This document shows positions 1 to 52,651 of a stretch of DNA of 52,651 bases, piece by piece; within the stretch, counting starts at the first letter, position 1; each line of letters opens with the position of its first letter. The notes under the pieces were generated by a model that had not been told where the DNA came from, did no database searches, and saw only the letters and a program-made list of their open reading frames with translations. Both the position numbers and the translations under genes were made by a program. This DNA comes from a virus. Lineage: Duplodnaviria > Caudoviricetes. The stretch lies in IMG/VR virus record IMGVR_UViG_3300037010_002190, positions 1 to 52,651 of that record; one strand, given 5' to 3'.

Positions 1-289
1 TCCAAGTCGGTTTGATTTGGTTAAGAAAATTGGAATGCCATCAAATGAAGCCCGAGAAGCATATTTTCGGGCTAAAAATTCAAGACTTTCACACAATCCC
101 GAAGAATTACGTACGTGGGTGGGTGATACAAAAGGTTTTTCCATTGCCCACATGAAAGAGTTGATTGTTTCTGTTGAAGTGTTTGAAGTAAGGTATGAAG
201 AAGCATTAGCTCGTCTAAAAAAGATGATGGATGTAAAAGTATCATCAGTTAATAACGATGAATCAAATTTTGGTTTTATGAACAGGTAA
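1..289 (+). CDS. AAA+ ATPase, C-terminal part (5' truncated by window edge)
   Basis: Frame is open from position 2 and reads PSRFDLVKKIGMP.EAREAYF..DTKGFSIAHMKEL, matching the second region of homology and lid of classical AAA ATPases. Confidence 0.75.
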   Translation, partial: PSRFDLVKKIGMPSNEAREAYFRAKNSRLSHNPEELRTWVGDTKGFSIAHMKELIVSVEVFEVRYEEALARLKKMMDVKVSSVNNDESNFGFMNR

Positions 290-292
290 AAT

Positions 293-532
293 ATGAAAAC
301 AGTAGAATATCCAATATGTGATGCGTGTGGAATAGTTTTATTCAAAGTAACATATATGCAGTATCAGTAGACGAGCGGCGTGGGTTGATAGGAAATGGCA
401 TTTCCAGATCCATCTGAAGATGGAACAATAATGGCTAATGATATCCAAGAATATTGTTATTGTGTGAAGTGTCTGTATGACATAATCATGGACAGATGGC
501 CGGGTATTAACCTGACTACAATCAGTGAATAA
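293..532 (+). pseudogene. Frameshift-disrupted small Cys-rich (Zn-binding?) protein
   Basis: ATG at 293 (MKTVEYPICDACG..) stops early; protein-like sequence continues in two other frames (NIYAVSVDERRGLIGN, then AFPDPSEDG..EYCYCVKCLYD..SE*), ending at TAA 530-532. Confidence 0.45.
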
Positions 533-535
533 ATA
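528..535 (+). promoter_or_regulatory. T4-late-type promoter variant AATAAATA
   Basis: ATAAATA core about 23 nt upstream of the acb1 start; the same core recurs before many genes in the window. Confidence 0.5.
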
Positions 536-557
536 TATAAAATGCTTGGAGTGAGAG

Positions 558-1076
558 ATGAAATTGAGTGATATCTTAGAAGAGAATGAACCTAAAAAAG
601 GAACGTATGCTGGTGTTCGTTATTCACCGGAATCAATCGAAGCTGTTCAAACATTTTTGAAAGAACATTCTATTCCTAATCCAGTTGCAGACGATAAAAT
701 TCACACAACATTATTGTATAGTCGTAAATTTTTACCCAATTACGAACCTAAAGGCAAACTAGCTAAGCCAATGCAGGCTAAGTTTCATCAGTATGATGTA
801 TGGAAAACGTCACCACAAGATGAAACACAAGAAAAGTGGAACTGTTTAGTTATGAAGTTGAAGTGTCCAGAATTAGAAGCTCTACACAAACAGTATATGG
901 ATGAACACAAAGCAACGTATGATTATCCTGTTTATACTCCTCACGTGACACTATCCTATAATATTGGAGATTATGATATCACAAAATTACCCAACTTTAC
1001 TGCTCCGTTACATATTACTGAAGAGTATGGTGAAGAATTAAATTTGGATTGGGCTAACACGCACGGTACTAAGTAA
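558..1076 (+). CDS. acb1: Anti-CBASS protein Acb1 (2H phosphoesterase, T4 gp57B family)
   Basis: Two HxT motifs (IPNPV..KIHTTLLYSR; YTPHVTLSYN) and C-terminal EY.E.LNLDWA lid, collinear with T4 Acb1. Confidence 0.9.
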   Translation: MKLSDILEENEPKKGTYAGVRYSPESIEAVQTFLKEHSIPNPVADDKIHTTLLYSRKFLPNYEPKGKLAKPMQAKFHQYDVWKTSPQDETQEKWNCLVMKLKCPELEALHKQYMDEHKATYDYPVYTPHVTLSYNIGDYDITKLPNFTAPLHITEEYGEELNLDWANTHGTK

Positions 1077-1130
1077 GAAGTATACTTTGTTTTAAATGCA
1101 TAAATGACATATTAAATAAAGGAATATTAA

Positions 1131-1343
1131 ATGAGTTCTCATCTTCATGTAATTGCAAACACAAAAGGTTCCGGTGATTGTATAATCGTATATGATACAA
1201 CATGCGGAGATGTGTTGTTTGAAGGACATTCAGTTGGTCCAAAAGATTTGTTTGAATTACTGGATAATGGTGGTTACGATAAGATTCACTATCATGAAAT
1301 GACAGATGAACAAATTAAACACTGGAACGACTTTATACGTTAA
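1131..1343 (+). CDS. Hypothetical protein
   Basis: 70-aa ORF with AAGGA RBS; TAATG coupling to next gene. Confidence 0.7.
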   Translation: MSSHLHVIANTKGSGDCIIVYDTTCGDVLFEGHSVGPKDLFELLDNGGYDKIHYHEMTDEQIKHWNDFIR

Positions 1344-1876
1344 TGACAACACCAATCATATTTTTAGATTTTGATGGACCTTTATTTTCCGCAAGGGCTG
1401 AGTTATTACCTGAAAATGATATCAAATATTCTAAAACACCAGAATTAAAAAATATTCTTCATCCGTTCATATCATATTGGAAAATGGATCCAATTGCTGT
1501 TGCAATACTAAACAATGTAGTTGATATCGTTAACGCTGAAATCGTTATTTCGTCTTCATGGAGAGAACTTCATACTAAAGATGAGATACAAGCATTGTTT
1601 GATGTAAATGGACTAAGTGGACCAATTCATGAAGATTGGTGCACTCCGATTGGTTCAAAATATGATCCTAACGCCATGAGTTATATAGTAACATATAAAA
1701 ATCGAGCAGAAGAGATCCAAGGTTGGATTAACAAACATCCTGAAGTAACTCAGTGGGTTGCAGTTGATGACGATGAGTCAATTTTAAAGTTTGAAATTAA
1801 AAACCGAGTTCTAGTTGAATATGCAGATGGCATAATGTATGATCATTATCTTCATATGTTAAGGACACTAAAATGA
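1343..1876 (+). CDS. HAD-superfamily phosphatase (Swiss-Army-Knife RNA-repair HAD_SAK_2-like)
   Basis: FLDFDGPL motif I, IVISSSWR, R..EI..W, VAVDDD motif IV. Confidence 0.8.
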   Translation: MTTPIIFLDFDGPLFSARAELLPENDIKYSKTPELKNILHPFISYWKMDPIAVAILNNVVDIVNAEIVISSSWRELHTKDEIQALFDVNGLSGPIHEDWCTPIGSKYDPNAMSYIVTYKNRAEEIQGWINKHPEVTQWVAVDDDESILKFEIKNRVLVEYADGIMYDHYLHMLRTLK

Positions 1877-2439
1877 AGTTGTTAGGATCTGAAATTGCTT
1901 TAAACATAATTGTGGCAGTTGATAAAAATGGAGTGTTTGGAGCTAATGGTGAAATTCCTTGGAAAGATGAACCATTTGCGAAGGACGATTTTAAAAGATT
2001 TCAGCAAATAACCAAAGATTCTATATGCATTATGGGATATAAAACGTATTTGGAAATTCTTGAGATGAAGACAGCCAGAGCTCAAACGAATAACACAAGT
2101 GTAGATCCCAATGAACCTCTCCTAAAAGGTCGTGAGTGTTATGTTATTACAAACACACCACAACAAAATTCAGGCATGGTTAAGTTTAACTCTGGAATCA
2201 GAGAAATTGTTCAAGATCTATCGGATGATGAAATCCGAAAAGTATTCATTTTAGGTGGAGAGAAAGTATTCATAGAAGCTCTACCTTGGACGTCTACTAT
2301 ATACATGACATTAATTGATCGAGAATATTCTGGAGAGAAAATATTTCCTGTAAAATATGTAGAAGAATATTTTAAAATTGTGGAAGGTGACAAAACAGAA
2401 GATCTCAAGTTTTTAACTCTTCAACGAATTAAATATTAG
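1873..2439 (+). CDS. folA: Dihydrofolate reductase
   Basis: IVAVDKNGVFG.NGEIPW, DFKRF, IMGYKTY, L.GR, FILGG..VF motifs. Confidence 0.92.
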   Translation: MKLLGSEIALNIIVAVDKNGVFGANGEIPWKDEPFAKDDFKRFQQITKDSICIMGYKTYLEILEMKTARAQTNNTSVDPNEPLLKGRECYVITNTPQQNSGMVKFNSGIREIVQDLSDDEIRKVFILGGEKVFIEALPWTSTIYMTLIDREYSGEKIFPVKYVEEYFKIVEGDKTEDLKFLTLQRIKY

Positions 2440-2449
2440 GAGAACATAC

Positions 2450-2602
2450 ATGATAGAAGAAACGTCATCAATTGTGAATGATCATATTAAATTATTAGAA
2501 AGTCAGGTTAAGTCTCAAGAAGAGATGATTAGTCAGCTACAGTCAACAGTAAAATTATTGAACCAAAAAATTATAAATCTAACACGTGAATGGCAAGACT
2601 GA
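2450..2602 (+). CDS. Small coiled-coil protein (50 aa, below ORF-track cutoff)
   Basis: AGGAG RBS at 2438-2442; MIEETSSIVNDHIKLLESQVKSQEEMISQLQSTVKLLNQKIINLTREWQD*. Confidence 0.65.
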   Translation: MIEETSSIVNDHIKLLESQVKSQEEMISQLQSTVKLLNQKIINLTREWQD

Positions 2603-2620
2603 AGATAATTAATTATTTTG

Positions 2621-2651
2621 TTGACATTTTTAGAAGAGTACTATATAAATA
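2621..2651 (+). promoter_or_regulatory. Overlapping sigma70 and T4-late promoters of the tmRNA gene
   Basis: TTGACA (2621-2626), 17-nt spacer, TATAAA (2644-2649); the -10 box is also a perfect TATAAATA (2644-2651). Confidence 0.75.
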
Positions 2652-2656
2652 TATGT

Positions 2657-2947
2657 AATGGTTGTTAACTTTCTTTTGGAAAGGGTTTCAAGACACGGGT
2701 TCGACTCCCGTCCGGTCCACTTAGAGCATTGAACCAGTGTTCTAAGTGGGCCGGTCCAGGCTTCGATTGGGACAATGAGTACTTAAGCAAGCAACTCGGT
2801 AGGCGATGACCGTAAATCAAGCAAAAGCAGAAATGCAAACGACTCATATTACGGGGAAACTCGTCTAGCTGCTTAATGCTCTAGTGGGGTGCGAAACGCC
2901 TTATTAACCAACGTTTCATAAAGGGGGAACTTCGGTTCCCCTTTTTT
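2657..2947 (+). ncRNA. ssrA: Circularly permuted (two-piece) tmRNA; tag ANDSYYGETRLAA*
   Basis: T-arm ACGGG-TTCGACT-CCCGT (2695-2711) and 3' acceptor strand CCGGTCC-A (2712-2719) lie upstream of the 5' strand GGGCCGG (2748-2754); G3:U70 pair; P2 TTGGGAC/GTTTCAA; tag frame GCA AAC GAC..GCT GCT TAA at 2835-2876. Outer ends approximate. Confidence 0.92.
2921..2947 (+). terminator. Rho-independent terminator of tmRNA
   Basis: GGGGGAAC-TTCG-GTTCCCC followed by T6 (C-UUCG-G tetraloop). Confidence 0.9.
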
Positions 2948-2999
2948 ATTACACTCATCACATTATATATAGGTTAAGCAAAATCAATTTACACAAGAC

Positions 3000-3938
3000 A
3001 TGAAACGAACATCTACCAGCGAATTCATACAAAAGTCAGAAAAAATACACCAAGGACGTTATGATTACTCATTGGTAGTTTACATAAAAAATAATCAAAA
3101 GGTAAAAATAATTTGTCCTAGCCACGGAATATTCGAACAGACCCCAGTAAATCACTTATCGGGTGGAGGATGTGTCGTTTGTTGGAACCAGAAAAGAAAA
3201 AACGATTCAAATTGTCGCAGTTCTAGGGAAGCATTTATAGAAAAAGCTAGTGTGATACATCATGCGGTATATGATTATTCGTTGGTTGAATACACAAACG
3301 TACACACAAACGTAAAAATTATATGCAAAATTCATGGAATATTTGAACAAACACCTGGAAACCACCTTTCAAGAAAAACTAAATGCCCTCAATGTTCTTT
3401 AAACAATATGACATTAACAGTTGAACAACAAGAAAATGCACGTATGAAATTTATTCAAAAAGCAAACAATGTACATCAACGTAGATATGATTATTCATTG
3501 GTTAAATATATTTCATGTTCAAAAAAAGTAAAAATAATTTGTCCTAATCATGGAACATTCGAACAAACCCCAGACAAGCACATTTATGGGAAAAGTCCTA
3601 CTGGTTGTCCTCAATGTTCGCCTTCAGTATCACGTCCAGAAATAAATTGGTTAAATGTGTTAGGAATTACTTATCGTCAACATAAAATGAAACTGGATAA
3701 CAAAACCATTACGGTTGATGGTTTTGATCCTTCAACAAACACAGTGTATGAATTTTTAGGAGATTTTTGGCATGGAAATCCTCAAAAATATAAATCAGAT
3801 GACATCAATCCTAAAAATCATAAAACGTTTGGAGAGTTGTATCAAGCAACCGTAAACCGTAATACACTAATAACAAGTAATGGTTATAGGTTAGTACTTA
3901 TGTGGGAAAGTGATTGGAATATGCTACCCATTAAGTAA
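3000..3938 (+). CDS. Putative free-standing homing endonuclease: 3 Zn-finger (DUF723-like) repeats plus Vsr/DUF559-like nuclease
   Basis: 3x H..YDYS.V.Y...KV.IIC..HG.FEQTP..H..G.GC..C; C-terminal VDGFD..TNTVYEFLGDFWHGNP..MWESDW. Confidence 0.75.
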   Translation: MKRTSTSEFIQKSEKIHQGRYDYSLVVYIKNNQKVKIICPSHGIFEQTPVNHLSGGGCVVCWNQKRKNDSNCRSSREAFIEKASVIHHAVYDYSLVEYTNVHTNVKIICKIHGIFEQTPGNHLSRKTKCPQCSLNNMTLTVEQQENARMKFIQKANNVHQRRYDYSLVKYISCSKKVKIICPNHGTFEQTPDKHIYGKSPTGCPQCSPSVSRPEINWLNVLGITYRQHKMKLDNKTITVDGFDPSTNTVYEFLGDFWHGNPQKYKSDDINPKNHKTFGELYQATVNRNTLITSNGYRLVLMWESDWNMLPIK

Positions 3939-3941
3939 CAT

Positions 3942-3970
3942 TTGACATTTATGAGTATAGAGAGTAGAAT
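3942..3970 (+). promoter_or_regulatory. Sigma70-type promoter upstream of clpP-like gene
   Basis: TTGACA (3942-3947), 17 nt, TAGAAT (3965-3970); GAGGA RBS follows. Confidence 0.75.
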
Positions 3971-4002
3971 AACATTCTACAATCAACAGAGGACATTATA
4001 AT

Positions 4003-4743
4003 ATGAAAAAAAGTCAAAAACTATTTATGAAGTCGGAAGATTATGACACCGAATCAACAGTAAGTATTGTACATCCTCCTGCTTTCCAATATTACTCGAA
4101 TGTCAATCAAGCAGTTGAACATTGGTTTTATATTAGTTCAGCAATTCGTGATCCTAGTGAATATACAGATATGACGCATACAATCCGATCTGCCAGTCAA
4201 TATGATACAATTTATATTTGTCTCAATACTCCAGGAGGAAGACTGGATACAGGCATCCAACTAGTCAACGCTATGCGAGCTTCTCAAGCTAGTATCGTTG
4301 CTGTACTAGAAGCTGAGGCATCTTCCATGGGAGCTATTCTATTCTTAGCTGCAGATCAACATATTGTTCATGAAAATTGTAGGATGATGTTCCATGATTT
4401 TTCTGGAGGTGCAAGTTCAGGAAAGGGTAATGAACAATTCAAAGAATTAACAGCAGCAATCCAATTATATAATAAGTTAATGAAGAATGTCTGCGTTCCG
4501 TTCTTGTCTGAAGATGAAGTTGATCGAATTATCAAAGGAGAAGATTTTTGGATGGATTCAGACGAAATTACCAAACGATTGGAGTTGGTGTATAAACAAC
4601 GAGAAGAACCAGAAATTGAAGTAGGAGAAGTTGTAGTTGAACCTTCTAAAGTAAAGCGTTCGAAGAAAATGAAACCTGCACCAACACCACCGGCTGAAAT
4701 TCCAGTTGAAGCTGTAGTTGAAGCTAGGCGGCAACGCAAGTAA
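4003..4743 (+). CDS. clpP: ClpP-like serine protease (peptidase S14/crotonase fold)
   Basis: LNTPGG, ASSMGAILF (Ser), MMFHD (His), GEDFWM (Asp); Pro/Lys-rich C-terminal tail. Confidence 0.8.
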   Translation: MKKSQKLFMKSEDYDTESTVSIVHPPAFQYYSNVNQAVEHWFYISSAIRDPSEYTDMTHTIRSASQYDTIYICLNTPGGRLDTGIQLVNAMRASQASIVAVLEAEASSMGAILFLAADQHIVHENCRMMFHDFSGGASSGKGNEQFKELTAAIQLYNKLMKNVCVPFLSEDEVDRIIKGEDFWMDSDEITKRLELVYKQREEPEIEVGEVVVEPSKVKRSKKMKPAPTPPAEIPVEAVVEARRQRK

Positions 4744-4749
4744 CAGCTA

Positions 4750-5760
4750 ATGAATAATTTTGAGCAAACTATTAGGCAATATATTCCATTACCTAATAAA
4801 ACATCACCCACAGGATGGTACACTCTTCGTTGTCCAGTTTGTAACGACCATAAGTACAAGAAACGAGGAGGTTGGAGGTTTGATGGAGCAAAAACTTCTT
4901 ATCACTGTTTTAACTGTTCAATAGCAACAACGTACGATTCTGATACTGGGTTCATTTCCGAAAAGATGCAAACTGTATTAGACAGTTTTGGAGTTCCAGA
5001 TGACGTTATTAAACGGCTAAAATTTGAAGCATTTAAAAATAGTAAATTAAAAAGTGGTGAAACAACAAAACAAAAACAATGGAAAGAACTTGAATCTTTA
5101 ACTTTACCAAAATCATTTTATAGAGTAATAAGAGATGAAGATGATGTTTGGAGTCAAATTGCAGAAGAATATTTAAATAGTAGAAATATTGATATTGATG
5201 ATTATAAATTTTATCTCTCAAAAGGAAAGACTAAAGAAGATAAATTGTGGGATGGGAGACTAATACTTCCTGTATATAAAGACGATAAGTTAATATTTTG
5301 GCAAGGTCGAGATTTAACAGACACCAAGAAAACCAAATATCTAAGCACAGAGTTAGTTTCTAAGGGATCCTTAATATATGGGTTTGATAGGTTACACACA
5401 GATTATGAACAACCTTTGTTTGTAGTTGAAGGGTTTTTCGATGCATTTCATATTGGGGGTGTAGCAGTGTTTGGAAATGAGATGTCAGAACAGCAAATAG
5501 CGTACTTGAATACATCTCAAAGAAAGAAAGTTGTTGTTCCTGATAGAACTGGAGACGGGGGACTATTAGCTCAGCAAGGTATTAAACAGGGTTGGAGTGT
5601 ATCGGTCTTACCTTTTGATGACTGTAAGGATGTTAATGATGCTATAGTTAAATATGGAAAACTTTTTGTGATCAAAACTTTAGTTGAAAATATAAAAGTT
5701 GGATTGGACGCGGAAGTTAGTGTTAGTTTATTATGTGAAAGGAGTAAGAAGCGAAAATGA
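4750..5760 (+). CDS. gp61: DNA primase (T4 gp61-like)
   Basis: N-terminal Zn ribbon CPVC..HCFNC, YL.SR, QGR, TOPRIM VVEGFFDA, PD..G, KDVND. Confidence 0.9.
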   Translation: MNNFEQTIRQYIPLPNKTSPTGWYTLRCPVCNDHKYKKRGGWRFDGAKTSYHCFNCSIATTYDSDTGFISEKMQTVLDSFGVPDDVIKRLKFEAFKNSKLKSGETTKQKQWKELESLTLPKSFYRVIRDEDDVWSQIAEEYLNSRNIDIDDYKFYLSKGKTKEDKLWDGRLILPVYKDDKLIFWQGRDLTDTKKTKYLSTELVSKGSLIYGFDRLHTDYEQPLFVVEGFFDAFHIGGVAVFGNEMSEQQIAYLNTSQRKKVVVPDRTGDGGLLAQQGIKQGWSVSVLPFDDCKDVNDAIVKYGKLFVIKTLVENIKVGLDAEVSVSLLCERSKKRK

Positions 5761-5942
5761 TCACAGAAGCTGAACGAGAACTTATGGATAAATTACTCAA
5801 ACAGATACTTGAGCGAGCTGAAACACGAGAATACCAAGATAAAGTTCGCAAACGAATTAAAGAAGAAAATGAAAGGTTTGAGCAGTGGGACAAAGATCAC
5901 AAACCCACATGGGCAGATATGCATAAATCATATGACATATAA
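5757..5942 (+). CDS. Hypothetical protein
   Basis: 61-aa ORF, ATGA overlap with primase, AAGGAG upstream. Confidence 0.65.
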   Translation: MITEAERELMDKLLKQILERAETREYQDKVRKRIKEENERFEQWDKDHKPTWADMHKSYDI

Positions 5943-5953
5943 TAAGGTTATAC

Positions 5954-7843
5954 ATGGCTAAAAATCAAGAATATACTGGACAAGATATTGTAGTACTAAG
6001 TGACTTTGAACACGTTCGGATGAGAACAAACGTGTACTTAGGAAATCTGGTTAAGACTCCATATCAAGTTCCTGTGTTTCTCAAAGATTCCAATTCTTCA
6101 TTAAACATACAAACGTTGGAGTTTGTTCCTGCTGTACTTAAAGCTTTTGGAGAAATCCTCGATAACACTGTAGATGAACATACGCAATCTGCTAAGCGTT
6201 CGAAATGGATTAAAATTACATCATTAGCGGAAGACGGTAGATACATTATTGAAGATAACGGCCGGGGTGTTCCTATTGATAAACATGAAACGGGAAAGTT
6301 TACTCCTGAAGTTGTGTTTGGGTCACTACGGTCAGGGCGAAATTTCAAGGATGATAAAACAGCGGGAGTTATTGGAGCAAATGGAGTCGGAAGTTCATGT
6401 GTTGTTGCTTGTAGCGAAAGATTTGAAGTTAAAATCACTCGAGATGGAAAACAATACGATCAACAATTCACAAAAGGGGGATCCGTTGTATCAACCCCAT
6501 TAATTACAGATCTTAAAAGTAGAGAGACTGGAACGAAAGTTGACTTTACATTAGACAAAACAGTTTTCGGTGATATCACTCTACCCGACGACTTGGTGAG
6601 AAATAAGGCTATTGAAGTGGCTTTTAACAATCCAGATATCGTCGTTCATTACAACAAAGAAAAGTTTCAATTTAAAAATGGTTTAGAAGATCTCATTAAA
6701 CCCATTTCATCAAATTATTTCAAATTTGGTCAGGGTGATTTTGATTTCTTTGTTATATTTGATGTAATTGAGTCGATTGATGAACAAGTATTCACATGGG
6801 TCAATAGTTCACTGTTATATGATGGTGGAATATGCAACACTCAATTTGTAAATGCGTTCGTGGACGCTGTGACAGAACAACTCCGAAAAGAAGCAAAAAA
6901 ACTTGGAGCTGAAGTAACAAAAAATGATATTAGACAAAATCTGTTAATTTTAGGATGTTTAAAGATATCAGATCCAAACTATGACAGTCAATCTAAAACC
7001 AGATTAACAGGACCAAATCTACGAAAAGAGTTTACTGATATTATTTCTTTAAACTGGCCCACATTTGTAAAAAAGAACAAAGATTGGTTAAATTTGGTTC
7101 TAGAAAAAGCAGCCGAGAGACATCATAAAGATGCGAACGCAAAAGCTATAAAAGAACATAAGAAAGTTTTAAAGAAAAAGGTTCCTGGATTGTTAGATGC
7201 AGTTGGTCGTGACCGTAATAAGTGTAGATTGTTCATCACAGAAGGTTTATCTGCAGCAAGCAGCCTCGTTGAGGTTCGGACACCGGAAACAATGGGAAGC
7301 TTCCCTCTTGGTGGAAAAATTAACAACGTGTATGGATCTACTGTCGCTCAAGTATTGCAAATGGGAAAACTGACAGATTTATTAGCTGCTATTGGGTTAA
7401 CTCCTGGGCAGAAAGCTGATAGATCAGAACTACGGTTTGGTGGAGGAGTTGTAATTGCAACTGATTCTGACCCTGATGGATCAGACATCGTCACGACACT
7501 ATTGTGTTTGTTTTACCAATTCTGGAAAGATTTATTTGGAACAAAGAATAAACCTTATTTTTACAGGTTAATTGCTCCTAACGTAGTTGCTATCAAGGGA
7601 ACAAAGCGACTTCATTTTTCAACGAGACAGGAATACGAAGCTCAACGAAGCAACCTTAAAGGTTGGACAATTCAATATTATAAGGGTCTTGGAAGTATGG
7701 AAAAAGAAGATTGGGAAATGATCATTAACGACGAAAAGTTTTATCTTCCAATAGTATATGATGAACATATGGATGAAGTAATGGAGTTATTATTTGGTAA
7801 TAATGTAGACGCTCGTAAAGAGTGGTTATCTGGAACTGTTTAA
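5954..7843 (+). CDS. gp39: Type II DNA topoisomerase large subunit (GyrB-like; T4 gp39+gp60 fused)
   Basis: EHVRMR, EILDN, DNGRGVP, G.NGVG (GHKL ATPase); TEGLSA, PLGGK, TDSDPDG, YYKGLG (TOPRIM). Confidence 0.95.
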   Translation: MAKNQEYTGQDIVVLSDFEHVRMRTNVYLGNLVKTPYQVPVFLKDSNSSLNIQTLEFVPAVLKAFGEILDNTVDEHTQSAKRSKWIKITSLAEDGRYIIEDNGRGVPIDKHETGKFTPEVVFGSLRSGRNFKDDKTAGVIGANGVGSSCVVACSERFEVKITRDGKQYDQQFTKGGSVVSTPLITDLKSRETGTKVDFTLDKTVFGDITLPDDLVRNKAIEVAFNNPDIVVHYNKEKFQFKNGLEDLIKPISSNYFKFGQGDFDFFVIFDVIESIDEQVFTWVNSSLLYDGGICNTQFVNAFVDAVTEQLRKEAKKLGAEVTKNDIRQNLLILGCLKISDPNYDSQSKTRLTGPNLRKEFTDIISLNWPTFVKKNKDWLNLVLEKAAERHHKDANAKAIKEHKKVLKKKVPGLLDAVGRDRNKCRLFITEGLSAASSLVEVRTPETMGSFPLGGKINNVYGSTVAQVLQMGKLTDLLAAIGLTPGQKADRSELRFGGGVVIATDSDPDGSDIVTTLLCLFYQFWKDLFGTKNKPYFYRLIAPNVVAIKGTKRLHFSTRQEYEAQRSNLKGWTIQYYKGLGSMEKEDWEMIINDEKFYLPIVYDEHMDEVMELLFGNNVDARKEWLSGTV

Positions 7844-7881
7844 TCTAATATTTTGATACAGTTATAGGACTAAAATTACTT

Positions 7882-8532
7882 ATGAAAAATCAAGCAAAAG
7901 CAGAAAAAGAAGTTAAATTACTCAAATTAAATTATGATCGTGACAGATCCTATTTAAATGAGCATGATGCAGATGTGGCTGCACGGAGTATTGAATTTTA
8001 TGACCAACAGTTGGAACTTGGAACATTTTCACCCGAGTATAAAAGCAAATGGTATCGTGGACCTTGGATGGAAACCTCAATGAGATATCAACACAACTCT
8101 GTTAGAGGATTCTGTACAGAGATGAGTTCAGTAATTTTGATAAATCTAGCGAATAAGGACGGTGGTCTTTACGCAAAGTTTGATGATCGGAAAACCAAAC
8201 AGAGAGAGGTAGATGGAACGGATATAATGCTGTGTAACTCAAACTGGCCTTATGATGTTCCTGCTCAAGTAAAAACGATTACCGTAAATAACAACAAGAC
8301 CACATTCACAGCATACAAACGTTTTTTTGATCCAAAGTACAAAATTGACCGGTTGATTCTTACTGACCCAGAAAATATGTTCTTGATCCATGTAGATTAT
8401 GTGTCATTTGAACGATATTTTAAAAGAATTTCAAAGGGGTCGTCAGAGGTAGAAATCAACATAGCACACATGTATGACCGTTACCACACACCTGTTAATT
8501 ACTGTTGGACAATAGATTATGATAAACTCTAA
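7882..8532 (+). CDS. Hypothetical protein, possible PD-(D/E)XK nuclease
   Basis: RGFCTE..DGTDIML..AQVKT spacing resembles a restriction-endonuclease-fold active site. Confidence 0.45.
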   Translation: MKNQAKAEKEVKLLKLNYDRDRSYLNEHDADVAARSIEFYDQQLELGTFSPEYKSKWYRGPWMETSMRYQHNSVRGFCTEMSSVILINLANKDGGLYAKFDDRKTKQREVDGTDIMLCNSNWPYDVPAQVKTITVNNNKTTFTAYKRFFDPKYKIDRLILTDPENMFLIHVDYVSFERYFKRISKGSSEVEINIAHMYDRYHTPVNYCWTIDYDKL

Positions 8533-8704
8533 ACATCTCAGGGATGCAGCTGACCAGATTGCTGAATCATATAATAAACTTAAACAAAATCCGTTAGATT
8601 TAAATCTGGTAATGAAGCACATAGGATTATTATCAGCGACAGTAGACAAAATGTTAAGAGATAATGCACAAGCGTGTGAATCGGAGAGAAAAAATGAGTA
8701 CTGA
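8519..8704 (+). CDS. Hypothetical protein
   Basis: 61-aa ORF overlapping both neighbours. Confidence 0.55.
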   Translation: MINSKHLRDAADQIAESYNKLKQNPLDLNLVMKHIGLLSATVDKMLRDNAQACESERKNEY

Positions 8705-8957
8705 ATATATGGAGATACGTAAAGTTGCAGAACAGTTGACAGAATATGCTTCTTTAGATGGAACAGAATGGGGTGAAGTAAATCTACTTTTATGTCAAAC
8801 TGTATCACATCTCGATTATGTAAGTGTCGAGTTACGAGAACTTCTGTATAGTGAAATTAAAACTAATTTACAATATGTACAAAACCATGCTGTAGTTGTA
8901 GAAACAGAACAAACATATACTCGCAAAGTTAAAGAACTTGAATGGGTGGATTACTAA
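8694..8957 (+). CDS. Hypothetical protein
   Basis: GGAG RBS favours ATG at 8694 (MSTEYMEI..); TAATG coupling to next gene. Confidence 0.65.
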   Translation: MSTEYMEIRKVAEQLTEYASLDGTEWGEVNLLLCQTVSHLDYVSVELRELLYSEIKTNLQYVQNHAVVVETEQTYTRKVKELEWVDY

Positions 8958-9595
8958 TGCAACTTAATATAAGAGATCATGTTATTACACAGTTAACAAA
9001 AAAAAGCAAAGATATTCCATTTAGTCCTATGGTTAAGATGATTAAACCGTATGAGGATTTCAAATCTTTTGTTAAACATAGCCAACTTGATCTGAATAAA
9101 GTTGATCCAAATAAATTAAAATTTTGGAGCGATGTTCATTTTGGACATACAAACATTATTAAATATTGTGATAGGCCTTTTAACTCAGCAGCGGAAATGG
9201 ATGCTATGCTAATCCAGAACTACGTAGATAATGTCGAAGTAGATGACGTAGTTGTATGGGTTGGTGATGTTAGTTTTTCGAGTCCAACGAAAATCAATCA
9301 AGAATATTTACCATCTCTTCCAGGTTATAAGATTTTAATCATGGGAAACCACGATTTTGATAACCACGACAAAAGACCAATTCATTATGATTTTGATGAG
9401 ATTCATTTGTGTTCTTCAGTAAGGAATTTTGCAATCTCACATCATCCATGGTGGGACATTCCAGATGGTTGGTTTCACATTCATGGACACATTCACAATA
9501 AGGTTATATTAAATAGTATCAGACATATTAATGTGAGTGTTGAACAAATTGATTATAAACCAATATCTTTTGCAACAATATTAGAGAGATTGTAA
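8957..9595 (+). CDS. Calcineurin-like metallophosphoesterase
   Basis: SDVHFGH, VGDV, GNHD, SHHP, HGHIH motifs. Confidence 0.9.
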   Translation: MQLNIRDHVITQLTKKSKDIPFSPMVKMIKPYEDFKSFVKHSQLDLNKVDPNKLKFWSDVHFGHTNIIKYCDRPFNSAAEMDAMLIQNYVDNVEVDDVVVWVGDVSFSSPTKINQEYLPSLPGYKILIMGNHDFDNHDKRPIHYDFDEIHLCSSVRNFAISHHPWWDIPDGWFHIHGHIHNKVILNSIRHINVSVEQIDYKPISFATILERL

Positions 9596-9636
9596 ATTTG
9601 AACTGATAATATTAGCAGATAAATTTTATCTCAATA

Positions 9637-10188
9637 TTAACGTCTACCCATCAGACGAGCGACTTTATTAAACTCTTTCGTTTCTAACCATCTATTAATT
9701 GTTCTTGCTGTAGTATCAAAATGGTGAGCAATTTCTTCTGCAGTGATTTTCTCAACACCATCATTTGTAGCTGATTTAACATACTTATACATCTTTTCGG
9801 CAATACCCGCTTGACCACCTTCTTCCGCACGAGCCTTGTTGTTAGAATTTAACCCAGCACTTACGGCCTTCCCAAATCGTTCTTTTTTTTCTTCTGCGGT
9901 TTCTGCAGCTTGTTTCCCTGCATAGTTGCTATTAAATTCGTGAGAATCTTTGTGTGCTTTTTCACGATCTTCTAACTTTTTAAGATCTGATTCAGTACTT
10001 GACTTAGCTGTTTTTAGTCGGTCCCACTGTTGTTTATATTGAGGGGCAATTCCACTTTGTACATGTGAAGCAGATTTCCTTTGGAGTTCAGCTATATCTT
10101 TTTTAATATCCCGAATCTTATTAATTAATCCAGATTTTTCTTTTTCACTATCAAATTCTTTATCCTCACACAAATCTCGTAACTTCAT
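9637..10188 (-). CDS. Coiled-coil protein with C-terminal helix-turn-helix
   Basis: AGGAG RBS before ATG at 10188 (MKLRDLCED); C-terminal ITAEEIAHHFDTTARTINRWL. Confidence 0.7.
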   Translation of the reverse strand: MKLRDLCEDKEFDSEKEKSGLINKIRDIKKDIAELQRKSASHVQSGIAPQYKQQWDRLKTAKSSTESDLKKLEDREKAHKDSHEFNSNYAGKQAAETAEEKKERFGKAVSAGLNSNNKARAEEGGQAGIAEKMYKYVKSATNDGVEKITAEEIAHHFDTTARTINRWLETKEFNKVARLMGRR

Positions 10189-10219
10189 TTGTTGTCTCCT
10201 CATATATACTCAAGTATAA

Positions 10220-10227
10220 TATTTATA
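10220..10227 (-). promoter_or_regulatory. T4-late-type promoter TATAAATA
   Basis: Perfect motif on minus strand about 32 nt upstream of the 10188 start. Confidence 0.7.
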
Positions 10228-10257
10228 TGATTCTTAAAATAGGAAGACACGATTAAC

Positions 10258-11397
10258 TTGTCTGATATCAGTTTTAGCACAATCACTTTTATTGATAAAG
10301 CTAACTATGTACATCAATTCAAGTACACATATGAAAATTGTATATACGATTCAGTGCATACAAAAGTTGTCATAACATGTCCAACTCATGGGGATTTTAA
10401 GCAAACACCAGGAAATCATCTGTCTAAGCGTAGTGGTTGTCCTAAGTGTGCAACAGATTACAGAATACAAAAGAACACAAAATCTGTTGAACTGTTTTTA
10501 CATAACGCGCAGGTGCGTTTTCATAACAAATATGATTATTCTAAGATAAAATACGTGAACACAAAGACAAAGATTGAAATAGTATGTCCAGAACACGGAT
10601 CTTTTTTTCAGTCTCCGGAGAAGCATATAACATCAAAAATTGGATGTCCAGCATGTGCTTCAAAACACACAGCTAAACTATTAAGTATGTCATTTGAAGA
10701 ATTTGAAAAAAAGTCTTCTGTTGTACACAACAACAAGTATGATTATTCAATATCTAAAGACAATTTTGGGGATCACGATAAGATTGACATTCAGTGTAAC
10801 CAGCATGGAATATTTAACCAAACGATCACCAACCACTTGCATGGGAATGGATGCCCACTCTGTGCGAAAGAAAATCAATTTTTAACTCAAGCTGAATTTA
10901 TAAGTAAGTCTACACAAATTCACGGAAATGTATATGATTACAGACATGTTAATTATGTTAACACAAAAACCCCTGTTATCATATTATGCAGTCACCACGG
11001 ACGATTTAACCAAATACCACAAATTCATTTGCAAGGAAGTGGGTGTCAACTGTGTAGTCGTTCTGGTTTTTCAAAGAAAGCTATAGGTTGGTTAGATTCA
11101 GTATCCAATATAGAACATATTTTTATACAGCATGCTGGGAACGGTGGTGAATTTGTATTACCTGGGAGTAAAAAACGTGTTGACGGGTACTGCAAGGAAA
11201 CAAACACCGTGTATGAGTTTCATGGAGATTGTTGGCATGGCAACCCAAAAAAATTTAAAGATACTGATCATTGTCATCCATTAAATAAACGTATAACTGC
11301 AGGTGAATTGTACACACGAACAGTTGACAAAGACTTATTGATACAACAGTTAGGATTTAACTTAATTATTATGTGGGAATCAGATTACAATGAATGA
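10258..11397 (+). CDS. Putative free-standing homing endonuclease: 4 Zn-finger (DUF723-like) repeats plus Vsr/DUF559-like nuclease
   Basis: CPTHG, CPEHG, CNQHG, CSHHG repeats each with GCxxC; VDGYCKETNTVYEFHGDCWHGNP..MWESDY; overlaps topoisomerase start. Confidence 0.75.
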   Translation: MSDISFSTITFIDKANYVHQFKYTYENCIYDSVHTKVVITCPTHGDFKQTPGNHLSKRSGCPKCATDYRIQKNTKSVELFLHNAQVRFHNKYDYSKIKYVNTKTKIEIVCPEHGSFFQSPEKHITSKIGCPACASKHTAKLLSMSFEEFEKKSSVVHNNKYDYSISKDNFGDHDKIDIQCNQHGIFNQTITNHLHGNGCPLCAKENQFLTQAEFISKSTQIHGNVYDYRHVNYVNTKTPVIILCSHHGRFNQIPQIHLQGSGCQLCSRSGFSKKAIGWLDSVSNIEHIFIQHAGNGGEFVLPGSKKRVDGYCKETNTVYEFHGDCWHGNPKKFKDTDHCHPLNKRITAGELYTRTVDKDLLIQQLGFNLIIMWESDYNE

Positions 11398-12745
11398 GAA
11401 ATCAATAGATAAAAACAGAGCTGTTTCGTCTGATTACATAAAGGATCAACGGCGACAATATTTTTTGTACACAATTAATTTCAGAGCCTTGCCTAGTCTG
11501 TCAGATGGACTCAAACCAGCTCAACGCCGAGTTCTGTGGACCGGACGGAATGGAGAAAAGACTAAAACTGCTACACTAGCTGGAGCAACTATGCCTATTC
11601 ATCCACATGCATCTCCAGATGATGTGATTAGCAACATGGCTGGTCCTTGGTGCAACAACGTTCCTCTGTTTACTGGTATTGGGGCGTTTGGGACAATGTT
11701 AGCTCCAAATAGTTATGGTGCATCTAGGTATACATCAGTTAAAGTCTCTGATTTCACAAAGGATGTTGTATTTGCGGATATCGAAATTATACCAATGCAA
11801 CCCAACTATGATGATACACTGGAAGAACCAAAACACTTTCTTCCTTTGATCCCCATAGTGTTGCTCAATCCAACGTTTGGAATTGCAGGGGGGTTCCAGT
11901 GCAACATTCTTCCCTTTGATCTTAGAGATATTATAGAGAATCAAATCAGATTTTTGGAAAAGAAAGAAGTAAAAGAAACACTTCCATATTTTAAACCATT
12001 AGATTGTAGAGCATCTCCTGATATAATTGTTGACACAAAAACTGGCAACAAAAAGTATACATTCAATGGAGGGTATCAACAAATAAACGCTTCAGAGATT
12101 CGTATTACCAAAATTCCTTACGGAATGGAACACACGAAGTTCACTGATCATTTGGCAAAACTCGAAGAAGAATATAAGATTGTTGGGTTTGACGACTTGT
12201 CTAAAGATTCAATTAATATCGTTGTTAAGTTTTCGAGAGGGTTTGTAAACAGAACTACACAACAAGAAATGATAAAGTTGTTGAAGTTATTTAACACCGA
12301 AACAGACAATATGAATGTAATTAGCCTCAATGATGATTCCGTGTGTAGTACAAACTTCGTTGATGTTATAGAGCAGTTTACGTTTTGGCGGTTTGGGTTT
12401 TATTATAAGCGGTATGAACGTCTAGCTAAGCTATTGGAGAAAGACATTCAGAAACTCAAAGATGTTATACTTGCCATTGAAAAGAATGTAGGTGGAATTG
12501 CTGTTAAAACAAAATCAAAAGGTGAACTTGAAGATTATCTGGAATATATCGGTATTGTGAATTTGGAATATATTTCTTCACTACCAGTTTATAGATTTAC
12601 GGAAGACGAAAAGCAGAAAACACAGAAACGAATTGATGACGCACTGGAACAGCAAAAATATTATCTTGATCTGTTGTCAGATGAAGGGAAAAGAACTAAA
12701 ATCTACATATCTGAACTTAAAGAAATATTAAAGAAATATGGATAA
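11390..12745 (+). CDS. gp52: Type II DNA topoisomerase breakage-reunion subunit (GyrA-like; T4 gp52)
   Basis: RALP...DGLKPAQRR, HPH, G.FG, ASRYT catalytic Tyr, EP..FLP.IP..LLN. Confidence 0.95.
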   Translation: MNEKSIDKNRAVSSDYIKDQRRQYFLYTINFRALPSLSDGLKPAQRRVLWTGRNGEKTKTATLAGATMPIHPHASPDDVISNMAGPWCNNVPLFTGIGAFGTMLAPNSYGASRYTSVKVSDFTKDVVFADIEIIPMQPNYDDTLEEPKHFLPLIPIVLLNPTFGIAGGFQCNILPFDLRDIIENQIRFLEKKEVKETLPYFKPLDCRASPDIIVDTKTGNKKYTFNGGYQQINASEIRITKIPYGMEHTKFTDHLAKLEEEYKIVGFDDLSKDSINIVVKFSRGFVNRTTQQEMIKLLKLFNTETDNMNVISLNDDSVCSTNFVDVIEQFTFWRFGFYYKRYERLAKLLEKDIQKLKDVILAIEKNVGGIAVKTKSKGELEDYLEYIGIVNLEYISSLPVYRFTEDEKQKTQKRIDDALEQQKYYLDLLSDEGKRTKIYISELKEILKKYG

Positions 12746-12884
12746 AGAACTTAAGGGCAAATTAATACAATCAATTAGGGAGGAATACCCTCGTCTGTTT
12801 GTTGAAGATGTGGTAGGCGTCTAACCAATGCTCAATATTGATTTGAGTAAGATCGTGGAACGTCCCCATGGAAATCATTCGTAA
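12738..12884 (+). pseudogene. Small ORF with in-frame TAA inside a gp23-like GVQPM motif
   Basis: MDKELKGKLIQSIREEYPRLFVEDVVGV*PMLNID..; TAA at 12822-12824 where CAA (Q) would be expected. Confidence 0.45.
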
Positions 12885-12967
12885 ATAGACATTTTCCGGA
12901 ACCGATTGACTGGGTCTCGAACACGATAAACTCAACGGAAAACGCACACACAAATCTTGGAGTTAGA

Positions 12968-13360
12968 ATGAAAAATATTGTCACACTGGGAATCATCTTT
13001 GGTTTATCAGGTTGTTCGGTGCTAGGTGCTAAATACGATACGAATGAATATGCTGCATTTACGAATATAGCATATTCAGCTGCATTATCGAACCGAAGTT
13101 GTAACGATCCATCAACACAATCATCCCAAATTGAACGTCTCAAAGGATCTTCGTTTTTTGCTGTATTGTACACTGAGTATCAACCCAACAACGAAGAAAC
13201 CTACAAAATTGCTCAAGATATCGATTTAATGGTTGATCAGTTGTCAACTTTGAGTAAAACTGGTAAAATGTCAGAAACCTATTGTCAACTGAAGACTACA
13301 GACATTCAACAAGCTGCAGAAACTGCTATGAAAACTACCGCTTATAAGAGGAGTCAATAA
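12968..13360 (+). CDS. Putative lipoprotein
   Basis: MKN + hydrophobic stretch + LSGC lipobox. Confidence 0.75.
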   Translation: MKNIVTLGIIFGLSGCSVLGAKYDTNEYAAFTNIAYSAALSNRSCNDPSTQSSQIERLKGSSFFAVLYTEYQPNNEETYKIAQDIDLMVDQLSTLSKTGKMSETYCQLKTTDIQQAAETAMKTTAYKRSQ

Positions 13361-13596
13361 TGAACATTAATGATATTATTAGTTCAACAGACCCAATTGT
13401 CGCAAATTTGGGAAAACGAGCACAAACGATTAAAGAGGCATACACTACAGGTCATATTACCGAAGCAGAGTATGATGATTTGGTTTGTGATTTGACTACT
13501 CTTCAAAATATAGAAGATTTGTCTCGACGAGTACACGAAAAAGCATTATTGAATGATGCAATTAAATTTATTACAAACTTTTTAACTAAGAAATGA
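13360..13596 (+). CDS. Hypothetical protein
   Basis: GAGGAG RBS; TAATG coupling to the lipoprotein gene. Confidence 0.7.
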   Translation: MNINDIISSTDPIVANLGKRAQTIKEAYTTGHITEAEYDDLVCDLTTLQNIEDLSRRVHEKALLNDAIKFITNFLTKK

Positions 13597-13609
13597 TCTA
13601 GGAGATAAC

Positions 13610-13795
13610 ATGAAAAATTATAGTGATTCAATAGTAACACCAGAAAAACAAAGTCAAGCAATGACAGAACATCACAACATCTTGATGAATCAATTCAATG
13701 CTGCTCTTATCCCAATCTCCCAGAAACTTAATATAGTTCTTGTAATTGGAGTTGCGATTGTATCCATGCTTACCTATATACTCATTCAACTATAA
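13610..13795 (+). CDS. Small membrane protein
   Basis: AGGAG RBS; C-terminal hydrophobic helix IVLVIGVAIVSMLTYILI. Confidence 0.7.
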   Translation: MKNYSDSIVTPEKQSQAMTEHHNILMNQFNAALIPISQKLNIVLVIGVAIVSMLTYILIQL

Positions 13796-13812
13796 GGAGT
13801 CTTCGATCTAAA

Positions 13813-14046
13813 ATGAAACGCACTAATTATGAAGTTCTTCGTTTGGTTAATTATGCAAAAAAAGCAACACCCGAGGAACTAATGGATGATTATGGGATTG
13901 AAATTGTTGAAAATAGTAAAGTGTATGATACCATTTATGATACATACTTCAAGAATTTGACCGAATGGGCTGAAGATGTTGTTGGGATAATCGAAGAAGA
14001 TGTTGGAAACAGAAAAACTAGCAAGTATGAGGATGAGGAGTATTGA
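13813..14046 (+). CDS. Hypothetical acidic protein
   Basis: 77-aa ORF with AAGGAG upstream. Confidence 0.7.
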   Translation: MKRTNYEVLRLVNYAKKATPEELMDDYGIEIVENSKVYDTIYDTYFKNLTEWAEDVVGIIEEDVGNRKTSKYEDEEY

Positions 14047-14047
14047 T

Positions 14048-14287
14048 ATGTCAAGATCTCTTGTAGAGTCTGCTTTATTGCAATGTCTCATGGATGCTCA
14101 TACTACTATTTTAAATCTAACACTAAATGCTGAGAAGACTAAATCAACAAACATTGCACTACATGAAGCACAAAAAGTGCAGGAATTTTTAATGGATGCT
14201 ATCAGAGAATATAGAGAATCAGATCATCCATTTTGTTATGGATTGGATGACTGTTCTACAAACATGTTGTCTGTTTGCACATGGTAA
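14048..14287 (+). CDS. Hypothetical protein
   Basis: GAGGAG RBS favours ATG at 14048 (MSRSLVES..). Confidence 0.6.
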   Translation: MSRSLVESALLQCLMDAHTTILNLTLNAEKTKSTNIALHEAQKVQEFLMDAIREYRESDHPFCYGLDDCSTNMLSVCTW

Positions 14288-14337
14288 GACAGTTGTGGAA
14301 CTCCTGAAAGTGTCCAAATTTACAACACAAGGACTGA

Positions 14338-14526
14338 TCAAGTCTGATTATTTAAATAATTATCTATCGTATTTTTTATAACCTCCCATTCCTGTTTTAA
14401 CGAGTGAATATTTCCACACCGTTTTTCAATGATGGGTGTTTCTCCCTCAATCTTGTCATAAACTAGTTTATGATTTTGTCCATCTACACTAACAACTAAA
14501 AACTCCAATTGTTTATATTTCTGCAT
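14338..14526 (-). CDS. Hypothetical protein
   Basis: AAGGA RBS favours ATG at 14526 (MQKYKQLEF..). Confidence 0.55.
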   Translation of the reverse strand: MQKYKQLEFLVVSVDGQNHKLVYDKIEGETPIIEKRCGNIHSLKQEWEVIKNTIDNYLNNQT

Positions 14527-14536
14527 AATATTTCCT

Positions 14537-14776
14537 TCATAATGATATAAAGTCTCGACCAAGAAGAGATTGTAAGTACTTTTTATCTCGACTTGACATT
14601 TCACTACCATAATATTCCAACATTTGTTTTGGACTCATACACTCATCTTGGATTTGATCCATTGGAAAACGGAATGATAAATCATTACACCAACATTTTG
14701 AACTTTGTGTACAACAAACTGGTTTTGGTTTTAGTTGAAGTGGTTTCATTTTATACAGCAAATTTTCATCACACAT
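14537..14776 (-). CDS. Small Cys-rich protein (CWC motif)
   Basis: CC....KCWC..........C pattern resembling Cys-rich CWC proteins. Confidence 0.55.
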   Translation of the reverse strand: MCDENLLYKMKPLQLKPKPVCCTQSSKCWCNDLSFRFPMDQIQDECMSPKQMLEYYGSEMSSRDKKYLQSLLGRDFISL

Positions 14777-14790
14777 TATAACTCAATCCT

Positions 14791-15750
14791 CTATTTCATG
14801 TTTTTGTGGTGGTTATCTCTAAAATCGCTCTCCCAACACGTAATTAGATTATATCCCATGTTAATTATTGTTTGTTCTCTGGTTACTGTTCGGTCATATA
14901 GTTGTTTTGATGTTAAACGTTTGTTAAATGGATGACATAACTCCTCTGGTTTAAATATTTGTGGATTTCCGTGAACTGCGTCTCCGTAAAACTCATATAT
15001 CGTATTTGTTTCCCTACAGTACCCATCAGCTCTAAATCTTGTTCCGGGAATTTTGAATTCCCCAACATTCCCCGCATGTTCTATATACAAGTTATTGTCA
15101 GTTGATTGTATGGTTAACCATCTAATAGACTTCTTTGAAAACCCCTGAGGTTGACATTTTGGACAACCTATACCCCGTAAGTGTACTACTGGAGCTTGTT
15201 TAAATACGCCATGCTCATGACATAATATATTGATTTTGTCATGAGTTGACTTATACTCAACATCATCATAAGCATATGTGGTTCCATGTACCATATATGC
15301 TTGTGATTTAAATTCTACTAATGATTTTCTCTTATGTTCTGCTTTATATGAGTTTGCACATATCGGACATCCCGATTTTCTAGTGATGTGATTAGTCGGG
15401 GTAGATGTAAACCATCCGTGAACAGGACACCCTATAATAACGGGTGTTTTACTGTTTTTATATACAACTTTTGAGTAATCGTATTTTGAATCATGTGTTG
15501 CGTTACCTTTATGTATAAACTCCTGAACTGTTGATGTTCGTATTTTTGTTCTAGTATTAACCCCACAACCAGGACACCCATTGCCACGTAAGTGGTCGTT
15601 TGGTCGTTGGTTAAAGACACCATGTACGTCACAAACGATCGAAACTTTATCAGCACTTGTTTTATAATTTACCAAACTATAGTTAAATTTATCTCCATGT
15701 ACCTTTTTAGCTTTTTCAATGAATATCACTGTGTTATGTTTTGATGTCAT
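14791..15750 (-). CDS. Putative free-standing homing endonuclease: 3 Zn-finger (DUF723-like) repeats plus Vsr/DUF559-like nuclease
   Basis: CDVHG, CPVHG, CHEHG repeats; ADGYCRETNTIYEFYGDAVHGNP..CWESDF; begins directly after the RNR stop. Confidence 0.75.
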   Translation of the reverse strand: MTSKHNTVIFIEKAKKVHGDKFNYSLVNYKTSADKVSIVCDVHGVFNQRPNDHLRGNGCPGCGVNTRTKIRTSTVQEFIHKGNATHDSKYDYSKVVYKNSKTPVIIGCPVHGWFTSTPTNHITRKSGCPICANSYKAEHKRKSLVEFKSQAYMVHGTTYAYDDVEYKSTHDKINILCHEHGVFKQAPVVHLRGIGCPKCQPQGFSKKSIRWLTIQSTDNNLYIEHAGNVGEFKIPGTRFRADGYCRETNTIYEFYGDAVHGNPQIFKPEELCHPFNKRLTSKQLYDRTVTREQTIINMGYNLITCWESDFRDNHHKNMK

Positions 15751-15752
15751 TA

Positions 15753-18700
15753 TCAGCCACATTTACTATTTGAACACGATAAACATCTACGACAACCTTC
15801 TTGAAAAATCAACTGACCACCACACTCTCCACACGTCTCACCTTCTATTTTTTCCCCATCTTTAATGTATGTTGAAAGGAATTTACGAATTTGAAACAAG
15901 AATGATCCAACAAAAACGTCATCAACTTTATCTAACACGGCCACAACATTTTTGATAAGAACTCCATGGCGAAGGTTTAAACTGATAGCCCGTGCAATTT
16001 TGGTTGGATTATTGTCTACCTCAATTTTCTTTTGTGTGTCTTCAATCCATTTTGTGGGAATACCCTTATCATAAGCAAGATTAATCAATCGTTCAACCGC
16101 ATCGTGTGTGGTGACAGACTTCTCATAATGATTTGTGTGTACAAAAAAAGCGATTGGACGAGTACCAGAATTATCAAGAATTGTTGTCAAGTACCATTTT
16201 TTCCCATCAGCTTTAATAGTAGAAATTGTAGCTGGAGCTTGGTTTGGAACTTTTACATCTTCGATAATAATTTCTTCTTCACTGACATGCTCTGTTGATT
16301 CTTCTTTTGCTGACAATACAGTTGACATCGTTCCACTGCGGTATGTAGTTAGTCCTTTAATGAAACCAGTATTGTATGCATTCAAATACAACTCTTTAAA
16401 CTGATCAAACGAATACTCATTTGGCAAATTAACAGTTTTTGATATTGCAGAATCTATGTATCGTGCAAAACCTACGAGATCTGTTACGTGTTGATCAGCT
16501 GAAAGTTGAGTTGTCGTTGATGCCCAGTCTGCAGTTGCATCCCATTCACCCCGTCTCTTGAGCCAACGAACACCATAATCTTCACACAGAACTTCTTTAA
16601 CAAGTCCACGGTTTTTATCGATCTTGTATGTAATTCCATTGTGTGTACCTTTTAACATCTCTTCATCACCTTCTTTGGTGAATTTAAACATGTCTGTTTC
16701 ATACCACTCACCTTCATACCATTTAGGGCACACATCACGTATCTCTTCTGGCATTGTGTTGACAATAACAGTTCGGACATATTCAGCCATAAATACAGGT
16801 TCAATGCCACCAGACACAATGTTAGACATTATGCTCGAATTACCTGTAGGTTGAATTGACATTAGAGAACTGTTCCGAATTCCAGTTTTGGTCATATCAT
16901 CGATCACAGATACAGGAAGACCCAAACTCTGAATGAATGGAGATTTAACGTGTAACTCCGGTACACAATACTTAAACATACCTTTCTCTTTCGCTAAATT
17001 GACAGAAGCTGTGTATGTTGCTTTTGAGAATATTTGCATTAAATCATTTTGTAATTTAAGAGCTCGTTCAGATGCAAATGGTATTTTTAGCATATACAAC
17101 GCACTTCCCCACCCCATTAACCCACAACCAATTCGACGTTTGTTTCTCATAGAATCGATGTATTCTGGCAACGGCGCTGATGAATATTCGTTAACATTAT
17201 CAAGAAAACGGACCATATATTCTGCATGTTTTTCTATTTGATCAAAATCAAATCCTGTATGATCTTTGTTAATAAACTGTGTTAAGTTCAACGACGACAA
17301 ACAACAGATGTTACCCGGAGCAAGTACTTGTTCACCGCAGTTTCCTGTATAACACCACTCTGTTGGAAATACATGTTGATTGTGATATACACTAATGTCC
17401 CACACTTTACTAGTACCACATGGAACGACAGAGCTTACTTCTAAGTAACTGTTCGATATGTGAGATCTGGTTTTATTGGAAACAAAATTGACAACATCTT
17501 CCAACTTAGAACTTTTACTTGGGTGTGAAATGTTAAACACATTAAAAAAGTTAATTATGGCACTTCCATTAATTGCAACATCCCATCTTTCATATTCACG
17601 ATCATGCGTTTTTCCATTAGGAAACGATACTTGAGAATTTGACAGCGTTCGAGACTGTAAACTAACGGGAACTCCAGCAAACCCTAATAGTTTTCCAAAA
17701 TTCTTTGCTAGGTTTGATCCTGATGTGGTTAGTGTAATTCGCTGGTTTTTGTCATCAAACAACACACACCCATCTGCACTTAGTAGTCCATCCACAAATC
17801 CCTGGATGTAGAGATCATTACTACACCACACACTTGATGGAATATCTTTTTCACCAGGAATCATCCCATACTTCGTAAGCAAGTTGTTTACAAATTCTTG
17901 ATCAGCCCACTGGATGTACAATTCACCTTCTCTTTCACAGATTGTTGATGGATTAGACTTTAAAGAATTTACAATGCTTAACACACGTTCAGCCATTTCA
18001 CGCTCGTGTATCCCAAACGTAATCCCAACATCATATTCGTTGTTTGTGGGATCGTCTTTGTATTTCTTATCAAACCAACCATCACCAACCATATAACCCA
18101 TTAAAAATCCTTCATCGTGGGTTAGCGACATATCACCATATATTCCTATATTTTCATTTCGGTTTAATGGGATAAGGTCTCCAGGTTTAAGATCAGACGC
18201 ATCTACTTTATACAATCGGTTCATTCGTTCATCATACACAGGCCACCGATGTTGTTTTGTTGATTTTACTGATTTGTTTACACCAAATGTAATTTCTAAT
18301 AGTTCCTCGTTTTCACCAGACATTCTACACTCAGCCTCTGCCCATACACCATCAAGAGATTTGACCTCAAACTTTAACCCCTCTAACTGTTCTATTGGAA
18401 CAATCTTGTTTTTTGTGTGAACTAGTGTTCCTGCAGGCATCGATGGATTAGTTGCCATTATATGTTCACCATATGATAACGGATTAAAGTTATTTGCCCG
18501 ATCTAAAAACAATACTCCAGGTTCCGCACGTTGGTATGTAGAATCCATAATTAAATTCCATAACCAAGTTGCGGATATAACAGCATGAACTATGATTGGA
18601 TGACCCAAACTTTTCCATCGTTGAATGTTTCCATCCCAATCAGTTTTATAATTAATGTGTGTGGTATCTGGAAAAACTAATTCCCATTGATTCAACTGAT

Positions 18701-19463
18701 CTTTTTCTTGCTGTAGATCACTTATTAGTTGTTTGTTTGATTCAGTTAACTCATCAGTTTGTAATAATATAGTTTCAATTTGGTTGATTCGCCCAATTCT
18801 GTACATAAAATCATCAGTACAATTGACAGAGATATTAAACTTTGTTAGACGACCGGCTTGTTGTTTTGCTGTAATAAATTCGACAATGTCTGGATGCCAC
18901 ACATCTAGAACAGACATCATAGCACCTTTTCGGATCTTGCCTTTGGCCTTTTTGTTTACTGAAGTTCTTCCAGATCCTGCAGTAATAATTTCAGATGATT
19001 TATCAAACAATTCCATGTATTTAACAGCGCCTGGTGTCTCAACCCCTACTCCAGCAATAAATGAACCTCTGGGGCGGATATATGAAAAGTTTTCTCCCCA
19101 TCCACCTTCTGATTTTAAAGTAAATGCTTGCCCTTGCAGATTTTTTAAAATTCCATCTAAAGAGTCAATATCAAACTGTGCTCTTGGGGCAACGAAACAG
19201 TTTGCAAGTGTTGTTCCCTTCCATTCTGTTCCAGCATTTGACATAATTCTGCCACCTGGAACAACTTTAAAATTGGATAGCATGTTATAAAATATATTTT
19301 CCCATTCATGTTTCAGTGTATCCGTGGTTTCTACGCTGGAAATAGCCTTTGCAACTCTACGTAATGTATCATCTATTGTTTTATCTTTGTGATCTTTATA
19401 TGTCGTTCTCCAAACTTCTTCGGAAAAAGAATCCTCAAATATTGTACTGGGTGTGTTAAGCAT
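15753..19463 (-). CDS. nrdJ: Ribonucleotide reductase, probably class II (B12-dependent), intein-containing
   Basis: PGGRI, NCFV, NP|CGEQ, CCLSSLNL, SIQPTG, SAISKTVN, KGLTTYR; C-terminal EGC..C..C..SKC; no small subunit nearby. Confidence 0.85.
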   Translation of the reverse strand: MLNTPSTIFEDSFSEEVWRTTYKDHKDKTIDDTLRRVAKAISSVETTDTLKHEWENIFYNMLSNFKVVPGGRIMSNAGTEWKGTTLANCFVAPRAQFDIDSLDGILKNLQGQAFTLKSEGGWGENFSYIRPRGSFIAGVGVETPGAVKYMELFDKSSEIITAGSGRTSVNKKAKGKIRKGAMMSVLDVWHPDIVEFITAKQQAGRLTKFNISVNCTDDFMYRIGRINQIETILLQTDELTESNKQLISDLQQEKDQLNQWELVFPDTTHINYKTDWDGNIQRWKSLGHPIIVHAVISATWLWNLIMDSTYQRAEPGVLFLDRANNFNPLSYGEHIMATNPSMPAGTLVHTKNKIVPIEQLEGLKFEVKSLDGVWAEAECRMSGENEELLEITFGVNKSVKSTKQHRWPVYDERMNRLYKVDASDLKPGDLIPLNRNENIGIYGDMSLTHDEGFLMGYMVGDGWFDKKYKDDPTNNEYDVGITFGIHEREMAERVLSIVNSLKSNPSTICEREGELYIQWADQEFVNNLLTKYGMIPGEKDIPSSVWCSNDLYIQGFVDGLLSADGCVLFDDKNQRITLTTSGSNLAKNFGKLLGFAGVPVSLQSRTLSNSQVSFPNGKTHDREYERWDVAINGSAIINFFNVFNISHPSKSSKLEDVVNFVSNKTRSHISNSYLEVSSVVPCGTSKVWDISVYHNQHVFPTEWCYTGNCGEQVLAPGNICCLSSLNLTQFINKDHTGFDFDQIEKHAEYMVRFLDNVNEYSSAPLPEYIDSMRNKRRIGCGLMGWGSALYMLKIPFASERALKLQNDLMQIFSKATYTASVNLAKEKGMFKYCVPELHVKSPFIQSLGLPVSVIDDMTKTGIRNSSLMSIQPTGNSSIMSNIVSGGIEPVFMAEYVRTVIVNTMPEEIRDVCPKWYEGEWYETDMFKFTKEGDEEMLKGTHNGITYKIDKNRGLVKEVLCEDYGVRWLKRRGEWDATADWASTTTQLSADQHVTDLVGFARYIDSAISKTVNLPNEYSFDQFKELYLNAYNTGFIKGLTTYRSGTMSTVLSAKEESTEHVSEEEIIIEDVKVPNQAPATISTIKADGKKWYLTTILDNSGTRPIAFFVHTNHYEKSVTTHDAVERLINLAYDKGIPTKWIEDTQKKIEVDNNPTKIARAISLNLRHGVLIKNVVAVLDKVDDVFVGSFLFQIRKFLSTYIKDGEKIEGETCGECGGQLIFQEGCRRCLSCSNSKCG
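17340..18443 (-). mobile_element. Intein (368 aa) with LAGLIDADG homing endonuclease in the RNR active site
   Basis: Splits ATNP|CGEQ; begins SMPAGTLV, block B TKQHRW, LAGLIDADG-like GYMVGDG and DGLLSADG, block F VWDISV, ends YTGN before Cys+1. Confidence 0.93.
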
Positions 19464-19480
19464 TAGTTATTCTCCTGTTG

Positions 19481-19900
19481 TTATAATTTTATTATCTGCT
19501 CTGTATATATTTCATGTTTTTTGAGATATTCCAAACCCTCATTGTTATTGGTTCTAGAGGTTTCACAATAATATACTTCACTAACTTTGTTCTTTACAAT
19601 CTGTTCTGCACATCGTATACAAGGCTGCTTCGTGATGAACATAGAGGCACCTGCTACTGATTGGTACCTTTGTTTAATTTTGTTCAATGCATTAGCTTCT
19701 GCATGGGATACATTTGGTTTTGTGTTTCCGTATTCATCTTCACAGCAATTGTTTTCTCCAGCTGGGGTACCATTGAAACCATATGAAAGGATAGAATCAT
19801 CCAACACAATAGTACAACCAACTTTTCGTTTATTGCAGTGAGATAGAGATGCATACACAAAGGCGGCTGCCATGTGTGCTTTTTTGTATCGTTCTTTCAT
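19481..19900 (-). CDS. cd: dCMP deaminase
   Basis: S.C..RKVG, GFNGTPAG..NCC, HAEANA, PCIRC motifs. Confidence 0.92.
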   Translation of the reverse strand: MKERYKKAHMAAAFVYASLSHCNKRKVGCTIVLDDSILSYGFNGTPAGENNCCEDEYGNTKPNVSHAEANALNKIKQRYQSVAGASMFITKQPCIRCAEQIVKNKVSEVYYCETSRTNNNEGLEYLKKHEIYTEQIIKL

Positions 19901-19923
19901 GTTATATTTTTATTGGTAGGTGC

Positions 19924-19931
19924 TATTTATT
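19924..19931 (-). promoter_or_regulatory. Late-type promoter variant AATAAATA for the cd-nrdJ unit
   Basis: ATAAATA core 24 nt upstream of the dCMP deaminase start. Confidence 0.45.
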
Positions 19932-20035
19932 ATCTATTTTTTGTTTTTTGTAAGTTGTTGTTTTTTGTGTTTTAGTTATAAAACTGAGATACTATTATCT
20001 CAAATATGACAAAATTTAACAACAGAAAAAAGTTG

Positions 20036-20064
20036 TTGACATAAAAGCAGAACATGAGGAGAAT
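20036..20064 (+). promoter_or_regulatory. Sigma70-type promoter
   Basis: TTGACA (20036-20041), 17 nt, GAGAAT (20059-20064), with A-rich upstream tract. Confidence 0.6.
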
Positions 20065-20139
20065 AGACTCATGGTTAAGTAACCATACCAAGCCCCTCTA
20101 ACGATAGAGGATTTTAAAAACCTTTAAAAAGGGTTAAAA

Positions 20140-20418
20140 ATGTCTGAAAATATTACACATGGTGTATCCAAGACGATTGATTATCTCAATCGTGCATTCC
20201 AAGAGGTCACGCGTGGTCTTCCACTTGCCCAACGTATTTTGTGGGAAAATCCAACGGACCGTGAAGTAGAAGGTCTACAACATTACAAGTGGCAAAAGGA
20301 CTTTGCTTATATGATGGATGACATCCAGCGTGGTGCTCCATATATTGTACCAAAGATGGTTGCGGATTGTAACAAGTTGATTGAAAGTATTAAGGTAGTA
20401 CGTCAAGCAGTTAAGTAA
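20140..20418 (+). CDS. Hypothetical protein, stand-alone early-type transcription unit
   Basis: 92-aa ORF bracketed by its own promoter and a terminator-like hairpin. Confidence 0.75.
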   Translation: MSENITHGVSKTIDYLNRAFQEVTRGLPLAQRILWENPTDREVEGLQHYKWQKDFAYMMDDIQRGAPYIVPKMVADCNKLIESIKVVRQAVK

Positions 20419-20425
20419 CACAAAA

Positions 20426-20452
20426 GGGTCAGAGCAATCTGGCCCGTTTCTT
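20426..20452 (+). terminator. Terminator-like hairpin
   Basis: GGGTCAGA-GCAA-TCTGGCCC then GTTTCTT; preceded by AAAA. Confidence 0.65.
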
Positions 20453-20454
20453 AT

Positions 20455-20462
20455 GATAAATA
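20455..20462 (+). promoter_or_regulatory. Late-type promoter GATAAATA
   Basis: ATAAATA core 23 nt upstream of the 20485 start. Confidence 0.55.
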
Positions 20463-20484
20463 GAAGCAAATTATTGATTATAAG

Positions 20485-21096
20485 ATGAAAATTCAAGAAA
20501 TATTCAAAACAAATGACCAGACGTTGTTAAGTTATAACCAAAAAAGGTTATTACAGTCTTCGTGTAATCATTTTATTAATAGTACCAACACACCTCTCCT
20601 TAAAAACATATTGGGAAAAGATGAAACTTTTATAAAAAGCAAGGTTAGGTTTCACAAAAGACATAACGATTTGATTTCTGCTTTTAATGAAGCTCTCTCA
20701 GAGAAGTACCAAATATCAAACATTCACCAACGTGCAATATTTGCAAATGGTCCAGCATCATTTGTTCCCAACGAAGAAAGTTGCACATATTACATTTTTC
20801 CAATAAACGGTTACAAATTTTTATACAATAAACAAGTACAAAATTGTAATCAACAGTTTAAAAATACCTTTGAAGTTTTGTTACGTGAATTCAACGAAGA
20901 CAATCAACAAGCTACTGAAATAATCAAAGAAATTTTATCATCAACATATGTTTCGGAAAACCTAGAACAAGGCATCGTTGAAGGTAGTGAAATATTAATA
21001 TATAATATTCCGTATTATTACGCAATCAGTGCTTCGGACTTTCCATCTTATCAAGCGTTGTTGAATGTTCTCCAGGATAAAAAATGTCAGACGTGA
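20485..21096 (+). CDS. Hypothetical protein (possible virion internal protein)
   Basis: 203-aa ORF starting MKIQEIF after a late promoter. Confidence 0.7.
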   Translation: MKIQEIFKTNDQTLLSYNQKRLLQSSCNHFINSTNTPLLKNILGKDETFIKSKVRFHKRHNDLISAFNEALSEKYQISNIHQRAIFANGPASFVPNEESCTYYIFPINGYKFLYNKQVQNCNQQFKNTFEVLLREFNEDNQQATEIIKEILSSTYVSENLEQGIVEGSEILIYNIPYYYAISASDFPSYQALLNVLQDKKCQT

Positions 21097-21299
21097 ATGA
21101 TAGTAACGAATCTTTTGTATATCACTGTTTCGGTTTAGGGGAAACCATTCATGCAATTATTAGAAAATATAATGATCACGGAATGGGGACTGTAAAGTTA
21201 CAACAATTAGTACAGAAATATAACACACTCAACGACAATAACGTTCCACATCTTGGAGATAGAGTTAAGATTCCAATTTCAGGGGAAACCAGTGATTGA
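21084..21299 (+). CDS. Small LysM-like domain protein
   Basis: YH....GETIHAIIRKY...N.LN...PHLGDRVKIP. Confidence 0.6.
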   Translation: MSDVNDSNESFVYHCFGLGETIHAIIRKYNDHGMGTVKLQQLVQKYNTLNDNNVPHLGDRVKIPISGETSD

Positions 21300-21608
21300 T
21301 TTATACTATTTGTACAACAAAGTCCAGTTAATAACTCTGGGTCACCCAAAAGTTGTAGAATGGACCGTCAACATATGTTTATTGATAGCCACCGTGTCCA
21401 TGCTCAGTCCACAAATTGCAGCACAGGCAGCCTTCCCCTGGATATTGTTTGTCATAGGGAATATTGTTTGAACCATTGATGTCTTTTCACATAAACGATA
21501 CTCTTGGGTGTTGCTGGGAAGTTTTTTGCTGTGTATGATGTACTAATTTTATTTGTAAGAATTATACAAGATGATACCTTATATTGGGTTCGTCCTTTTG
21601 TAAATTAA
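21292..21608 (+). pseudogene. Disrupted multi-pass membrane protein
   Basis: Hydrophobic frame has TGA at 21469-21471 (GNIV*TID, probable TGG to TGA) and needs one extra T in the T-run near 21522 to continue ..FAVYDVLILFVRII..N* (21608). Confidence 0.5.
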
Positions 21609-21641
21609 TTAAACCATTATTTGATATAGGAGAAGAATGAT

Positions 21642-21923
21642 ATGGATACTATTGGACTTAAATTAGTTAGTGGAGAAGAAATAATCGCTCGGTTGATAAG
21701 TACTGACTCACATAAATATGTTGTTGAAAGACCACGGTCGTTAGTTCCTCGGCAAATCGGGAATCAATTTACGATTGGTTTGATTCCATGGATCATCAGT
21801 GCTGAAGAAACAGCATCTTTTGAGATTGACAAAGATAAAGTTGTCGCAACTTTTGTACCAATGGGTGATGTGGAAAAAGAATTCCTGCAACAAACTTCTG
21901 GAATTCAACTTGTAACGGGATAA
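21642..21923 (+). CDS. Sm/LSm-like fold protein of T4-like phages
   Basis: LKLVSGEEIIA..P....L.PW...F.I.KDKVV..Q.TSGI pattern; AGGAG RBS. Confidence 0.6.
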   Translation: MDTIGLKLVSGEEIIARLISTDSHKYVVERPRSLVPRQIGNQFTIGLIPWIISAEETASFEIDKDKVVATFVPMGDVEKEFLQQTSGIQLVTG

Positions 21924-21926
21924 CAG

Positions 21927-23186
21927 ATGGCTATTGTAGTATATAATTGTGACACATGTAAAAGAGAAATACAACTTGTCCAGAATGTAAGTGGATTGGA
22001 AGTAATGTCTCGTTGCATCATCACGGATGGTTGTAAGGGGAATCTCATTTCTCAGAAGGTCCTAACCTCTTACTCAAGTGGAGAAGTTCCAGCCCCTTCT
22101 TTGAAGGGGCTACAGGATTGGGTACAACGAAAAATATACTACAAATTTAATCAGCAAATTCCACTCAGATTGTGGAAGATAAAACACAATCTGGGGACAA
22201 ATCCTGTACTTCAAATATATAAACCGGATGGGCGGACAGTATATACTGATTTGGATATCGTATCAACTAAGTTCGTAGATCCATTCAGTGTTGAAATTCT
22301 ATTCAGAGATCCATGTGCTGGAATTATTGAATGTTTTGCATTATCACCGGCCTCAACACAAAGCATTGAGACTAAAGTTGTGCAGTTACAAAATCAAACC
22401 ACAACTTTGAATGATGTTACAGGTGGCAATATTTTAACATTGGCTGTTCCTCCAGCTATTTCAACCAAAGATATCAAAATTTGGTTCATTTCACCAAACA
22501 CAAACCAGATTAGTCTTTCAAGTAACCTTTTGTTTACAACAAAGACCTCATCTACATCTCCATGGTTTTCACAGCTACAATCAGGTTTAAATAACGACCA
22601 AGTGTTTTTCTTTGGGAAGACATGGAATGTGGTAACTGCCAGAGTAGATGATATAATTTTGGCAGCAGGATCACCTGTAGCAGACTACTCCCCATTCTTC
22701 TTTTCGAGTAAAAAATCTTTTTCTATAATTGGAATTGATATTAATTTGAAGACAATTACAGTAAATGGATTATTCGATGACACCATATTACCAACTCGAA
22801 TAATTAATACGAAGAATTTAGTAACGGAAACTACACAAACGTTTACCATTGTTAAGGTGACGACACAAACATCTTCATCGTCAATTACCTCTACAATAAC
22901 TGTTAAAGAGTCTCAGTTAATTATAGATCCATCCAATAGCGTAGTTGAAGCAGATTATCCAATAACATCTCCTGAAGTTGCCATTTTGTTAACTAAATCA
23001 CCATACACGTCGACCGATCGTGATCTTAACAATATTATTAATTTAAAGAACTTATCATATAGCAACATAACACAGTCTCTTAATCAAGGTGATATTGTAA
23101 CCCAACAGAGAGGTGGTCAGCTTCACATTGAATCTTCCTTGATACAATTCGTATATCCCCCTATTGTTGTGAGCTCTAATCAATAA
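21927..23186 (+). CDS. Putative virion structural protein
   Basis: N-terminal CDTC..C....C.G, WKIKHNLGTNP motif, Ser/Thr-rich beta-type composition. Confidence 0.55.
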   Translation: MAIVVYNCDTCKREIQLVQNVSGLEVMSRCIITDGCKGNLISQKVLTSYSSGEVPAPSLKGLQDWVQRKIYYKFNQQIPLRLWKIKHNLGTNPVLQIYKPDGRTVYTDLDIVSTKFVDPFSVEILFRDPCAGIIECFALSPASTQSIETKVVQLQNQTTTLNDVTGGNILTLAVPPAISTKDIKIWFISPNTNQISLSSNLLFTTKTSSTSPWFSQLQSGLNNDQVFFFGKTWNVVTARVDDIILAAGSPVADYSPFFFSSKKSFSIIGIDINLKTITVNGLFDDTILPTRIINTKNLVTETTQTFTIVKVTTQTSSSSITSTITVKESQLIIDPSNSVVEADYPITSPEVAILLTKSPYTSTDRDLNNIINLKNLSYSNITQSLNQGDIVTQQRGGQLHIESSLIQFVYPPIVVSSNQ

Positions 23187-23223
23187 TTTTGTTGTATAAT
23201 AACAAAAATTAATAGGAATTTAT

Positions 23224-24558
23224 ATGGAATTGGAAAATCCACAAAAACAAAAATTATTGATTGAGTATTTAATCTCATCGGTTGATGTGTTTAGTCTATG
23301 TCAACCAATACTACAGGTAAAATACTTTGATATAACACTGGAAAAAACAGTTAAGTTTTTATTAGATTATTATAATCAATACAGAGCAATTCCGTCGATC
23401 AGTCAAATTAAAGCAGAGACTGGGTTACAACTAACAACACACGAACTAACTCGAGATCAGACAGAGTACTGTATCAAAGAGACAGAACTGTTTTGTCGAA
23501 GATCAGCAATCAAAAAATCGATTCTTGATTCTGTAACTCTATACGAAGATGAAGACTATGGGCAGATTGAATCTAATCTAAAAAATGCGATTGCTACATC
23601 CGTTCACAAACGAGCTGGTGTTGGCTTGTTTGAAGACATAGATGAAATTTTGTTAAAATTAGAACAACAACCTGCTTTGCCATCTGGTTATACTGAATTT
23701 GATGAGGTGTTAGGAGGTGGTTTACGTAGGAAAGAACTGTTACTACTATCAGCAAACTCTGGTGGTGGTAAGTCAATTGTTATGGCTAATTTTGCATTAA
23801 ATTATTTGCTATCTGATCTACACATCCTATATCTGAGCTTTGAACTTCCTGTTGAAATGATCTCAAAGAGGTACCTTAGTATGGTAACAGGGATTGGGCA
23901 AAGAGATATAATAGACAGGTCTTCAGAGATCAGTACTATAATGAAACAAGCACAGACAAAGACTGCAAATGACTTGATAATAGAACGATTGCCTGCAGGG
24001 ACAACTCCTAACCAAGTTAGAGCTTTTCTGAAAGAGTTTGAGTTGAGAAGAAAGTATGTTCCTGACCTTATAGTGTTTGATTACATCGATCTAATGAGTC
24101 CAAATGAAAAGGTTTCAGCAGATAATGTATTTGAAAAGGACAAAAGAGTAACTGAACAAGTGTGTGAAATTCTTGTTGATTATGATATGATTGGAATTAC
24201 AGCATCTCAACAGAATAGATCTGCAGTTACTACGAACGAATTAAACCACAGCCATATTGCTGGTGGAATAAGTAAGATTAATACAACGGATATATACGTT
24301 TCTATCGTATTTAATGATATGATGCGAGCTGCTGGTGAAATACATTTTGAATTTCTAAAAACTAGATCTAGTGATGGTGTTGGAAAGCGGGTAGAGTTAG
24401 CTTGGAATTCAAAGACTTTGCGGGTTGAAAATCCTAAGAATACTTCAGGACCCTTGACATTTTCAGGCAAAAAAACGTATAATAATTCTGCAGTAAATAA
24501 ACAGTCTTCACCAGAAGAAAAACATATTACTAATTTACGAAACTTAATTGACATTTAA
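23224..24558 (+). CDS. gp41: Replicative DnaB-like helicase (T4 gp41-like)
   Basis: Walker A ANSGGGKS, YLSFEL, Walker B VFDYIDL, TASQQNR, KTR. Confidence 0.92.
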   Translation: MELENPQKQKLLIEYLISSVDVFSLCQPILQVKYFDITLEKTVKFLLDYYNQYRAIPSISQIKAETGLQLTTHELTRDQTEYCIKETELFCRRSAIKKSILDSVTLYEDEDYGQIESNLKNAIATSVHKRAGVGLFEDIDEILLKLEQQPALPSGYTEFDEVLGGGLRRKELLLLSANSGGGKSIVMANFALNYLLSDLHILYLSFELPVEMISKRYLSMVTGIGQRDIIDRSSEISTIMKQAQTKTANDLIIERLPAGTTPNQVRAFLKEFELRRKYVPDLIVFDYIDLMSPNEKVSADNVFEKDKRVTEQVCEILVDYDMIGITASQQNRSAVTTNELNHSHIAGGISKINTTDIYVSIVFNDMMRAAGEIHFEFLKTRSSDGVGKRVELAWNSKTLRVENPKNTSGPLTFSGKKTYNNSAVNKQSSPEEKHITNLRNLIDI

Positions 24559-24570
24559 AAGGAGAAAACT

Positions 24571-24834
24571 ATGGCAATTGAAACATTGAACATCGATGGA
24601 AAAGAATTAAAGGTAGCAGATCTTACACCAGAAATTCAACGACTTGTGGCAGTATATGATATCACAAGCACAAAGCGTGTAGAAGTTGAAAATGATCACA
24701 TCCAGCTTTCTGCTGCAATTCGTCAACTATCTTCTGACATTTCAACAGCGGTTCAGAAGTACTTCGAATCACAAACTGCTGAGAGTGAAGCACCTGCAGA
24801 CACTTCAGCTGAATCTGCTGAAACAGTTGAATAA
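24571..24834 (+). CDS. Hypothetical protein (helical, acidic tail)
   Basis: AAGGAG RBS; 87 aa. Confidence 0.75.
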   Translation: MAIETLNIDGKELKVADLTPEIQRLVAVYDITSTKRVEVENDHIQLSAAIRQLSSDISTAVQKYFESQTAESEAPADTSAESAETVE

Positions 24835-24845
24835 TCGGAACAAAT

Positions 24846-25163
24846 ATGATTCGCGCATACCATCCAATTGATATCAAGTATGAAAAAGATTCCGGGGAAG
24901 TGTCTACGCGGACAATTATACCAACAACAAATGTTCCGCACAATGTAAAGGCAGTTGATATTTCCAGTTTATCAGAAGATGAACAACTCCATATGATTGC
25001 TTTATTTGAAGCGTATGATGAATACACTTCAAATCATATGAAAAAAATGTTTGATTTTCAGAACTGGGTAGAACACACAACAGGAGAGGGTGTGGGTAGT
25101 AACAATAGTGGAAGTCCTTTATCATGGAGAACTTTCAAATTGAGTAATACTACGATCTTGTAG
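24846..25163 (+). CDS. WYL-like (SH3/Sm-type barrel) protein
   Basis: IKYEKDSGEVSTRTIIP...WRTFK pattern. Confidence 0.55.
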   Translation: MIRAYHPIDIKYEKDSGEVSTRTIIPTTNVPHNVKAVDISSLSEDEQLHMIALFEAYDEYTSNHMKKMFDFQNWVEHTTGEGVGSNNSGSPLSWRTFKLSNTTIL

Positions 25164-25190
25164 TTCTAAATAGCCATATTAAGACATATA

Positions 25191-25221
25191 GGGAAGGTTT
25201 TTAAAACCTTCCCTTTCTTTT
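25191..25221 (+). terminator. Rho-independent terminator
   Basis: GGGAAGGTTT..AAACCTTCCC inverted repeat followed by a T-rich tract. Confidence 0.7.
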
Positions 25222-25229
25222 TATAAATA
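25222..25229 (+). promoter_or_regulatory. T4-late-type promoter TATAAATA
   Basis: Perfect motif upstream of 25262. Confidence 0.7.
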
Positions 25230-25261
25230 CATAAAAACTATTAGTAAAAGGCGAATGGTAC

Positions 25262-26209
25262 ATGAAAAATCTTCGTAATCTTCTTAGAGAGACTGCTGCA
25301 GCTGGTTCCACAGGAGCTGGAAGTATTGCTGGGAGTCGAGGTTTATTGTTTGGGGGGAAACCTGCAAAACGTGTAAACAATTCCAACACGATTAAGGTTC
25401 AGAGAATAAAATTTCACAATGATTCTAGAGGACTGAGTGAGAGTTTGTTGAAACAATTTTTGGATGAAAAGGAAGATGGAAATTTTAAAAATATTGATAT
25501 TCTATCAAAATTGAAGGCAGCTCAGGCAAACTTTGATTTTGGCAAAGATTCTACCGCTTTTGGTTTAGAAGATGAAGAAGGCAACACAGTAAAAATTTAT
25601 GTAAGATATGATCAAGCTGAACAATTCGAGAGAACATTGTCAGAAATTTTACACGATTCATCTGAAGAAAAACAAGAAATCCCTGAAATTATTTTTAATC
25701 TTAAAGATAAATTTGATATTGTACATGTTGACTGGGGACGTATAGAAGAGGATGAAGAAGAAACACAAGGCCCTGACCAGGAGGGTGGTCAACCATCACT
25801 CGATCAAACCGCCGACAGTTCTGGAGAACAGTTGGATTTGGATCAGAGCACAGATGGTGCTGATGATAGTACCAGTGAAGATTCTGAAGATACCGATTCT
25901 GGTGATGAATCTTCAATCCTAGATAAAGTAATTTCAATGCTGAAGGCTGATGCAGACGCACGAACAGCAGAAGCAAAAGCAAAAGAAGCTGAATACAACT
26001 CAAAGGAAGCTGAGTATGCTGCCAAAGCAGCAGAAGAGAAGATTAAAGGTGAAGAAGAAGTTTTAGATATGGAAACATATTTCAAACAACAAAATGATGA
26101 GAAAAAAGAAGCTACTAAGTTAGCAAAATTGGCTCGGTTCCGTCATGAAAAAGCTCTTGAACAACGAGGGCAAGAAACTGATGATGAAATGGACACAGAT
26201 GAACTATAA
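25262..26209 (+). CDS. Acidic protein, possible prohead core/internal protein
   Basis: MKNLRNLLRE start, Asp/Glu/Ser-rich linker, C-terminal Ala/Lys/Glu coiled coil; late promoter. Confidence 0.6.
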   Translation: MKNLRNLLRETAAAGSTGAGSIAGSRGLLFGGKPAKRVNNSNTIKVQRIKFHNDSRGLSESLLKQFLDEKEDGNFKNIDILSKLKAAQANFDFGKDSTAFGLEDEEGNTVKIYVRYDQAEQFERTLSEILHDSSEEKQEIPEIIFNLKDKFDIVHVDWGRIEEDEEETQGPDQEGGQPSLDQTADSSGEQLDLDQSTDGADDSTSEDSEDTDSGDESSILDKVISMLKADADARTAEAKAKEAEYNSKEAEYAAKAAEEKIKGEEEVLDMETYFKQQNDEKKEATKLAKLARFRHEKALEQRGQETDDEMDTDEL

Positions 26210-26615
26210 ACTAACTTTCAAACAATTTTTAATGGGGGAAGATGGAGCTCCAACAGCTCCAACAGCTCCAACACCACAATCAACTTCTGATTCAAGTAAC
26301 GTTGCTCAAATTAATCAACAATTAAGCCAAGTGCAACAACAGATCAACGTTGTGCAGAAGCGGATTAGTCAATTACAACCTGCAGCACAAGGGCCTAATC
26401 AGCAAGCAAACACTGCAAATGCTGCTCAACTAGCTTCTTTAACAAACAGCCTGAAGGGGTTTCAACAAAGACAACAACAGTTACAAGCTAGCCTGGCTGC
26501 AGCACAATCTCAACAAAACAATCAACAAAACAATCAACAAAATAATCAACAAAATAATCAACAACAAAGTCAGACAAATACTGGAAATGGACAAACCTCA
26601 AATGGTGTTGGCTGA
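26199..26615 (+). CDS. Gln/Asn-rich coiled-coil protein
   Basis: Likely start ATG 26199 (MNYKLTFKQFLMGED); (APT)3 and (QQNN)4 repeats. Confidence 0.65.
   Translation: MNYKLTFKQFLMGEDGAPTAPTAPTPQSTSDSSNVAQINQQLSQVQQQINVVQKRISQLQPAAQGPNQQANTANAAQLASLTNSLKGFQQRQQQLQASLAAAQSQQNNQQNNQQNNQQNNQQQSQTNTGNGQTSNGVG
26247..26273 (+). repeat. 9-bp tandem repeat GCTCCAACA x3 (APT)
   Basis: Direct reading. Confidence 0.9.
26511..26558 (+). repeat. 12-bp tandem repeat CAACAAAAYAAT x4 (QQNN)
   Basis: Direct reading. Confidence 0.9.
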
Positions 26616-26618
26616 TCA

Positions 26619-27284
26619 ATGACTTTTCAACACGTACACATTCCAAAGTTCGAAGAAATGTCAACAAAGACCATTGACGGTCGTCGTTGGTATAAAACTC
26701 CGGAAGGTAATTATTATCCTTCAATCACTTCCGTGCTTGGAGCTAAAGAAAAACCGCATTTGGATCAATGGAGGAAGATGTTGGGAAACGAAAACGCTGA
26801 CAAAGAAACCGCTCGGTGTGCTGATCGTGGAACAGCTATCCATCTTATGGCAGAAAAGTATTTGAACAATGAAGAAGGGTTTACCACAGACCAGCCAATA
26901 GAATATATTAAATTGTTCAATCAGCTTAAACTTGCTTTAAAACGTATCAACAACATCCGCATTCAAGAAATCCCTCTCTACAGTGACACTTTGATGGTTG
27001 CTGGAAGAGTTGATTGCATCGCGGAGTTTGATGGAGTTCTGTCGGTAATAGATTTTAAAACTTCAAATAACAACAAAACTGACAGTATGATTGAAGATTA
27101 TTTTCTACAAGAAACATTCTATGCTCTTGCATATTACGAATTATATAAAGAGCATGTTAAACAAATCGTCACACTTATAACGGTGGAAAAGGGTATTGTT
27201 CCGCTTGTGTTCAAAAAAGACACAACTCCGTTTATCAACACTCTAGCTGATCGTATAGAAGAGTTCTACCAAAAACACGTTTAA
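26619..27284 (+). CDS. PD-(D/E)XK exonuclease of T4-like phages
   Basis: YPSITSVL, RGTAIH, E..LYS, AGRVDC, IDFKT, Q...YA. Confidence 0.85.
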   Translation: MTFQHVHIPKFEEMSTKTIDGRRWYKTPEGNYYPSITSVLGAKEKPHLDQWRKMLGNENADKETARCADRGTAIHLMAEKYLNNEEGFTTDQPIEYIKLFNQLKLALKRINNIRIQEIPLYSDTLMVAGRVDCIAEFDGVLSVIDFKTSNNNKTDSMIEDYFLQETFYALAYYELYKEHVKQIVTLITVEKGIVPLVFKKDTTPFINTLADRIEEFYQKHV

Positions 27285-27324
27285 TTTGTTACCTTTTGTG
27301 CTTTAACAGGCAGTTTTAGTTTTT

Positions 27325-27332
27325 GATAAATA
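27325..27332 (+). promoter_or_regulatory. Late-type promoter GATAAATA within an inverted repeat
   Basis: Core motif flanked by GTTTTAGTT (27313-27321) and AACTAAAAC (27332-27340). Confidence 0.5.
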
Positions 27333-27355
27333 ACTAAAACTTGAGGTTAAGCAAT

Positions 27356-28318
27356 ATGAATAATTTTGATTCAATAGACCAACTAAACAACACGTTCACA
27401 AAACAAGAACTACATCATATTCCTTCAGAGATTGTGATAGGTGAAATTCCGTTTGTCAAACGTGAAAGTCTTATCCCTACTAATATGGATGAACTGTTTG
27501 GTAGCAAAAAACTAGCTGTGTTGTATAGCGCCAAAGCTAACTCCTCTGATAAACGTCTCATCCTGGTTTGGAAGATGACTCGTGGTCTCACAATATCCCC
27601 CCTCGTTGCAAAGCTTATCAGTAAATATCGAACTGATGATCGAACTGTGAATGAGGCTACAAAAACTAAAGTAGACAAAGAACCAGAACCTGTTATTGGA
27701 GCTCACATAGAAGTAGTGTTAAACTCTTTTAACAACAGCAAACCTATCAGAGGCAAGGTTGATACAGGAGCTACCGTTTGTTCTTTGGATGCATCGAATA
27801 TCAACGTGAGGAAAGATCCATACGACTCAGAACAACATATTGTGGATTTTACATTTGAAGGCACAAAGTATTCCGTAGGTTTAGCTGAATTCCAATCTGT
27901 ACAATCAGCGTCTGGGGGAATGGAAAACCGACCTGTTGTAAGTTTTACTGTTAAATGTGAAGGGAAAACAATTCCTAATGTGCTATTTAATTTGAATGAT
28001 CGTAGTGGTATGGAGGACAAGATATTGGTTGGAATGAATTTATTGAATGCATTAGGAATTAAGATTGATCCTAAAAAAGAATCATTCGAAGATACGAGCC
28101 ATATAATTGAAGAAGATGAAATTGGAGATATGGAATACATAATGGAACAAATTGATGAAATCGATGAAGAAGAGATATACCAAACTCAGAAACACGAACA
28201 GTATGAAAAATTAAGTTCTTTGTATGAATATCTTTTGCAACAAAATATCCCTATGTCAGAATTATTACACTTTGTAAAAGAACACACAATAACAATTATA
28301 GAAAAAATGGAGTCATAA
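27356..28318 (+). CDS. Protein with retropepsin-like aspartic protease domain (RimK-associated/RimB-like)
   Basis: GKVDTGATVCSLDA, RPVV, FNLNDRS.M...LVG.N.L. Confidence 0.75.
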   Translation: MNNFDSIDQLNNTFTKQELHHIPSEIVIGEIPFVKRESLIPTNMDELFGSKKLAVLYSAKANSSDKRLILVWKMTRGLTISPLVAKLISKYRTDDRTVNEATKTKVDKEPEPVIGAHIEVVLNSFNNSKPIRGKVDTGATVCSLDASNINVRKDPYDSEQHIVDFTFEGTKYSVGLAEFQSVQSASGGMENRPVVSFTVKCEGKTIPNVLFNLNDRSGMEDKILVGMNLLNALGIKIDPKKESFEDTSHIIEEDEIGDMEYIMEQIDEIDEEEIYQTQKHEQYEKLSSLYEYLLQQNIPMSELLHFVKEHTITIIEKMES

Positions 28319-28322
28319 TTAT

Positions 28323-28952
28323 ATGAGAGCTGTAAACAAATCCCCTTTCCTTGTTTTTCAGAATTTTATATCCCCTTTATTATGTGAAAGCATTATTGAG
28401 ACATCAAACTTCACAGTACCAGATCTTGATAAAAAGGGGAAGCCAGTGAAGACTGTTCGAAGAAACGAAGAAGCAGAAGACATTATTTTTGAACGAATTC
28501 AAAATATCATTCCTCAAATCGAATCTCACTATGGGTCAAAGTATAAAGGAACAGAGAAACCAATTCTTGTAGAATGGTTTGATCAAGAGTCTGTAGGTGT
28601 GCTGGGATGTGAAAACAGTTCCTTCTTACGCTCTAAATGGGTTAGAACAAAGGATCGTGAATTTACTGGAATACTGTTTTTGACGGATTATCAAGAAGAT
28701 ACACCATTTGATTCTGATTTTGAAGTATATGGTGGGAAATTAGAATTTCCACAATGGAATTTTGGTTTCAACCCTCAGAGAGGAACGTTAATCATATTTC
28801 CGAGTGGTCCACATTTCATAAATGCGAATGCTAGTGTACACTATGGAGAATTACATCAAGTGAGATTCCACATCTCAGCTCAGACACCGTTTATGTTTGA
28901 TATTAGTAACTTTCCTGGGGATATAGATTCCTGGTTTAAAGATATTAAATAA
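28323..28952 (+). CDS. 2OG-Fe(II) oxygenase-fold protein (prolyl-4-hydroxylase-like)
   Basis: NFISP..C, T.ILFL.DY, GGKLEFP, PQRGTLIIFPS; iron ligands look atypical. Confidence 0.65.
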   Translation: MRAVNKSPFLVFQNFISPLLCESIIETSNFTVPDLDKKGKPVKTVRRNEEAEDIIFERIQNIIPQIESHYGSKYKGTEKPILVEWFDQESVGVLGCENSSFLRSKWVRTKDREFTGILFLTDYQEDTPFDSDFEVYGGKLEFPQWNFGFNPQRGTLIIFPSGPHFINANASVHYGELHQVRFHISAQTPFMFDISNFPGDIDSWFKDIK

Positions 28953-28954
28953 TT

Positions 28955-30352
28955 ATGAACAGACGTGAATATTCTGATGCTTTTCAAAATCCAAACTATC
29001 TTGGGGTAACAGTTGGCACTGTTGTAGATACAAACGACCCACAACAGTGCGGACGTCTTAAAGTTTTATGTCCAAGCTATGGGGACCATCCAAGTATAGA
29101 TGTGGGAGATCTTCCGTGGGCAATTTATTCTTCTCCATTTGGTGGAACGGTGAATAATGAGTATATAAAACGAGGAACAGATCAAAAAGAGTCATCTGGT
29201 CCTGTTGGATACGGGTTCTGGAATATTCCAAAGTTGGGGTCATCAGTATTGGTGACATGTATTGATGGAAATGCAATGTCGAGGGTTTGGGTAGGTTGCT
29301 TACACACAGAACGATTGAGCCACACTCTTCCACACGGAAGATTCATAATTGGGGAGGGAGGGGAGCCAGATGGACCTCTTGACTCATTTGAAGAACCCAT
29401 TCAACCTTTATATGATAATCAAACGAATGTGTTTGGAACTAGAAAAGGAAACTACGAATGGAGAACAAGGGGTGCAGATTACTCATTATCTTCTACTTCT
29501 CCAGGTTTTTATGTTCAGGATGGAATCAATGAAAAAGCTGATGACTTAGATGTGACACTAACATCAGCTGATGGGAAATCTGTTAATATAAGACAAGGGT
29601 ATGCATTGAGTCAGGTGGAACCGTTACTAGAATCTAAAACAACGGGAAAAAATTATGACTCTCAAGTGTATTCATGGACAACTCCTGGGTTTCACGCTAT
29701 TTCGATGGATGATAGAAAGGAAAACTGCAGGATTCGTGTAAGAACAACTGGAGGACATCAGATCATTTTAGATGATACGAATGAAAGAATTTATATAAGC
29801 ACGGCAAATGGGGCAAACTGGTTGGAGATGGATGAAGATGGAAACATTGATGTGTATTCTTCTAAAAAAATAAACATGCATACAGAAGGAGATATAAATT
29901 TTACATCAAATAAAACAATACGTATGTTTGCTGATGAAGCGATTCACATGTATACCAAAGATGTGCGTATTCAGACGATAAATGATTTTCATGTCCGTAC
30001 TGGAAAATCTTTAAAATTACACTCAGCTAGCACAATGATGTTACAATCCGATCAAACTTATCACTTAGACGTGTCATCGAGTATAATGATAACTACAGGG
30101 AAAACACTGAATCTCAAAGCAAGTGGGCAGATTCTGGAACAAGGTTCACAAATTCACTTTAATGGACCTGTTCCTGCATCAGCAGCTCCTGCGAATGAGG
30201 AGCCTGCAAAGTGGACGAATAGAATTCCTACTCATGAACCATACGCTAGAGGGACAACAGCATCTGATTTTTCTCACGCTCCTAAATACAGTTACGATGA
30301 CCCAACAGTGGGAAGTGAAGATAAAACTAGAGGACCTCATTGGAGACGGTGA
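28955..30352 (+). CDS. gp5: Baseplate hub/central spike (T4 gp5/VgrG-like), no lysozyme domain
   Basis: OB fold GTVVDTNDP...GRLKV, P..GS.VLV; T.GGHQIILDD; beta-helix-type C-terminal repeats. Confidence 0.85.
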   Translation: MNRREYSDAFQNPNYLGVTVGTVVDTNDPQQCGRLKVLCPSYGDHPSIDVGDLPWAIYSSPFGGTVNNEYIKRGTDQKESSGPVGYGFWNIPKLGSSVLVTCIDGNAMSRVWVGCLHTERLSHTLPHGRFIIGEGGEPDGPLDSFEEPIQPLYDNQTNVFGTRKGNYEWRTRGADYSLSSTSPGFYVQDGINEKADDLDVTLTSADGKSVNIRQGYALSQVEPLLESKTTGKNYDSQVYSWTTPGFHAISMDDRKENCRIRVRTTGGHQIILDDTNERIYISTANGANWLEMDEDGNIDVYSSKKINMHTEGDINFTSNKTIRMFADEAIHMYTKDVRIQTINDFHVRTGKSLKLHSASTMMLQSDQTYHLDVSSSIMITTGKTLNLKASGQILEQGSQIHFNGPVPASAAPANEEPAKWTNRIPTHEPYARGTTASDFSHAPKYSYDDPTVGSEDKTRGPHWRR

Positions 30353-30360
30353 CGTTTTAA

Positions 30361-30368
30361 TATAAATA
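30361..30368 (+). promoter_or_regulatory. T4-late-type promoter TATAAATA
   Basis: Perfect motif upstream of gp25. Confidence 0.7.
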
Positions 30369-30392
30369 TTTTATCTTATTGGATTTTAGATC

Positions 30393-30779
30393 ATGGCTCT
30401 ATATAAAGGTTTTACGACAAAAACTTACGGAAAATGTGTCGGAACAAAAGCAACTAATACAGGATTTTCTTTAACCGACATAGACCTCGTAAAACAAGAT
30501 TTGATAAACAATATCTTCACCCTTAGGGGGGAACGAGTGATGCAGCCGACATTTGGGACAACTATTCCAAATCTTCTGTTTGAACCGTTGGATGAAATTA
30601 CAGTATCATTAGTTGAAGAACAATTATTACAAGTGATAAGAAACGATCCTAGGGTACACCTACTCAATCTTTCAATGAATGTAGATCAAGATAACCATAT
30701 TGTAGCTGCAAACATTTTGTTGCAGTACGTAGAATTGAATATGGTTGATGGTTTTGAGCTCAACATTCAATTCGAATGA
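30393..30779 (+). CDS. gp25: Baseplate wedge/sheath initiator (gp25-like)
   Basis: D..LVKQDL.N...T.RGERVMQPTFG.....LLFEP, DPRV. Confidence 0.9.
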   Translation: MALYKGFTTKTYGKCVGTKATNTGFSLTDIDLVKQDLINNIFTLRGERVMQPTFGTTIPNLLFEPLDEITVSLVEEQLLQVIRNDPRVHLLNLSMNVDQDNHIVAANILLQYVELNMVDGFELNIQFE

Positions 30780-32354
30780 TTACTTTTGTGATGGAAGATT
30801 ATAAACCCAGACTGAATTACCACAATCCCATATTCGCTCATATTTGTTGAGTTTCATGTTTTGATATTCCGTAAGCAGTGGGTCAAACGTTTTTAATATT
30901 TTTGACAATTTGTGTTTTTGAAATTGTATTCTAGAATACGTTATATAATTACCTTTTTCTTGGTTAAAGTAAAAATAATTAGGAGCAGAGTTGTGTGACA
31001 AAACAAATCCTAATTGTTTATACATATTCCCAGTATTCCATCGTTTATCTGAGTATGTTACAATTGATGCATTGTTATATTTCCGTACGAAATACTTGAA
31101 CAATTTAGATGGACCTCCAACAACTGTAGTATAAAGTTCAGAACAATATCGGAGTAACTCAAATGAAGTCTTTTTCGTGTATCTTGCTTTTGAAAAAGAC
31201 ATACATGCTACCAATGTTTCGTTATAGAATAATCCTATAGTTAGGAATGCTGATTTGCAACTTCCTTGTATATGTGTGCGTTCAAAAAAATCATTTCCTA
31301 CCTGAGATGTAATTTCTCTCACTACACACTTTCTTGCGAATATCTTAGTATTAAAACCGAGCAGTGAAGATAGTCGTGATTTGATTTTTTCTGCAGACTT
31401 TAAATATTCGTGTTCAAATATGTGAATCAAACGAATTCCTTGTGTTTCACATTGTTGTGTTTTGTGTAAATGGTATAATGGTTCTTTGTAATGTTGACTG
31501 TGCCAGTATAAACCATCACACTCTATTGCTAGATTATAACTTGGAATGTATATGTCCAACTCTTGTGGGGATATAATATTTCTACTTTTTTCACAATACA
31601 CTCCTAACGATTGAACATATTCTCGTATTAAATTTTCAAACGATGAACTATGGTCTTGTGTTGGAATTTCCAGATGATCCAAAATCTTCGAAATATATGC
31701 TTGACTTACACCCAATTTTTCTGCTACCACAAAAGTGCTTTTGTACTGTTCATATAACTCAATCATTTGTTCCTTATTAGAAAGAATGTTTCTTGTTATA
31801 TCATTAATTTTAGATCTGTTATAATTAGTGTCACCATATCTGTCAATCATAGTTAAATCACGTTTAATTTTTACATTTTTATCTTGATATGCATACTCAA
31901 CACCCCGTTTTAATAAATTAGTTTGTCTACGTCTGGTGTCTGAATCTGAAATGCAAGCAGGACAATTAGGACTACAGAATTCGTTGAATGCTCTTTGTGT
32001 GGTAGTATTCCAACCTAGTTTACCCCCACATTTACATGTGGGTGCTTCTGTTGTATTATTTTTAATATAATACAATCGTTCACGTAATGTGCTCGTTTGA
32101 GGCAAGAATTGTGTTTTTGTCTGTATATGCTCCCAAATCTCAGCATCACTTTTACTTCTTGCAGATATGATTTTTCTTGTATCATCAACGACATCACACC
32201 ATTTAACAACATCATCTATAGTTTTGATATTTAGATATTGTCTAAGACGTTTGGATAGTGTACTAACATATATTCCATTATTAGCAGCAACTTCAGTTAT
32301 GGAAGCTGTTGTATTCAATATTGTTTGGATCATTTCTTCAGTATTTGTTATCAA
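30780..32354 (-). CDS. Putative homing endonuclease (Hef/DUF559-like nuclease with HTH and Zn modules and C-terminal GNAT-like domain)
   Basis: ELDIYIP..NLAIECDGLYWHS..GIRLIHIFE.E; ARKC.VREI, ELLRYC, TYSDKRW, IWDCG; antisense insertion between gp25 and gp6. Confidence 0.7.
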   Translation of the reverse strand: MITNTEEMIQTILNTTASITEVAANNGIYVSTLSKRLRQYLNIKTIDDVVKWCDVVDDTRKIISARSKSDAEIWEHIQTKTQFLPQTSTLRERLYYIKNNTTEAPTCKCGGKLGWNTTTQRAFNEFCSPNCPACISDSDTRRRQTNLLKRGVEYAYQDKNVKIKRDLTMIDRYGDTNYNRSKINDITRNILSNKEQMIELYEQYKSTFVVAEKLGVSQAYISKILDHLEIPTQDHSSSFENLIREYVQSLGVYCEKSRNIISPQELDIYIPSYNLAIECDGLYWHSQHYKEPLYHLHKTQQCETQGIRLIHIFEHEYLKSAEKIKSRLSSLLGFNTKIFARKCVVREITSQVGNDFFERTHIQGSCKSAFLTIGLFYNETLVACMSFSKARYTKKTSFELLRYCSELYTTVVGGPSKLFKYFVRKYNNASIVTYSDKRWNTGNMYKQLGFVLSHNSAPNYFYFNQEKGNYITYSRIQFQKHKLSKILKTFDPLLTEYQNMKLNKYERIWDCGNSVWVYNLPSQK

Positions 32355-32380
32355 TTTGATTCACTATTGTGTATTACATG

Positions 32381-32388
32381 TATTTATA
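32381..32388 (-). promoter_or_regulatory. T4-late-type promoter TATAAATA for the endonuclease
   Basis: Perfect motif on minus strand. Confidence 0.65.
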
Positions 32389-32433
32389 CTGAGTCGTCAG
32401 AGTTTGTAAGTATCAACTGTTGTTGGGGTTGAT

Positions 32434-32441
32434 GATAAATA
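32434..32441 (+). promoter_or_regulatory. Late-type promoter GATAAATA
   Basis: Upstream of the gp6-like gene. Confidence 0.6.
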
Positions 32442-32466
32442 AGTAAAAATAAAGTGGAACACATAT

Positions 32467-35400
32467 ATGAGCGGAAGAATAATATCAGTAGCTGAAAGTT
32501 GGCAAGCCGTTTATCAAGCCTATCAAAATGTAAATTTTACTGCGTTTGATTACCAAACAATTAAACAGAGTTTAATTGATTACATCAAGTTATACTTTCC
32601 AGAAAATTTTAACGATTTCATAGAATCATCTGAATTCATTGCTTTAATAGAATTATTTGCTTATCTCGGTGAGTTGATGGCGTATCGCGTTGATATGATG
32701 ACTCATGAGAATTTTTTACCAACTGCTCAGAGAAAACAGTCTGTTCTTAGATTAGCAAAGTTAATCGCTTATAATGCTTCTAGAAATATCCCTGCTCGTG
32801 GAATGGTTAAAATTACATCAGTATCTACCACAGAAACTGTATACGACTCGAATGGAACTAACCTAGCGGGGAGGAAAATAAATTGGAACGATCCTTCCAA
32901 CAGTAATTGGAAAGATCAATTTATTCTTGTAATGGACAGAGCTTTATCACAACCATTTGGAAGCGTGTTCCCTGCCGATCGCGTTCAAGTACAAAATGTG
33001 TTATTTGAATTATATTCTATGGAAAATGTTCCATTTAACCCTAACGTGATCCCATATTCGGTATCAGTTTCGGGACAGAATTATAACATGGAACTTGTTT
33101 CCGCCGCATTGAACGATAATGGTCCATACGAAAAACGACCTGAAATCAATGTTCCAATGAATATTTTATATGGCTCAGATGGTTTAGGAGATAGTTCATC
33201 CGGGACTGGCTTTTTCTTTTATACAAAACAAGGAAAACTGAATTTAATCTCTCAAACATTTGATGGTGTGACTCCTAACCAAACATTTGATATTGGTGTT
33301 ACAAATATCAACCAAACAGACGTTTGGGTTAATAATGTTAGTTCGGATACGCTTCAAATCATTACTGGCTCTGTTTCTTCAGGATCACCATTAATACAAT
33401 CAAATCGTAGTGGTGAATGGGTTCCAGTAGATTTAGCTCAAGCTCAAAACATTATATACAACACGAATATAATAAGAAATAAATATGAGATTGAAACTCT
33501 GAATAATGATGATGTGTTGTTTATATTTGGAGACGGAGAATTTGCAACTATCCCCAATGGGTTATTCCATTTTTGGGTTAGAACATCAGCCAACCTCGAT
33601 TTGGTTATCCCACAAAGTGCAATTAATAACATACCATCCAGTTTGACATATATCGACGTGAATGGAAACGGTCAAACTCTTTCTTTTACATTCTCAGCAA
33701 CAACTACTTTTCAGAATGCTGCTCCGTCTGAAGATATAGAACACATTCGCAGAATGGCTCCATCTGTATATTATACACAAGATCGGATGGTTAATGGAAA
33801 TGACTATAACTCATTCATGCTTCAAGATCAAACAATTTTAAAAATTGTTTCGTTTAACAGAACATTTGCAGGTGAGTCCAATTACACAAAATATCTAGAA
33901 TTTAATGATCCAAGTGGAGAGTATGATAATATTAAGATATTTGGGGATGATTTGTCATTGTTTGTTGATACAAACACAATAAATCTTCCTGATATCAATG
34001 CAGCTCTAAGTTCAACTGTTGTGGTTCAAAATTACGTTCAACCTCTATTGTCAAATATTGATTTATACATGACTAGGGCCATGAACGGGAATGATGGATA
34101 TGTAAATGTAACAACGTTCACACAAAGTGAAATTAATACCATATCAAACGTTGATTATTCTAGTCTAACAGCATATTTATTCTATAACACGTCTGTTAAT
34201 CCAGCAATATGGGATGTAGAAACAATCCAAGATGGAGCAAGTTTAGACCCTGTAACTGGTGACCCAATTGGGTTGGTCCATAATAGTAGTTATGCTTTAC
34301 CATGGGTAATTAGCATTACAAAAGGTTCCACCTCAGATTCGTGGAAAGTTTCATATAAGGGTTCAAAAATTATAGCTGAAAGTCCAAGCACAAAATTCTT
34401 CTCTGCAAATCAAAATCAAGTAGTAAATTTTGATTCCTTGGTTTCTGGGTATGACAGTATAGTAATTTTAAAAGCAAATGAACATAAAAACCGAACGGGG
34501 GTTTTGACATCCAATGTTGCTTTGACTGTAACTGGTCAGGAGTTTGTAACAACTGGTAGTGGGCCTATAACCGATATTGGTTTGCCAAACACGAGTCAAC
34601 TTAATGTCACATATCCCAACACTAATGGAAATTTGTTACCTGATTTTCCAAGTTCTGGTGTTCCTCTTAGTGATCTAATTGGGCCATCTATTAGCATAAC
34701 ACAGACAATGGTGACAGGGGCGGGTGGATCATATTTTTACGAATTCCCATTTCCTATACTTAGATCAGGATCAATCTCTGACATTCTAATAAGTCCGGCA
34801 ACTGCAATCGATACTTCTCACTCAGGTACTGCTGGTGGATTTATAACTCCTGTAACTGGTGTTGTTACAGGAGTATATCTCAAGAGTGCTGCATCAATCC
34901 AGATATCAGAGTATGTGTACTTAACAAGACCCACAACAGACAGTTATTGGTCTGTGATGGATACGACTCCAACAAACTTGGAGTTATTCCTCACAGATAC
35001 GGGAAATCTTTATGAGAGGAAGACCGGACGTAGTGGTTTTAATTTTATGTGGATGCACCGGACTCCAAACAACCGTTTGATTGACCCAGCTGCAATGAAT
35101 ATAATTGATACGTATATCGTAACTCGTGGATATTATCTAAATATGAGAAATTGGTTAAGTGGATTCTTACCAAATGAACCAGATGCCCCAACTCCATTAG
35201 ATTTATTGACATCTTATTCATATTTAATTAACAATAAGATGATATCTGACAGCTTGATATTACATACGGGTAAATTTAAAATTCTATTTGGAACTAATGC
35301 CCCTAATGAATTACAAGCTAGATTTAAGGTAATCAAATCTCAGAATTCGACACTAACGGACAATCAGATTAAGCTATCCATCATATCCAAAATTCAAAGT

Positions 35401-35646
35401 TTCTTCGATATTACGCAGTGGGAATTTGGAGATACATTTTATTTTACAGAATTAGCTGCAGTGATTCATGCAACACTTCCTGTTGATATTGAGTCTGTTG
35501 TGATTGTTCCACAATATTCGTCAAACTATTTTGGAGATTTATTCCAAGTATATGCTAATGTTGATGAACTGTTTATTCCCGATGTGACGATTAATGACAT
35601 TGACATTGTTAGCTCATTTGGAAGGTCTACAATTAAACAAAGTTAG
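32467..35646 (+). CDS. gp6: Baseplate wedge protein (T4 gp6/baseplate J-like)
   Basis: FDYQTIK..L..Y, ENFL.TA....SVLRLA....Y, FGDG.F..IP, E.IE.IR..AP..Y.TQDRMV...DY. Confidence 0.88.
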   Translation: MSGRIISVAESWQAVYQAYQNVNFTAFDYQTIKQSLIDYIKLYFPENFNDFIESSEFIALIELFAYLGELMAYRVDMMTHENFLPTAQRKQSVLRLAKLIAYNASRNIPARGMVKITSVSTTETVYDSNGTNLAGRKINWNDPSNSNWKDQFILVMDRALSQPFGSVFPADRVQVQNVLFELYSMENVPFNPNVIPYSVSVSGQNYNMELVSAALNDNGPYEKRPEINVPMNILYGSDGLGDSSSGTGFFFYTKQGKLNLISQTFDGVTPNQTFDIGVTNINQTDVWVNNVSSDTLQIITGSVSSGSPLIQSNRSGEWVPVDLAQAQNIIYNTNIIRNKYEIETLNNDDVLFIFGDGEFATIPNGLFHFWVRTSANLDLVIPQSAINNIPSSLTYIDVNGNGQTLSFTFSATTTFQNAAPSEDIEHIRRMAPSVYYTQDRMVNGNDYNSFMLQDQTILKIVSFNRTFAGESNYTKYLEFNDPSGEYDNIKIFGDDLSLFVDTNTINLPDINAALSSTVVVQNYVQPLLSNIDLYMTRAMNGNDGYVNVTTFTQSEINTISNVDYSSLTAYLFYNTSVNPAIWDVETIQDGASLDPVTGDPIGLVHNSSYALPWVISITKGSTSDSWKVSYKGSKIIAESPSTKFFSANQNQVVNFDSLVSGYDSIVILKANEHKNRTGVLTSNVALTVTGQEFVTTGSGPITDIGLPNTSQLNVTYPNTNGNLLPDFPSSGVPLSDLIGPSISITQTMVTGAGGSYFYEFPFPILRSGSISDILISPATAIDTSHSGTAGGFITPVTGVVTGVYLKSAASIQISEYVYLTRPTTDSYWSVMDTTPTNLELFLTDTGNLYERKTGRSGFNFMWMHRTPNNRLIDPAAMNIIDTYIVTRGYYLNMRNWLSGFLPNEPDAPTPLDLLTSYSYLINNKMISDSLILHTGKFKILFGTNAPNELQARFKVIKSQNSTLTDNQIKLSIISKIQSFFDITQWEFGDTFYFTELAAVIHATLPVDIESVVIVPQYSSNYFGDLFQVYANVDELFIPDVTINDIDIVSSFGRSTIKQS

Positions 35647-35677
35647 TAACCCCCGGATTTTTGTTTTATTGAACAAT

Positions 35678-35685
35678 TATAAATA
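35678..35685 (+). promoter_or_regulatory. T4-late-type promoter TATAAATA
   Basis: Perfect motif upstream of the giant gene. Confidence 0.7.
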
Positions 35686-35717
35686 GAAGTTGATAATATA
35701 ACAATTGGTGTTAATTG

Positions 35718-38700
35718 ATGACAAACTTTTCCGATTACAAAAAAGTCAGAACAAACCTCTTTGAACAATTACCAGAAACGCTTCAGACAGATGTAAACGA
35801 AGCGTTTTTAGAAAACACGGTTAATCGTTATTTAACTAAATCTGAACTTTCCACTATATTTGGTACTATCGGAGAACAATCCCCATCCGTAGCTACATCC
35901 ACAAACATTGTAGAGTCTGAGGTTCAAAGACAAGCATATCAACTCCAGCCACTACTGTTCTCAAATATTGCGACTGTTAATCACATTTCATCTTACTCTG
36001 ACATTTTACGAGAAGCAGAAAATTTGGGTGTGGATCCACTCAGGCTACCACAATGGGGTAATACTACATCTTTTAACTTTGCTCCTCCGATAGATTTTGA
36101 TAAACTAGTTAACTGGTATCAATATTTTTGGTATGACGTTGGGAATCCAAATTCTTCTCCACAATACATCACGATAAAAAACAATTGTGCTGTTTCTACT
36201 GCACAATTGAAAACAAAGCAAACACAATATGATAATTTAATTCAATCTGGAGGAACACCGGCTGAGTTAGCCGCAATCCAAGTAGAACTTAATATTCTTG
36301 AGATTGCAAACAATTGTGCATGTTATGGAAACAACAACACAGGATGGGGAACAACACAATGGGATGATAATCCACTAAATTGGTGGAAAGAAATTAACCC
36401 AAGTATAATAACACCAAGCTCTCCATCTAGCGGTGACTTGTGGTTTAATACCAGTACATCTCAGTTGATGTACTATGATGGAACAGCATGGGAAATATTC
36501 ATTCCGGCTGAAACATCTTTTGGTAGTTTTGCATGGGATATGATTTCAAGCAGTATAGCTGGGATATCATGTAAAATGCAAAATGATCCATGGTCTCAAC
36601 AAAATAAATGGGTCCACCAAGAAGATGTACCAAACGTCGCTATTGCTAAGCGGGCTCAAATGCCAATAATTGAATATAATCCATTCCTTGAACTCAATGA
36701 GTGGACATACACGAAACGTATTTGGTCATACAGAGATTCATATTTGGATAACTGGACCACAGTAACAACATCCCCATCTTTATATGAGATGGGAATACCA
36801 ATAAATGTTACCAATATACAGAATCCAAAGTTAATCACAGTATCTGGAGACCATACAGAAATATTAACTAGAACGAATAAAATCAGGATTAGTGTTGGAT
36901 CGATAAATTCATTTTTCACTGTTGTATCTTCATCGTTTTCAGCAGCTAGTAATACTACAACGATGGTAGTGGTAGAATCTATTTCAACATTACTCCCATT
37001 CTCAAGTAATACTGTGGTAAAATTTGAATTAACAACAACTCAGAGTGGGAAGCCATGGGGTGGGTTTTTAAAACATTGGGCGTTGCTGACATCTGAAACT
37101 CCTGTTCCAATCAATACTCAGGTTGAGAATCCTGTAGTACTCTTGGAATCGTTCACTCAAAACTCTGTCGATCAACAAGTTTTTATGTTAACAAGTAATA
37201 CCTTTCTTACATCTCAAGACACAATCAGAGTATATGTTAATGGTCAGAGACAATATGGGACTTTCTTGGAGGGTTGGTCAACTACAGGAACCAACTTTAT
37301 TAGTACAGATGATGCTACATATAGTAGCATCAGTGGAACGAACTATGTCGGTCAGTCCGGAAAAATATATAATGGAGTATTAGGAAATGCTATTAGTTTC
37401 TTAAGAGTCCCAAAATTTGGATCAACGATTAGAATAGAACTTCATCCAGCTGCTTTGTCTGATCAATATCTCGGAGCTGTAGAAGTCAGAACAAGCACTG
37501 ATGCTGATTTTAACACAACACTGTTTCAAACAGATTATATAACTTTAGCAAATTTTAGAAAAGTTGATCAAGTTAAAACACAGACAAACCAGTACCCTAT
37601 ATTCGATTTGTTTGACGCAGCTGGGAACACCGCATATCAAGCGAACAGCATATTTGTATTTGAAGAAAATCAAAACTTTGCAATAAACACTAATATTGGG
37701 AAACGAATCGTTGTTAAATCAACAAACGCATCTCCCAAAGATTATAGTTTTCAGCAACTGTTAGTTGACCCATTGACGGGAAGTTTACTGTGTTATAAGG
37801 ATATGTGGGGGGTCAGTTCAACAAATCCTGAAGGTCTCCAGTCAATTTGGAGAACTGGAGTAACAGACAATGAATATATCCCAAAATATGTTAATGAATA
37901 TAGATTAACAGATGGAGAACAGTACACAGACTCCACAGGAGCAGTACAAACCGTTGATTTGCAAATAGGAAGTTCAGGAGGTTGTTGGGAGATTCCACAA
38001 CAACTGGTTTATAATGTTCATCACGAAAACAGATCCACGTTGTTATTTTCTGAATTGTATTCTCACTTAAAATCGATAATTGATGCTCAACCACAGCCTC
38101 AAGGATTTGAGAACATGACATCTAGTTATTATAGACTCATTGAAAATCCAAACTATGGGTTAGGTGGAACTATAAAGGAGTTTAACGACAGTTATGATAC
38201 GTTCTTGTCTGCATTGTTCCAAACAACCAGCACACCGAGATCTATTATCGATTTTGCTCAGACCCAAAATGACTATAATATTTTATCGTTACAGGATTAT
38301 TGTATTAAGAATTTTGTATCTCTTATTACTGGAACAACCAACACATTTGTTGTTGCATCAGATGTTTATGATTTGTTTGCAACTAAAGCGATTGAGAACT
38401 TTGAACAAAATAGTTTGAATATTTCTGTGTTTGGTGACACGACGGCTTATGATTCTGTATCAGGGAAGGGTGTTAAGAACTGGATAGCAACACTACCATT
38501 TCTCAAATTAGCATATCCAGTAACACCACTCGTTATGATAGATGAACAACTTGGAATCAAACAAGTGATGCATCATGACGGACACATATCTAGTATTAAT
38601 CTTCCAACTTCAACTGTTCAGTCATTGAACAATCAAGTAATTACCATTACAAATGGAGCTAAAGGATCACACAACTCAAGACCTATATGGACTGGAGTAT

Positions 38701-41700
38701 ATAATGGAATGTTCTGGTTAAATGTAGTGACAAACACTCTTTACAGGTTTACTGTAGCTGAAGTAGGTCCAACAATTCCTCCAACAACATACGAAATTGG
38801 ATCTTTGTGGTTGAACGATTTAACAGGATTATTATATAAGAGGTCATCAGCAAATCCACAGGGATGGGAATTAGTTTCAGGTGTTGTTGGAGATGTTGAA
38901 ATGGCTTGGGTTCAAGCAGATATTGAAACAATTATTGTTAATGTTATATATCAAACAGAAATGAAGTTGTATGAAGCTGTGCCTGCATTTGAGCAGCTTG
39001 TGTTTGACTTTAACTCATTAGTGACTACTCAACCTAACAACTCAGTTCAAGGAACAGAACAAAATACATTCGTTAGCTATTTACAAAATCAATATTATGA
39101 TTACGTCCAACAAACTCATTCCGATCCATTAACAACCACGTTCAAACTGAGTGACCCATTTACTTGGAACTATAGCAGTGTAACTAATATTCCTCCTGTA
39201 AAAAGCAATGGTTCTGCAACAGAGTGGAGTGGTAGTTGGGAATCAATATATGAACTCAACTTTGGGACTGCATACCCTCACATTCTTCCGTGGAGACTGC
39301 AAGGGTATTTTGATAAACCAACATGGTGGGATCTTGAGTATGCAGATCACACCGGAGTTCGTCGTTGGTCAACTCAGATGTGGACTAATATCAAAAATGG
39401 TGTAATTCCAGTTGGATATAATACCCCTACAGGGGTAGCTGGAACTGGTTTTGTTAGTCAAGTAGATGGTTATTATTTTATGTGTGTGGATACATTGACA
39501 GATCAGTTATTACCACCATATGTTTCCGGTAGCACACAGACGTTTTTAAATGATTATAGCATATACATTGCTCCTGTGGGGTCAACGTTGAATGATTCGT
39601 TTAGTTTTGGAAATCAGGGTCCAACAGAAAGGTCCTGGAGAATTTCAACATATTTCAATTATGGTTTATTGCACATTGCTTTTAGAATGCAGCCTGTTAA
39701 ATTCTTACATTCGACGTTTGGTCCATCGTTCATAGAAGTTGCTGGATTGCAGGTTGATCTAAGTTCACAAAAAGTGTATTCACACAAAGACGCAGTGTTT
39801 CATGGAGATTTAGACCAGAACAACCAAGTTATTAAAATAGCTGGTCTAAACCAGTGGTATGTTAATTTCAATAGATTTAATGATTTAGATATTAATGTAT
39901 CTAATTTTAGAGAAACATGGACAAGCTGGGATGCATTATTATCATACCAAACCGAATCTTTTGTTAATACCAAATCTTTACAAATATATAATGACAATTT
40001 TTCTGTTATTCCAGAAGATTATCAAGTTTTAGTTAAAAAAACTCCTGATTTGTCTGATTATTGGATTGATACATTGTTGGTGACTACCCAAACTGTTGGT
40101 AAAGATTGGTCAGTATCTGATAATTTTAAAATCCCACGGTATGATGGAGATGATTGGACATTTAGTGTACACACACCTTCACCAATCCAACATGGATTAA
40201 CTTACTATGGTGTTAAGAAATATCCTTGTGTTTTTGATCCTATATCAGACAAGGGATTTATTCCGAACACGATGTCTCTCCCTTGGGCTATACTAAAAGG
40301 ATCTATCCAACCTGGACAAGAGGTAATATACGAACCGGATGATACATTAACTTGGTTTACAGGATCTCCAGTTCAGGTATCTTCTTTGGGATCTTTACCT
40401 GCTCCGTTAATTGCAAATACTACGTATTATATCATCAAAGAAGATGACCAAACGTTTAAGCTGGCAACTTCTTATACAGATGCAGTTGTGGGTTTAGCGA
40501 TTGATATAATTACAACTACAACAAGCCAAGTTTATGTTGAGGAAGTTGCATCAACATTCATTGCTTTGGATGGAGTTAGGACTTCAAATGTTTGGAACCA
40601 CCTATCAATCGATAAACGTTTTGTCTATCAAGATAACACTCCTGGAGTTTATAGAGGAGTACAAACTTTAATTAACGTAATTGATGGGTATGTTTCCTAT
40701 TTGAAAGATCTGGGTTGGAGTTTTAATCAATCTGAATCAACGGAAATTGACATCGATACAGGGAAAATTGTAAGTTGGCAAAATGAGATTGAACGCTTGA
40801 TCACAAGCATATACACTGGTTTGGGGACTGTTACTGTAATGTACAATACAGGTTCTCACGTATCTAATGTGGTTGAATATCAAGAGGTTAATCCATTCAG
40901 AAATAATGTTTGGTTCAATACACCTCGTGGAATCGTGTCAGACATATACACAGGGTCATATACCGACATCCGTACAGAGACTACAGTGTACGACCAATCC
41001 GGAAATACACTTCCAAGTGATTATTTGTATGTATTCCGCTCAGACTTGAGAACTAGACTTCGTGGATGTTCTTTAAGTGGTAGTGTATATTCTCAGTCCG
41101 GCAGAACTAATATGACTGATGATGAAACGATAAGACCATATAATGATCCACACATTGGTGGTATGCACTTATTTATCGATGGTTATGAACATATTATTAT
41201 GTTTAATGATTACACTTCAGAAGGATATCTTGTTTTTGATCCTTTCTTGGGTCTTAGTGCTTCTAAATTTACCTTAGATTTTGAGAAGAACACATCGATT
41301 ACATATAGACCGAACGTCGGAGGTTATTATCTCAGTGAAGGTCAATTGGTACAGAATATAGAAAATTCTGTTGAAACTATGGGTATGTATTATGATACAT
41401 ATCAAGTCAATGAAACTTCGAATTATATTGATTACGCACGATCATTATTAGGATACCAACCTCCAAAGTATCTTGATCAACTAGGAATGAGTTCAAAATC
41501 TAAGTTCATATTCTGGAGAGGTATGATTCAAGACAAAGGCTCAGTGAATGCTCTTACGTCTTTCATAAATGCAAAAGATTTTGTGAGTGTAAAAGTTGAT
41601 GAAATATGGGCTTATAAAATCGGTGAATTTGGAAACGTTGATAATAAACAATATTATGACATCAACATTCAACCAAAAGATATTGGAAAAAATGAATTAA

Positions 41701-44700
41701 GACTACAATTCACAACAGCAGATAATCCTGTTGAACAAACATTCGTTGAAATTGCTACCAACGATCAAGTTCGTTGGGAACATCTACCAGATCAACAACA
41801 ATATGTCAATTCAACCACTAATTTATATTTTGAAGCAGATATTACAAATTCAACAACGATTCAAGTAAACAACTCACTAGAGGTTTACGAGCCAGGATTT
41901 AACGGTCCGAACATCGACGTTCATATTCCAAACGTCGGAGTTGTCGACGGGGTGATGGTTGTAGTGCATGATACAAAAGATTCTGTTTCTTCTGTTTTAG
42001 TTCCAAATGAGGATTATGTGAGAGATAATAATGACGTTCTGACAATTCTCTCAGATTTTGATAGTCAAATTGGTTTTGATAATGATGTGTACATTACTAC
42101 TTATCTAACCACAATGAATAAGTCAAAATACAATCCAGCATTCTTGATCGATAAGAAGACTATGAGTAAATTGGCTACAATAATGTTGTGGCACCCTGCA
42201 GTTGGATTCCACTATCAGGTCCCCATGAGTTTAATTGACTCATATCAGGATTTGGATAATGCTGTGTACAACAACACTTTATTGTTAAATAATGTGGATG
42301 CTCCTAATCCTTTAAAGGCTTGGAGTGTAGCTGAGAGTGGCAAGATTTGGTTAAGAACAAACTCTATTGATTATGTTCCATATTACAATTCTACAATATT
42401 CCCTGATGTTCGAGACCGAATTCGTAATTGGGGAAGATTGGCTGATTGGAGTGCCTTTGATGTTTATCAATGGACAGAATCTCCTGTTCCACCAGCACAA
42501 TGGACTCAGTATGTAACCCAATCTGTTAATAATGTACAGATTGCCCAAAATGATAAGCCAACAGGTATTCCGTTACAAAATCTGTTACGCAGATGTACGT
42601 ATGTTGCTTCGGATCTTACAACGCAGACAACAGATTGGGAATCTTTGATTTATGATCCATTTATTGAACGGAACGTTTACGTTGATGGGAACGGTGTAAT
42701 TATTCCTTCCAACTCCGGACAAATACAGGCTGTGAGTGTTACTTTTGGTGGAGGGGGGTACGAAACATCTCCAAACATTGCAATATCAGGGGGAGGTGGT
42801 TCTGGGTGTGTAACAACAGCACAGATTGGGATTGTAAATCCTGTACCCACAGGATATCCGCTTAGTACAACAATGAAAGTTATAAATGGTGGCACGGGGT
42901 ATTCTGTAAGTTCTCCTCCGTCTATCAACATTGTAGGTCCTACAATCGGAACCGTAGCAACAGCAACTGCCACTGTAGTTCAAAAAACTATTAAGTACGT
43001 TTCAAACATCACATTAACAAACGGAGGAAGCAATTTCTCTTCTGGTTCTACTGTACAGGTTACAATCGAGAGTGTTGATGGAAATGGATCTGGAGCAGAG
43101 GCAGAAGTAGTGCTGGCTCCTATTTCGACTACAACAGGGTTGTTTATTGAAGACATTGTTGTTTCAAATGGTGGAGATAATTATCGTTACGATGAAGTTA
43201 AGCCAATCTTTGTACCAAACAACAACCCAAATATTCCAACTCTTCTGGCTGTTGGTTATGCCCAGGTAGTGTCGGGAGGAATTTTTGAACTGGAAATTCA
43301 TAACTCTGGATCTGGCTACACTGTTGATGGAGTGTTTGATGTTCGTCTTTATTCAGTTGATGGTTCCGGTTACGGAGCTGCTGGAACAGTAACAATTTCT
43401 GGAGGATCAGTATCTGATGCTCAAATCACAAACCCAGGATCTGGATATTCACAGAATGCTATCGTAGAACTTTCTAGTTCATATTCTGGCTCTGCAACAA
43501 CTACTTTTTCCATAGTTGGAGTTATGAAGGGGTCTATTGGTTCGGTTACTTTAGCGTCAGATGTAGGTGCTATTAATTGGTATAATCCTCCTCTGTGGGA
43601 TTGGACAAACAAAACAGTTCCTTTAACGATGACTACTCCTTCTGGAAGTGGAACTGGAGCACTTTTCAGTGTTGAACTTGGAAATGCTGGTTTCACATAT
43701 GTTCAAAGTATCAAGGTTACTAATGGTGGTTCTGGATTTACATCAGCTCCAATTATAACAATAACCGATCTTACAGGAAAAGGTGCTGGTGCATCAGCAA
43801 CAGCTCAGGTTAGTCAAGAAATAACTGGGGTAGTTGATACGATTACAGTAACAAATGTTGGAAGTGGATACACAATAGTACCTACTGTTGTGATTGACAG
43901 CCCTCCAGGATACAGTCCAGGTTCAATTGCTTACTCAAAGGCCTCAGCTATCGCGTCAATTTCAGCAAATAACTCATCTGGTGTAACAGGAATAACACTG
44001 AAGAGTAGTGGTGAAGGATATACAATTGCTCCATCAGTCGTGTTTGAAAATACTGGGACTGGTGGAATTGGTGCAGAAGCTCATGCTGTATTAAAGTTTA
44101 TTGAAACGGGACGAGTTGATAGCATTGTTGTTACAAATGGTGGTTTAGGATATACATCAGTTCCAGAGATTAAAATAAACGACGATGGAGTTTTCGGGGC
44201 CCCTGCAGGTAATGGAGCGACAGCAGTTGCTACATTAACACAAATTCCTACCGGAACAGTATCTTCTATTACTATTAATGATGGTGGAACTTACTTGTTT
44301 GAACCTAACTCATTAGCAGACACAGGATCGGTAGCAATTGATATTAATTCTTCTGGTTCTGGAATTGGAGCAACTGCAACTGCAACATTATCTGACGTAA
44401 AAACTATGTCAAATTACATTAAAACTCTTTCGTTGGGTTCTGGAGGAAATAAGTATGAGCTCGAAGATGTTAGAAATAACCTAGTTCAAGTTTTAGCTTC
44501 CGACCCAAATGGAGGTGGAGTCCCAGCATTGGTTGGATATGGAGTTATGGATTCTGGAGGAGTTACAAGAGTTGAGGTTGAGAATCCTGGAAGTGGTTTA
44601 CAAGATAACACATATTCACTAGACTTCTTCGGAAGTGGATATGGAGCTTCTGCAACTGCTATTGTATCAGGTGGAAGAGTTGTATCAGTTTCCGTAACCA

Positions 44701-47336
44701 ATAGTGGAGGAGGATTTATTGAGAACCCAACTGCTATTTTAACTTCATCAGAAGCTAGTAATCTTCAGTCTGGTGTACATCTGTTCACAAATTATGTTGA
44801 AGCTCCAATTTTCAGTGTATCAACAAACTTCAACATAACAGCTGTAACAATTGCGACTGCTGGAACCGGATTAACCGATGGGGATTACCATTTTGATGAT
44901 GGTTTAGGTTTCGTTGTTGTGTCAGGAGGTGTTGCAGTTTCAGCTACAGTGACGAATCCTGTCATATATAATACCAACACCAAACCAACAATGACTGTGT
45001 CATCACTTGCAGGGGTAACGTTGAACACATTCGGATATTTCTCTGTTGCAAGCGTTGATACGACATTTTTCGGGAAGAATCTAACAGACGGACGATATCC
45101 ACTAGAGTTCACCGGTGGAAATGGTGGAGGTGCTTCGGCGTATATCAATGTGTACAATGGAACTGTTAGTGGGAATCCTATTAACAGTTCCGCTGGATCA
45201 TACGATTCAGTGCCATCGGCACAACTCAACAGTACTGTTCTTTCTGATATGAATATTATTACAGGAAATGCACTTCCTTCGTTTAAAGTACACATCGGAG
45301 GTGCTTTAACAGGGGTTTCGTTAGTTACACAAAATGTTGGAGGATGGGTTACTCAACCAACACTAAATGTAACGTCTCCGAGAGGAACCGGAGCTACAGT
45401 CAATGCAACATTTGGAAATATGATAGTGAAAACTATATCAAGAGTAACAATAACAAATGGTGGACTTAACTATACAACAGCTCCAACAATCCAATTTATA
45501 CCAATTGGATTAACGATGCAAAGACCAGCTTCTGGAACTGCCGTGATACAGTCAATTATGACTGGAACAATTTCAAAAATTTCCATGATATCAAAGGGTG
45601 CTGGATATTATGGAAAGGATAATGTATATAATGGTCCAGTTAATATGAGTATTTCTATTAACAATAAAAACGCCATTAACTCCACTGTTGTTGCTGCTCA
45701 AGCGTATCCAGTATTAGAAACTACATATGAAGTTGATAGTATTGTCATCGACAAACCTGGATTTGACTATAGTGTAAGTCCAACAGTTTCTTTGGTAGGA
45801 GGAGATGGAACAGGGGCAACAATTGATACGGTAACAATTAGCAGCATCACCAACCAAAGTGTTGTAGGAATGACTATCCAGTCTCCAGGAACAAATTACG
45901 TAGCAAACCCTGCTGTGGTAATAACTGGTGGTGGGGGTGTAGGAGCAACTGCTGAAGCTACAGCTAGTATCAACGTGTATGGATTTACTTTAGAGTTCCC
46001 AACAACTCTTGTTGATTATAAAACTGGAGATTCACTAGCTAAGAACAAGGAGTTACTAGTTGCAAACAAACAAACTGTAAACGTGTACAGGAATGGATTC
46101 AGTGTTGGATCAATTCCAGTATGGAATATCATTGATTCTACATTAGTAACTCCTCCTACAACTCCAGGTGTTGGAGATCTTTACGTTGTGTCTCAAGGGG
46201 GGTTAGGTGCATGGGTTGGTTTAGATAATCACCTCGTGATGTGGAATGGTTCTAAGTGGTATGATTATGGAAACACCACAAAAACAAGCTCAGAGGGTGG
46301 AAGTATTTTATATGAACACTTACCTCTTGCTGATCTATCCGGAGAAGGTTATTTTTCCAAGATACAAAATCAAGCAACCATTATCGATCCAACAAATATG
46401 AATAACTACGATAATATTCGTTTTGTGTTACCATTGTTCAACCAAACAACAGATCAACTAACTACAAACAACGTTGAATATCAGTTTGAGACTCCATATA
46501 CAAGTGTGGATTATTACAATGAACCTGACACAACCAGGAAGACAACAAAATACTATTTCTGGGTGAAAGATAAAACTAACACATCTTCAAGTCAACCACT
46601 GTCTCTGTTAGAAATTGCTGAACAATTAAAATCACCATCAACACCTTATATGTTTATGCAAGGATTCCAACCTACTAATACAGATACTGGAGCTCCGGCA
46701 AGATTTACTCAAGTTATAATTCGAGGAATATCAGATTTTATAACTGATGAAAATAGATATAAAATTCGGTTCCAACATAACCCAACCTTAAGAGATGAGA
46801 CTGACATCACTGCGAACTTAACTAAAAAGATTATGCACACAGAATGGGAGATGTTTAGACAGAATCAAACGTTTGCTGTATCAAAATTTTTGTGGACAAA
46901 ATTAACTGAGGCTGTTGTTGGTTATAAAGTAACAGATTCTTCTGTTGTAGTTCCAACGTTAAATAGGGTGTTATATGATCAAATGTTTGGCTCAGCAACT
47001 CGAATCGGTTTAGGGGAAGGACAAGCTTTTACAGATAAGAGTCTTTCTCTAAATACTATTGTTCAAACTATTGAAGATCCAAAGTATGATTTATCACCAG
47101 TTGACAAATCTTTGTTCTTGGATACTTATAGTTTTGATACCCCAGACGAAATTTTGAAGGCTATGAATTACATATATAATACATTCGCATATTCAGACAT
47201 TAACAGAATTTTCTTTGCATGTTTGCATGATGCACTTTCACTCAAAGAACAGTATGGAGATATAATGAAAACCTCTGCAATCGCAATTCATAGCGTCAAC
47301 GTTTTACAGACAGCTAATCAGGTGACAAATGGCTAA
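35718..47336 (+). CDS. Giant virion structural protein (about 3870 aa; baseplate wedge gp7-like position)
   Basis: Follows gp6, late promoter, aromatic/Thr-rich; large block of Gly-rich repeats; DUF2793-like motif near 46150-46260. Confidence 0.75.
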   Translation: MTNFSDYKKVRTNLFEQLPETLQTDVNEAFLENTVNRYLTKSELSTIFGTIGEQSPSVATSTNIVESEVQRQAYQLQPLLFSNIATVNHISSYSDILREAENLGVDPLRLPQWGNTTSFNFAPPIDFDKLVNWYQYFWYDVGNPNSSPQYITIKNNCAVSTAQLKTKQTQYDNLIQSGGTPAELAAIQVELNILEIANNCACYGNNNTGWGTTQWDDNPLNWWKEINPSIITPSSPSSGDLWFNTSTSQLMYYDGTAWEIFIPAETSFGSFAWDMISSSIAGISCKMQNDPWSQQNKWVHQEDVPNVAIAKRAQMPIIEYNPFLELNEWTYTKRIWSYRDSYLDNWTTVTTSPSLYEMGIPINVTNIQNPKLITVSGDHTEILTRTNKIRISVGSINSFFTVVSSSFSAASNTTTMVVVESISTLLPFSSNTVVKFELTTTQSGKPWGGFLKHWALLTSETPVPINTQVENPVVLLESFTQNSVDQQVFMLTSNTFLTSQDTIRVYVNGQRQYGTFLEGWSTTGTNFISTDDATYSSISGTNYVGQSGKIYNGVLGNAISFLRVPKFGSTIRIELHPAALSDQYLGAVEVRTSTDADFNTTLFQTDYITLANFRKVDQVKTQTNQYPIFDLFDAAGNTAYQANSIFVFEENQNFAINTNIGKRIVVKSTNASPKDYSFQQLLVDPLTGSLLCYKDMWGVSSTNPEGLQSIWRTGVTDNEYIPKYVNEYRLTDGEQYTDSTGAVQTVDLQIGSSGGCWEIPQQLVYNVHHENRSTLLFSELYSHLKSIIDAQPQPQGFENMTSSYYRLIENPNYGLGGTIKEFNDSYDTFLSALFQTTSTPRSIIDFAQTQNDYNILSLQDYCIKNFVSLITGTTNTFVVASDVYDLFATKAIENFEQNSLNISVFGDTTAYDSVSGKGVKNWIATLPFLKLAYPVTPLVMIDEQLGIKQVMHHDGHISSINLPTSTVQSLNNQVITITNGAKGSHNSRPIWTGVYNGMFWLNVVTNTLYRFTVAEVGPTIPPTTYEIGSLWLNDLTGLLYKRSSANPQGWELVSGVVGDVEMAWVQADIETIIVNVIYQTEMKLYEAVPAFEQLVFDFNSLVTTQPNNSVQGTEQNTFVSYLQNQYYDYVQQTHSDPLTTTFKLSDPFTWNYSSVTNIPPVKSNGSATEWSGSWESIYELNFGTAYPHILPWRLQGYFDKPTWWDLEYADHTGVRRWSTQMWTNIKNGVIPVGYNTPTGVAGTGFVSQVDGYYFMCVDTLTDQLLPPYVSGSTQTFLNDYSIYIAPVGSTLNDSFSFGNQGPTERSWRISTYFNYGLLHIAFRMQPVKFLHSTFGPSFIEVAGLQVDLSSQKVYSHKDAVFHGDLDQNNQVIKIAGLNQWYVNFNRFNDLDINVSNFRETWTSWDALLSYQTESFVNTKSLQIYNDNFSVIPEDYQVLVKKTPDLSDYWIDTLLVTTQTVGKDWSVSDNFKIPRYDGDDWTFSVHTPSPIQHGLTYYGVKKYPCVFDPISDKGFIPNTMSLPWAILKGSIQPGQEVIYEPDDTLTWFTGSPVQVSSLGSLPAPLIANTTYYIIKEDDQTFKLATSYTDAVVGLAIDIITTTTSQVYVEEVASTFIALDGVRTSNVWNHLSIDKRFVYQDNTPGVYRGVQTLINVIDGYVSYLKDLGWSFNQSESTEIDIDTGKIVSWQNEIERLITSIYTGLGTVTVMYNTGSHVSNVVEYQEVNPFRNNVWFNTPRGIVSDIYTGSYTDIRTETTVYDQSGNTLPSDYLYVFRSDLRTRLRGCSLSGSVYSQSGRTNMTDDETIRPYNDPHIGGMHLFIDGYEHIIMFNDYTSEGYLVFDPFLGLSASKFTLDFEKNTSITYRPNVGGYYLSEGQLVQNIENSVETMGMYYDTYQVNETSNYIDYARSLLGYQPPKYLDQLGMSSKSKFIFWRGMIQDKGSVNALTSFINAKDFVSVKVDEIWAYKIGEFGNVDNKQYYDINIQPKDIGKNELRLQFTTADNPVEQTFVEIATNDQVRWEHLPDQQQYVNSTTNLYFEADITNSTTIQVNNSLEVYEPGFNGPNIDVHIPNVGVVDGVMVVVHDTKDSVSSVLVPNEDYVRDNNDVLTILSDFDSQIGFDNDVYITTYLTTMNKSKYNPAFLIDKKTMSKLATIMLWHPAVGFHYQVPMSLIDSYQDLDNAVYNNTLLLNNVDAPNPLKAWSVAESGKIWLRTNSIDYVPYYNSTIFPDVRDRIRNWGRLADWSAFDVYQWTESPVPPAQWTQYVTQSVNNVQIAQNDKPTGIPLQNLLRRCTYVASDLTTQTTDWESLIYDPFIERNVYVDGNGVIIPSNSGQIQAVSVTFGGGGYETSPNIAISGGGGSGCVTTAQIGIVNPVPTGYPLSTTMKVINGGTGYSVSSPPSINIVGPTIGTVATATATVVQKTIKYVSNITLTNGGSNFSSGSTVQVTIESVDGNGSGAEAEVVLAPISTTTGLFIEDIVVSNGGDNYRYDEVKPIFVPNNNPNIPTLLAVGYAQVVSGGIFELEIHNSGSGYTVDGVFDVRLYSVDGSGYGAAGTVTISGGSVSDAQITNPGSGYSQNAIVELSSSYSGSATTTFSIVGVMKGSIGSVTLASDVGAINWYNPPLWDWTNKTVPLTMTTPSGSGTGALFSVELGNAGFTYVQSIKVTNGGSGFTSAPIITITDLTGKGAGASATAQVSQEITGVVDTITVTNVGSGYTIVPTVVIDSPPGYSPGSIAYSKASAIASISANNSSGVTGITLKSSGEGYTIAPSVVFENTGTGGIGAEAHAVLKFIETGRVDSIVVTNGGLGYTSVPEIKINDDGVFGAPAGNGATAVATLTQIPTGTVSSITINDGGTYLFEPNSLADTGSVAIDINSSGSGIGATATATLSDVKTMSNYIKTLSLGSGGNKYELEDVRNNLVQVLASDPNGGGVPALVGYGVMDSGGVTRVEVENPGSGLQDNTYSLDFFGSGYGASATAIVSGGRVVSVSVTNSGGGFIENPTAILTSSEASNLQSGVHLFTNYVEAPIFSVSTNFNITAVTIATAGTGLTDGDYHFDDGLGFVVVSGGVAVSATVTNPVIYNTNTKPTMTVSSLAGVTLNTFGYFSVASVDTTFFGKNLTDGRYPLEFTGGNGGGASAYINVYNGTVSGNPINSSAGSYDSVPSAQLNSTVLSDMNIITGNALPSFKVHIGGALTGVSLVTQNVGGWVTQPTLNVTSPRGTGATVNATFGNMIVKTISRVTITNGGLNYTTAPTIQFIPIGLTMQRPASGTAVIQSIMTGTISKISMISKGAGYYGKDNVYNGPVNMSISINNKNAINSTVVAAQAYPVLETTYEVDSIVIDKPGFDYSVSPTVSLVGGDGTGATIDTVTISSITNQSVVGMTIQSPGTNYVANPAVVITGGGGVGATAEATASINVYGFTLEFPTTLVDYKTGDSLAKNKELLVANKQTVNVYRNGFSVGSIPVWNIIDSTLVTPPTTPGVGDLYVVSQGGLGAWVGLDNHLVMWNGSKWYDYGNTTKTSSEGGSILYEHLPLADLSGEGYFSKIQNQATIIDPTNMNNYDNIRFVLPLFNQTTDQLTTNNVEYQFETPYTSVDYYNEPDTTRKTTKYYFWVKDKTNTSSSQPLSLLEIAEQLKSPSTPYMFMQGFQPTNTDTGAPARFTQVIIRGISDFITDENRYKIRFQHNPTLRDETDITANLTKKIMHTEWEMFRQNQTFAVSKFLWTKLTEAVVGYKVTDSSVVVPTLNRVLYDQMFGSATRIGLGEGQAFTDKSLSLNTIVQTIEDPKYDLSPVDKSLFLDTYSFDTPDEILKAMNYIYNTFAYSDINRIFFACLHDALSLKEQYGDIMKTSAIAIHSVNVLQTANQVTNG
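42717..45968 (+). repeat. Degenerate protein-level repeat block (V/I-x-V/I-T-N-G-G-S-G-Y-T-x-x-P-x-V-x-I..G-x-G-A-x-A-x-A)
   Basis: Well over a dozen recognisable copies in the translated ORF. Confidence 0.85.
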
Positions 47337-49956
47337 AGATCCAATTGCTGCTCTTATATCTTTTGTAAAGGATATTAAACCGTATCATACTAAAATCATC
47401 GAAGTTTTAGAGGATTATATTTACACCGATTTGATGTTTGTATCTTTCAAAGAAACTTTTAGTATGACAGGGACACTCGAGTTTGGGACTACGGATGAAA
47501 CCACACATTGTCCAGCAGGGTGGGGGATTCCTCCTTGGGGTGCACCATATTCAATTTCTCTTGAAGCAACTGTGGTTGGAAACATAACAGTAAATTCCAA
47601 TATGCTTAGCATATACAACATAATAACTCCGAATACGGTTGTCGTCCAAGGAGATCAGTCTTCTACAATTTCAGTTGGAGATATTTCTACTATCACTGAT
47701 TCATTTTTTAATGATGGGTCCTGGATTGTAGAAAATATATTTTATGATAGTACGAATGATAATACTAGACTTAATGTCGTGAATGTCACAAACCAGATCA
47801 ATCTAAACGTATATGGTGGATATACAACTGAACAACATCCACCAGGATATATTTGGGTGAATCCAACCAATTCAACAGCTTCGGAACAGTTAAAATTTTA
47901 TACAGGGGGAGTGTGGGTTTCCAGTTCAGTTTTATATCCACTTAATACAGATCCACAATTTATACAAGGATACACGGCACCAACTGGCTCAAACCCAGTT
48001 GGATCATATTGGTTCAATCTAAATGATAACACACTAAATCAATATGTTGGTGGGGTTTGGACCACAGTAAGTTCTTCAAACTATTTTGTTGGTACATCAA
48101 ACAACGAACTTAAAGCTAACCGTAACACTTTCTATATTGCTGGTAATGTTTCCAATTACATCGGTCCAGCTGATTCGATAGAAATATCAAATTCGGTTGA
48201 TAACCAAAATGGAGCTTGGTATGTACGAAGCGCGTGCTACAACACAAAAAACACTGCTTTACAGGTTCAGCACATTACAGACTCAACTGTTGATGGTGCT
48301 ATCTATACTAGAATTACTCAACCACCAACAACTCCAAGGTGGCCTTCTGGATTATATTGGTTTGATACTTTATCTAATGTATCAAACCCACTTAAAGTGT
48401 GGAATGGTGCGACCTGGGTTGTCCCATCTGGAACAATTTCGGTAACTGATACCACGCCAGTAACAGCCATTGTTGGGGATTTGTGGTACAAACCGACTAC
48501 AAATTTATTATTCAAATATACAACGACATGGGATCAGATTGCTGCAACCAATTACGTATTCGGGTTAGTTCCGGAAACGAATGACTTTAGTCCTGGTTTT
48601 ATTTTTGAAGGTCCAAAGGTTGTGGATTGGTCATTCAAATTTGACTTAATCGGTGTTGAACCATTGATGTCATCATTTATTCCTAATGAAGATTTTACTA
48701 ATGGGCTATCCAGTTGCAAACATGCTCAAATGTTACCAGATCCTACAGCACCAGGAGTTGTGTTTGTTATTGATGGAGATCAACTTTCTGCGTTCACTGG
48801 AAAACGAAACTTTATCGTACAAGGGTCTACTGGCAATGATGGTGTGTGGCAAATTGTTTCTTTAACATATGATCCAATATTGAAAACGACCTCGATCGTA
48901 GCTTCGTTCAATAACATCTCTAACATTTCCGTAGATCCGACTGCAACGTCGTCTGAATTCACGATGAAATGGAACTCTGACGTTGGATATTCATTAACCG
49001 GATCAGACTTATTTCTACCTATGACAAAGGCTGTTGTAACATCATTTGTAATTTCCAATTTTGATGAACCTCAGATATGTAGTTCTACTTCATCAACTGG
49101 GGTTACTTCAATATTTAAAGAATCATACACAATGGATGTATCGCTTCCAACCACAACAGCACCATTCAACATTTTAGGCGTTAACAGTTTAATCAATCCA
49201 ACAATTTTTATCATATCTGGAAATCAATCAAGATACTTTCCCGTTGGAGCAGTTTTTGATATTACAAACTCAGGTTCAAATGATGGTTTGTGGACTGTAC
49301 AAGCTTCGCAGTTTAATATAACTACCGGTAATACAGAAGTAATTCCTGTTGAACCAATCCCTGAGTTTATATTACCAAACGGAAACGTCGTTTTTGAACG
49401 TTTCGGGTTGACTGAAGTAATTACCACTGGAATCACAGAAAATAATATCCCACCAGCTTGGGAATTTTATTACCATGCAGCACCAACGACAAAAATCGAA
49501 ACAATTGATGGAGTAACCAATTCAGTGGTATTAAAAGGAGACATGCGAAGATTTTATCCGGCTGGATCAGTTGTTACAATTCAGAACTCGAAGAATGATA
49601 CTGGTTCGTGGAACTGGACTACAACACAAACAACATACGTTCAACCGACTATATCTCACCCTGAAGGTCAAACTTTTGTTAAAATATTCGAACCAATGAT
49701 AATAACAGCACCTTATGGAACCATATCCAGTGTGCCTAGTTGGGTGAGAGGAATTGGTTGGGATACCGTGGGCTGGTCTGACGAAAACAATTATTGGTTA
49801 ACAATAACTGAGTCTAACCCATTGGGAGGCCCTGGGGCTGTTACCATTGTAAATTATGACGTTGGGATGGAAAACCTTGGATCGTACGACGAGACTACAT
49901 TTGGGGAGGGAGGGTACGGGGATTCTTTACAACAATCACTACAGTTCCCTATCTAA
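47329..49956 (+). CDS. Virion structural protein (baseplate/fibre-associated)
   Basis: KPYHTKI N-terminus, repeated G.YWF.....L..W.G..W and S..NDG.W.V modules; overlaps giant gene. Confidence 0.65.
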   Translation: MAKDPIAALISFVKDIKPYHTKIIEVLEDYIYTDLMFVSFKETFSMTGTLEFGTTDETTHCPAGWGIPPWGAPYSISLEATVVGNITVNSNMLSIYNIITPNTVVVQGDQSSTISVGDISTITDSFFNDGSWIVENIFYDSTNDNTRLNVVNVTNQINLNVYGGYTTEQHPPGYIWVNPTNSTASEQLKFYTGGVWVSSSVLYPLNTDPQFIQGYTAPTGSNPVGSYWFNLNDNTLNQYVGGVWTTVSSSNYFVGTSNNELKANRNTFYIAGNVSNYIGPADSIEISNSVDNQNGAWYVRSACYNTKNTALQVQHITDSTVDGAIYTRITQPPTTPRWPSGLYWFDTLSNVSNPLKVWNGATWVVPSGTISVTDTTPVTAIVGDLWYKPTTNLLFKYTTTWDQIAATNYVFGLVPETNDFSPGFIFEGPKVVDWSFKFDLIGVEPLMSSFIPNEDFTNGLSSCKHAQMLPDPTAPGVVFVIDGDQLSAFTGKRNFIVQGSTGNDGVWQIVSLTYDPILKTTSIVASFNNISNISVDPTATSSEFTMKWNSDVGYSLTGSDLFLPMTKAVVTSFVISNFDEPQICSSTSSTGVTSIFKESYTMDVSLPTTTAPFNILGVNSLINPTIFIISGNQSRYFPVGAVFDITNSGSNDGLWTVQASQFNITTGNTEVIPVEPIPEFILPNGNVVFERFGLTEVITTGITENNIPPAWEFYYHAAPTTKIETIDGVTNSVVLKGDMRRFYPAGSVVTIQNSKNDTGSWNWTTTQTTYVQPTISHPEGQTFVKIFEPMIITAPYGTISSVPSWVRGIGWDTVGWSDENNYWLTITESNPLGGPGAVTIVNYDVGMENLGSYDETTFGEGGYGDSLQQSLQFPI

Positions 49957-50009
49957 AAATAAAAATACGACCAAAAAATATAGACTAAATATATAAAAAT
50001 ACCATATCA

Positions 50010-50017
50010 TATAAATA
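50010..50017 (+). promoter_or_regulatory. T4-late-type promoter TATAAATA
   Basis: Perfect motif upstream of 50040. Confidence 0.7.
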
Positions 50018-50039
50018 ACATAAAGGGGTAATAATTTAA

Positions 50040-51005
50040 ATGAACATACCTTTTCGTCAAGGGTTGGTGAGTTATCAAACTGATAACAACTCAAATCCAG
50101 CTTTCCTACAAAAGGCTTCCAGTGGAAACTATATCAATTTGTTTATTTCACCTATTCCAACTGTAGTAGCCTTTGCTCATGAAAACACAGATTATCTTTT
50201 TGAAGAAGTGAATACTGTACTCAATGCTTGGGGACCATTTAATGACTCCACACAGTATTGGTTGTACTGGGATATTAACTTATTAACCGCTGTCAGAACG
50301 TTTGGGTTAACAAAGTGGAGTCCAATAACATCATTAACTGCACCTCAAAACCCAAAGGTAGATCAACATTGGTTTAACCTCGCTAACACATCTATGAATT
50401 TCTGGAATGGAAGTAGGTGGGTTGAGGTAGTCCGCTGTTTTGCTGGATCGTATGATGGTTCTACACCAAATCCACACCGTTCAGGTACTCAGGTTAGTTT
50501 GGGTTTCCCAGTTAAAGCTGGATATATACTGTTCGATGACGACGAAAAACCTGTAAAGAAATGGAAACGAGATAACTCAGGTTTATTTTTAACAACTGAG
50601 ACACCAATGCTTACTCACAGTTCCAGAATATCGAATATAGTTCTTGATGGAGCTACTCAGGTAGTAAAAGCAAATCAAAACATTCCTGCTTGGTCAGCAG
50701 TTACACTGGATGGATATGATTCTATAGTACTTGCATCACATTTCGATCAAACTAGACCTTCAATCGGAATTACCAGATGGGATATGAGTCCAGGGGATGT
50801 TGGAATAATAACATCCCGTGGATATATTACAAACAATAATTGGAACTGGTCCGTACCAGCCACGTCTCCGTTGTTCGTGGGTGAGTCAGGACAAATAACA
50901 ACCACTGTTCCCCAGACTGGATCAATTCAACAGATAGGTGTAGTTGTAAATTCTGACACTATCCTCGTTGATATTAAAACTCAAATAATTTTAGAAGCAG
51001 TATGA
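50040..51005 (+). CDS. Virion structural protein
   Basis: DQHWFN.....MNFWNGSRW module; C-terminal LFVGESGQITTT.P..G..QQIG domain. Confidence 0.65.
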   Translation: MNIPFRQGLVSYQTDNNSNPAFLQKASSGNYINLFISPIPTVVAFAHENTDYLFEEVNTVLNAWGPFNDSTQYWLYWDINLLTAVRTFGLTKWSPITSLTAPQNPKVDQHWFNLANTSMNFWNGSRWVEVVRCFAGSYDGSTPNPHRSGTQVSLGFPVKAGYILFDDDEKPVKKWKRDNSGLFLTTETPMLTHSSRISNIVLDGATQVVKANQNIPAWSAVTLDGYDSIVLASHFDQTRPSIGITRWDMSPGDVGIITSRGYITNNNWNWSVPATSPLFVGESGQITTTVPQTGSIQQIGVVVNSDTILVDIKTQIILEAV

Positions 51006-51064
51006 GGAGTATGATAATGAAAAAAACATATTTCAATTATTTGACAAAGACTGTGGAGGAATAA

Positions 51065-51394
51065 ATGGGAAATTTTACTCCTCCAAATACATTAAATACA
51101 TACAATCTAGTTCCTTTATATGTTGATAAAGAAACAGGTAAAACGGTTGCAACAGGAGAAAGAACAGCTGCATCACCTGGAACAACAGAAGGAAATGCTT
51201 TCTTTCAAACTGTTGAATCTACTACATGGACGATCACACATAATAAAAACACCACAACTTTTGTTTATCAAATTTTTACTAACACAATGGAACAGGTTTG
51301 GCCTGATTTTGTTACAATTAACGATCCAAATGAGATGACAATACACTTTCTGACTGCTATGTCAGGTGTTGTATATATCATCTTCTTTAAATGA
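51065..51394 (+). CDS. Small virion structural protein
   Basis: GGAGG RBS; STTWTITHN..V.PD.V.I.D.N..TI.F....SG motif. Confidence 0.65.
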   Translation: MGNFTPPNTLNTYNLVPLYVDKETGKTVATGERTAASPGTTEGNAFFQTVESTTWTITHNKNTTTFVYQIFTNTMEQVWPDFVTINDPNEMTIHFLTAMSGVVYIIFFK

Positions 51395-51399
51395 CTTAC

Positions 51400-51407
51400 C
51401 ATAAATA
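51400..51407 (+). promoter_or_regulatory. Late-type promoter CATAAATA
   Basis: ATAAATA core upstream of 51432. Confidence 0.5.
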
Positions 51408-51431
51408 AAAAGACACATAGGAATATAACAA

Positions 51432-51671
51432 ATGGAATATAAAACATCTGATATTGTGTTAGCGTCCTGCTTAAAGATTAATGCTTATAATCTAAGCACT
51501 ATCACAGTCGACTCTTTTGGAAAAGGGACATTCGTATTCGAAAATGTCGACGACAATTTCATACAAAATTTTGACTTGGGTAAGGTTCTTGTTGAGCCAG
51601 TCATCTTTAACAACACAATCAAACAACTAACAACTTCCGTTAGAAGGATCAATAAAGGAAGTCAGGTTTAA
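51432..51671 (+). CDS. DUF5659-like small protein
   Basis: YKTSDIVLASCL......F.FE......VEP..F...IKQL pattern. Confidence 0.55.
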   Translation: MEYKTSDIVLASCLKINAYNLSTITVDSFGKGTFVFENVDDNFIQNFDLGKVLVEPVIFNNTIKQLTTSVRRINKGSQV

Positions 51672-51786
51672 AGGGGTATTTGACTCAGGTTGTAATTTGT
51701 GTGAATAATAATAATAAATATGGTAGTCAATAGATGACTGTTTTTGCAAAAACAATAAAAACGATTTTAAAACAAGGAGATTTGCA

Positions 51787-52651
51787 ATGAAACTCAATGG
51801 TAATTTAACATTCTTTAACCTTGGTGATGGCGAAATTCAAAACGCTATTATTGAGCGTAAAACAACAGCAACAATGCCAAGTGCATCCTTAGCGGGATCT
51901 GCTGGTCGTATTGTTTACAACACAACAGACAGCGTATACTACTATTCTGATGGTACAGCTTGGGTTGCTTTTGCAACTGGTGGAAGTGCTACCACTCTAC
52001 AAGCAGAAGTTGATGCAATCGAATCTACATTAGGTACAATGATCAATGGTGATGGTACAACTAACATTGGAAATGTTTTAACAGATACTGTTTTTGGTGG
52101 TGCTACTAATTTGACATCTGCGTTAAATAGTTTAGCGACATTCGTTAAAGGTCACGACAATTTATCAGAATTAGGTGACGTTAATACAGGTACTGCAAAT
52201 GCTTCTGCAACAGCTGGTCAGTCTTTAGTTTGGAACGCTGGTACAAGTAAGTGGGTTAACCATTCATTGGTTCTTGCTGATGTAACCGATGTTACAACAA
52301 CAGCAACAGAAGTTAATCAACTTCATTCTGCTGGTGCAGTAAATGCAGACTTCGTTAAGCTTCATGCAATTACAGAAACAGCTGCTAAGATCAATGGTTT
52401 TGATGCACGTATTACAAACAACGAAGGTGATGTTCTAAATCTAGAAACATTCACAGGTATGACTGATGGTTCAGCTGCTCATAGCTACTCTTCAACAGCA
52501 ATTGTTGGTTCGACTGACAGTCTTGAAGTTGCTATCGGTAAGTTGGATGCAGCCACAGGTGCAGTTGCTACAGGCGGTACCGGAATTCTTGCTTCTAATG
52601 GTACAACAATTTCCTATCGTACATTAACAGCTCCTGCAGCTGGTATTACAG
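51787..52651 (+). CDS. Tail-fibre/decoration-like structural protein (3' truncated; absent from ORF track)
   Basis: AAGGAG RBS and AATAAATA (51713-51720); open to window end: MKLNGNLTF..GRIVYNTTD..YYSDGTAW..LSELGDV..GQSLVWNAGTSKWVN. Confidence 0.8.
   Translation, partial: MKLNGNLTFFNLGDGEIQNAIIERKTTATMPSASLAGSAGRIVYNTTDSVYYYSDGTAWVAFATGGSATTLQAEVDAIESTLGTMINGDGTTNIGNVLTDTVFGGATNLTSALNSLATFVKGHDNLSELGDVNTGTANASATAGQSLVWNAGTSKWVNHSLVLADVTDVTTTATEVNQLHSAGAVNADFVKLHAITETAAKINGFDARITNNEGDVLNLETFTGMTDGSAAHSYSSTAIVGSTDSLEVAIGKLDAATGAVATGGTGILASNGTTISYRTLTAPAAGIT

Follow-up and report, generated by a model that had tools for sequence, protein, structure and literature searches.

The first 4,743 nt of the window, by which we mean the whole 52,651-nt stretch of viral DNA that was analyzed, carry a gene for a two-piece tmRNA and, downstream on the same strand, a gene for a ClpP-fold peptidase. 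We suggest that these two genes make up a loosely linked rescue-plus-degradation set and not an obligate module, a reading which in our judgment stands about evenly between right and wrong. The region is part of an early, sigma-70-transcribed block of accessory and replication genes in an uncultured T4-like phage, with some of the related records being as long as 350–363 kb. Its features, together with the gene that follows it, are:

2..289, plus strand: AAA+ ATPase gene truncated at the contig end, of which the C-terminal 95 codons are present (97.8% identity to the end of L002:1704-2771)
558..1076, plus strand: Acb1, a 2H phosphoesterase, T4 57B-like (PF23474)
1343..1876, plus strand: HAD-type phosphatase, HAD_SAK_2 (PF18143, phrog_1818)
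1873..2439, plus strand: dihydrofolate reductase, frd (PF00186)
2621..2649, plus strand: sigma-70-type tmRNA promoter, TTGACA-17-TATAAA (sequence reading; recurs in relatives)
2660..2876, plus strand: two-piece (circularly permuted) tmRNA (RF04321, RF01850, ARAGORN)
2920..2944, plus strand: intrinsic terminator of the tmRNA gene (9 pairs then a T run; the same as the last RF01850 hairpin)
3000..3938, plus strand: homing endonuclease (phrog_559 at 2.8e-45, phrog_681)
3942..3970, plus strand: sigma-70-type clpP promoter, TTGACA-17-TAGAAT (promoter scan; equivalents in L002 and L003)
4003..4743, plus strand: ClpP-fold serine protease (PF00574, triad, AF2 model)
4750..5760, plus strand: gp61-type DNA primase, the conserved 3′ neighbor of clpP (context only)

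An earlier note on this DNA had listed an AAA+ ATPase, Acb1, a HAD phosphatase, a tmRNA and a ClpP-like protease within 4.7 kb. All of these elements are real, based on Pfam, Rfam, ARAGORN and the L002 homolog, but the list missed the dihydrofolate reductase gene, whose product matches PF00186 at 3e-24, and the homing endonuclease gene, which is one among several copies within the window. SmpB, ClpX, ClpA and SspB were looked for in the 52,651-nt window by searches that included Pfam and PHROG profiles, and none was found.

The tmRNA gene is matched by RF01850 over 2607..2948 (138.3 bits, gathering 84) and by RF04321 over 2660..2876 (120.8 bits, gathering 47), and ARAGORN calls the RNA a permuted tmRNA (tmRNA*) in which the acceptor piece lies 5′ of the coding piece. 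The tag is ANDSYYGETRLAA, encoded in a frame of 2835–2873 that opens with the resume codon GCA and is closed by the stop TAA at 2874–2876; it ends in LAA, as had been noticed earlier, and its register is consistent with the tags of the relatives. Across this phage tmRNA group the tags have an AND-like start and an [L/M/I/V]AA end in all cases. The T-arm is found at 2695–2711, followed by the acceptor 3′ strand at 2712–2718, with the acceptor 5′ strand at 2748–2754, and G2750 pairs with U2716 as the G3:U70 pair. When 19 phage tmRNAs were aligned, pairing reached 98.9% in the T-arm, with covariation at 5/5 pairs, and 99.2% in the acceptor stem, whereas a control in which the partners were slid by 1–3 columns gave only 38–56% pairing. 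All 18 aligned sequences with letters at the G3:U70 site keep this pair. Judged by these features, the tmRNA of the window looks functional. CCA is encoded in 17 of the 19 aligned tmRNAs; in the window the discriminator A2719 is followed by CUU and not CCA (A-C-U-U after the stem), so that the end would need trimming and CCA addition by host enzymes. SmpB was found in none of five related records, one of which is 100% complete, and therefore host SmpB must be used.

The permuted order, with the acceptor piece first, is shared with the two-piece tmRNAs of the OM43 phage Melnitz and of pelagimyophages, as described in the available part of the Melnitz paper (PMC9004378), and with betaproteobacterial RF01850, as are the alanine-identity acceptor stem, the AND...LAA-type tag, the early promoter of its own and the lack of a phage SmpB. 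The window tmRNA differs in that its best match is the beta-type model, whereas the same part of that paper reports an alpha-type for Melnitz, and in that no glutamine riboswitch was found in the window by Rfam and CCA is not encoded. In addition, the window tmRNA lies 5′ of a ClpP-like gene, and ClpP has no occurrence in the available text on Melnitz (PMC9004378).

The promoter of the tmRNA gene consists of TTGACA (2621–2626), 17 bases and TATAAA (2644–2649), and it is missed by the promoter scan, which requires a final T. It overlaps the string TATAAATA, and the Rfam beta_tmRNA model aligned from its position 1 over the same stretch. A GTTGAC[A/C]-17-TATAAAT site is found 5′ of the tmRNA in 6 of 20 relatives inspected. 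In front of clpP, TTGACA at 3942 is followed by 17 bases and TAGAAT (11/12 matches), and a TTGA-17-TATAAT promoter lies 5′ of clpP in L002 and L003. The TTGACA-17 promoters that the earlier note had assigned to both genes were thus located. Promoter-like sites overall are in no excess over chance, with 28 found against 33.2 expected.

The protease matches PF00574 at 1.4e-11 (45.1 bits, cut-off 20.2), a match that covers only profile positions 42–143 of 182, and among the PHROG families phrog_1827 'ATP-dependent protease' scores best (1.6e-53). The Ser-His-Asp triad, suggested earlier to be intact, was identified as Ser108, His131 and Asp181, which line up with the catalytic residues of ClpP structures already solved; in a set of 36 homologs, S108 and H131 never vary and D181 is retained by at least 90%. 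With the AF2 model (pLDDT 85), Foldseek ranked E. coli ClpP and ClpXP complexes highest, at E 3e-11 and target-normalised TM-scores of 0.64–0.72, with an identity to solved ClpPs of 18–21% in the structural alignments, and the modelled fold agrees with that of ClpP, handle helix included. Residues 1–20 have a mean pLDDT of 55–57, no helix or strand is seen before residue 39, and the C-terminal tail is variable and rich in Lys, Glu and Pro. The sequence together with the predicted model indicates a genuine ClpP-fold enzyme whose triad is intact, and sequence comparison places it as the ortholog of the 'ClpP' of Vibrio phage KVP40 (KVP40.0007), a member of the same phrog_1827 family with 36% identity by tblastn. 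In the available text of a review on jumbo phages, ClpP-like proteases of T4-like and jumbo phages are described as patchy in distribution, a trait which the window protease shares, and as suggested to act on host proteins; tmRNA has no occurrence in that text (Iyer et al. 2021, PMC7824862).

The linkage between the two genes was examined from both sides. A permuted tmRNA lies just 5′ of clpP in 4/4 close relatives, and, when 82 viral loci were selected by means of the protease, a two-piece tmRNA was present at most 2 kb from the protease gene in 31 and not in 43, while 8 could not be judged; seven tmRNA calls are based only on a purpose-built model, R1, at 41–51 bits. Of the adjacent tmRNAs, 30 are upstream on the same strand and 1 is downstream. 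By contrast, when 60 loci were picked by the two-piece tmRNA pattern, 52 of them extending at least 2 kb downstream, only 5 (3 of these being copies of one phage) had a ClpP-like gene within 5 kb, in each case downstream on the same strand. Any PF00574 gene at all was present in only 5/10 large records with the tmRNA pattern, and in only 2/5 of the complete ones. Most of the adjacency falls in one 40-row clade of the ClpP tree (28 with, 7 without and 5 unknown), in a tree whose 83 rows represent only 71 distinct proteins. The synteny and co-occurrence proposed earlier as a check are seen as a tmRNA-then-clpP order in many relatives and as shared records, but mostly within one clade and only weakly in the reverse direction.

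These numbers bear on the strongest alternative, which is that the two genes are independent accessories: the tmRNA would work with host factors and host ClpXP only, the protease would have another target, such as host or phage regulatory proteins, and their proximity would reflect nothing more than a shared place in a plastic early region passed down within one clade. We regard this as a credible possibility, though one to which we lean less than to the linked set. Descent accounts for the single-clade adjacency as well as selection does, the minimum on the tree is 7 state changes, and the clpP–primase neighborhood is conserved at least as well as the tmRNA–clpP adjacency. The two genes are separate transcription units, with a promoter in front of each and a terminator behind the tmRNA. 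Variable ORFs or a homing endonuclease are inserted between them in the window and in L009, L010, L025, L026 and L027; in L001–L004 the gap is too small for a homing endonuclease gene. In KVP40 frd directly adjoins clpP, a neighborhood of frd and replication genes that the window shares, yet no tmRNA lies beside clpP there and only weak model matches of at most 23 bits occur elsewhere, whereas the window and about 30 related loci have a tmRNA just upstream. Against independence, the adjacency recurs outside the main clade (L052/L055 and L060/L067) in differing gene contexts, and also in a 363-kb record, with both beta-type and alpha-type two-piece tmRNAs found at the position upstream of clpP. 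The two genes share records well beyond adjacency, as 4/6 ClpP-bearing records in which they are not adjacent still have a strong tmRNA match 12–72 kb off. This can be set beside the base rate of tmRNA in phage genomes, 402/18,146, given in the available part of PMC9004378. In 6 other loci a peptide deformylase gene lies upstream of the ClpP-like gene, with one small ORF between them.

Another hypothesis is that the phage carries a private tag-and-degrade machine, in which the AAA+ protein docks onto the phage ClpP-like ring by a C-terminal [F/I/M/V]-G-F and, with no need of host Clp ATPases, unfolds proteins that carry the tmRNA tag; we consider it unlikely. The 95-codon fragment alone gives no Pfam or PHROG family match, but its full-length homolog (L002:1704-2771, 355 aa) matches PF00004 AAA at 1.5e-14. 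A ClpX/ClpA-type unfoldase of the HCLR clade, with an internal IGF/IGL loop, was considered for this protein and rejected, since the match is to PF00004 and, among proteins of solved structure, Cdc48 and YjoB come out closest. Alignments to Cdc48/p97 D1 and to YjoB of B. subtilis, with E-values from 3e-26 to 3e-24, take in Walker A, Walker B and the second region of homology, and by sequence the protein belongs to the classic clade, Cdc48/YjoB-like and not ClpX-like. It differs from these relatives in that it has a single ring, its N-terminal domain is phage-specific and its C-terminal tail is disordered and contains a G-F that does not vary. This tail, which in the window reads ..NFGFMNR, holds the only IGF/IGL-type tripeptide noticed in the protein, and its G-F peg, we assume, resembles the IGF/LGF loops of Clp ATPases. 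The G-F is invariant in 9/9 homologs within an otherwise variable tail, a hydrophobic residue followed by G-F was read by eye in 31 of 35 viral loci, and residues 339–355 have pLDDT below 50 in the AF2 model. A ClpP-like gene lies at most 10 kb from the AAA gene in 14/35 loci picked by the AAA, and record G012 (L235), with an AAA tail that has no GF, also has no ClpP-like gene. However, the stretch aligned to the Cdc48 pore-1 loop, N-P-x-[L/Y/F/V]-x-x-x-G-L, has at its variable position a residue that is hydrophobic but not conserved as aromatic, the AAA gene lies 4–8 kb from clpP on either side and is adjacent in no case, and one AAA-bearing record, 100% complete and with VGF in the tail, lacks a ClpP-like gene. 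Nor does the AAA gene hold up as the co-occurring partner proposed in the earlier note, being absent at E≤1e-10 from 5/5 large records that carry a ClpP-like gene, of which two are at least 90% complete. The peg could also dock elsewhere, for example on host ClpP or another ring. The disordered tail with its conserved peg is nevertheless a new lead.

A further proposal is that tmRNA, ClpP, the HAD phosphatase and Acb1 form a counter-defence island that sustains translation while tRNA or mRNA is being cut by ribonuclease defences of the host, which we find distinctly improbable. Acb1 belongs to a known anti-CBASS (cyclic-nucleotide nuclease) family and is intact in the window: it matches PF23474 at 2.3e-34 (118.6 bits, cut-off 27), and its translation has H49-T-T and H129-V-T, two H-x-T/S motifs being what we take as the defining mark of the family. 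The Acb1 gene is at most 5 ORFs upstream of clpP in 19 loci. The phosphatase matches PF18143 at 2.9e-19 with DxDGP at D9/D11, and its family name suggests RNA repair. On the other side, the members are typical of T4-like early gene sets, and in the loci examined Acb1, HAD and DHFR near clpP are not always all present and vary in order. DNA contigs of two runs, one per run, join 337 to 1342 and would omit the Acb1 stretch, with a match on the shorter side of only 29–39 bases. Acb1, HAD and DHFR look like unrelated, ordinary T4-like early genes acting independently.

A role of the ClpP-like protein in morphogenesis, as a prohead or scaffold protease, the alternative raised earlier, is very improbable: lower-scoring matches to PHROG families named 'head maturation protease' (such as phrog_1684, 1.7e-20), T5-like homologs (28% identity) annotated as Clp-like protease and the charged, proline-rich tail would fit it, but phrog_1827 is the best match, cellular ClpP is the closest fold, clpP has a sigma-70-type promoter and is surrounded by early replication genes, and relatives have a separate gp21-type gene (PF03420, 85–99 bits, about 80–90 kb from the ClpP-like gene in 2/5 related records), so that this protein is not the head protease. 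A T4-type gp21 identity (PF03420, Peptidase_S77) was also tried on the protein itself, which has no S77 match.

Returning to the loosely linked set, the window shares with bacterial trans-translation and ClpXP/ClpAP (tmRNA–SmpB, ssrA tag, SspB) the C-terminal LAA tag and a ClpP-fold Ser-His-Asp peptidase, but has no SmpB, ClpX, ClpA or SspB of its own, and any docking to an unfoldase is putative. The analysis itself shows the identities of the genes, the conserved structure of the RNA, the catalytic triad and the fold of the protease, the promoters and the figures on linkage; each biochemical step, as well as any pathway that tmRNA and ClpP share, we infer. The tmRNA is most likely processed and CCA-ended by host enzymes; its charging would fall to host AlaRS, in line with the retained G3:U70, and its delivery to host SmpB and EF-Tu. 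The protease most likely builds a ClpP-like chamber, which would raise proteolytic capacity together with an unfoldase, either host ClpX/ClpA or possibly the phage AAA with its FGF tail. The set would thus depend on host SmpB and probably on a host unfoldase. In the infected cell the phage tmRNA would release ribosomes stalled on broken messages while adding the canonical degron, and the tagged fragments would count among the substrates of the protease.

PHROG and Pfam scans place the window within the genome of a T4-like phage, with genes for replication and metabolism (gp61-type primase, both topoisomerase II subunits, gp41-type helicase, ribonucleotide reductase and dCMP deaminase), structural genes (baseplate hub and wedge proteins and a 3,873-amino acid virion protein) and several homing endonucleases. 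Records of related phages reach up to 350-363 kb, and the lineage can thus reasonably be called 'jumbo'. The phage occurs in sediment and microbial-mat samples. A nucleotide search of window positions 1-8000 against 50,697 phage records gave no relative of the tmRNA/clpP region, and no cultured phage emerged as a stand-in. All the elements that the earlier note had named in positions 1-4743 were confirmed, and two that it had overlooked, a DHFR gene and a homing endonuclease, lie among them. The order is as follows:

2..289: AAA+ gene, last 95 codons
558..1076: Acb1 (anti-CBASS family)
between Acb1 and the phosphatase: 70-amino acid ORF
1343..1876: HAD_SAK_2 phosphatase (HAD type)
1873..2439: DHFR
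between DHFR and the tmRNA: 50-amino acid coiled-coil ORF
2607..2948: two-piece tmRNA (Rfam)
3000..3938: homing endonuclease, between tmRNA and clpP
4003..4743: ClpP-like gene
downstream of the ClpP-like gene: primase

The window holds four homing endonuclease paralogs (phrog_559/681/3339), at 3000-3938, 10258-11397, 14791-15762 (minus strand) and 30780-32354 (minus strand); one separates the two topoisomerase II subunit genes and another separates the tmRNA from clpP. The 3,873-amino acid protein is a single ORF (35715-47336, plus strand) with several virion-structural, head-closure-like and baseplate-wedge-like PHROG matches. A second protease-like gene, a 325-amino acid ORF at 27341-28318 (plus strand) that matches PF05618, 'putative ATP-dependent zinc protease' (retropepsin-like; 8.6e-10), is flanked by an exonuclease gene and baseplate genes.

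The tmRNA of the window aligns end to end with RF01850 (beta_tmRNA; 138.3 bits), including promoter-like 5' positions and the terminal hairpin; with RF04321, the general model for permuted tmRNAs, it scores 120.8 bits, and ARAGORN also calls a permuted tmRNA. Its parts are listed below, the T-arm, acceptor stem and G:U pair being read from the Rfam alignment and the sequence:

promoter: TTGACA-17-TATAAA, overlapping the TATAAATA string
2695-2711: T-arm
2712-2718 paired with 2748-2754: acceptor stem
G2750 with U2716: G3:U70 pair
A2719: discriminator, followed by CUU and not CCA
GCA at 2835 to TAA at 2874-2876: tag ANDSYYGETRLAA
2920-2944: terminator, 9 pairs

The register of the tag was fixed by the tags of relatives, the frame in the ARAGORN output being longer. 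In an alignment of 19 phage tmRNAs that adjoin ClpP-like genes, pairing in the T-arm reaches 98.9% and all five of its pairs show compensatory changes, the acceptor stem is 99.2% paired, and the G:U pair is found in 18 of 18 sequences with letters at that position; when the partners were slid by 1-3 columns as a control, pairing was only 38-56%. Such conservation of the helices is the pattern that would be left by selection for alanylation and ribosome entry. A similar promoter, GTTGAC[A/C]-17-TATAAAT, stands upstream of the tmRNA in L015, L017, L018, L022, L026 and L052 (L-handles denote IMG/VR loci with relatives). SmpB was found in none of five related records, one of them 100% complete, with a control search positive in 10 of 14 named genomes, and so host SmpB must serve the phage tmRNA. 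Two other readings of the RNA were excluded: an attP or integration remnant, since the gene is complete with promoter and terminator and no integrase was found in scans of the window, and an SmpB decoy that lacks a tag, like the DS6A one described in the accessible part of PMC4131195, since the window tmRNA has a full tag frame.

The product of the ClpP-like gene matches PF00574 with 45.1 bits (cut-off 20.2). The intact Ser-His-Asp triad claimed from the sequence is borne out, as Ser108, His131 and Asp181 coincide with the catalytic residues in an alignment to solved ClpPs; all of 36 homologs keep S108 and H131, and at least 90% keep D181. The closest folds to the AF2 model (pLDDT 85, core >90) are the ClpPs of E. 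coli, T. thermophilus, S. aureus and M. tuberculosis; some of these chains come from ClpX-ClpP complexes, and the TM-scores, normalised to the target, are 0.64-0.72. The first 20 and last 45 residues of the model are of low confidence and no helix or strand precedes residue 39. The proposed clpP promoter with a 17-base spacer was also found, as TTGACA-17-TAGAAT (11 of 12 matches), and has counterparts in L002 and L003 directly after the tmRNA terminator.

How closely the two genes are linked was analyzed from both sides. With a profile of the protease family 80 viral loci were retrieved, or 82 together with L002 and L003, and tmRNAs were sought with ARAGORN and with R1, a 92-position covariance model that covers the T-arm and acceptor and was built from 18 of the tested RNAs, which thus match by construction. 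ARAGORN alone misses the tmRNAs of L001, L003 and L004, which score 84-93 bits with RF04321, and ARAGORN-only counts are therefore too low; these three RNAs have non-canonical T-loops with no GTTCGA-type sequence (L001 8200-8282, L003 9621-9692, L004 933-1008). Unlinked genes in relatives, which the earlier note had named among the grounds for abandoning its proposal, are not what is seen for tmRNA and clpP. In all four close relatives (L001-L004; ClpP 68-76% identical) a permuted tmRNA lies directly upstream of the ClpP-like gene, with a gap too small for a homing endonuclease gene, so that the endonuclease of the window is an insertion. A two-piece tmRNA lies within 2 kb of the protease gene in 31 of the 82 loci, 30 times upstream on the same strand and once (L042) downstream; Rfam gives independent confirmation at 21 of the protease-picked loci, and in seven (L019, L023, L027, L028, L031, L032 and L034) R1 was the sole detector, at 41-51 bits. 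Upstream DNA is too short for judgement in 8 loci, and the other 43 have no tmRNA within 2 kb, among them L049-L051, with a tmRNA 3.4-6.6 kb upstream, and L068, with a one-piece tmRNA 4.3 kb upstream. When six whole ClpP-bearing records without adjacency were searched with R1, four gave a strong match (49.6-71 bits), at 12, 42, 49 and 72 kb from the protease, and the two without a match are fragments (35-44% complete). In a complete 363-kb record R1 gives a 42-bit match on the strand of the ClpP-like gene, 1.06 kb upstream of it. The 'clpP' ortholog of the Vibrio phage KVP40 (36% identity) differs in that it stands in the order frd, clpP, uvsX with no tmRNA there, and elsewhere in that genome R1 found weak matches only (≤23 bits).

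In a ClpP tree made by a quick method (83 rows, 71 distinct sequences) the window falls in a well-supported group of 40 rows, of which 28 are adjacent to a tmRNA, 7 are not and 5 are undecided; the remaining 43 rows include four adjacent ones, in two distinct groups (L052/L055 and L060/L067), and adjacency needs a minimum of 7 state changes. This distribution indicates mostly one old juxtaposition that was inherited and at times lost; a few more cases are found in different gene contexts, and in L060/L067 the pair lies within a tRNA array. The synteny and co-occurrence proposed as a check hold in part: tmRNA and clpP keep a fixed position within one clade, whereas across the wider family the arrangement comes and goes. 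Alpha and beta two-piece tmRNAs have independent origins, and by Rfam the tmRNA beside clpP is of beta type in the window, L002, L007, L010, L016, L018, L020, L026 and L052 and of alpha type at the same position in L015, L029 and L030. These mixed classes hint at replacement in place; alternatively, divergence may have shifted the best-scoring model.

Other gene contexts were observed as well. In another ClpP-like branch (L040, L065, L069, L075, L081 and L084) a peptide deformylase gene lies one small ORF upstream; all six loci come after gp46/47-like nuclease genes, and five have a phrog_459 large peptidase gene downstream, L040 stopping at the ClpP-like gene. The contigs L005 and L006 (5849-12613) belong to an unrelated phage with a one-piece tmRNA (tag DKTNFAMAA). 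A DnaE-type polymerase gene is split in two there, and between its halves stand the tmRNA, an asparaginase-like ORF and a reverse-strand ORF; 4.5 kb upstream is a ClpP-family gene, adjoining PrkA, DUF444 and SpoVR homologs.

From the tmRNA side the picture is different. A two-piece tmRNA DNA pattern was the only means of picking 80 flanked loci, which may include host tmRNA genes at prophage ends; ARAGORN confirmed a permuted tmRNA in 60, with 44 distinct tags. In only 5 of these 60 does a ClpP-like gene lie within 5 kb, each time on the tmRNA strand and downstream of it; three of the five represent a single phage, and the other two match weakly (1e-11 to 1e-13). Among ten large records with the tmRNA pattern five have a PF00574 gene anywhere (two of the five complete ones). 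The accessible part of a published survey (PMC9004378) reports tmRNA in 402 of 18,146 phage genomes, the two-piece form accounting for 53. The association is therefore real and asymmetric: where a phage has this ClpP family, a two-piece tmRNA is very often present too, frequently adjoining the protease gene, while phage ClpP is absent alongside most phage tmRNAs.

Our preferred reading, in which our confidence is roughly even, is that the tmRNA and the ClpP-like chamber are an early-expressed pair relying on host factors. The phage tmRNA would release ribosomes and mark truncated chains; the chamber, working with an unfoldase, would provide extra degradative capacity. The main rival, that tmRNA and clpP are unrelated neighbours, is quite plausible, if short of even: common ancestry and large genome size confound the linkage statistics, and clpP and the primase gene, neighbours for no obvious functional reason, are conserved together at least as well as tmRNA-clpP; against it stand the further juxtapositions outside the main clade and the tmRNAs found at a distance in ClpP-bearing records. 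If the genes are unrelated, their position still marks a plastic insertion site in T4-like early regions.

A private machine of AAA+, ClpP and tmRNA is unlikely. The window holds only the AAA+ tail; the full-length homolog, at L002:1704-2771, belongs to the classic clade of AAA+ proteins (PF00004) and has a single ring, with Cdc48/p97 D1 and B. subtilis YjoB as its best solved relatives; judged by sequence, the phage AAA+ is not of the ClpX/ClpA type, and the stretch aligned with the Cdc48 pore-1 loop is hydrophobic with no conserved aromatic. In favour of such a machine, the variable tail, disordered in the model (residues 339-355, pLDDT <50), ends in an invariant G-F after F, M, V or I; all nine aligned homologs show this and, by eye, so do 31 of 35 AAA-picked viral loci. 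We take this motif to resemble the IGF/LGF loops that plug Clp ATPases into ClpP. The AAA gene lies within 10 kb of a ClpP-like gene, on either side, in 11 of 84 loci, and 14 of the 35 AAA-picked loci have a ClpP-like gene within 10 kb. Two of five large AAA records with none nearby have one elsewhere; none was found in a complete AAA-bearing record with a VGF tail, and at E≤1e-10 the AAA gene is absent from all five large ClpP-bearing records. Complex prediction with three ClpP-like cores and the 95-amino acid tail scored 0.09 (mark 0.32), a result that speaks neither in favour of binding nor against it. The company of the AAA gene and ClpP is thus a lead and not a finding. In L002 the AAA gene and Acb1 are separated by a 356-amino acid gp23-like major capsid protein paralog (3068-4138; PF07068, 1.7e-47), which is missing at the matching place in the window.

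A counter-defence role of the island is distinctly improbable. Acb1 and the HAD phosphatase have intact motifs, and in 19 loci Acb1 is encoded no more than five ORFs upstream of clpP, yet nothing beyond a shared early block connects either gene with the tmRNA or with the protease. Among the DNA contigs from two runs, one in each run joins position 337 to 1342 (depth 52 and 211, the window's own form having 12-18); taken at face value, this join, which rests on a match of only 29-39 bases on the shorter side, would skip Acb1 and the small ORFs and link the AAA end to the HAD start. A head-protease role of the ClpP-like protein is very improbable, as its top PHROG is phrog_1827 'ATP-dependent protease' (1.6e-53) with head-maturation families much lower, and in two of five related records a separate gp21-type prohead protease gene (PF03420, 85 and 99 bits) lies far from it, so that it is not the head protease there.

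Both parts of the pair are of known kinds, phage tmRNAs and phage ClpP-like proteases, neither with a demonstrated role. We found no report of a tmRNA-ClpP link in phages in the accessible parts of the literature searched, where PMC9004378 makes no mention of ClpP, PMC7824862 none of tmRNA and PMC7162821 none of Clp. Separately, the AAA+ family with the FGF tail offers a lead on ways in which phages might drive ClpP or hijack it. At its furthest, and doubtfully, a large clade of uncultured T4-like and jumbo phages might carry a self-contained quality-control circuit, in which the early phage tmRNA would write a degron, the phage chamber would degrade the tagged chains, and a Cdc48-like single-ring AAA+ would plug into this chamber or host ClpP through its C-terminal hydrophobic-Gly-Phe peg; such docking, if true, would stand midway between two modes, that of Clp ATPases with their IGF loops and that of proteasomal ATPases with their C-terminal tails. 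For the pair itself, the conserved tmRNA-then-clpP order and the frequent co-occurrence make a concrete, bench-testable hypothesis that large aquatic phages raise ribosome rescue and the disposal of tagged fragments together, perhaps with the benefit that ribosomes are freed and amino acids recycled once host mRNA is destroyed.

What the first reader, a model, noticed from the sequence alone, without database searches (positions are those of the whole stretch)
2657..2947. Phage-encoded circularly permuted (two-piece) tmRNA
Seen: the tRNA-like 3' half (T-arm 2695-2711, CCGGTCCA 2712-2719) precedes the 5' half (GGGCCGG 2748-2754). The two form a 7-bp acceptor stem with the alanyl-tRNA synthetase determinants G3:U70 and discriminator A. 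A resume codon at 2835 gives ANDSYYGETRLAA*, and a UUCG terminator closes the unit. CCA is not encoded. Known: permuted tmRNA genes occur in Alphaproteobacteria, some Betaproteobacteria, some cyanobacteria and jakobid mitochondria; phage tmRNAs are uncommon. Inference: this compact gene (acceptor piece only about 63 nt) may be a distinct phage lineage or an independent permutation, and would let the phage control ribosome rescue. No SmpB gene is in the window.
Basis: partly seen in the sequence, partly recalled or inferred. Interest (0 to 1): 0.9.

Follow-up and report, generated by a model that had tools for sequence, protein, structure and literature searches.

The report
Two-piece tmRNA gene in jumbo phage
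This is a real, intact gene for a circularly permuted (two-piece) ribosome-rescue RNA carried by a fragment of a very large phage, but it is the already known betaproteobacterial type and such genes are common in related phages, so it is a new member of a known kind.

Summary
ARAGORN calls a permuted tmRNA. Rfam beta_tmRNA scores 138.3 bits against a cut-off of 84, and tmRNA_permuted scores 120.8 against 47.

The "independent permutation" idea fails. The alpha and cyano models reach only 41.6 and 42.1 bits, both below cut-off, so this is the beta type.

Across 39 homologues the named structure is 87.0% paired, against 68.5% after shuffling, and G3:U70 is kept in 39 of 39.

The window is about 15% of a jumbo myophage of roughly 350 kb, related to Xanthomonas phage XacN1 and Ralstonia phage RsoM2USA. 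Both carry unannotated beta-type permuted tmRNAs.

A generic permuted-tmRNA pattern hit at least 118 IMG/VR contigs. Phage two-piece tmRNAs were reported in 2022 (PMC9004378).

No SmpB gene is in the window, in 50 related viral records or in 5 cultured relatives, so host factors are presumably used.

No RNA data exist, so processing, charging and tagging are inferred. Nearest relative: about 72% identity. Verdict: real, ordinary, modest interest.

The parts
2621..2649 (+). Promoter-like site: TTGACA (2621-2626), 17-nt spacer, TATAAA (2644-2649). It would start the RNA at about 2656-2657.
   Evidence: Read by eye. It aligns with the TTGA...TAnAAT block at the 5' end of the Rfam beta_tmRNA model. 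The promoter scan did not list it because the second hexamer lacks the final T. Inferred.
2657..2947 (+). Whole permuted tmRNA transcription unit (precursor)
   Evidence: ARAGORN tmRNA* 2630-2967. Rfam beta_tmRNA 2607-2948 at 138.3 bits and tmRNA_permuted 2660-2876 at 120.8 bits.
2657..2719 (+). Acceptor piece (3' half of the tRNA-like domain), about 63 nt before CCA addition
   Evidence: The 5' end is inferred from the promoter. The 3' end is inferred from discriminator A2719.
2660..2664 (+). P2 outer helix, 5' strand; pairs with 2792-2796
   Evidence: Rfam structure line. 80.6% of cells paired; 5 of 5 pairs show changes on both sides.
2685..2691 (+). P2 inner helix, 5' strand; pairs with 2767-2773
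   Evidence: 96.7% of cells paired; 7 of 7 pairs show changes on both sides.
2695..2711 (+). T arm: stem 2695-2699 with 2707-2711, loop TTCGACT
   Evidence: 100% of cells paired in 39 sequences.
2712..2719 (+). Acceptor stem 3' strand CCGGTCC plus discriminator A2719. It is followed by CTT, so CCA is not encoded.
   Evidence: CCA is encoded in 72 of 99 unique sequences of the set; this gene is one of 4 with CTT.
2720..2747 (+). Intervening sequence (28 nt) removed on maturation. In the precursor it extends the acceptor stem into a hairpin of about 20 bp.
   Evidence: Precursor minimum-free-energy fold. This segment varies in length (15-44 nt, median 31) and in sequence among relatives. Removal is inferred.
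2748..2754 (+). Acceptor stem 5' strand GGGCCGG and start of the coding piece; G2750 pairs with T2716 (G3:U70)
   Evidence: Acceptor stem 100% paired; G3:U70 in 39 of 39; 4 of 7 pairs with changes on both sides.
2755..2773 (+). D-loop analogue with the conserved GGnTTCGA motif, then the P2 inner 3' strand (2767-2773)
   Evidence: Invariant columns G105, G106, T108-A112 of alignment A1. Pair counts.
2792..2812 (+). P2 outer 3' strand (2792-2796), then the hairpin CGGT/ACCG (2797-2800 with 2809-2812) of the beta-type block upstream of the tag
   Evidence: Rfam structure line. Hairpin 81.4% paired; 4 of 4 pairs with changes on both sides. The block is about 85-92% identical over about 48 nt to Alcaligenaceae tmRNAs.
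2835..2876 (+). Tag reading frame: GCA resume codon, ANDSYYGETRLAA, TAA stop at 2874-2876
   Evidence: Rfam alignment and alignment A1. Related phage tags: ANDAFYGEMRLAA, ANDAFYGEDRLAA, ANADVYEEARLAA.
2886..2917 (+). 3' pseudoknot candidate: GGGG 2886-2889 with CCTT 2899-2902, and GAAACG 2893-2898 with CGTTTC 2912-2917
   Evidence: The second stem is in the Rfam structure line. The first stem is my proposal from the conserved GGGG and CCTT columns. Paired cells: 79.0% and 57.3%; the alignment is poor here. Inconclusive.
2920..2949 (+). Intrinsic terminator: stem 2920-2944 with TTCG loop, then a T run
   Evidence: Terminator-like site called. Present in the Rfam model alignment and in the minimum-free-energy fold.
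3000..3938 (+). Context: HNH/DUF723 homing-endonuclease gene lying between the tmRNA and the ClpP-like gene
   Evidence: PHROG 559 at E 2.8e-45. Pfam DUF723 and DUF4379. In relative L059 the tmRNA and the ClpP-like gene are directly adjacent.
4003..4743 (+). Context: ClpP-like serine peptidase gene with its own promoter-like site at 3942-3970
   Evidence: PHROG 1827 at E 1.6e-53. Pfam CLP_protease at 45.1 bits. Best PDB ClpP chain at E 9.9e-09, with the ASSMG and H motifs aligned. Promoter-like site matching 11 of 12.

Best explanation
It is a working ssrA gene of the betaproteobacterial two-piece type, carried by an XacN1-like jumbo myophage.

Inferred pathway:
1. Host RNA polymerase reads it from a sigma-70-like promoter to the terminator, giving a precursor of about 290 nt.
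2. In the precursor the acceptor stem and the 28-nt intervening sequence form one long hairpin.
3. Host RNase P cuts before G2748. Host 3' processing trims to A2719. The host CCA-adding enzyme supplies CCA, which the gene lacks.
4. The acceptor piece of about 63 nt and the coding piece of about 200 nt stay together through the acceptor stem and helix P2.
5. Host alanyl-tRNA synthetase charges it through G3:U70 and A73.
6. With host SmpB and EF-Tu it enters ribosomes stalled on broken mRNAs. Translation resumes at GCA 2835 and adds ANDSYYGETRLAA.
7. The LAA end sends the protein to ClpXP-type proteases.

The likely benefit to the phage is to keep ribosomes free and recycle truncated proteins while host mRNA is being destroyed or defence nucleases are cutting RNA.

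Shown here: the gene, its family, and its conserved, co-varying structure. Inferred: every biochemical step.
For: Detection: ARAGORN calls a permuted tmRNA. Rfam beta_tmRNA gives 138.3 bits against a cut-off of 84, over the full model 1-331. tmRNA_permuted gives 120.8 bits against 47.

Type: alpha 41.6 and cyano 42.1 bits, both below cut-off.

Structure, in alignment A1 (the window, 36 viral homologues, 2 bacterial):
- 87.0% of cells paired, against 68.5% after shuffling (0 of 500 shuffles reach it) and 42.6-51.2% with partners slid.
- 31 of 40 pairs show changes on both sides.
- Acceptor and T stems are 100% paired, and G3:U70 is kept in 39 of 39.

The tag frame is intact and ends in LAA plus a stop. 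Similar 13-residue tags occur in other large viral contigs. A terminator is called.

Kept in the phage clade:
- Beta_tmRNA passes its cut-off in 37 of 50 viral records examined, and in cultured relatives XacN1 (two copies) and RsoM2USA.
- tmRNA_permuted passes in 3 of 5 cultured relatives.
- A distant relative (L059; proteins 34-52% identical) keeps the order DHFR, Acb1, tmRNA, ClpP-like, primase, topoisomerase II.

Dependence on host SmpB is suggested by its absence: 0 of 1 (window), 0 of 50 records including 0 of 7 that are at least 90% complete, and 0 of 5 cultured genomes.

Prior reports that large phages carry tmRNAs: PMC7162821 (passages) and PMC9004378 (passages).
Against: - No RNA evidence at all.
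- CCA is not encoded, unlike 72 of 99 unique sequences in the set, so maturation needs an extra step.
- The middle of P2 fits the Rfam model poorly (mismatch marks). A thermodynamic co-fold of the two pieces recovers the acceptor stem, T arm and terminator but not P2.
- The promoter is read by eye and was not listed by the scan.
- The host is unknown and the window is only about 15% of the genome, so absence of SmpB in this phage is not shown.
- The gene sits on a long branch, with at most 60% identity over 326 tree columns and 71.7% over 265 nt by blastn to its nearest relative. Some loss of function cannot be excluded.
Confidence: 0.8

Rival explanations
1. Decoy or inhibitor. The RNA mainly soaks up host SmpB, alanyl-tRNA synthetase or ribosomes to shut down the host's own trans-translation, and tagging is secondary or absent.
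For: No SmpB gene in the window, in 50 related records or in 5 cultured relatives, so the phage RNA must compete for host SmpB. A phage RNA made of the tRNA-like domain alone (mycobacteriophage DS6A) is on record, and a similar molecule inhibits tmRNA (PMC4131195 and PMC11915505, passages). The missing CCA could lower charging.
Against: A decoy needs no reading frame. Here the resume codon, a 13-codon frame, the LAA end and the stop are all intact. The frame is kept with varied sequence across relatives. The beta-type block upstream of the tag is also conserved.
Confidence: 0.08
2. Passenger or relic. The gene was picked up from a bacterium and is drifting without use to the phage.
For: Long branch and no close relative. 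No encoded CCA. Mismatches in the middle of P2. The position of the gene differs among cultured relatives: in XacN1 it lies in the terminal repeats among tRNA genes.
Against: All determinants are intact, and pairs are kept by changes on both sides across viral homologues. This is the signature of selection, not drift. Gene order is conserved with a relative whose proteins are only 34-52% identical. Bacterial beta-type genes resemble it only over about 48 nt, so a recent capture is unlikely.
Confidence: 0.07
3. One reading: a separate permutation event, or a fourth structural lineage specific to phages.
For: Tags in this phage set are often 12-14 residues or longer, whereas 30 of the 30 bacterial beta-type genes that ARAGORN called had 9-12 residues, mostly 10. 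Contigs binned into non-betaproteobacterial metagenome genomes (L133, L144, L147) nest inside viral clades with good support. The beta type passed its cut-off in only 4 of 151 genomes sampled from the order of one bacterial carrier.
Against: Full-length match to the beta model at 138.3 bits against about 42 for the other two. It shares the beta block before the tag and the CCTTATTAACCAA loop after it. Deep tree nodes are unresolved, and no well-supported clade holds this gene apart from bacterial ones.
Confidence: 0.05

Closest known systems
Rfam RF01850 beta_tmRNA (two-piece tmRNA of some Betaproteobacteria)
   Same: Same gene order, with the acceptor piece first. Same helices, the same conserved block before the resume codon, the same loop after the tag and the same terminator. 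Full-length match at 138.3 bits. The tag starts AND and ends LAA.
   Different: Carried by a phage of 34-40% G+C. CCA is not encoded. The tag has 13 residues, against 10 in most bacterial examples seen here. Only about 48 nt are clearly similar by blastn to bacterial copies.
Unannotated permuted tmRNAs of cultured jumbo phages XacN1, RsoM2USA and Xoo-sp13
   Same: Same phage group by baseplate wedge protein (44-48% identity). Beta_tmRNA passes its cut-off in XacN1 (107.8 bits, two copies) and RsoM2USA (92 bits). tmRNA_permuted also passes in Xoo-sp13. None has SmpB.
   Different: Sequences are very different (blastn matches of only 29-32 nt). In XacN1 the gene lies in the terminal repeats among tRNA genes, about 49 kb from the ClpP-like gene. 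The XacN1 tag is ANANTFDYALAA.
Two-piece tmRNA of phage Melnitz and related marine myophages (PMC9004378)
   Same: A phage-borne permuted ssrA behind an early-type promoter. The paper proposes similar roles (keeping the translation machinery going, recycling host proteins). It counts 53 two-piece forms among 133 unique phage tmRNAs (passages).
   Different: The paper places Melnitz's gene with the alphaproteobacterial lineage and links it to a glutamine riboswitch. Here the type is beta, and Rfam found no riboswitch in the window.
One-piece tmRNAs of mycobacteriophages and Bacillus phage G, and the tRNA-like-domain-only RNA of DS6A (PMC4131195)
   Same: Phage-encoded members of the tmRNA system (passages).
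   Different: Those are colinear, one-piece genes, or lack a tag frame. This one is permuted and has a full tag frame.
Caulobacter two-piece tmRNA (Keiler, Shapiro and Williams 2000; seen only as a reference, not read)
   Same: The experimentally studied model for how a permuted gene yields two paired RNAs that work in tagging (from recall and the summary sentence).
   Different: Alpha type; the alpha model scores only 41.6 bits here.

Membership tests
beta_tmRNA (RF01850) | Covariance-model score at or above the curated cut-off (84 bits) over the whole model | tested here: met
   138.3 bits, model positions 1-331, E 3.3e-42
beta_tmRNA (RF01850) | Circularly permuted gene order: the 3' half of the tRNA-like domain lies upstream of the 5' half | tested here: met
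   T arm and CCGGTCCA at 2695-2719 precede GGGCCGG at 2748-2754. ARAGORN marks the gene as permuted.
beta_tmRNA (RF01850) | Acceptor stem with G3:U70 and discriminator A (alanine identity) | tested here: met
   G2750:T2716 and A2719. G:U in 39 of 39 aligned homologues; stem 100% paired.
beta_tmRNA (RF01850) | Helix P2 joining the acceptor piece to the coding piece | tested here: met
   Inner helix 96.7% paired, with 7 of 7 pairs changed on both sides. Outer helix 80.6% paired. The middle part fits poorly, and a thermodynamic co-fold does not recover P2.
beta_tmRNA (RF01850) | Beta-type conserved block and hairpin just upstream of the resume codon | tested here: met
   2797-2833 aligns to the model. 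About 48 nt at 85-92% identity to Alcaligenaceae tmRNAs. The hairpin co-varies.
beta_tmRNA (RF01850) | Tag frame opening with an alanine codon, ending in a hydrophobic ...LAA and a stop | tested here: met
   GCA 2835 to TAA 2874-2876 gives ANDSYYGETRLAA
beta_tmRNA (RF01850) | Encoded 3' CCA on the acceptor piece (usual but not universal) | tested here: not met
   A2719 is followed by CTT. CCA is encoded in 72 of 99 unique sequences of the set, so 27 lack it.
beta_tmRNA (RF01850) | Precursor is cut into two RNAs that stay paired | not testable with these tools
   No RNA run holds the stretch. Only DNA contigs could be laid.
beta_tmRNA (RF01850) | Charged with alanine; works with SmpB | not testable with these tools
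   Needs biochemistry. No SmpB gene in the window or in relatives.
beta_tmRNA (RF01850) | Resides in a betaproteobacterial genome | tested here: not met
   It lies in a virus record. Cultured relatives with the same type infect Xanthomonas (Gammaproteobacteria) and Ralstonia (Betaproteobacteria).
tmRNA_permuted (RF04321) | Score at or above the cut-off (47 bits) | tested here: met
   120.8 bits, model positions 1-213
alpha_tmRNA (RF01849) | Score at or above the cut-off (50 bits) | tested here: not met
   41.6 bits
cyano_tmRNA (RF01851) | Score at or above the cut-off (70 bits) | tested here: not met
   42.1 bits
Standard one-piece tmRNA (RF00023) | Colinear gene with the 5' and 3' tRNA-like halves at the two ends | tested here: not met
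   The gene order is permuted. RF00023 is not listed, where overlapping matches within one clan are reduced to the best.

The most novel reading that the evidence does not exclude
The beta-type two-piece tmRNA may be an old, vertically kept gene of the XacN1-like jumbo phages rather than a recent host capture. It would work in hosts whose own tmRNA is one-piece, Xanthomonas for example. In one sub-group, including this phage, it sits next to a phage ClpP-like peptidase, which would make a phage-run 'tag and degrade' unit. The patchy bacterial beta-type genes might then descend from phage copies.
Probability: 0.12. Interest if true: 0.6.

Novelty: new member of a known kind. Interest (0 to 1): 0.25.

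Why it matters
The call is correct, and it adds a divergent sequence to a known class. It does not open a new class.

Three points have modest value:
- Cultured jumbo phages XacN1 and RsoM2USA carry beta-type permuted tmRNAs that their GenBank records do not annotate. Annotation pipelines miss these genes.
- The type of phage tmRNA need not match the host's class: the beta type occurs in a Xanthomonas phage. tmRNA is therefore a weak host marker.
- None of the 56 phage records examined has SmpB. These RNAs must therefore use host SmpB, which is a simple testable dependence.

Tried and rejected
- **Exact T-arm/acceptor motif in IMG/VR:** 7 loci. Of these, 4 held standard one-piece tmRNAs, 2 held tRNAs and 1 held nothing called. 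There is no near-identical copy.
- **blastn and megablast against 50,697 phage records:** no match. The tool warns that records near the window's own genome may be left out.
- **Sharkady and Williams 2004 (PMC516066):** not held. The defining paper of the beta lineage was therefore not read. Statements about three independent bacterial lineages rest on passages of PMC9004378 and PMC11915505.
- **Expression:** no RNA holder listed. Laying the four DNA runs gave contigs only, which says nothing about RNA ends.
- **Tree of 69 tmRNA genes:** deep forks are weak or open and this gene is on a long branch. It decides neither for nor against a phage-only lineage.
  - Rows used: the window, 38 viral genes, and 30 bacterial or metagenome-genome genes.
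  - L118 was added by pattern because ARAGORN did not call it.
  - L142 and L157 dropped out because ARAGORN made no call. L163 was left out because it is the same place as L139.
- **tmRNA-ClpP linkage as a functional unit:**
  - Near (0.2-2 kb): this window, the L018/L059 group, L030, L058, L015, L123 and RsoM2USA.
  - Far (9-74 kb): G006, G007, G011, G045, XacN1 and Xoo-sp13.
  - That is 7 near and 6 far, and the near ones may simply share ancestry. I keep it only as a lead.
- **tblastn of 44 window ORFs against the 29 bacterial loci:** only bacterial gyrase-like matches. It gave no evidence that the metagenome-genome contigs are kin of this phage.
- **Thermodynamic co-fold:** did not reproduce P2. 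I rely on comparative evidence instead.
- **Literature searches:** run with min_terms 1, so they returned only generic ClpP or tmRNA papers and were uninformative.
- **PMC12595487:** concerns islands that integrate beside bacterial tmRNA, not phage tmRNA.
- **Supplements:** closed. Table S1 of PMC9004378, which may already list XacN1-type genes, was not seen.
- **Not in print, as far as searched:** XacN1 plus tmRNA gave 8 papers, none of them the XacN1 genome paper PMC5852040, which is held. No paper holding both RsoM2USA and tmRNA appeared in the 8 listed.
Full report
**What is there.**
- T arm at 2695-2711 with loop TTCGACT.
- Acceptor 3' strand plus discriminator, CCGGTCCA, at 2712-2719.
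- A 28-nt spacer at 2720-2747.
- Acceptor 5' strand GGGCCGG at 2748-2754. The stem has seven pairs, including G2750:T2716, the G3:U70 alanine determinant.
- The conserved GGnTTCGA motif.
- A reading frame from GCA 2835 to TAA 2874-2876 that spells ANDSYYGETRLAA.
- A GC-rich hairpin with a TTCG loop and a T run, which the scan tool calls terminator-like at 2920-2944.
- After A2719 comes CTT, so CCA is not encoded.

ARAGORN finds exactly one RNA gene in the 52,651 bases, a permuted tmRNA. Its tag starts ten codons too early. Rfam gives beta_tmRNA 138.3 bits (cut-off 84, E 3.3e-42, whole model) and tmRNA_permuted 120.8 bits (cut-off 47).

**Which kind.** I scored each permuted family separately on the window.

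| Rfam family | Bits | Cut-off |
|---|---|---|
| beta_tmRNA | 138.3 | 84 |
| alpha_tmRNA | 41.6 | 50 |
| cyano_tmRNA | 42.1 | 70 |

The gene also shares the beta-specific block just upstream of the resume codon with Alcaligenaceae (Advenella, Pelistega, Brackiella). That match covers about 48 nt at 85-92% identity in most of the 29 loci. It also shares the conserved loop CCTTATTAACCAA after the tag. This is therefore the known beta architecture, not a separate permutation. The acceptor piece of about 63 nt is what the beta model expects.

**Structure.** I aligned the window with 36 viral homologues and 2 bacterial ones (alignment A1). I then counted pairs for a structure taken from the Rfam line plus one pseudoknot stem of my own.
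- 87.0% of cells pair, against 68.5% after shuffling (0 of 500 shuffles reach it) and 42.6-51.2% when partners are slid.
- 31 of 40 pairs show changes on both sides.
- The acceptor and T stems are 100% paired, and G3:U70 is invariant (39 of 39).
- P2 inner helix (2685-2691 with 2767-2773): 96.7% paired.
- P2 outer helix (2660-2664 with 2792-2796): 80.6% paired.
- Hairpin before the tag (2797-2800 with 2809-2812): 81.4% paired.
- The 3' region aligns badly, and its stems reach 79.0% and 57.3%, which is inconclusive.

Two caveats apply. The structure was derived partly from this sequence, which favours it over the slid controls. A thermodynamic co-fold of the two pieces recovers the acceptor stem, T arm, spacer hairpin and terminator, but not P2.

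**Whose gene.** The window is an IMG/VR virus record, linear, with estimated completeness 15%. That implies a genome near 350 kb. G+C is 34-40%. The genes are those of a large myophage:
- Acb1
- a HAD domain of RNA-repair proteins
- dihydrofolate reductase
- primase
- both topoisomerase II subunits
- ribonucleotide reductase with a LAGLIDADG insert
- DnaB helicase
- baseplate hub and wedge
- a 3,873-codon ORF
- several HNH/DUF723 endonucleases

The baseplate wedge protein is 44-48% identical to those of Xanthomonas phages XacN1 and Xoo-sp13, Stenotrophomonas phages CM1 and RAS14, and Ralstonia phage RsoM2USA. As here, a giant ORF follows it in those phages.

**How common.** ARAGORN called a permuted tmRNA in 109 of these 118 loci. 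I chose 50 records with a bias towards similarity to the window, and 37 of them pass the beta_tmRNA cut-off. Many are fragments of 50-100 kb at 13-26% completeness, meaning similar jumbo phages. One is a complete genome of 307 kb.

Among five cultured relatives, beta_tmRNA passes in XacN1 (two copies in the terminal repeats, 107.8 bits) and RsoM2USA (92 bits). tmRNA_permuted also passes in Xoo-sp13. The GenBank records of XacN1 and RsoM2USA do not annotate these genes. The XacN1 genome paper is held but is not among the 8 papers that contain both 'XacN1' and 'tmRNA'.

In print:
- Huge phages carry tmRNAs and SmpB (PMC7162821, passages).
- Of 133 unique phage tmRNAs, 53 were two-piece by ARAGORN, and a figure legend states that the three bacterial lineages are shared with their phages (PMC9004378, passages).

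The kind is therefore known.

**Relation to bacteria.** The nearest sequence is viral: L118, at 71.7% over 265 nt, with tag ANDAQFEGLRLAA by eye. Bacterial genes match over only about 48 nt.

In a sample of 151 genomes from the order of one bacterial carrier, 4 pass the beta cut-off. One of the 147 others is the unpublished genome G079. Those 4 have no standard tmRNA above cut-off. A metagenome genome labelled Alteromonadales has a standard tmRNA plus a beta-type gene on a separate 46-kb contig.

In the tree, three such metagenome-genome contigs nest inside viral clades. The deep forks are unresolved and the window's gene sits on a long branch. A phage-only lineage is neither shown nor excluded.

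Host class and tmRNA type can differ. XacN1 infects a gammaproteobacterium. Permuted forms are described for Alpha- and Betaproteobacteria and Cyanobacteria (PMC11915505, passage). That Xanthomonas itself has a one-piece tmRNA is my recollection and was not tested.

**How it probably works.** All of this is inferred.
1. A sigma-70-like promoter (TTGACA, 17 nt, TATAAA, read by eye, not listed) would start the RNA near 2657, and the terminator ends it near 2947.
2. The acceptor stem and spacer form one hairpin in the precursor.
3. RNase P would cut before G2748. 3' trimming would stop at A2719, and the host CCA-adding enzyme would finish the end.
4. CCA is encoded in 72 of 99 unique sequences of the set, so this gene belongs to the minority of 27 without it.
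5. Charging, delivery and tagging would use host alanyl-tRNA synthetase, EF-Tu and SmpB.

SmpB is absent from the window, from 50 of 50 related records including 7 that are at least 90% complete, and from 5 of 5 cultured relatives. From recall, the tag keeps an AND...Y start and an LAA end, the features used by SspB and ClpX in E. coli.

**Neighbourhood.** A relative with 34-52% protein identity (L059) keeps the order DHFR, Acb1, tmRNA, ClpP-like, primase, topoisomerase II. Here an HNH endonuclease gene (3000-3938) sits between the tmRNA and the ClpP-like gene (4003-4743). The ClpP-like protein aligns to solved ClpP structures with the serine and histidine motifs in place. A homologue was found in 5 of 5 cultured relatives. 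It lies within about 2 kb of the tmRNA in 7 carriers and 9-74 kb away in 6. The linkage is a lead, not a finding.

**Verdict.** This is a real, intact, beta-type two-piece tmRNA gene on a jumbo-phage fragment. It is a divergent new member of a known kind. Function is inferred, and no RNA data were available.

Noticed in passing
window 2814-2833 and 7887-7906: A 20-base exact direct repeat. The stretch just upstream of the tmRNA resume codon recurs at codons 2-8 of an unassigned 216-codon ORF (7882-8532). For the 18-base core, 2 matches were found against 0.01 expected by chance. The meaning is unknown. The repeat also explains some stray contig ends.
   Followed up: partly
window 4003-4743; L059, L015, L123, L030; MG752970.1 330082-330747: A ClpP-like peptidase gene lies within about 2 kb of the permuted tmRNA in this phage and 6 other carriers. 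It lies 9-74 kb away in 6 more, including XacN1 and Xoo-sp13. This may be shared ancestry or a functional pairing of tag donor and protease.
   Followed up: partly
AP018399.1 37177-37596 and 355972-356391; MG752970.1 331649-331960; MN047793.1 39030-39373: Cultured jumbo phages XacN1, RsoM2USA and Xoo-sp13 carry permuted tmRNA genes. The XacN1 and RsoM2USA records do not annotate them; I did not check the Xoo-sp13 annotation. In RsoM2USA a predicted ORF (_468) overlaps the RNA gene.
   Followed up: partly
window 3000-3938, 10258-11397, 14791-15762 (-), 30780-32354 (-): Four HNH/DUF723/treble-clef homing-endonuclease-like genes. One sits between the tmRNA and the ClpP-like gene. One sits between the two topoisomerase II subunit genes.
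   Followed up: no
window 15753-19463 (-): A ribonucleotide reductase large subunit of 1,236 residues with a LAGLIDADG domain inside the barrel domain. This suggests an intein or a homing-endonuclease insertion.
   Followed up: no
window 558-1076 and 1343-1876: An Acb1 anti-CBASS phosphodiesterase homologue (118.6 bits) and a HAD domain of 'Swiss Army Knife' RNA-repair proteins lie just upstream of the tmRNA. These are counter-defence and RNA-repair genes close to a ribosome-rescue RNA.
   Followed up: no
G052 contig C228 (L147), L133, L144: Contigs binned into metagenome genomes labelled Alteromonadales, Crocinitomicaceae and Bifidobacterium carry beta-type permuted tmRNAs that cluster with viral ones. 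G052 also has a standard tmRNA elsewhere. These are probably mis-binned phage contigs.
   Followed up: partly
run X2, laid on window 2657-2806: A 256-base contig at depth about 189 matches both halves of the tRNA-like domain but has 101 other letters in place of the 41 between 2720 and 2762. This is a related permuted tmRNA from a much more abundant organism or phage in the same kind of sample.
   Followed up: no
window 35715-47336: A 3,873-codon ORF directly after the baseplate wedge gene. The same arrangement occurs in XacN1, Xoo-sp13, RAS14 and RsoM2USA.
   Followed up: no
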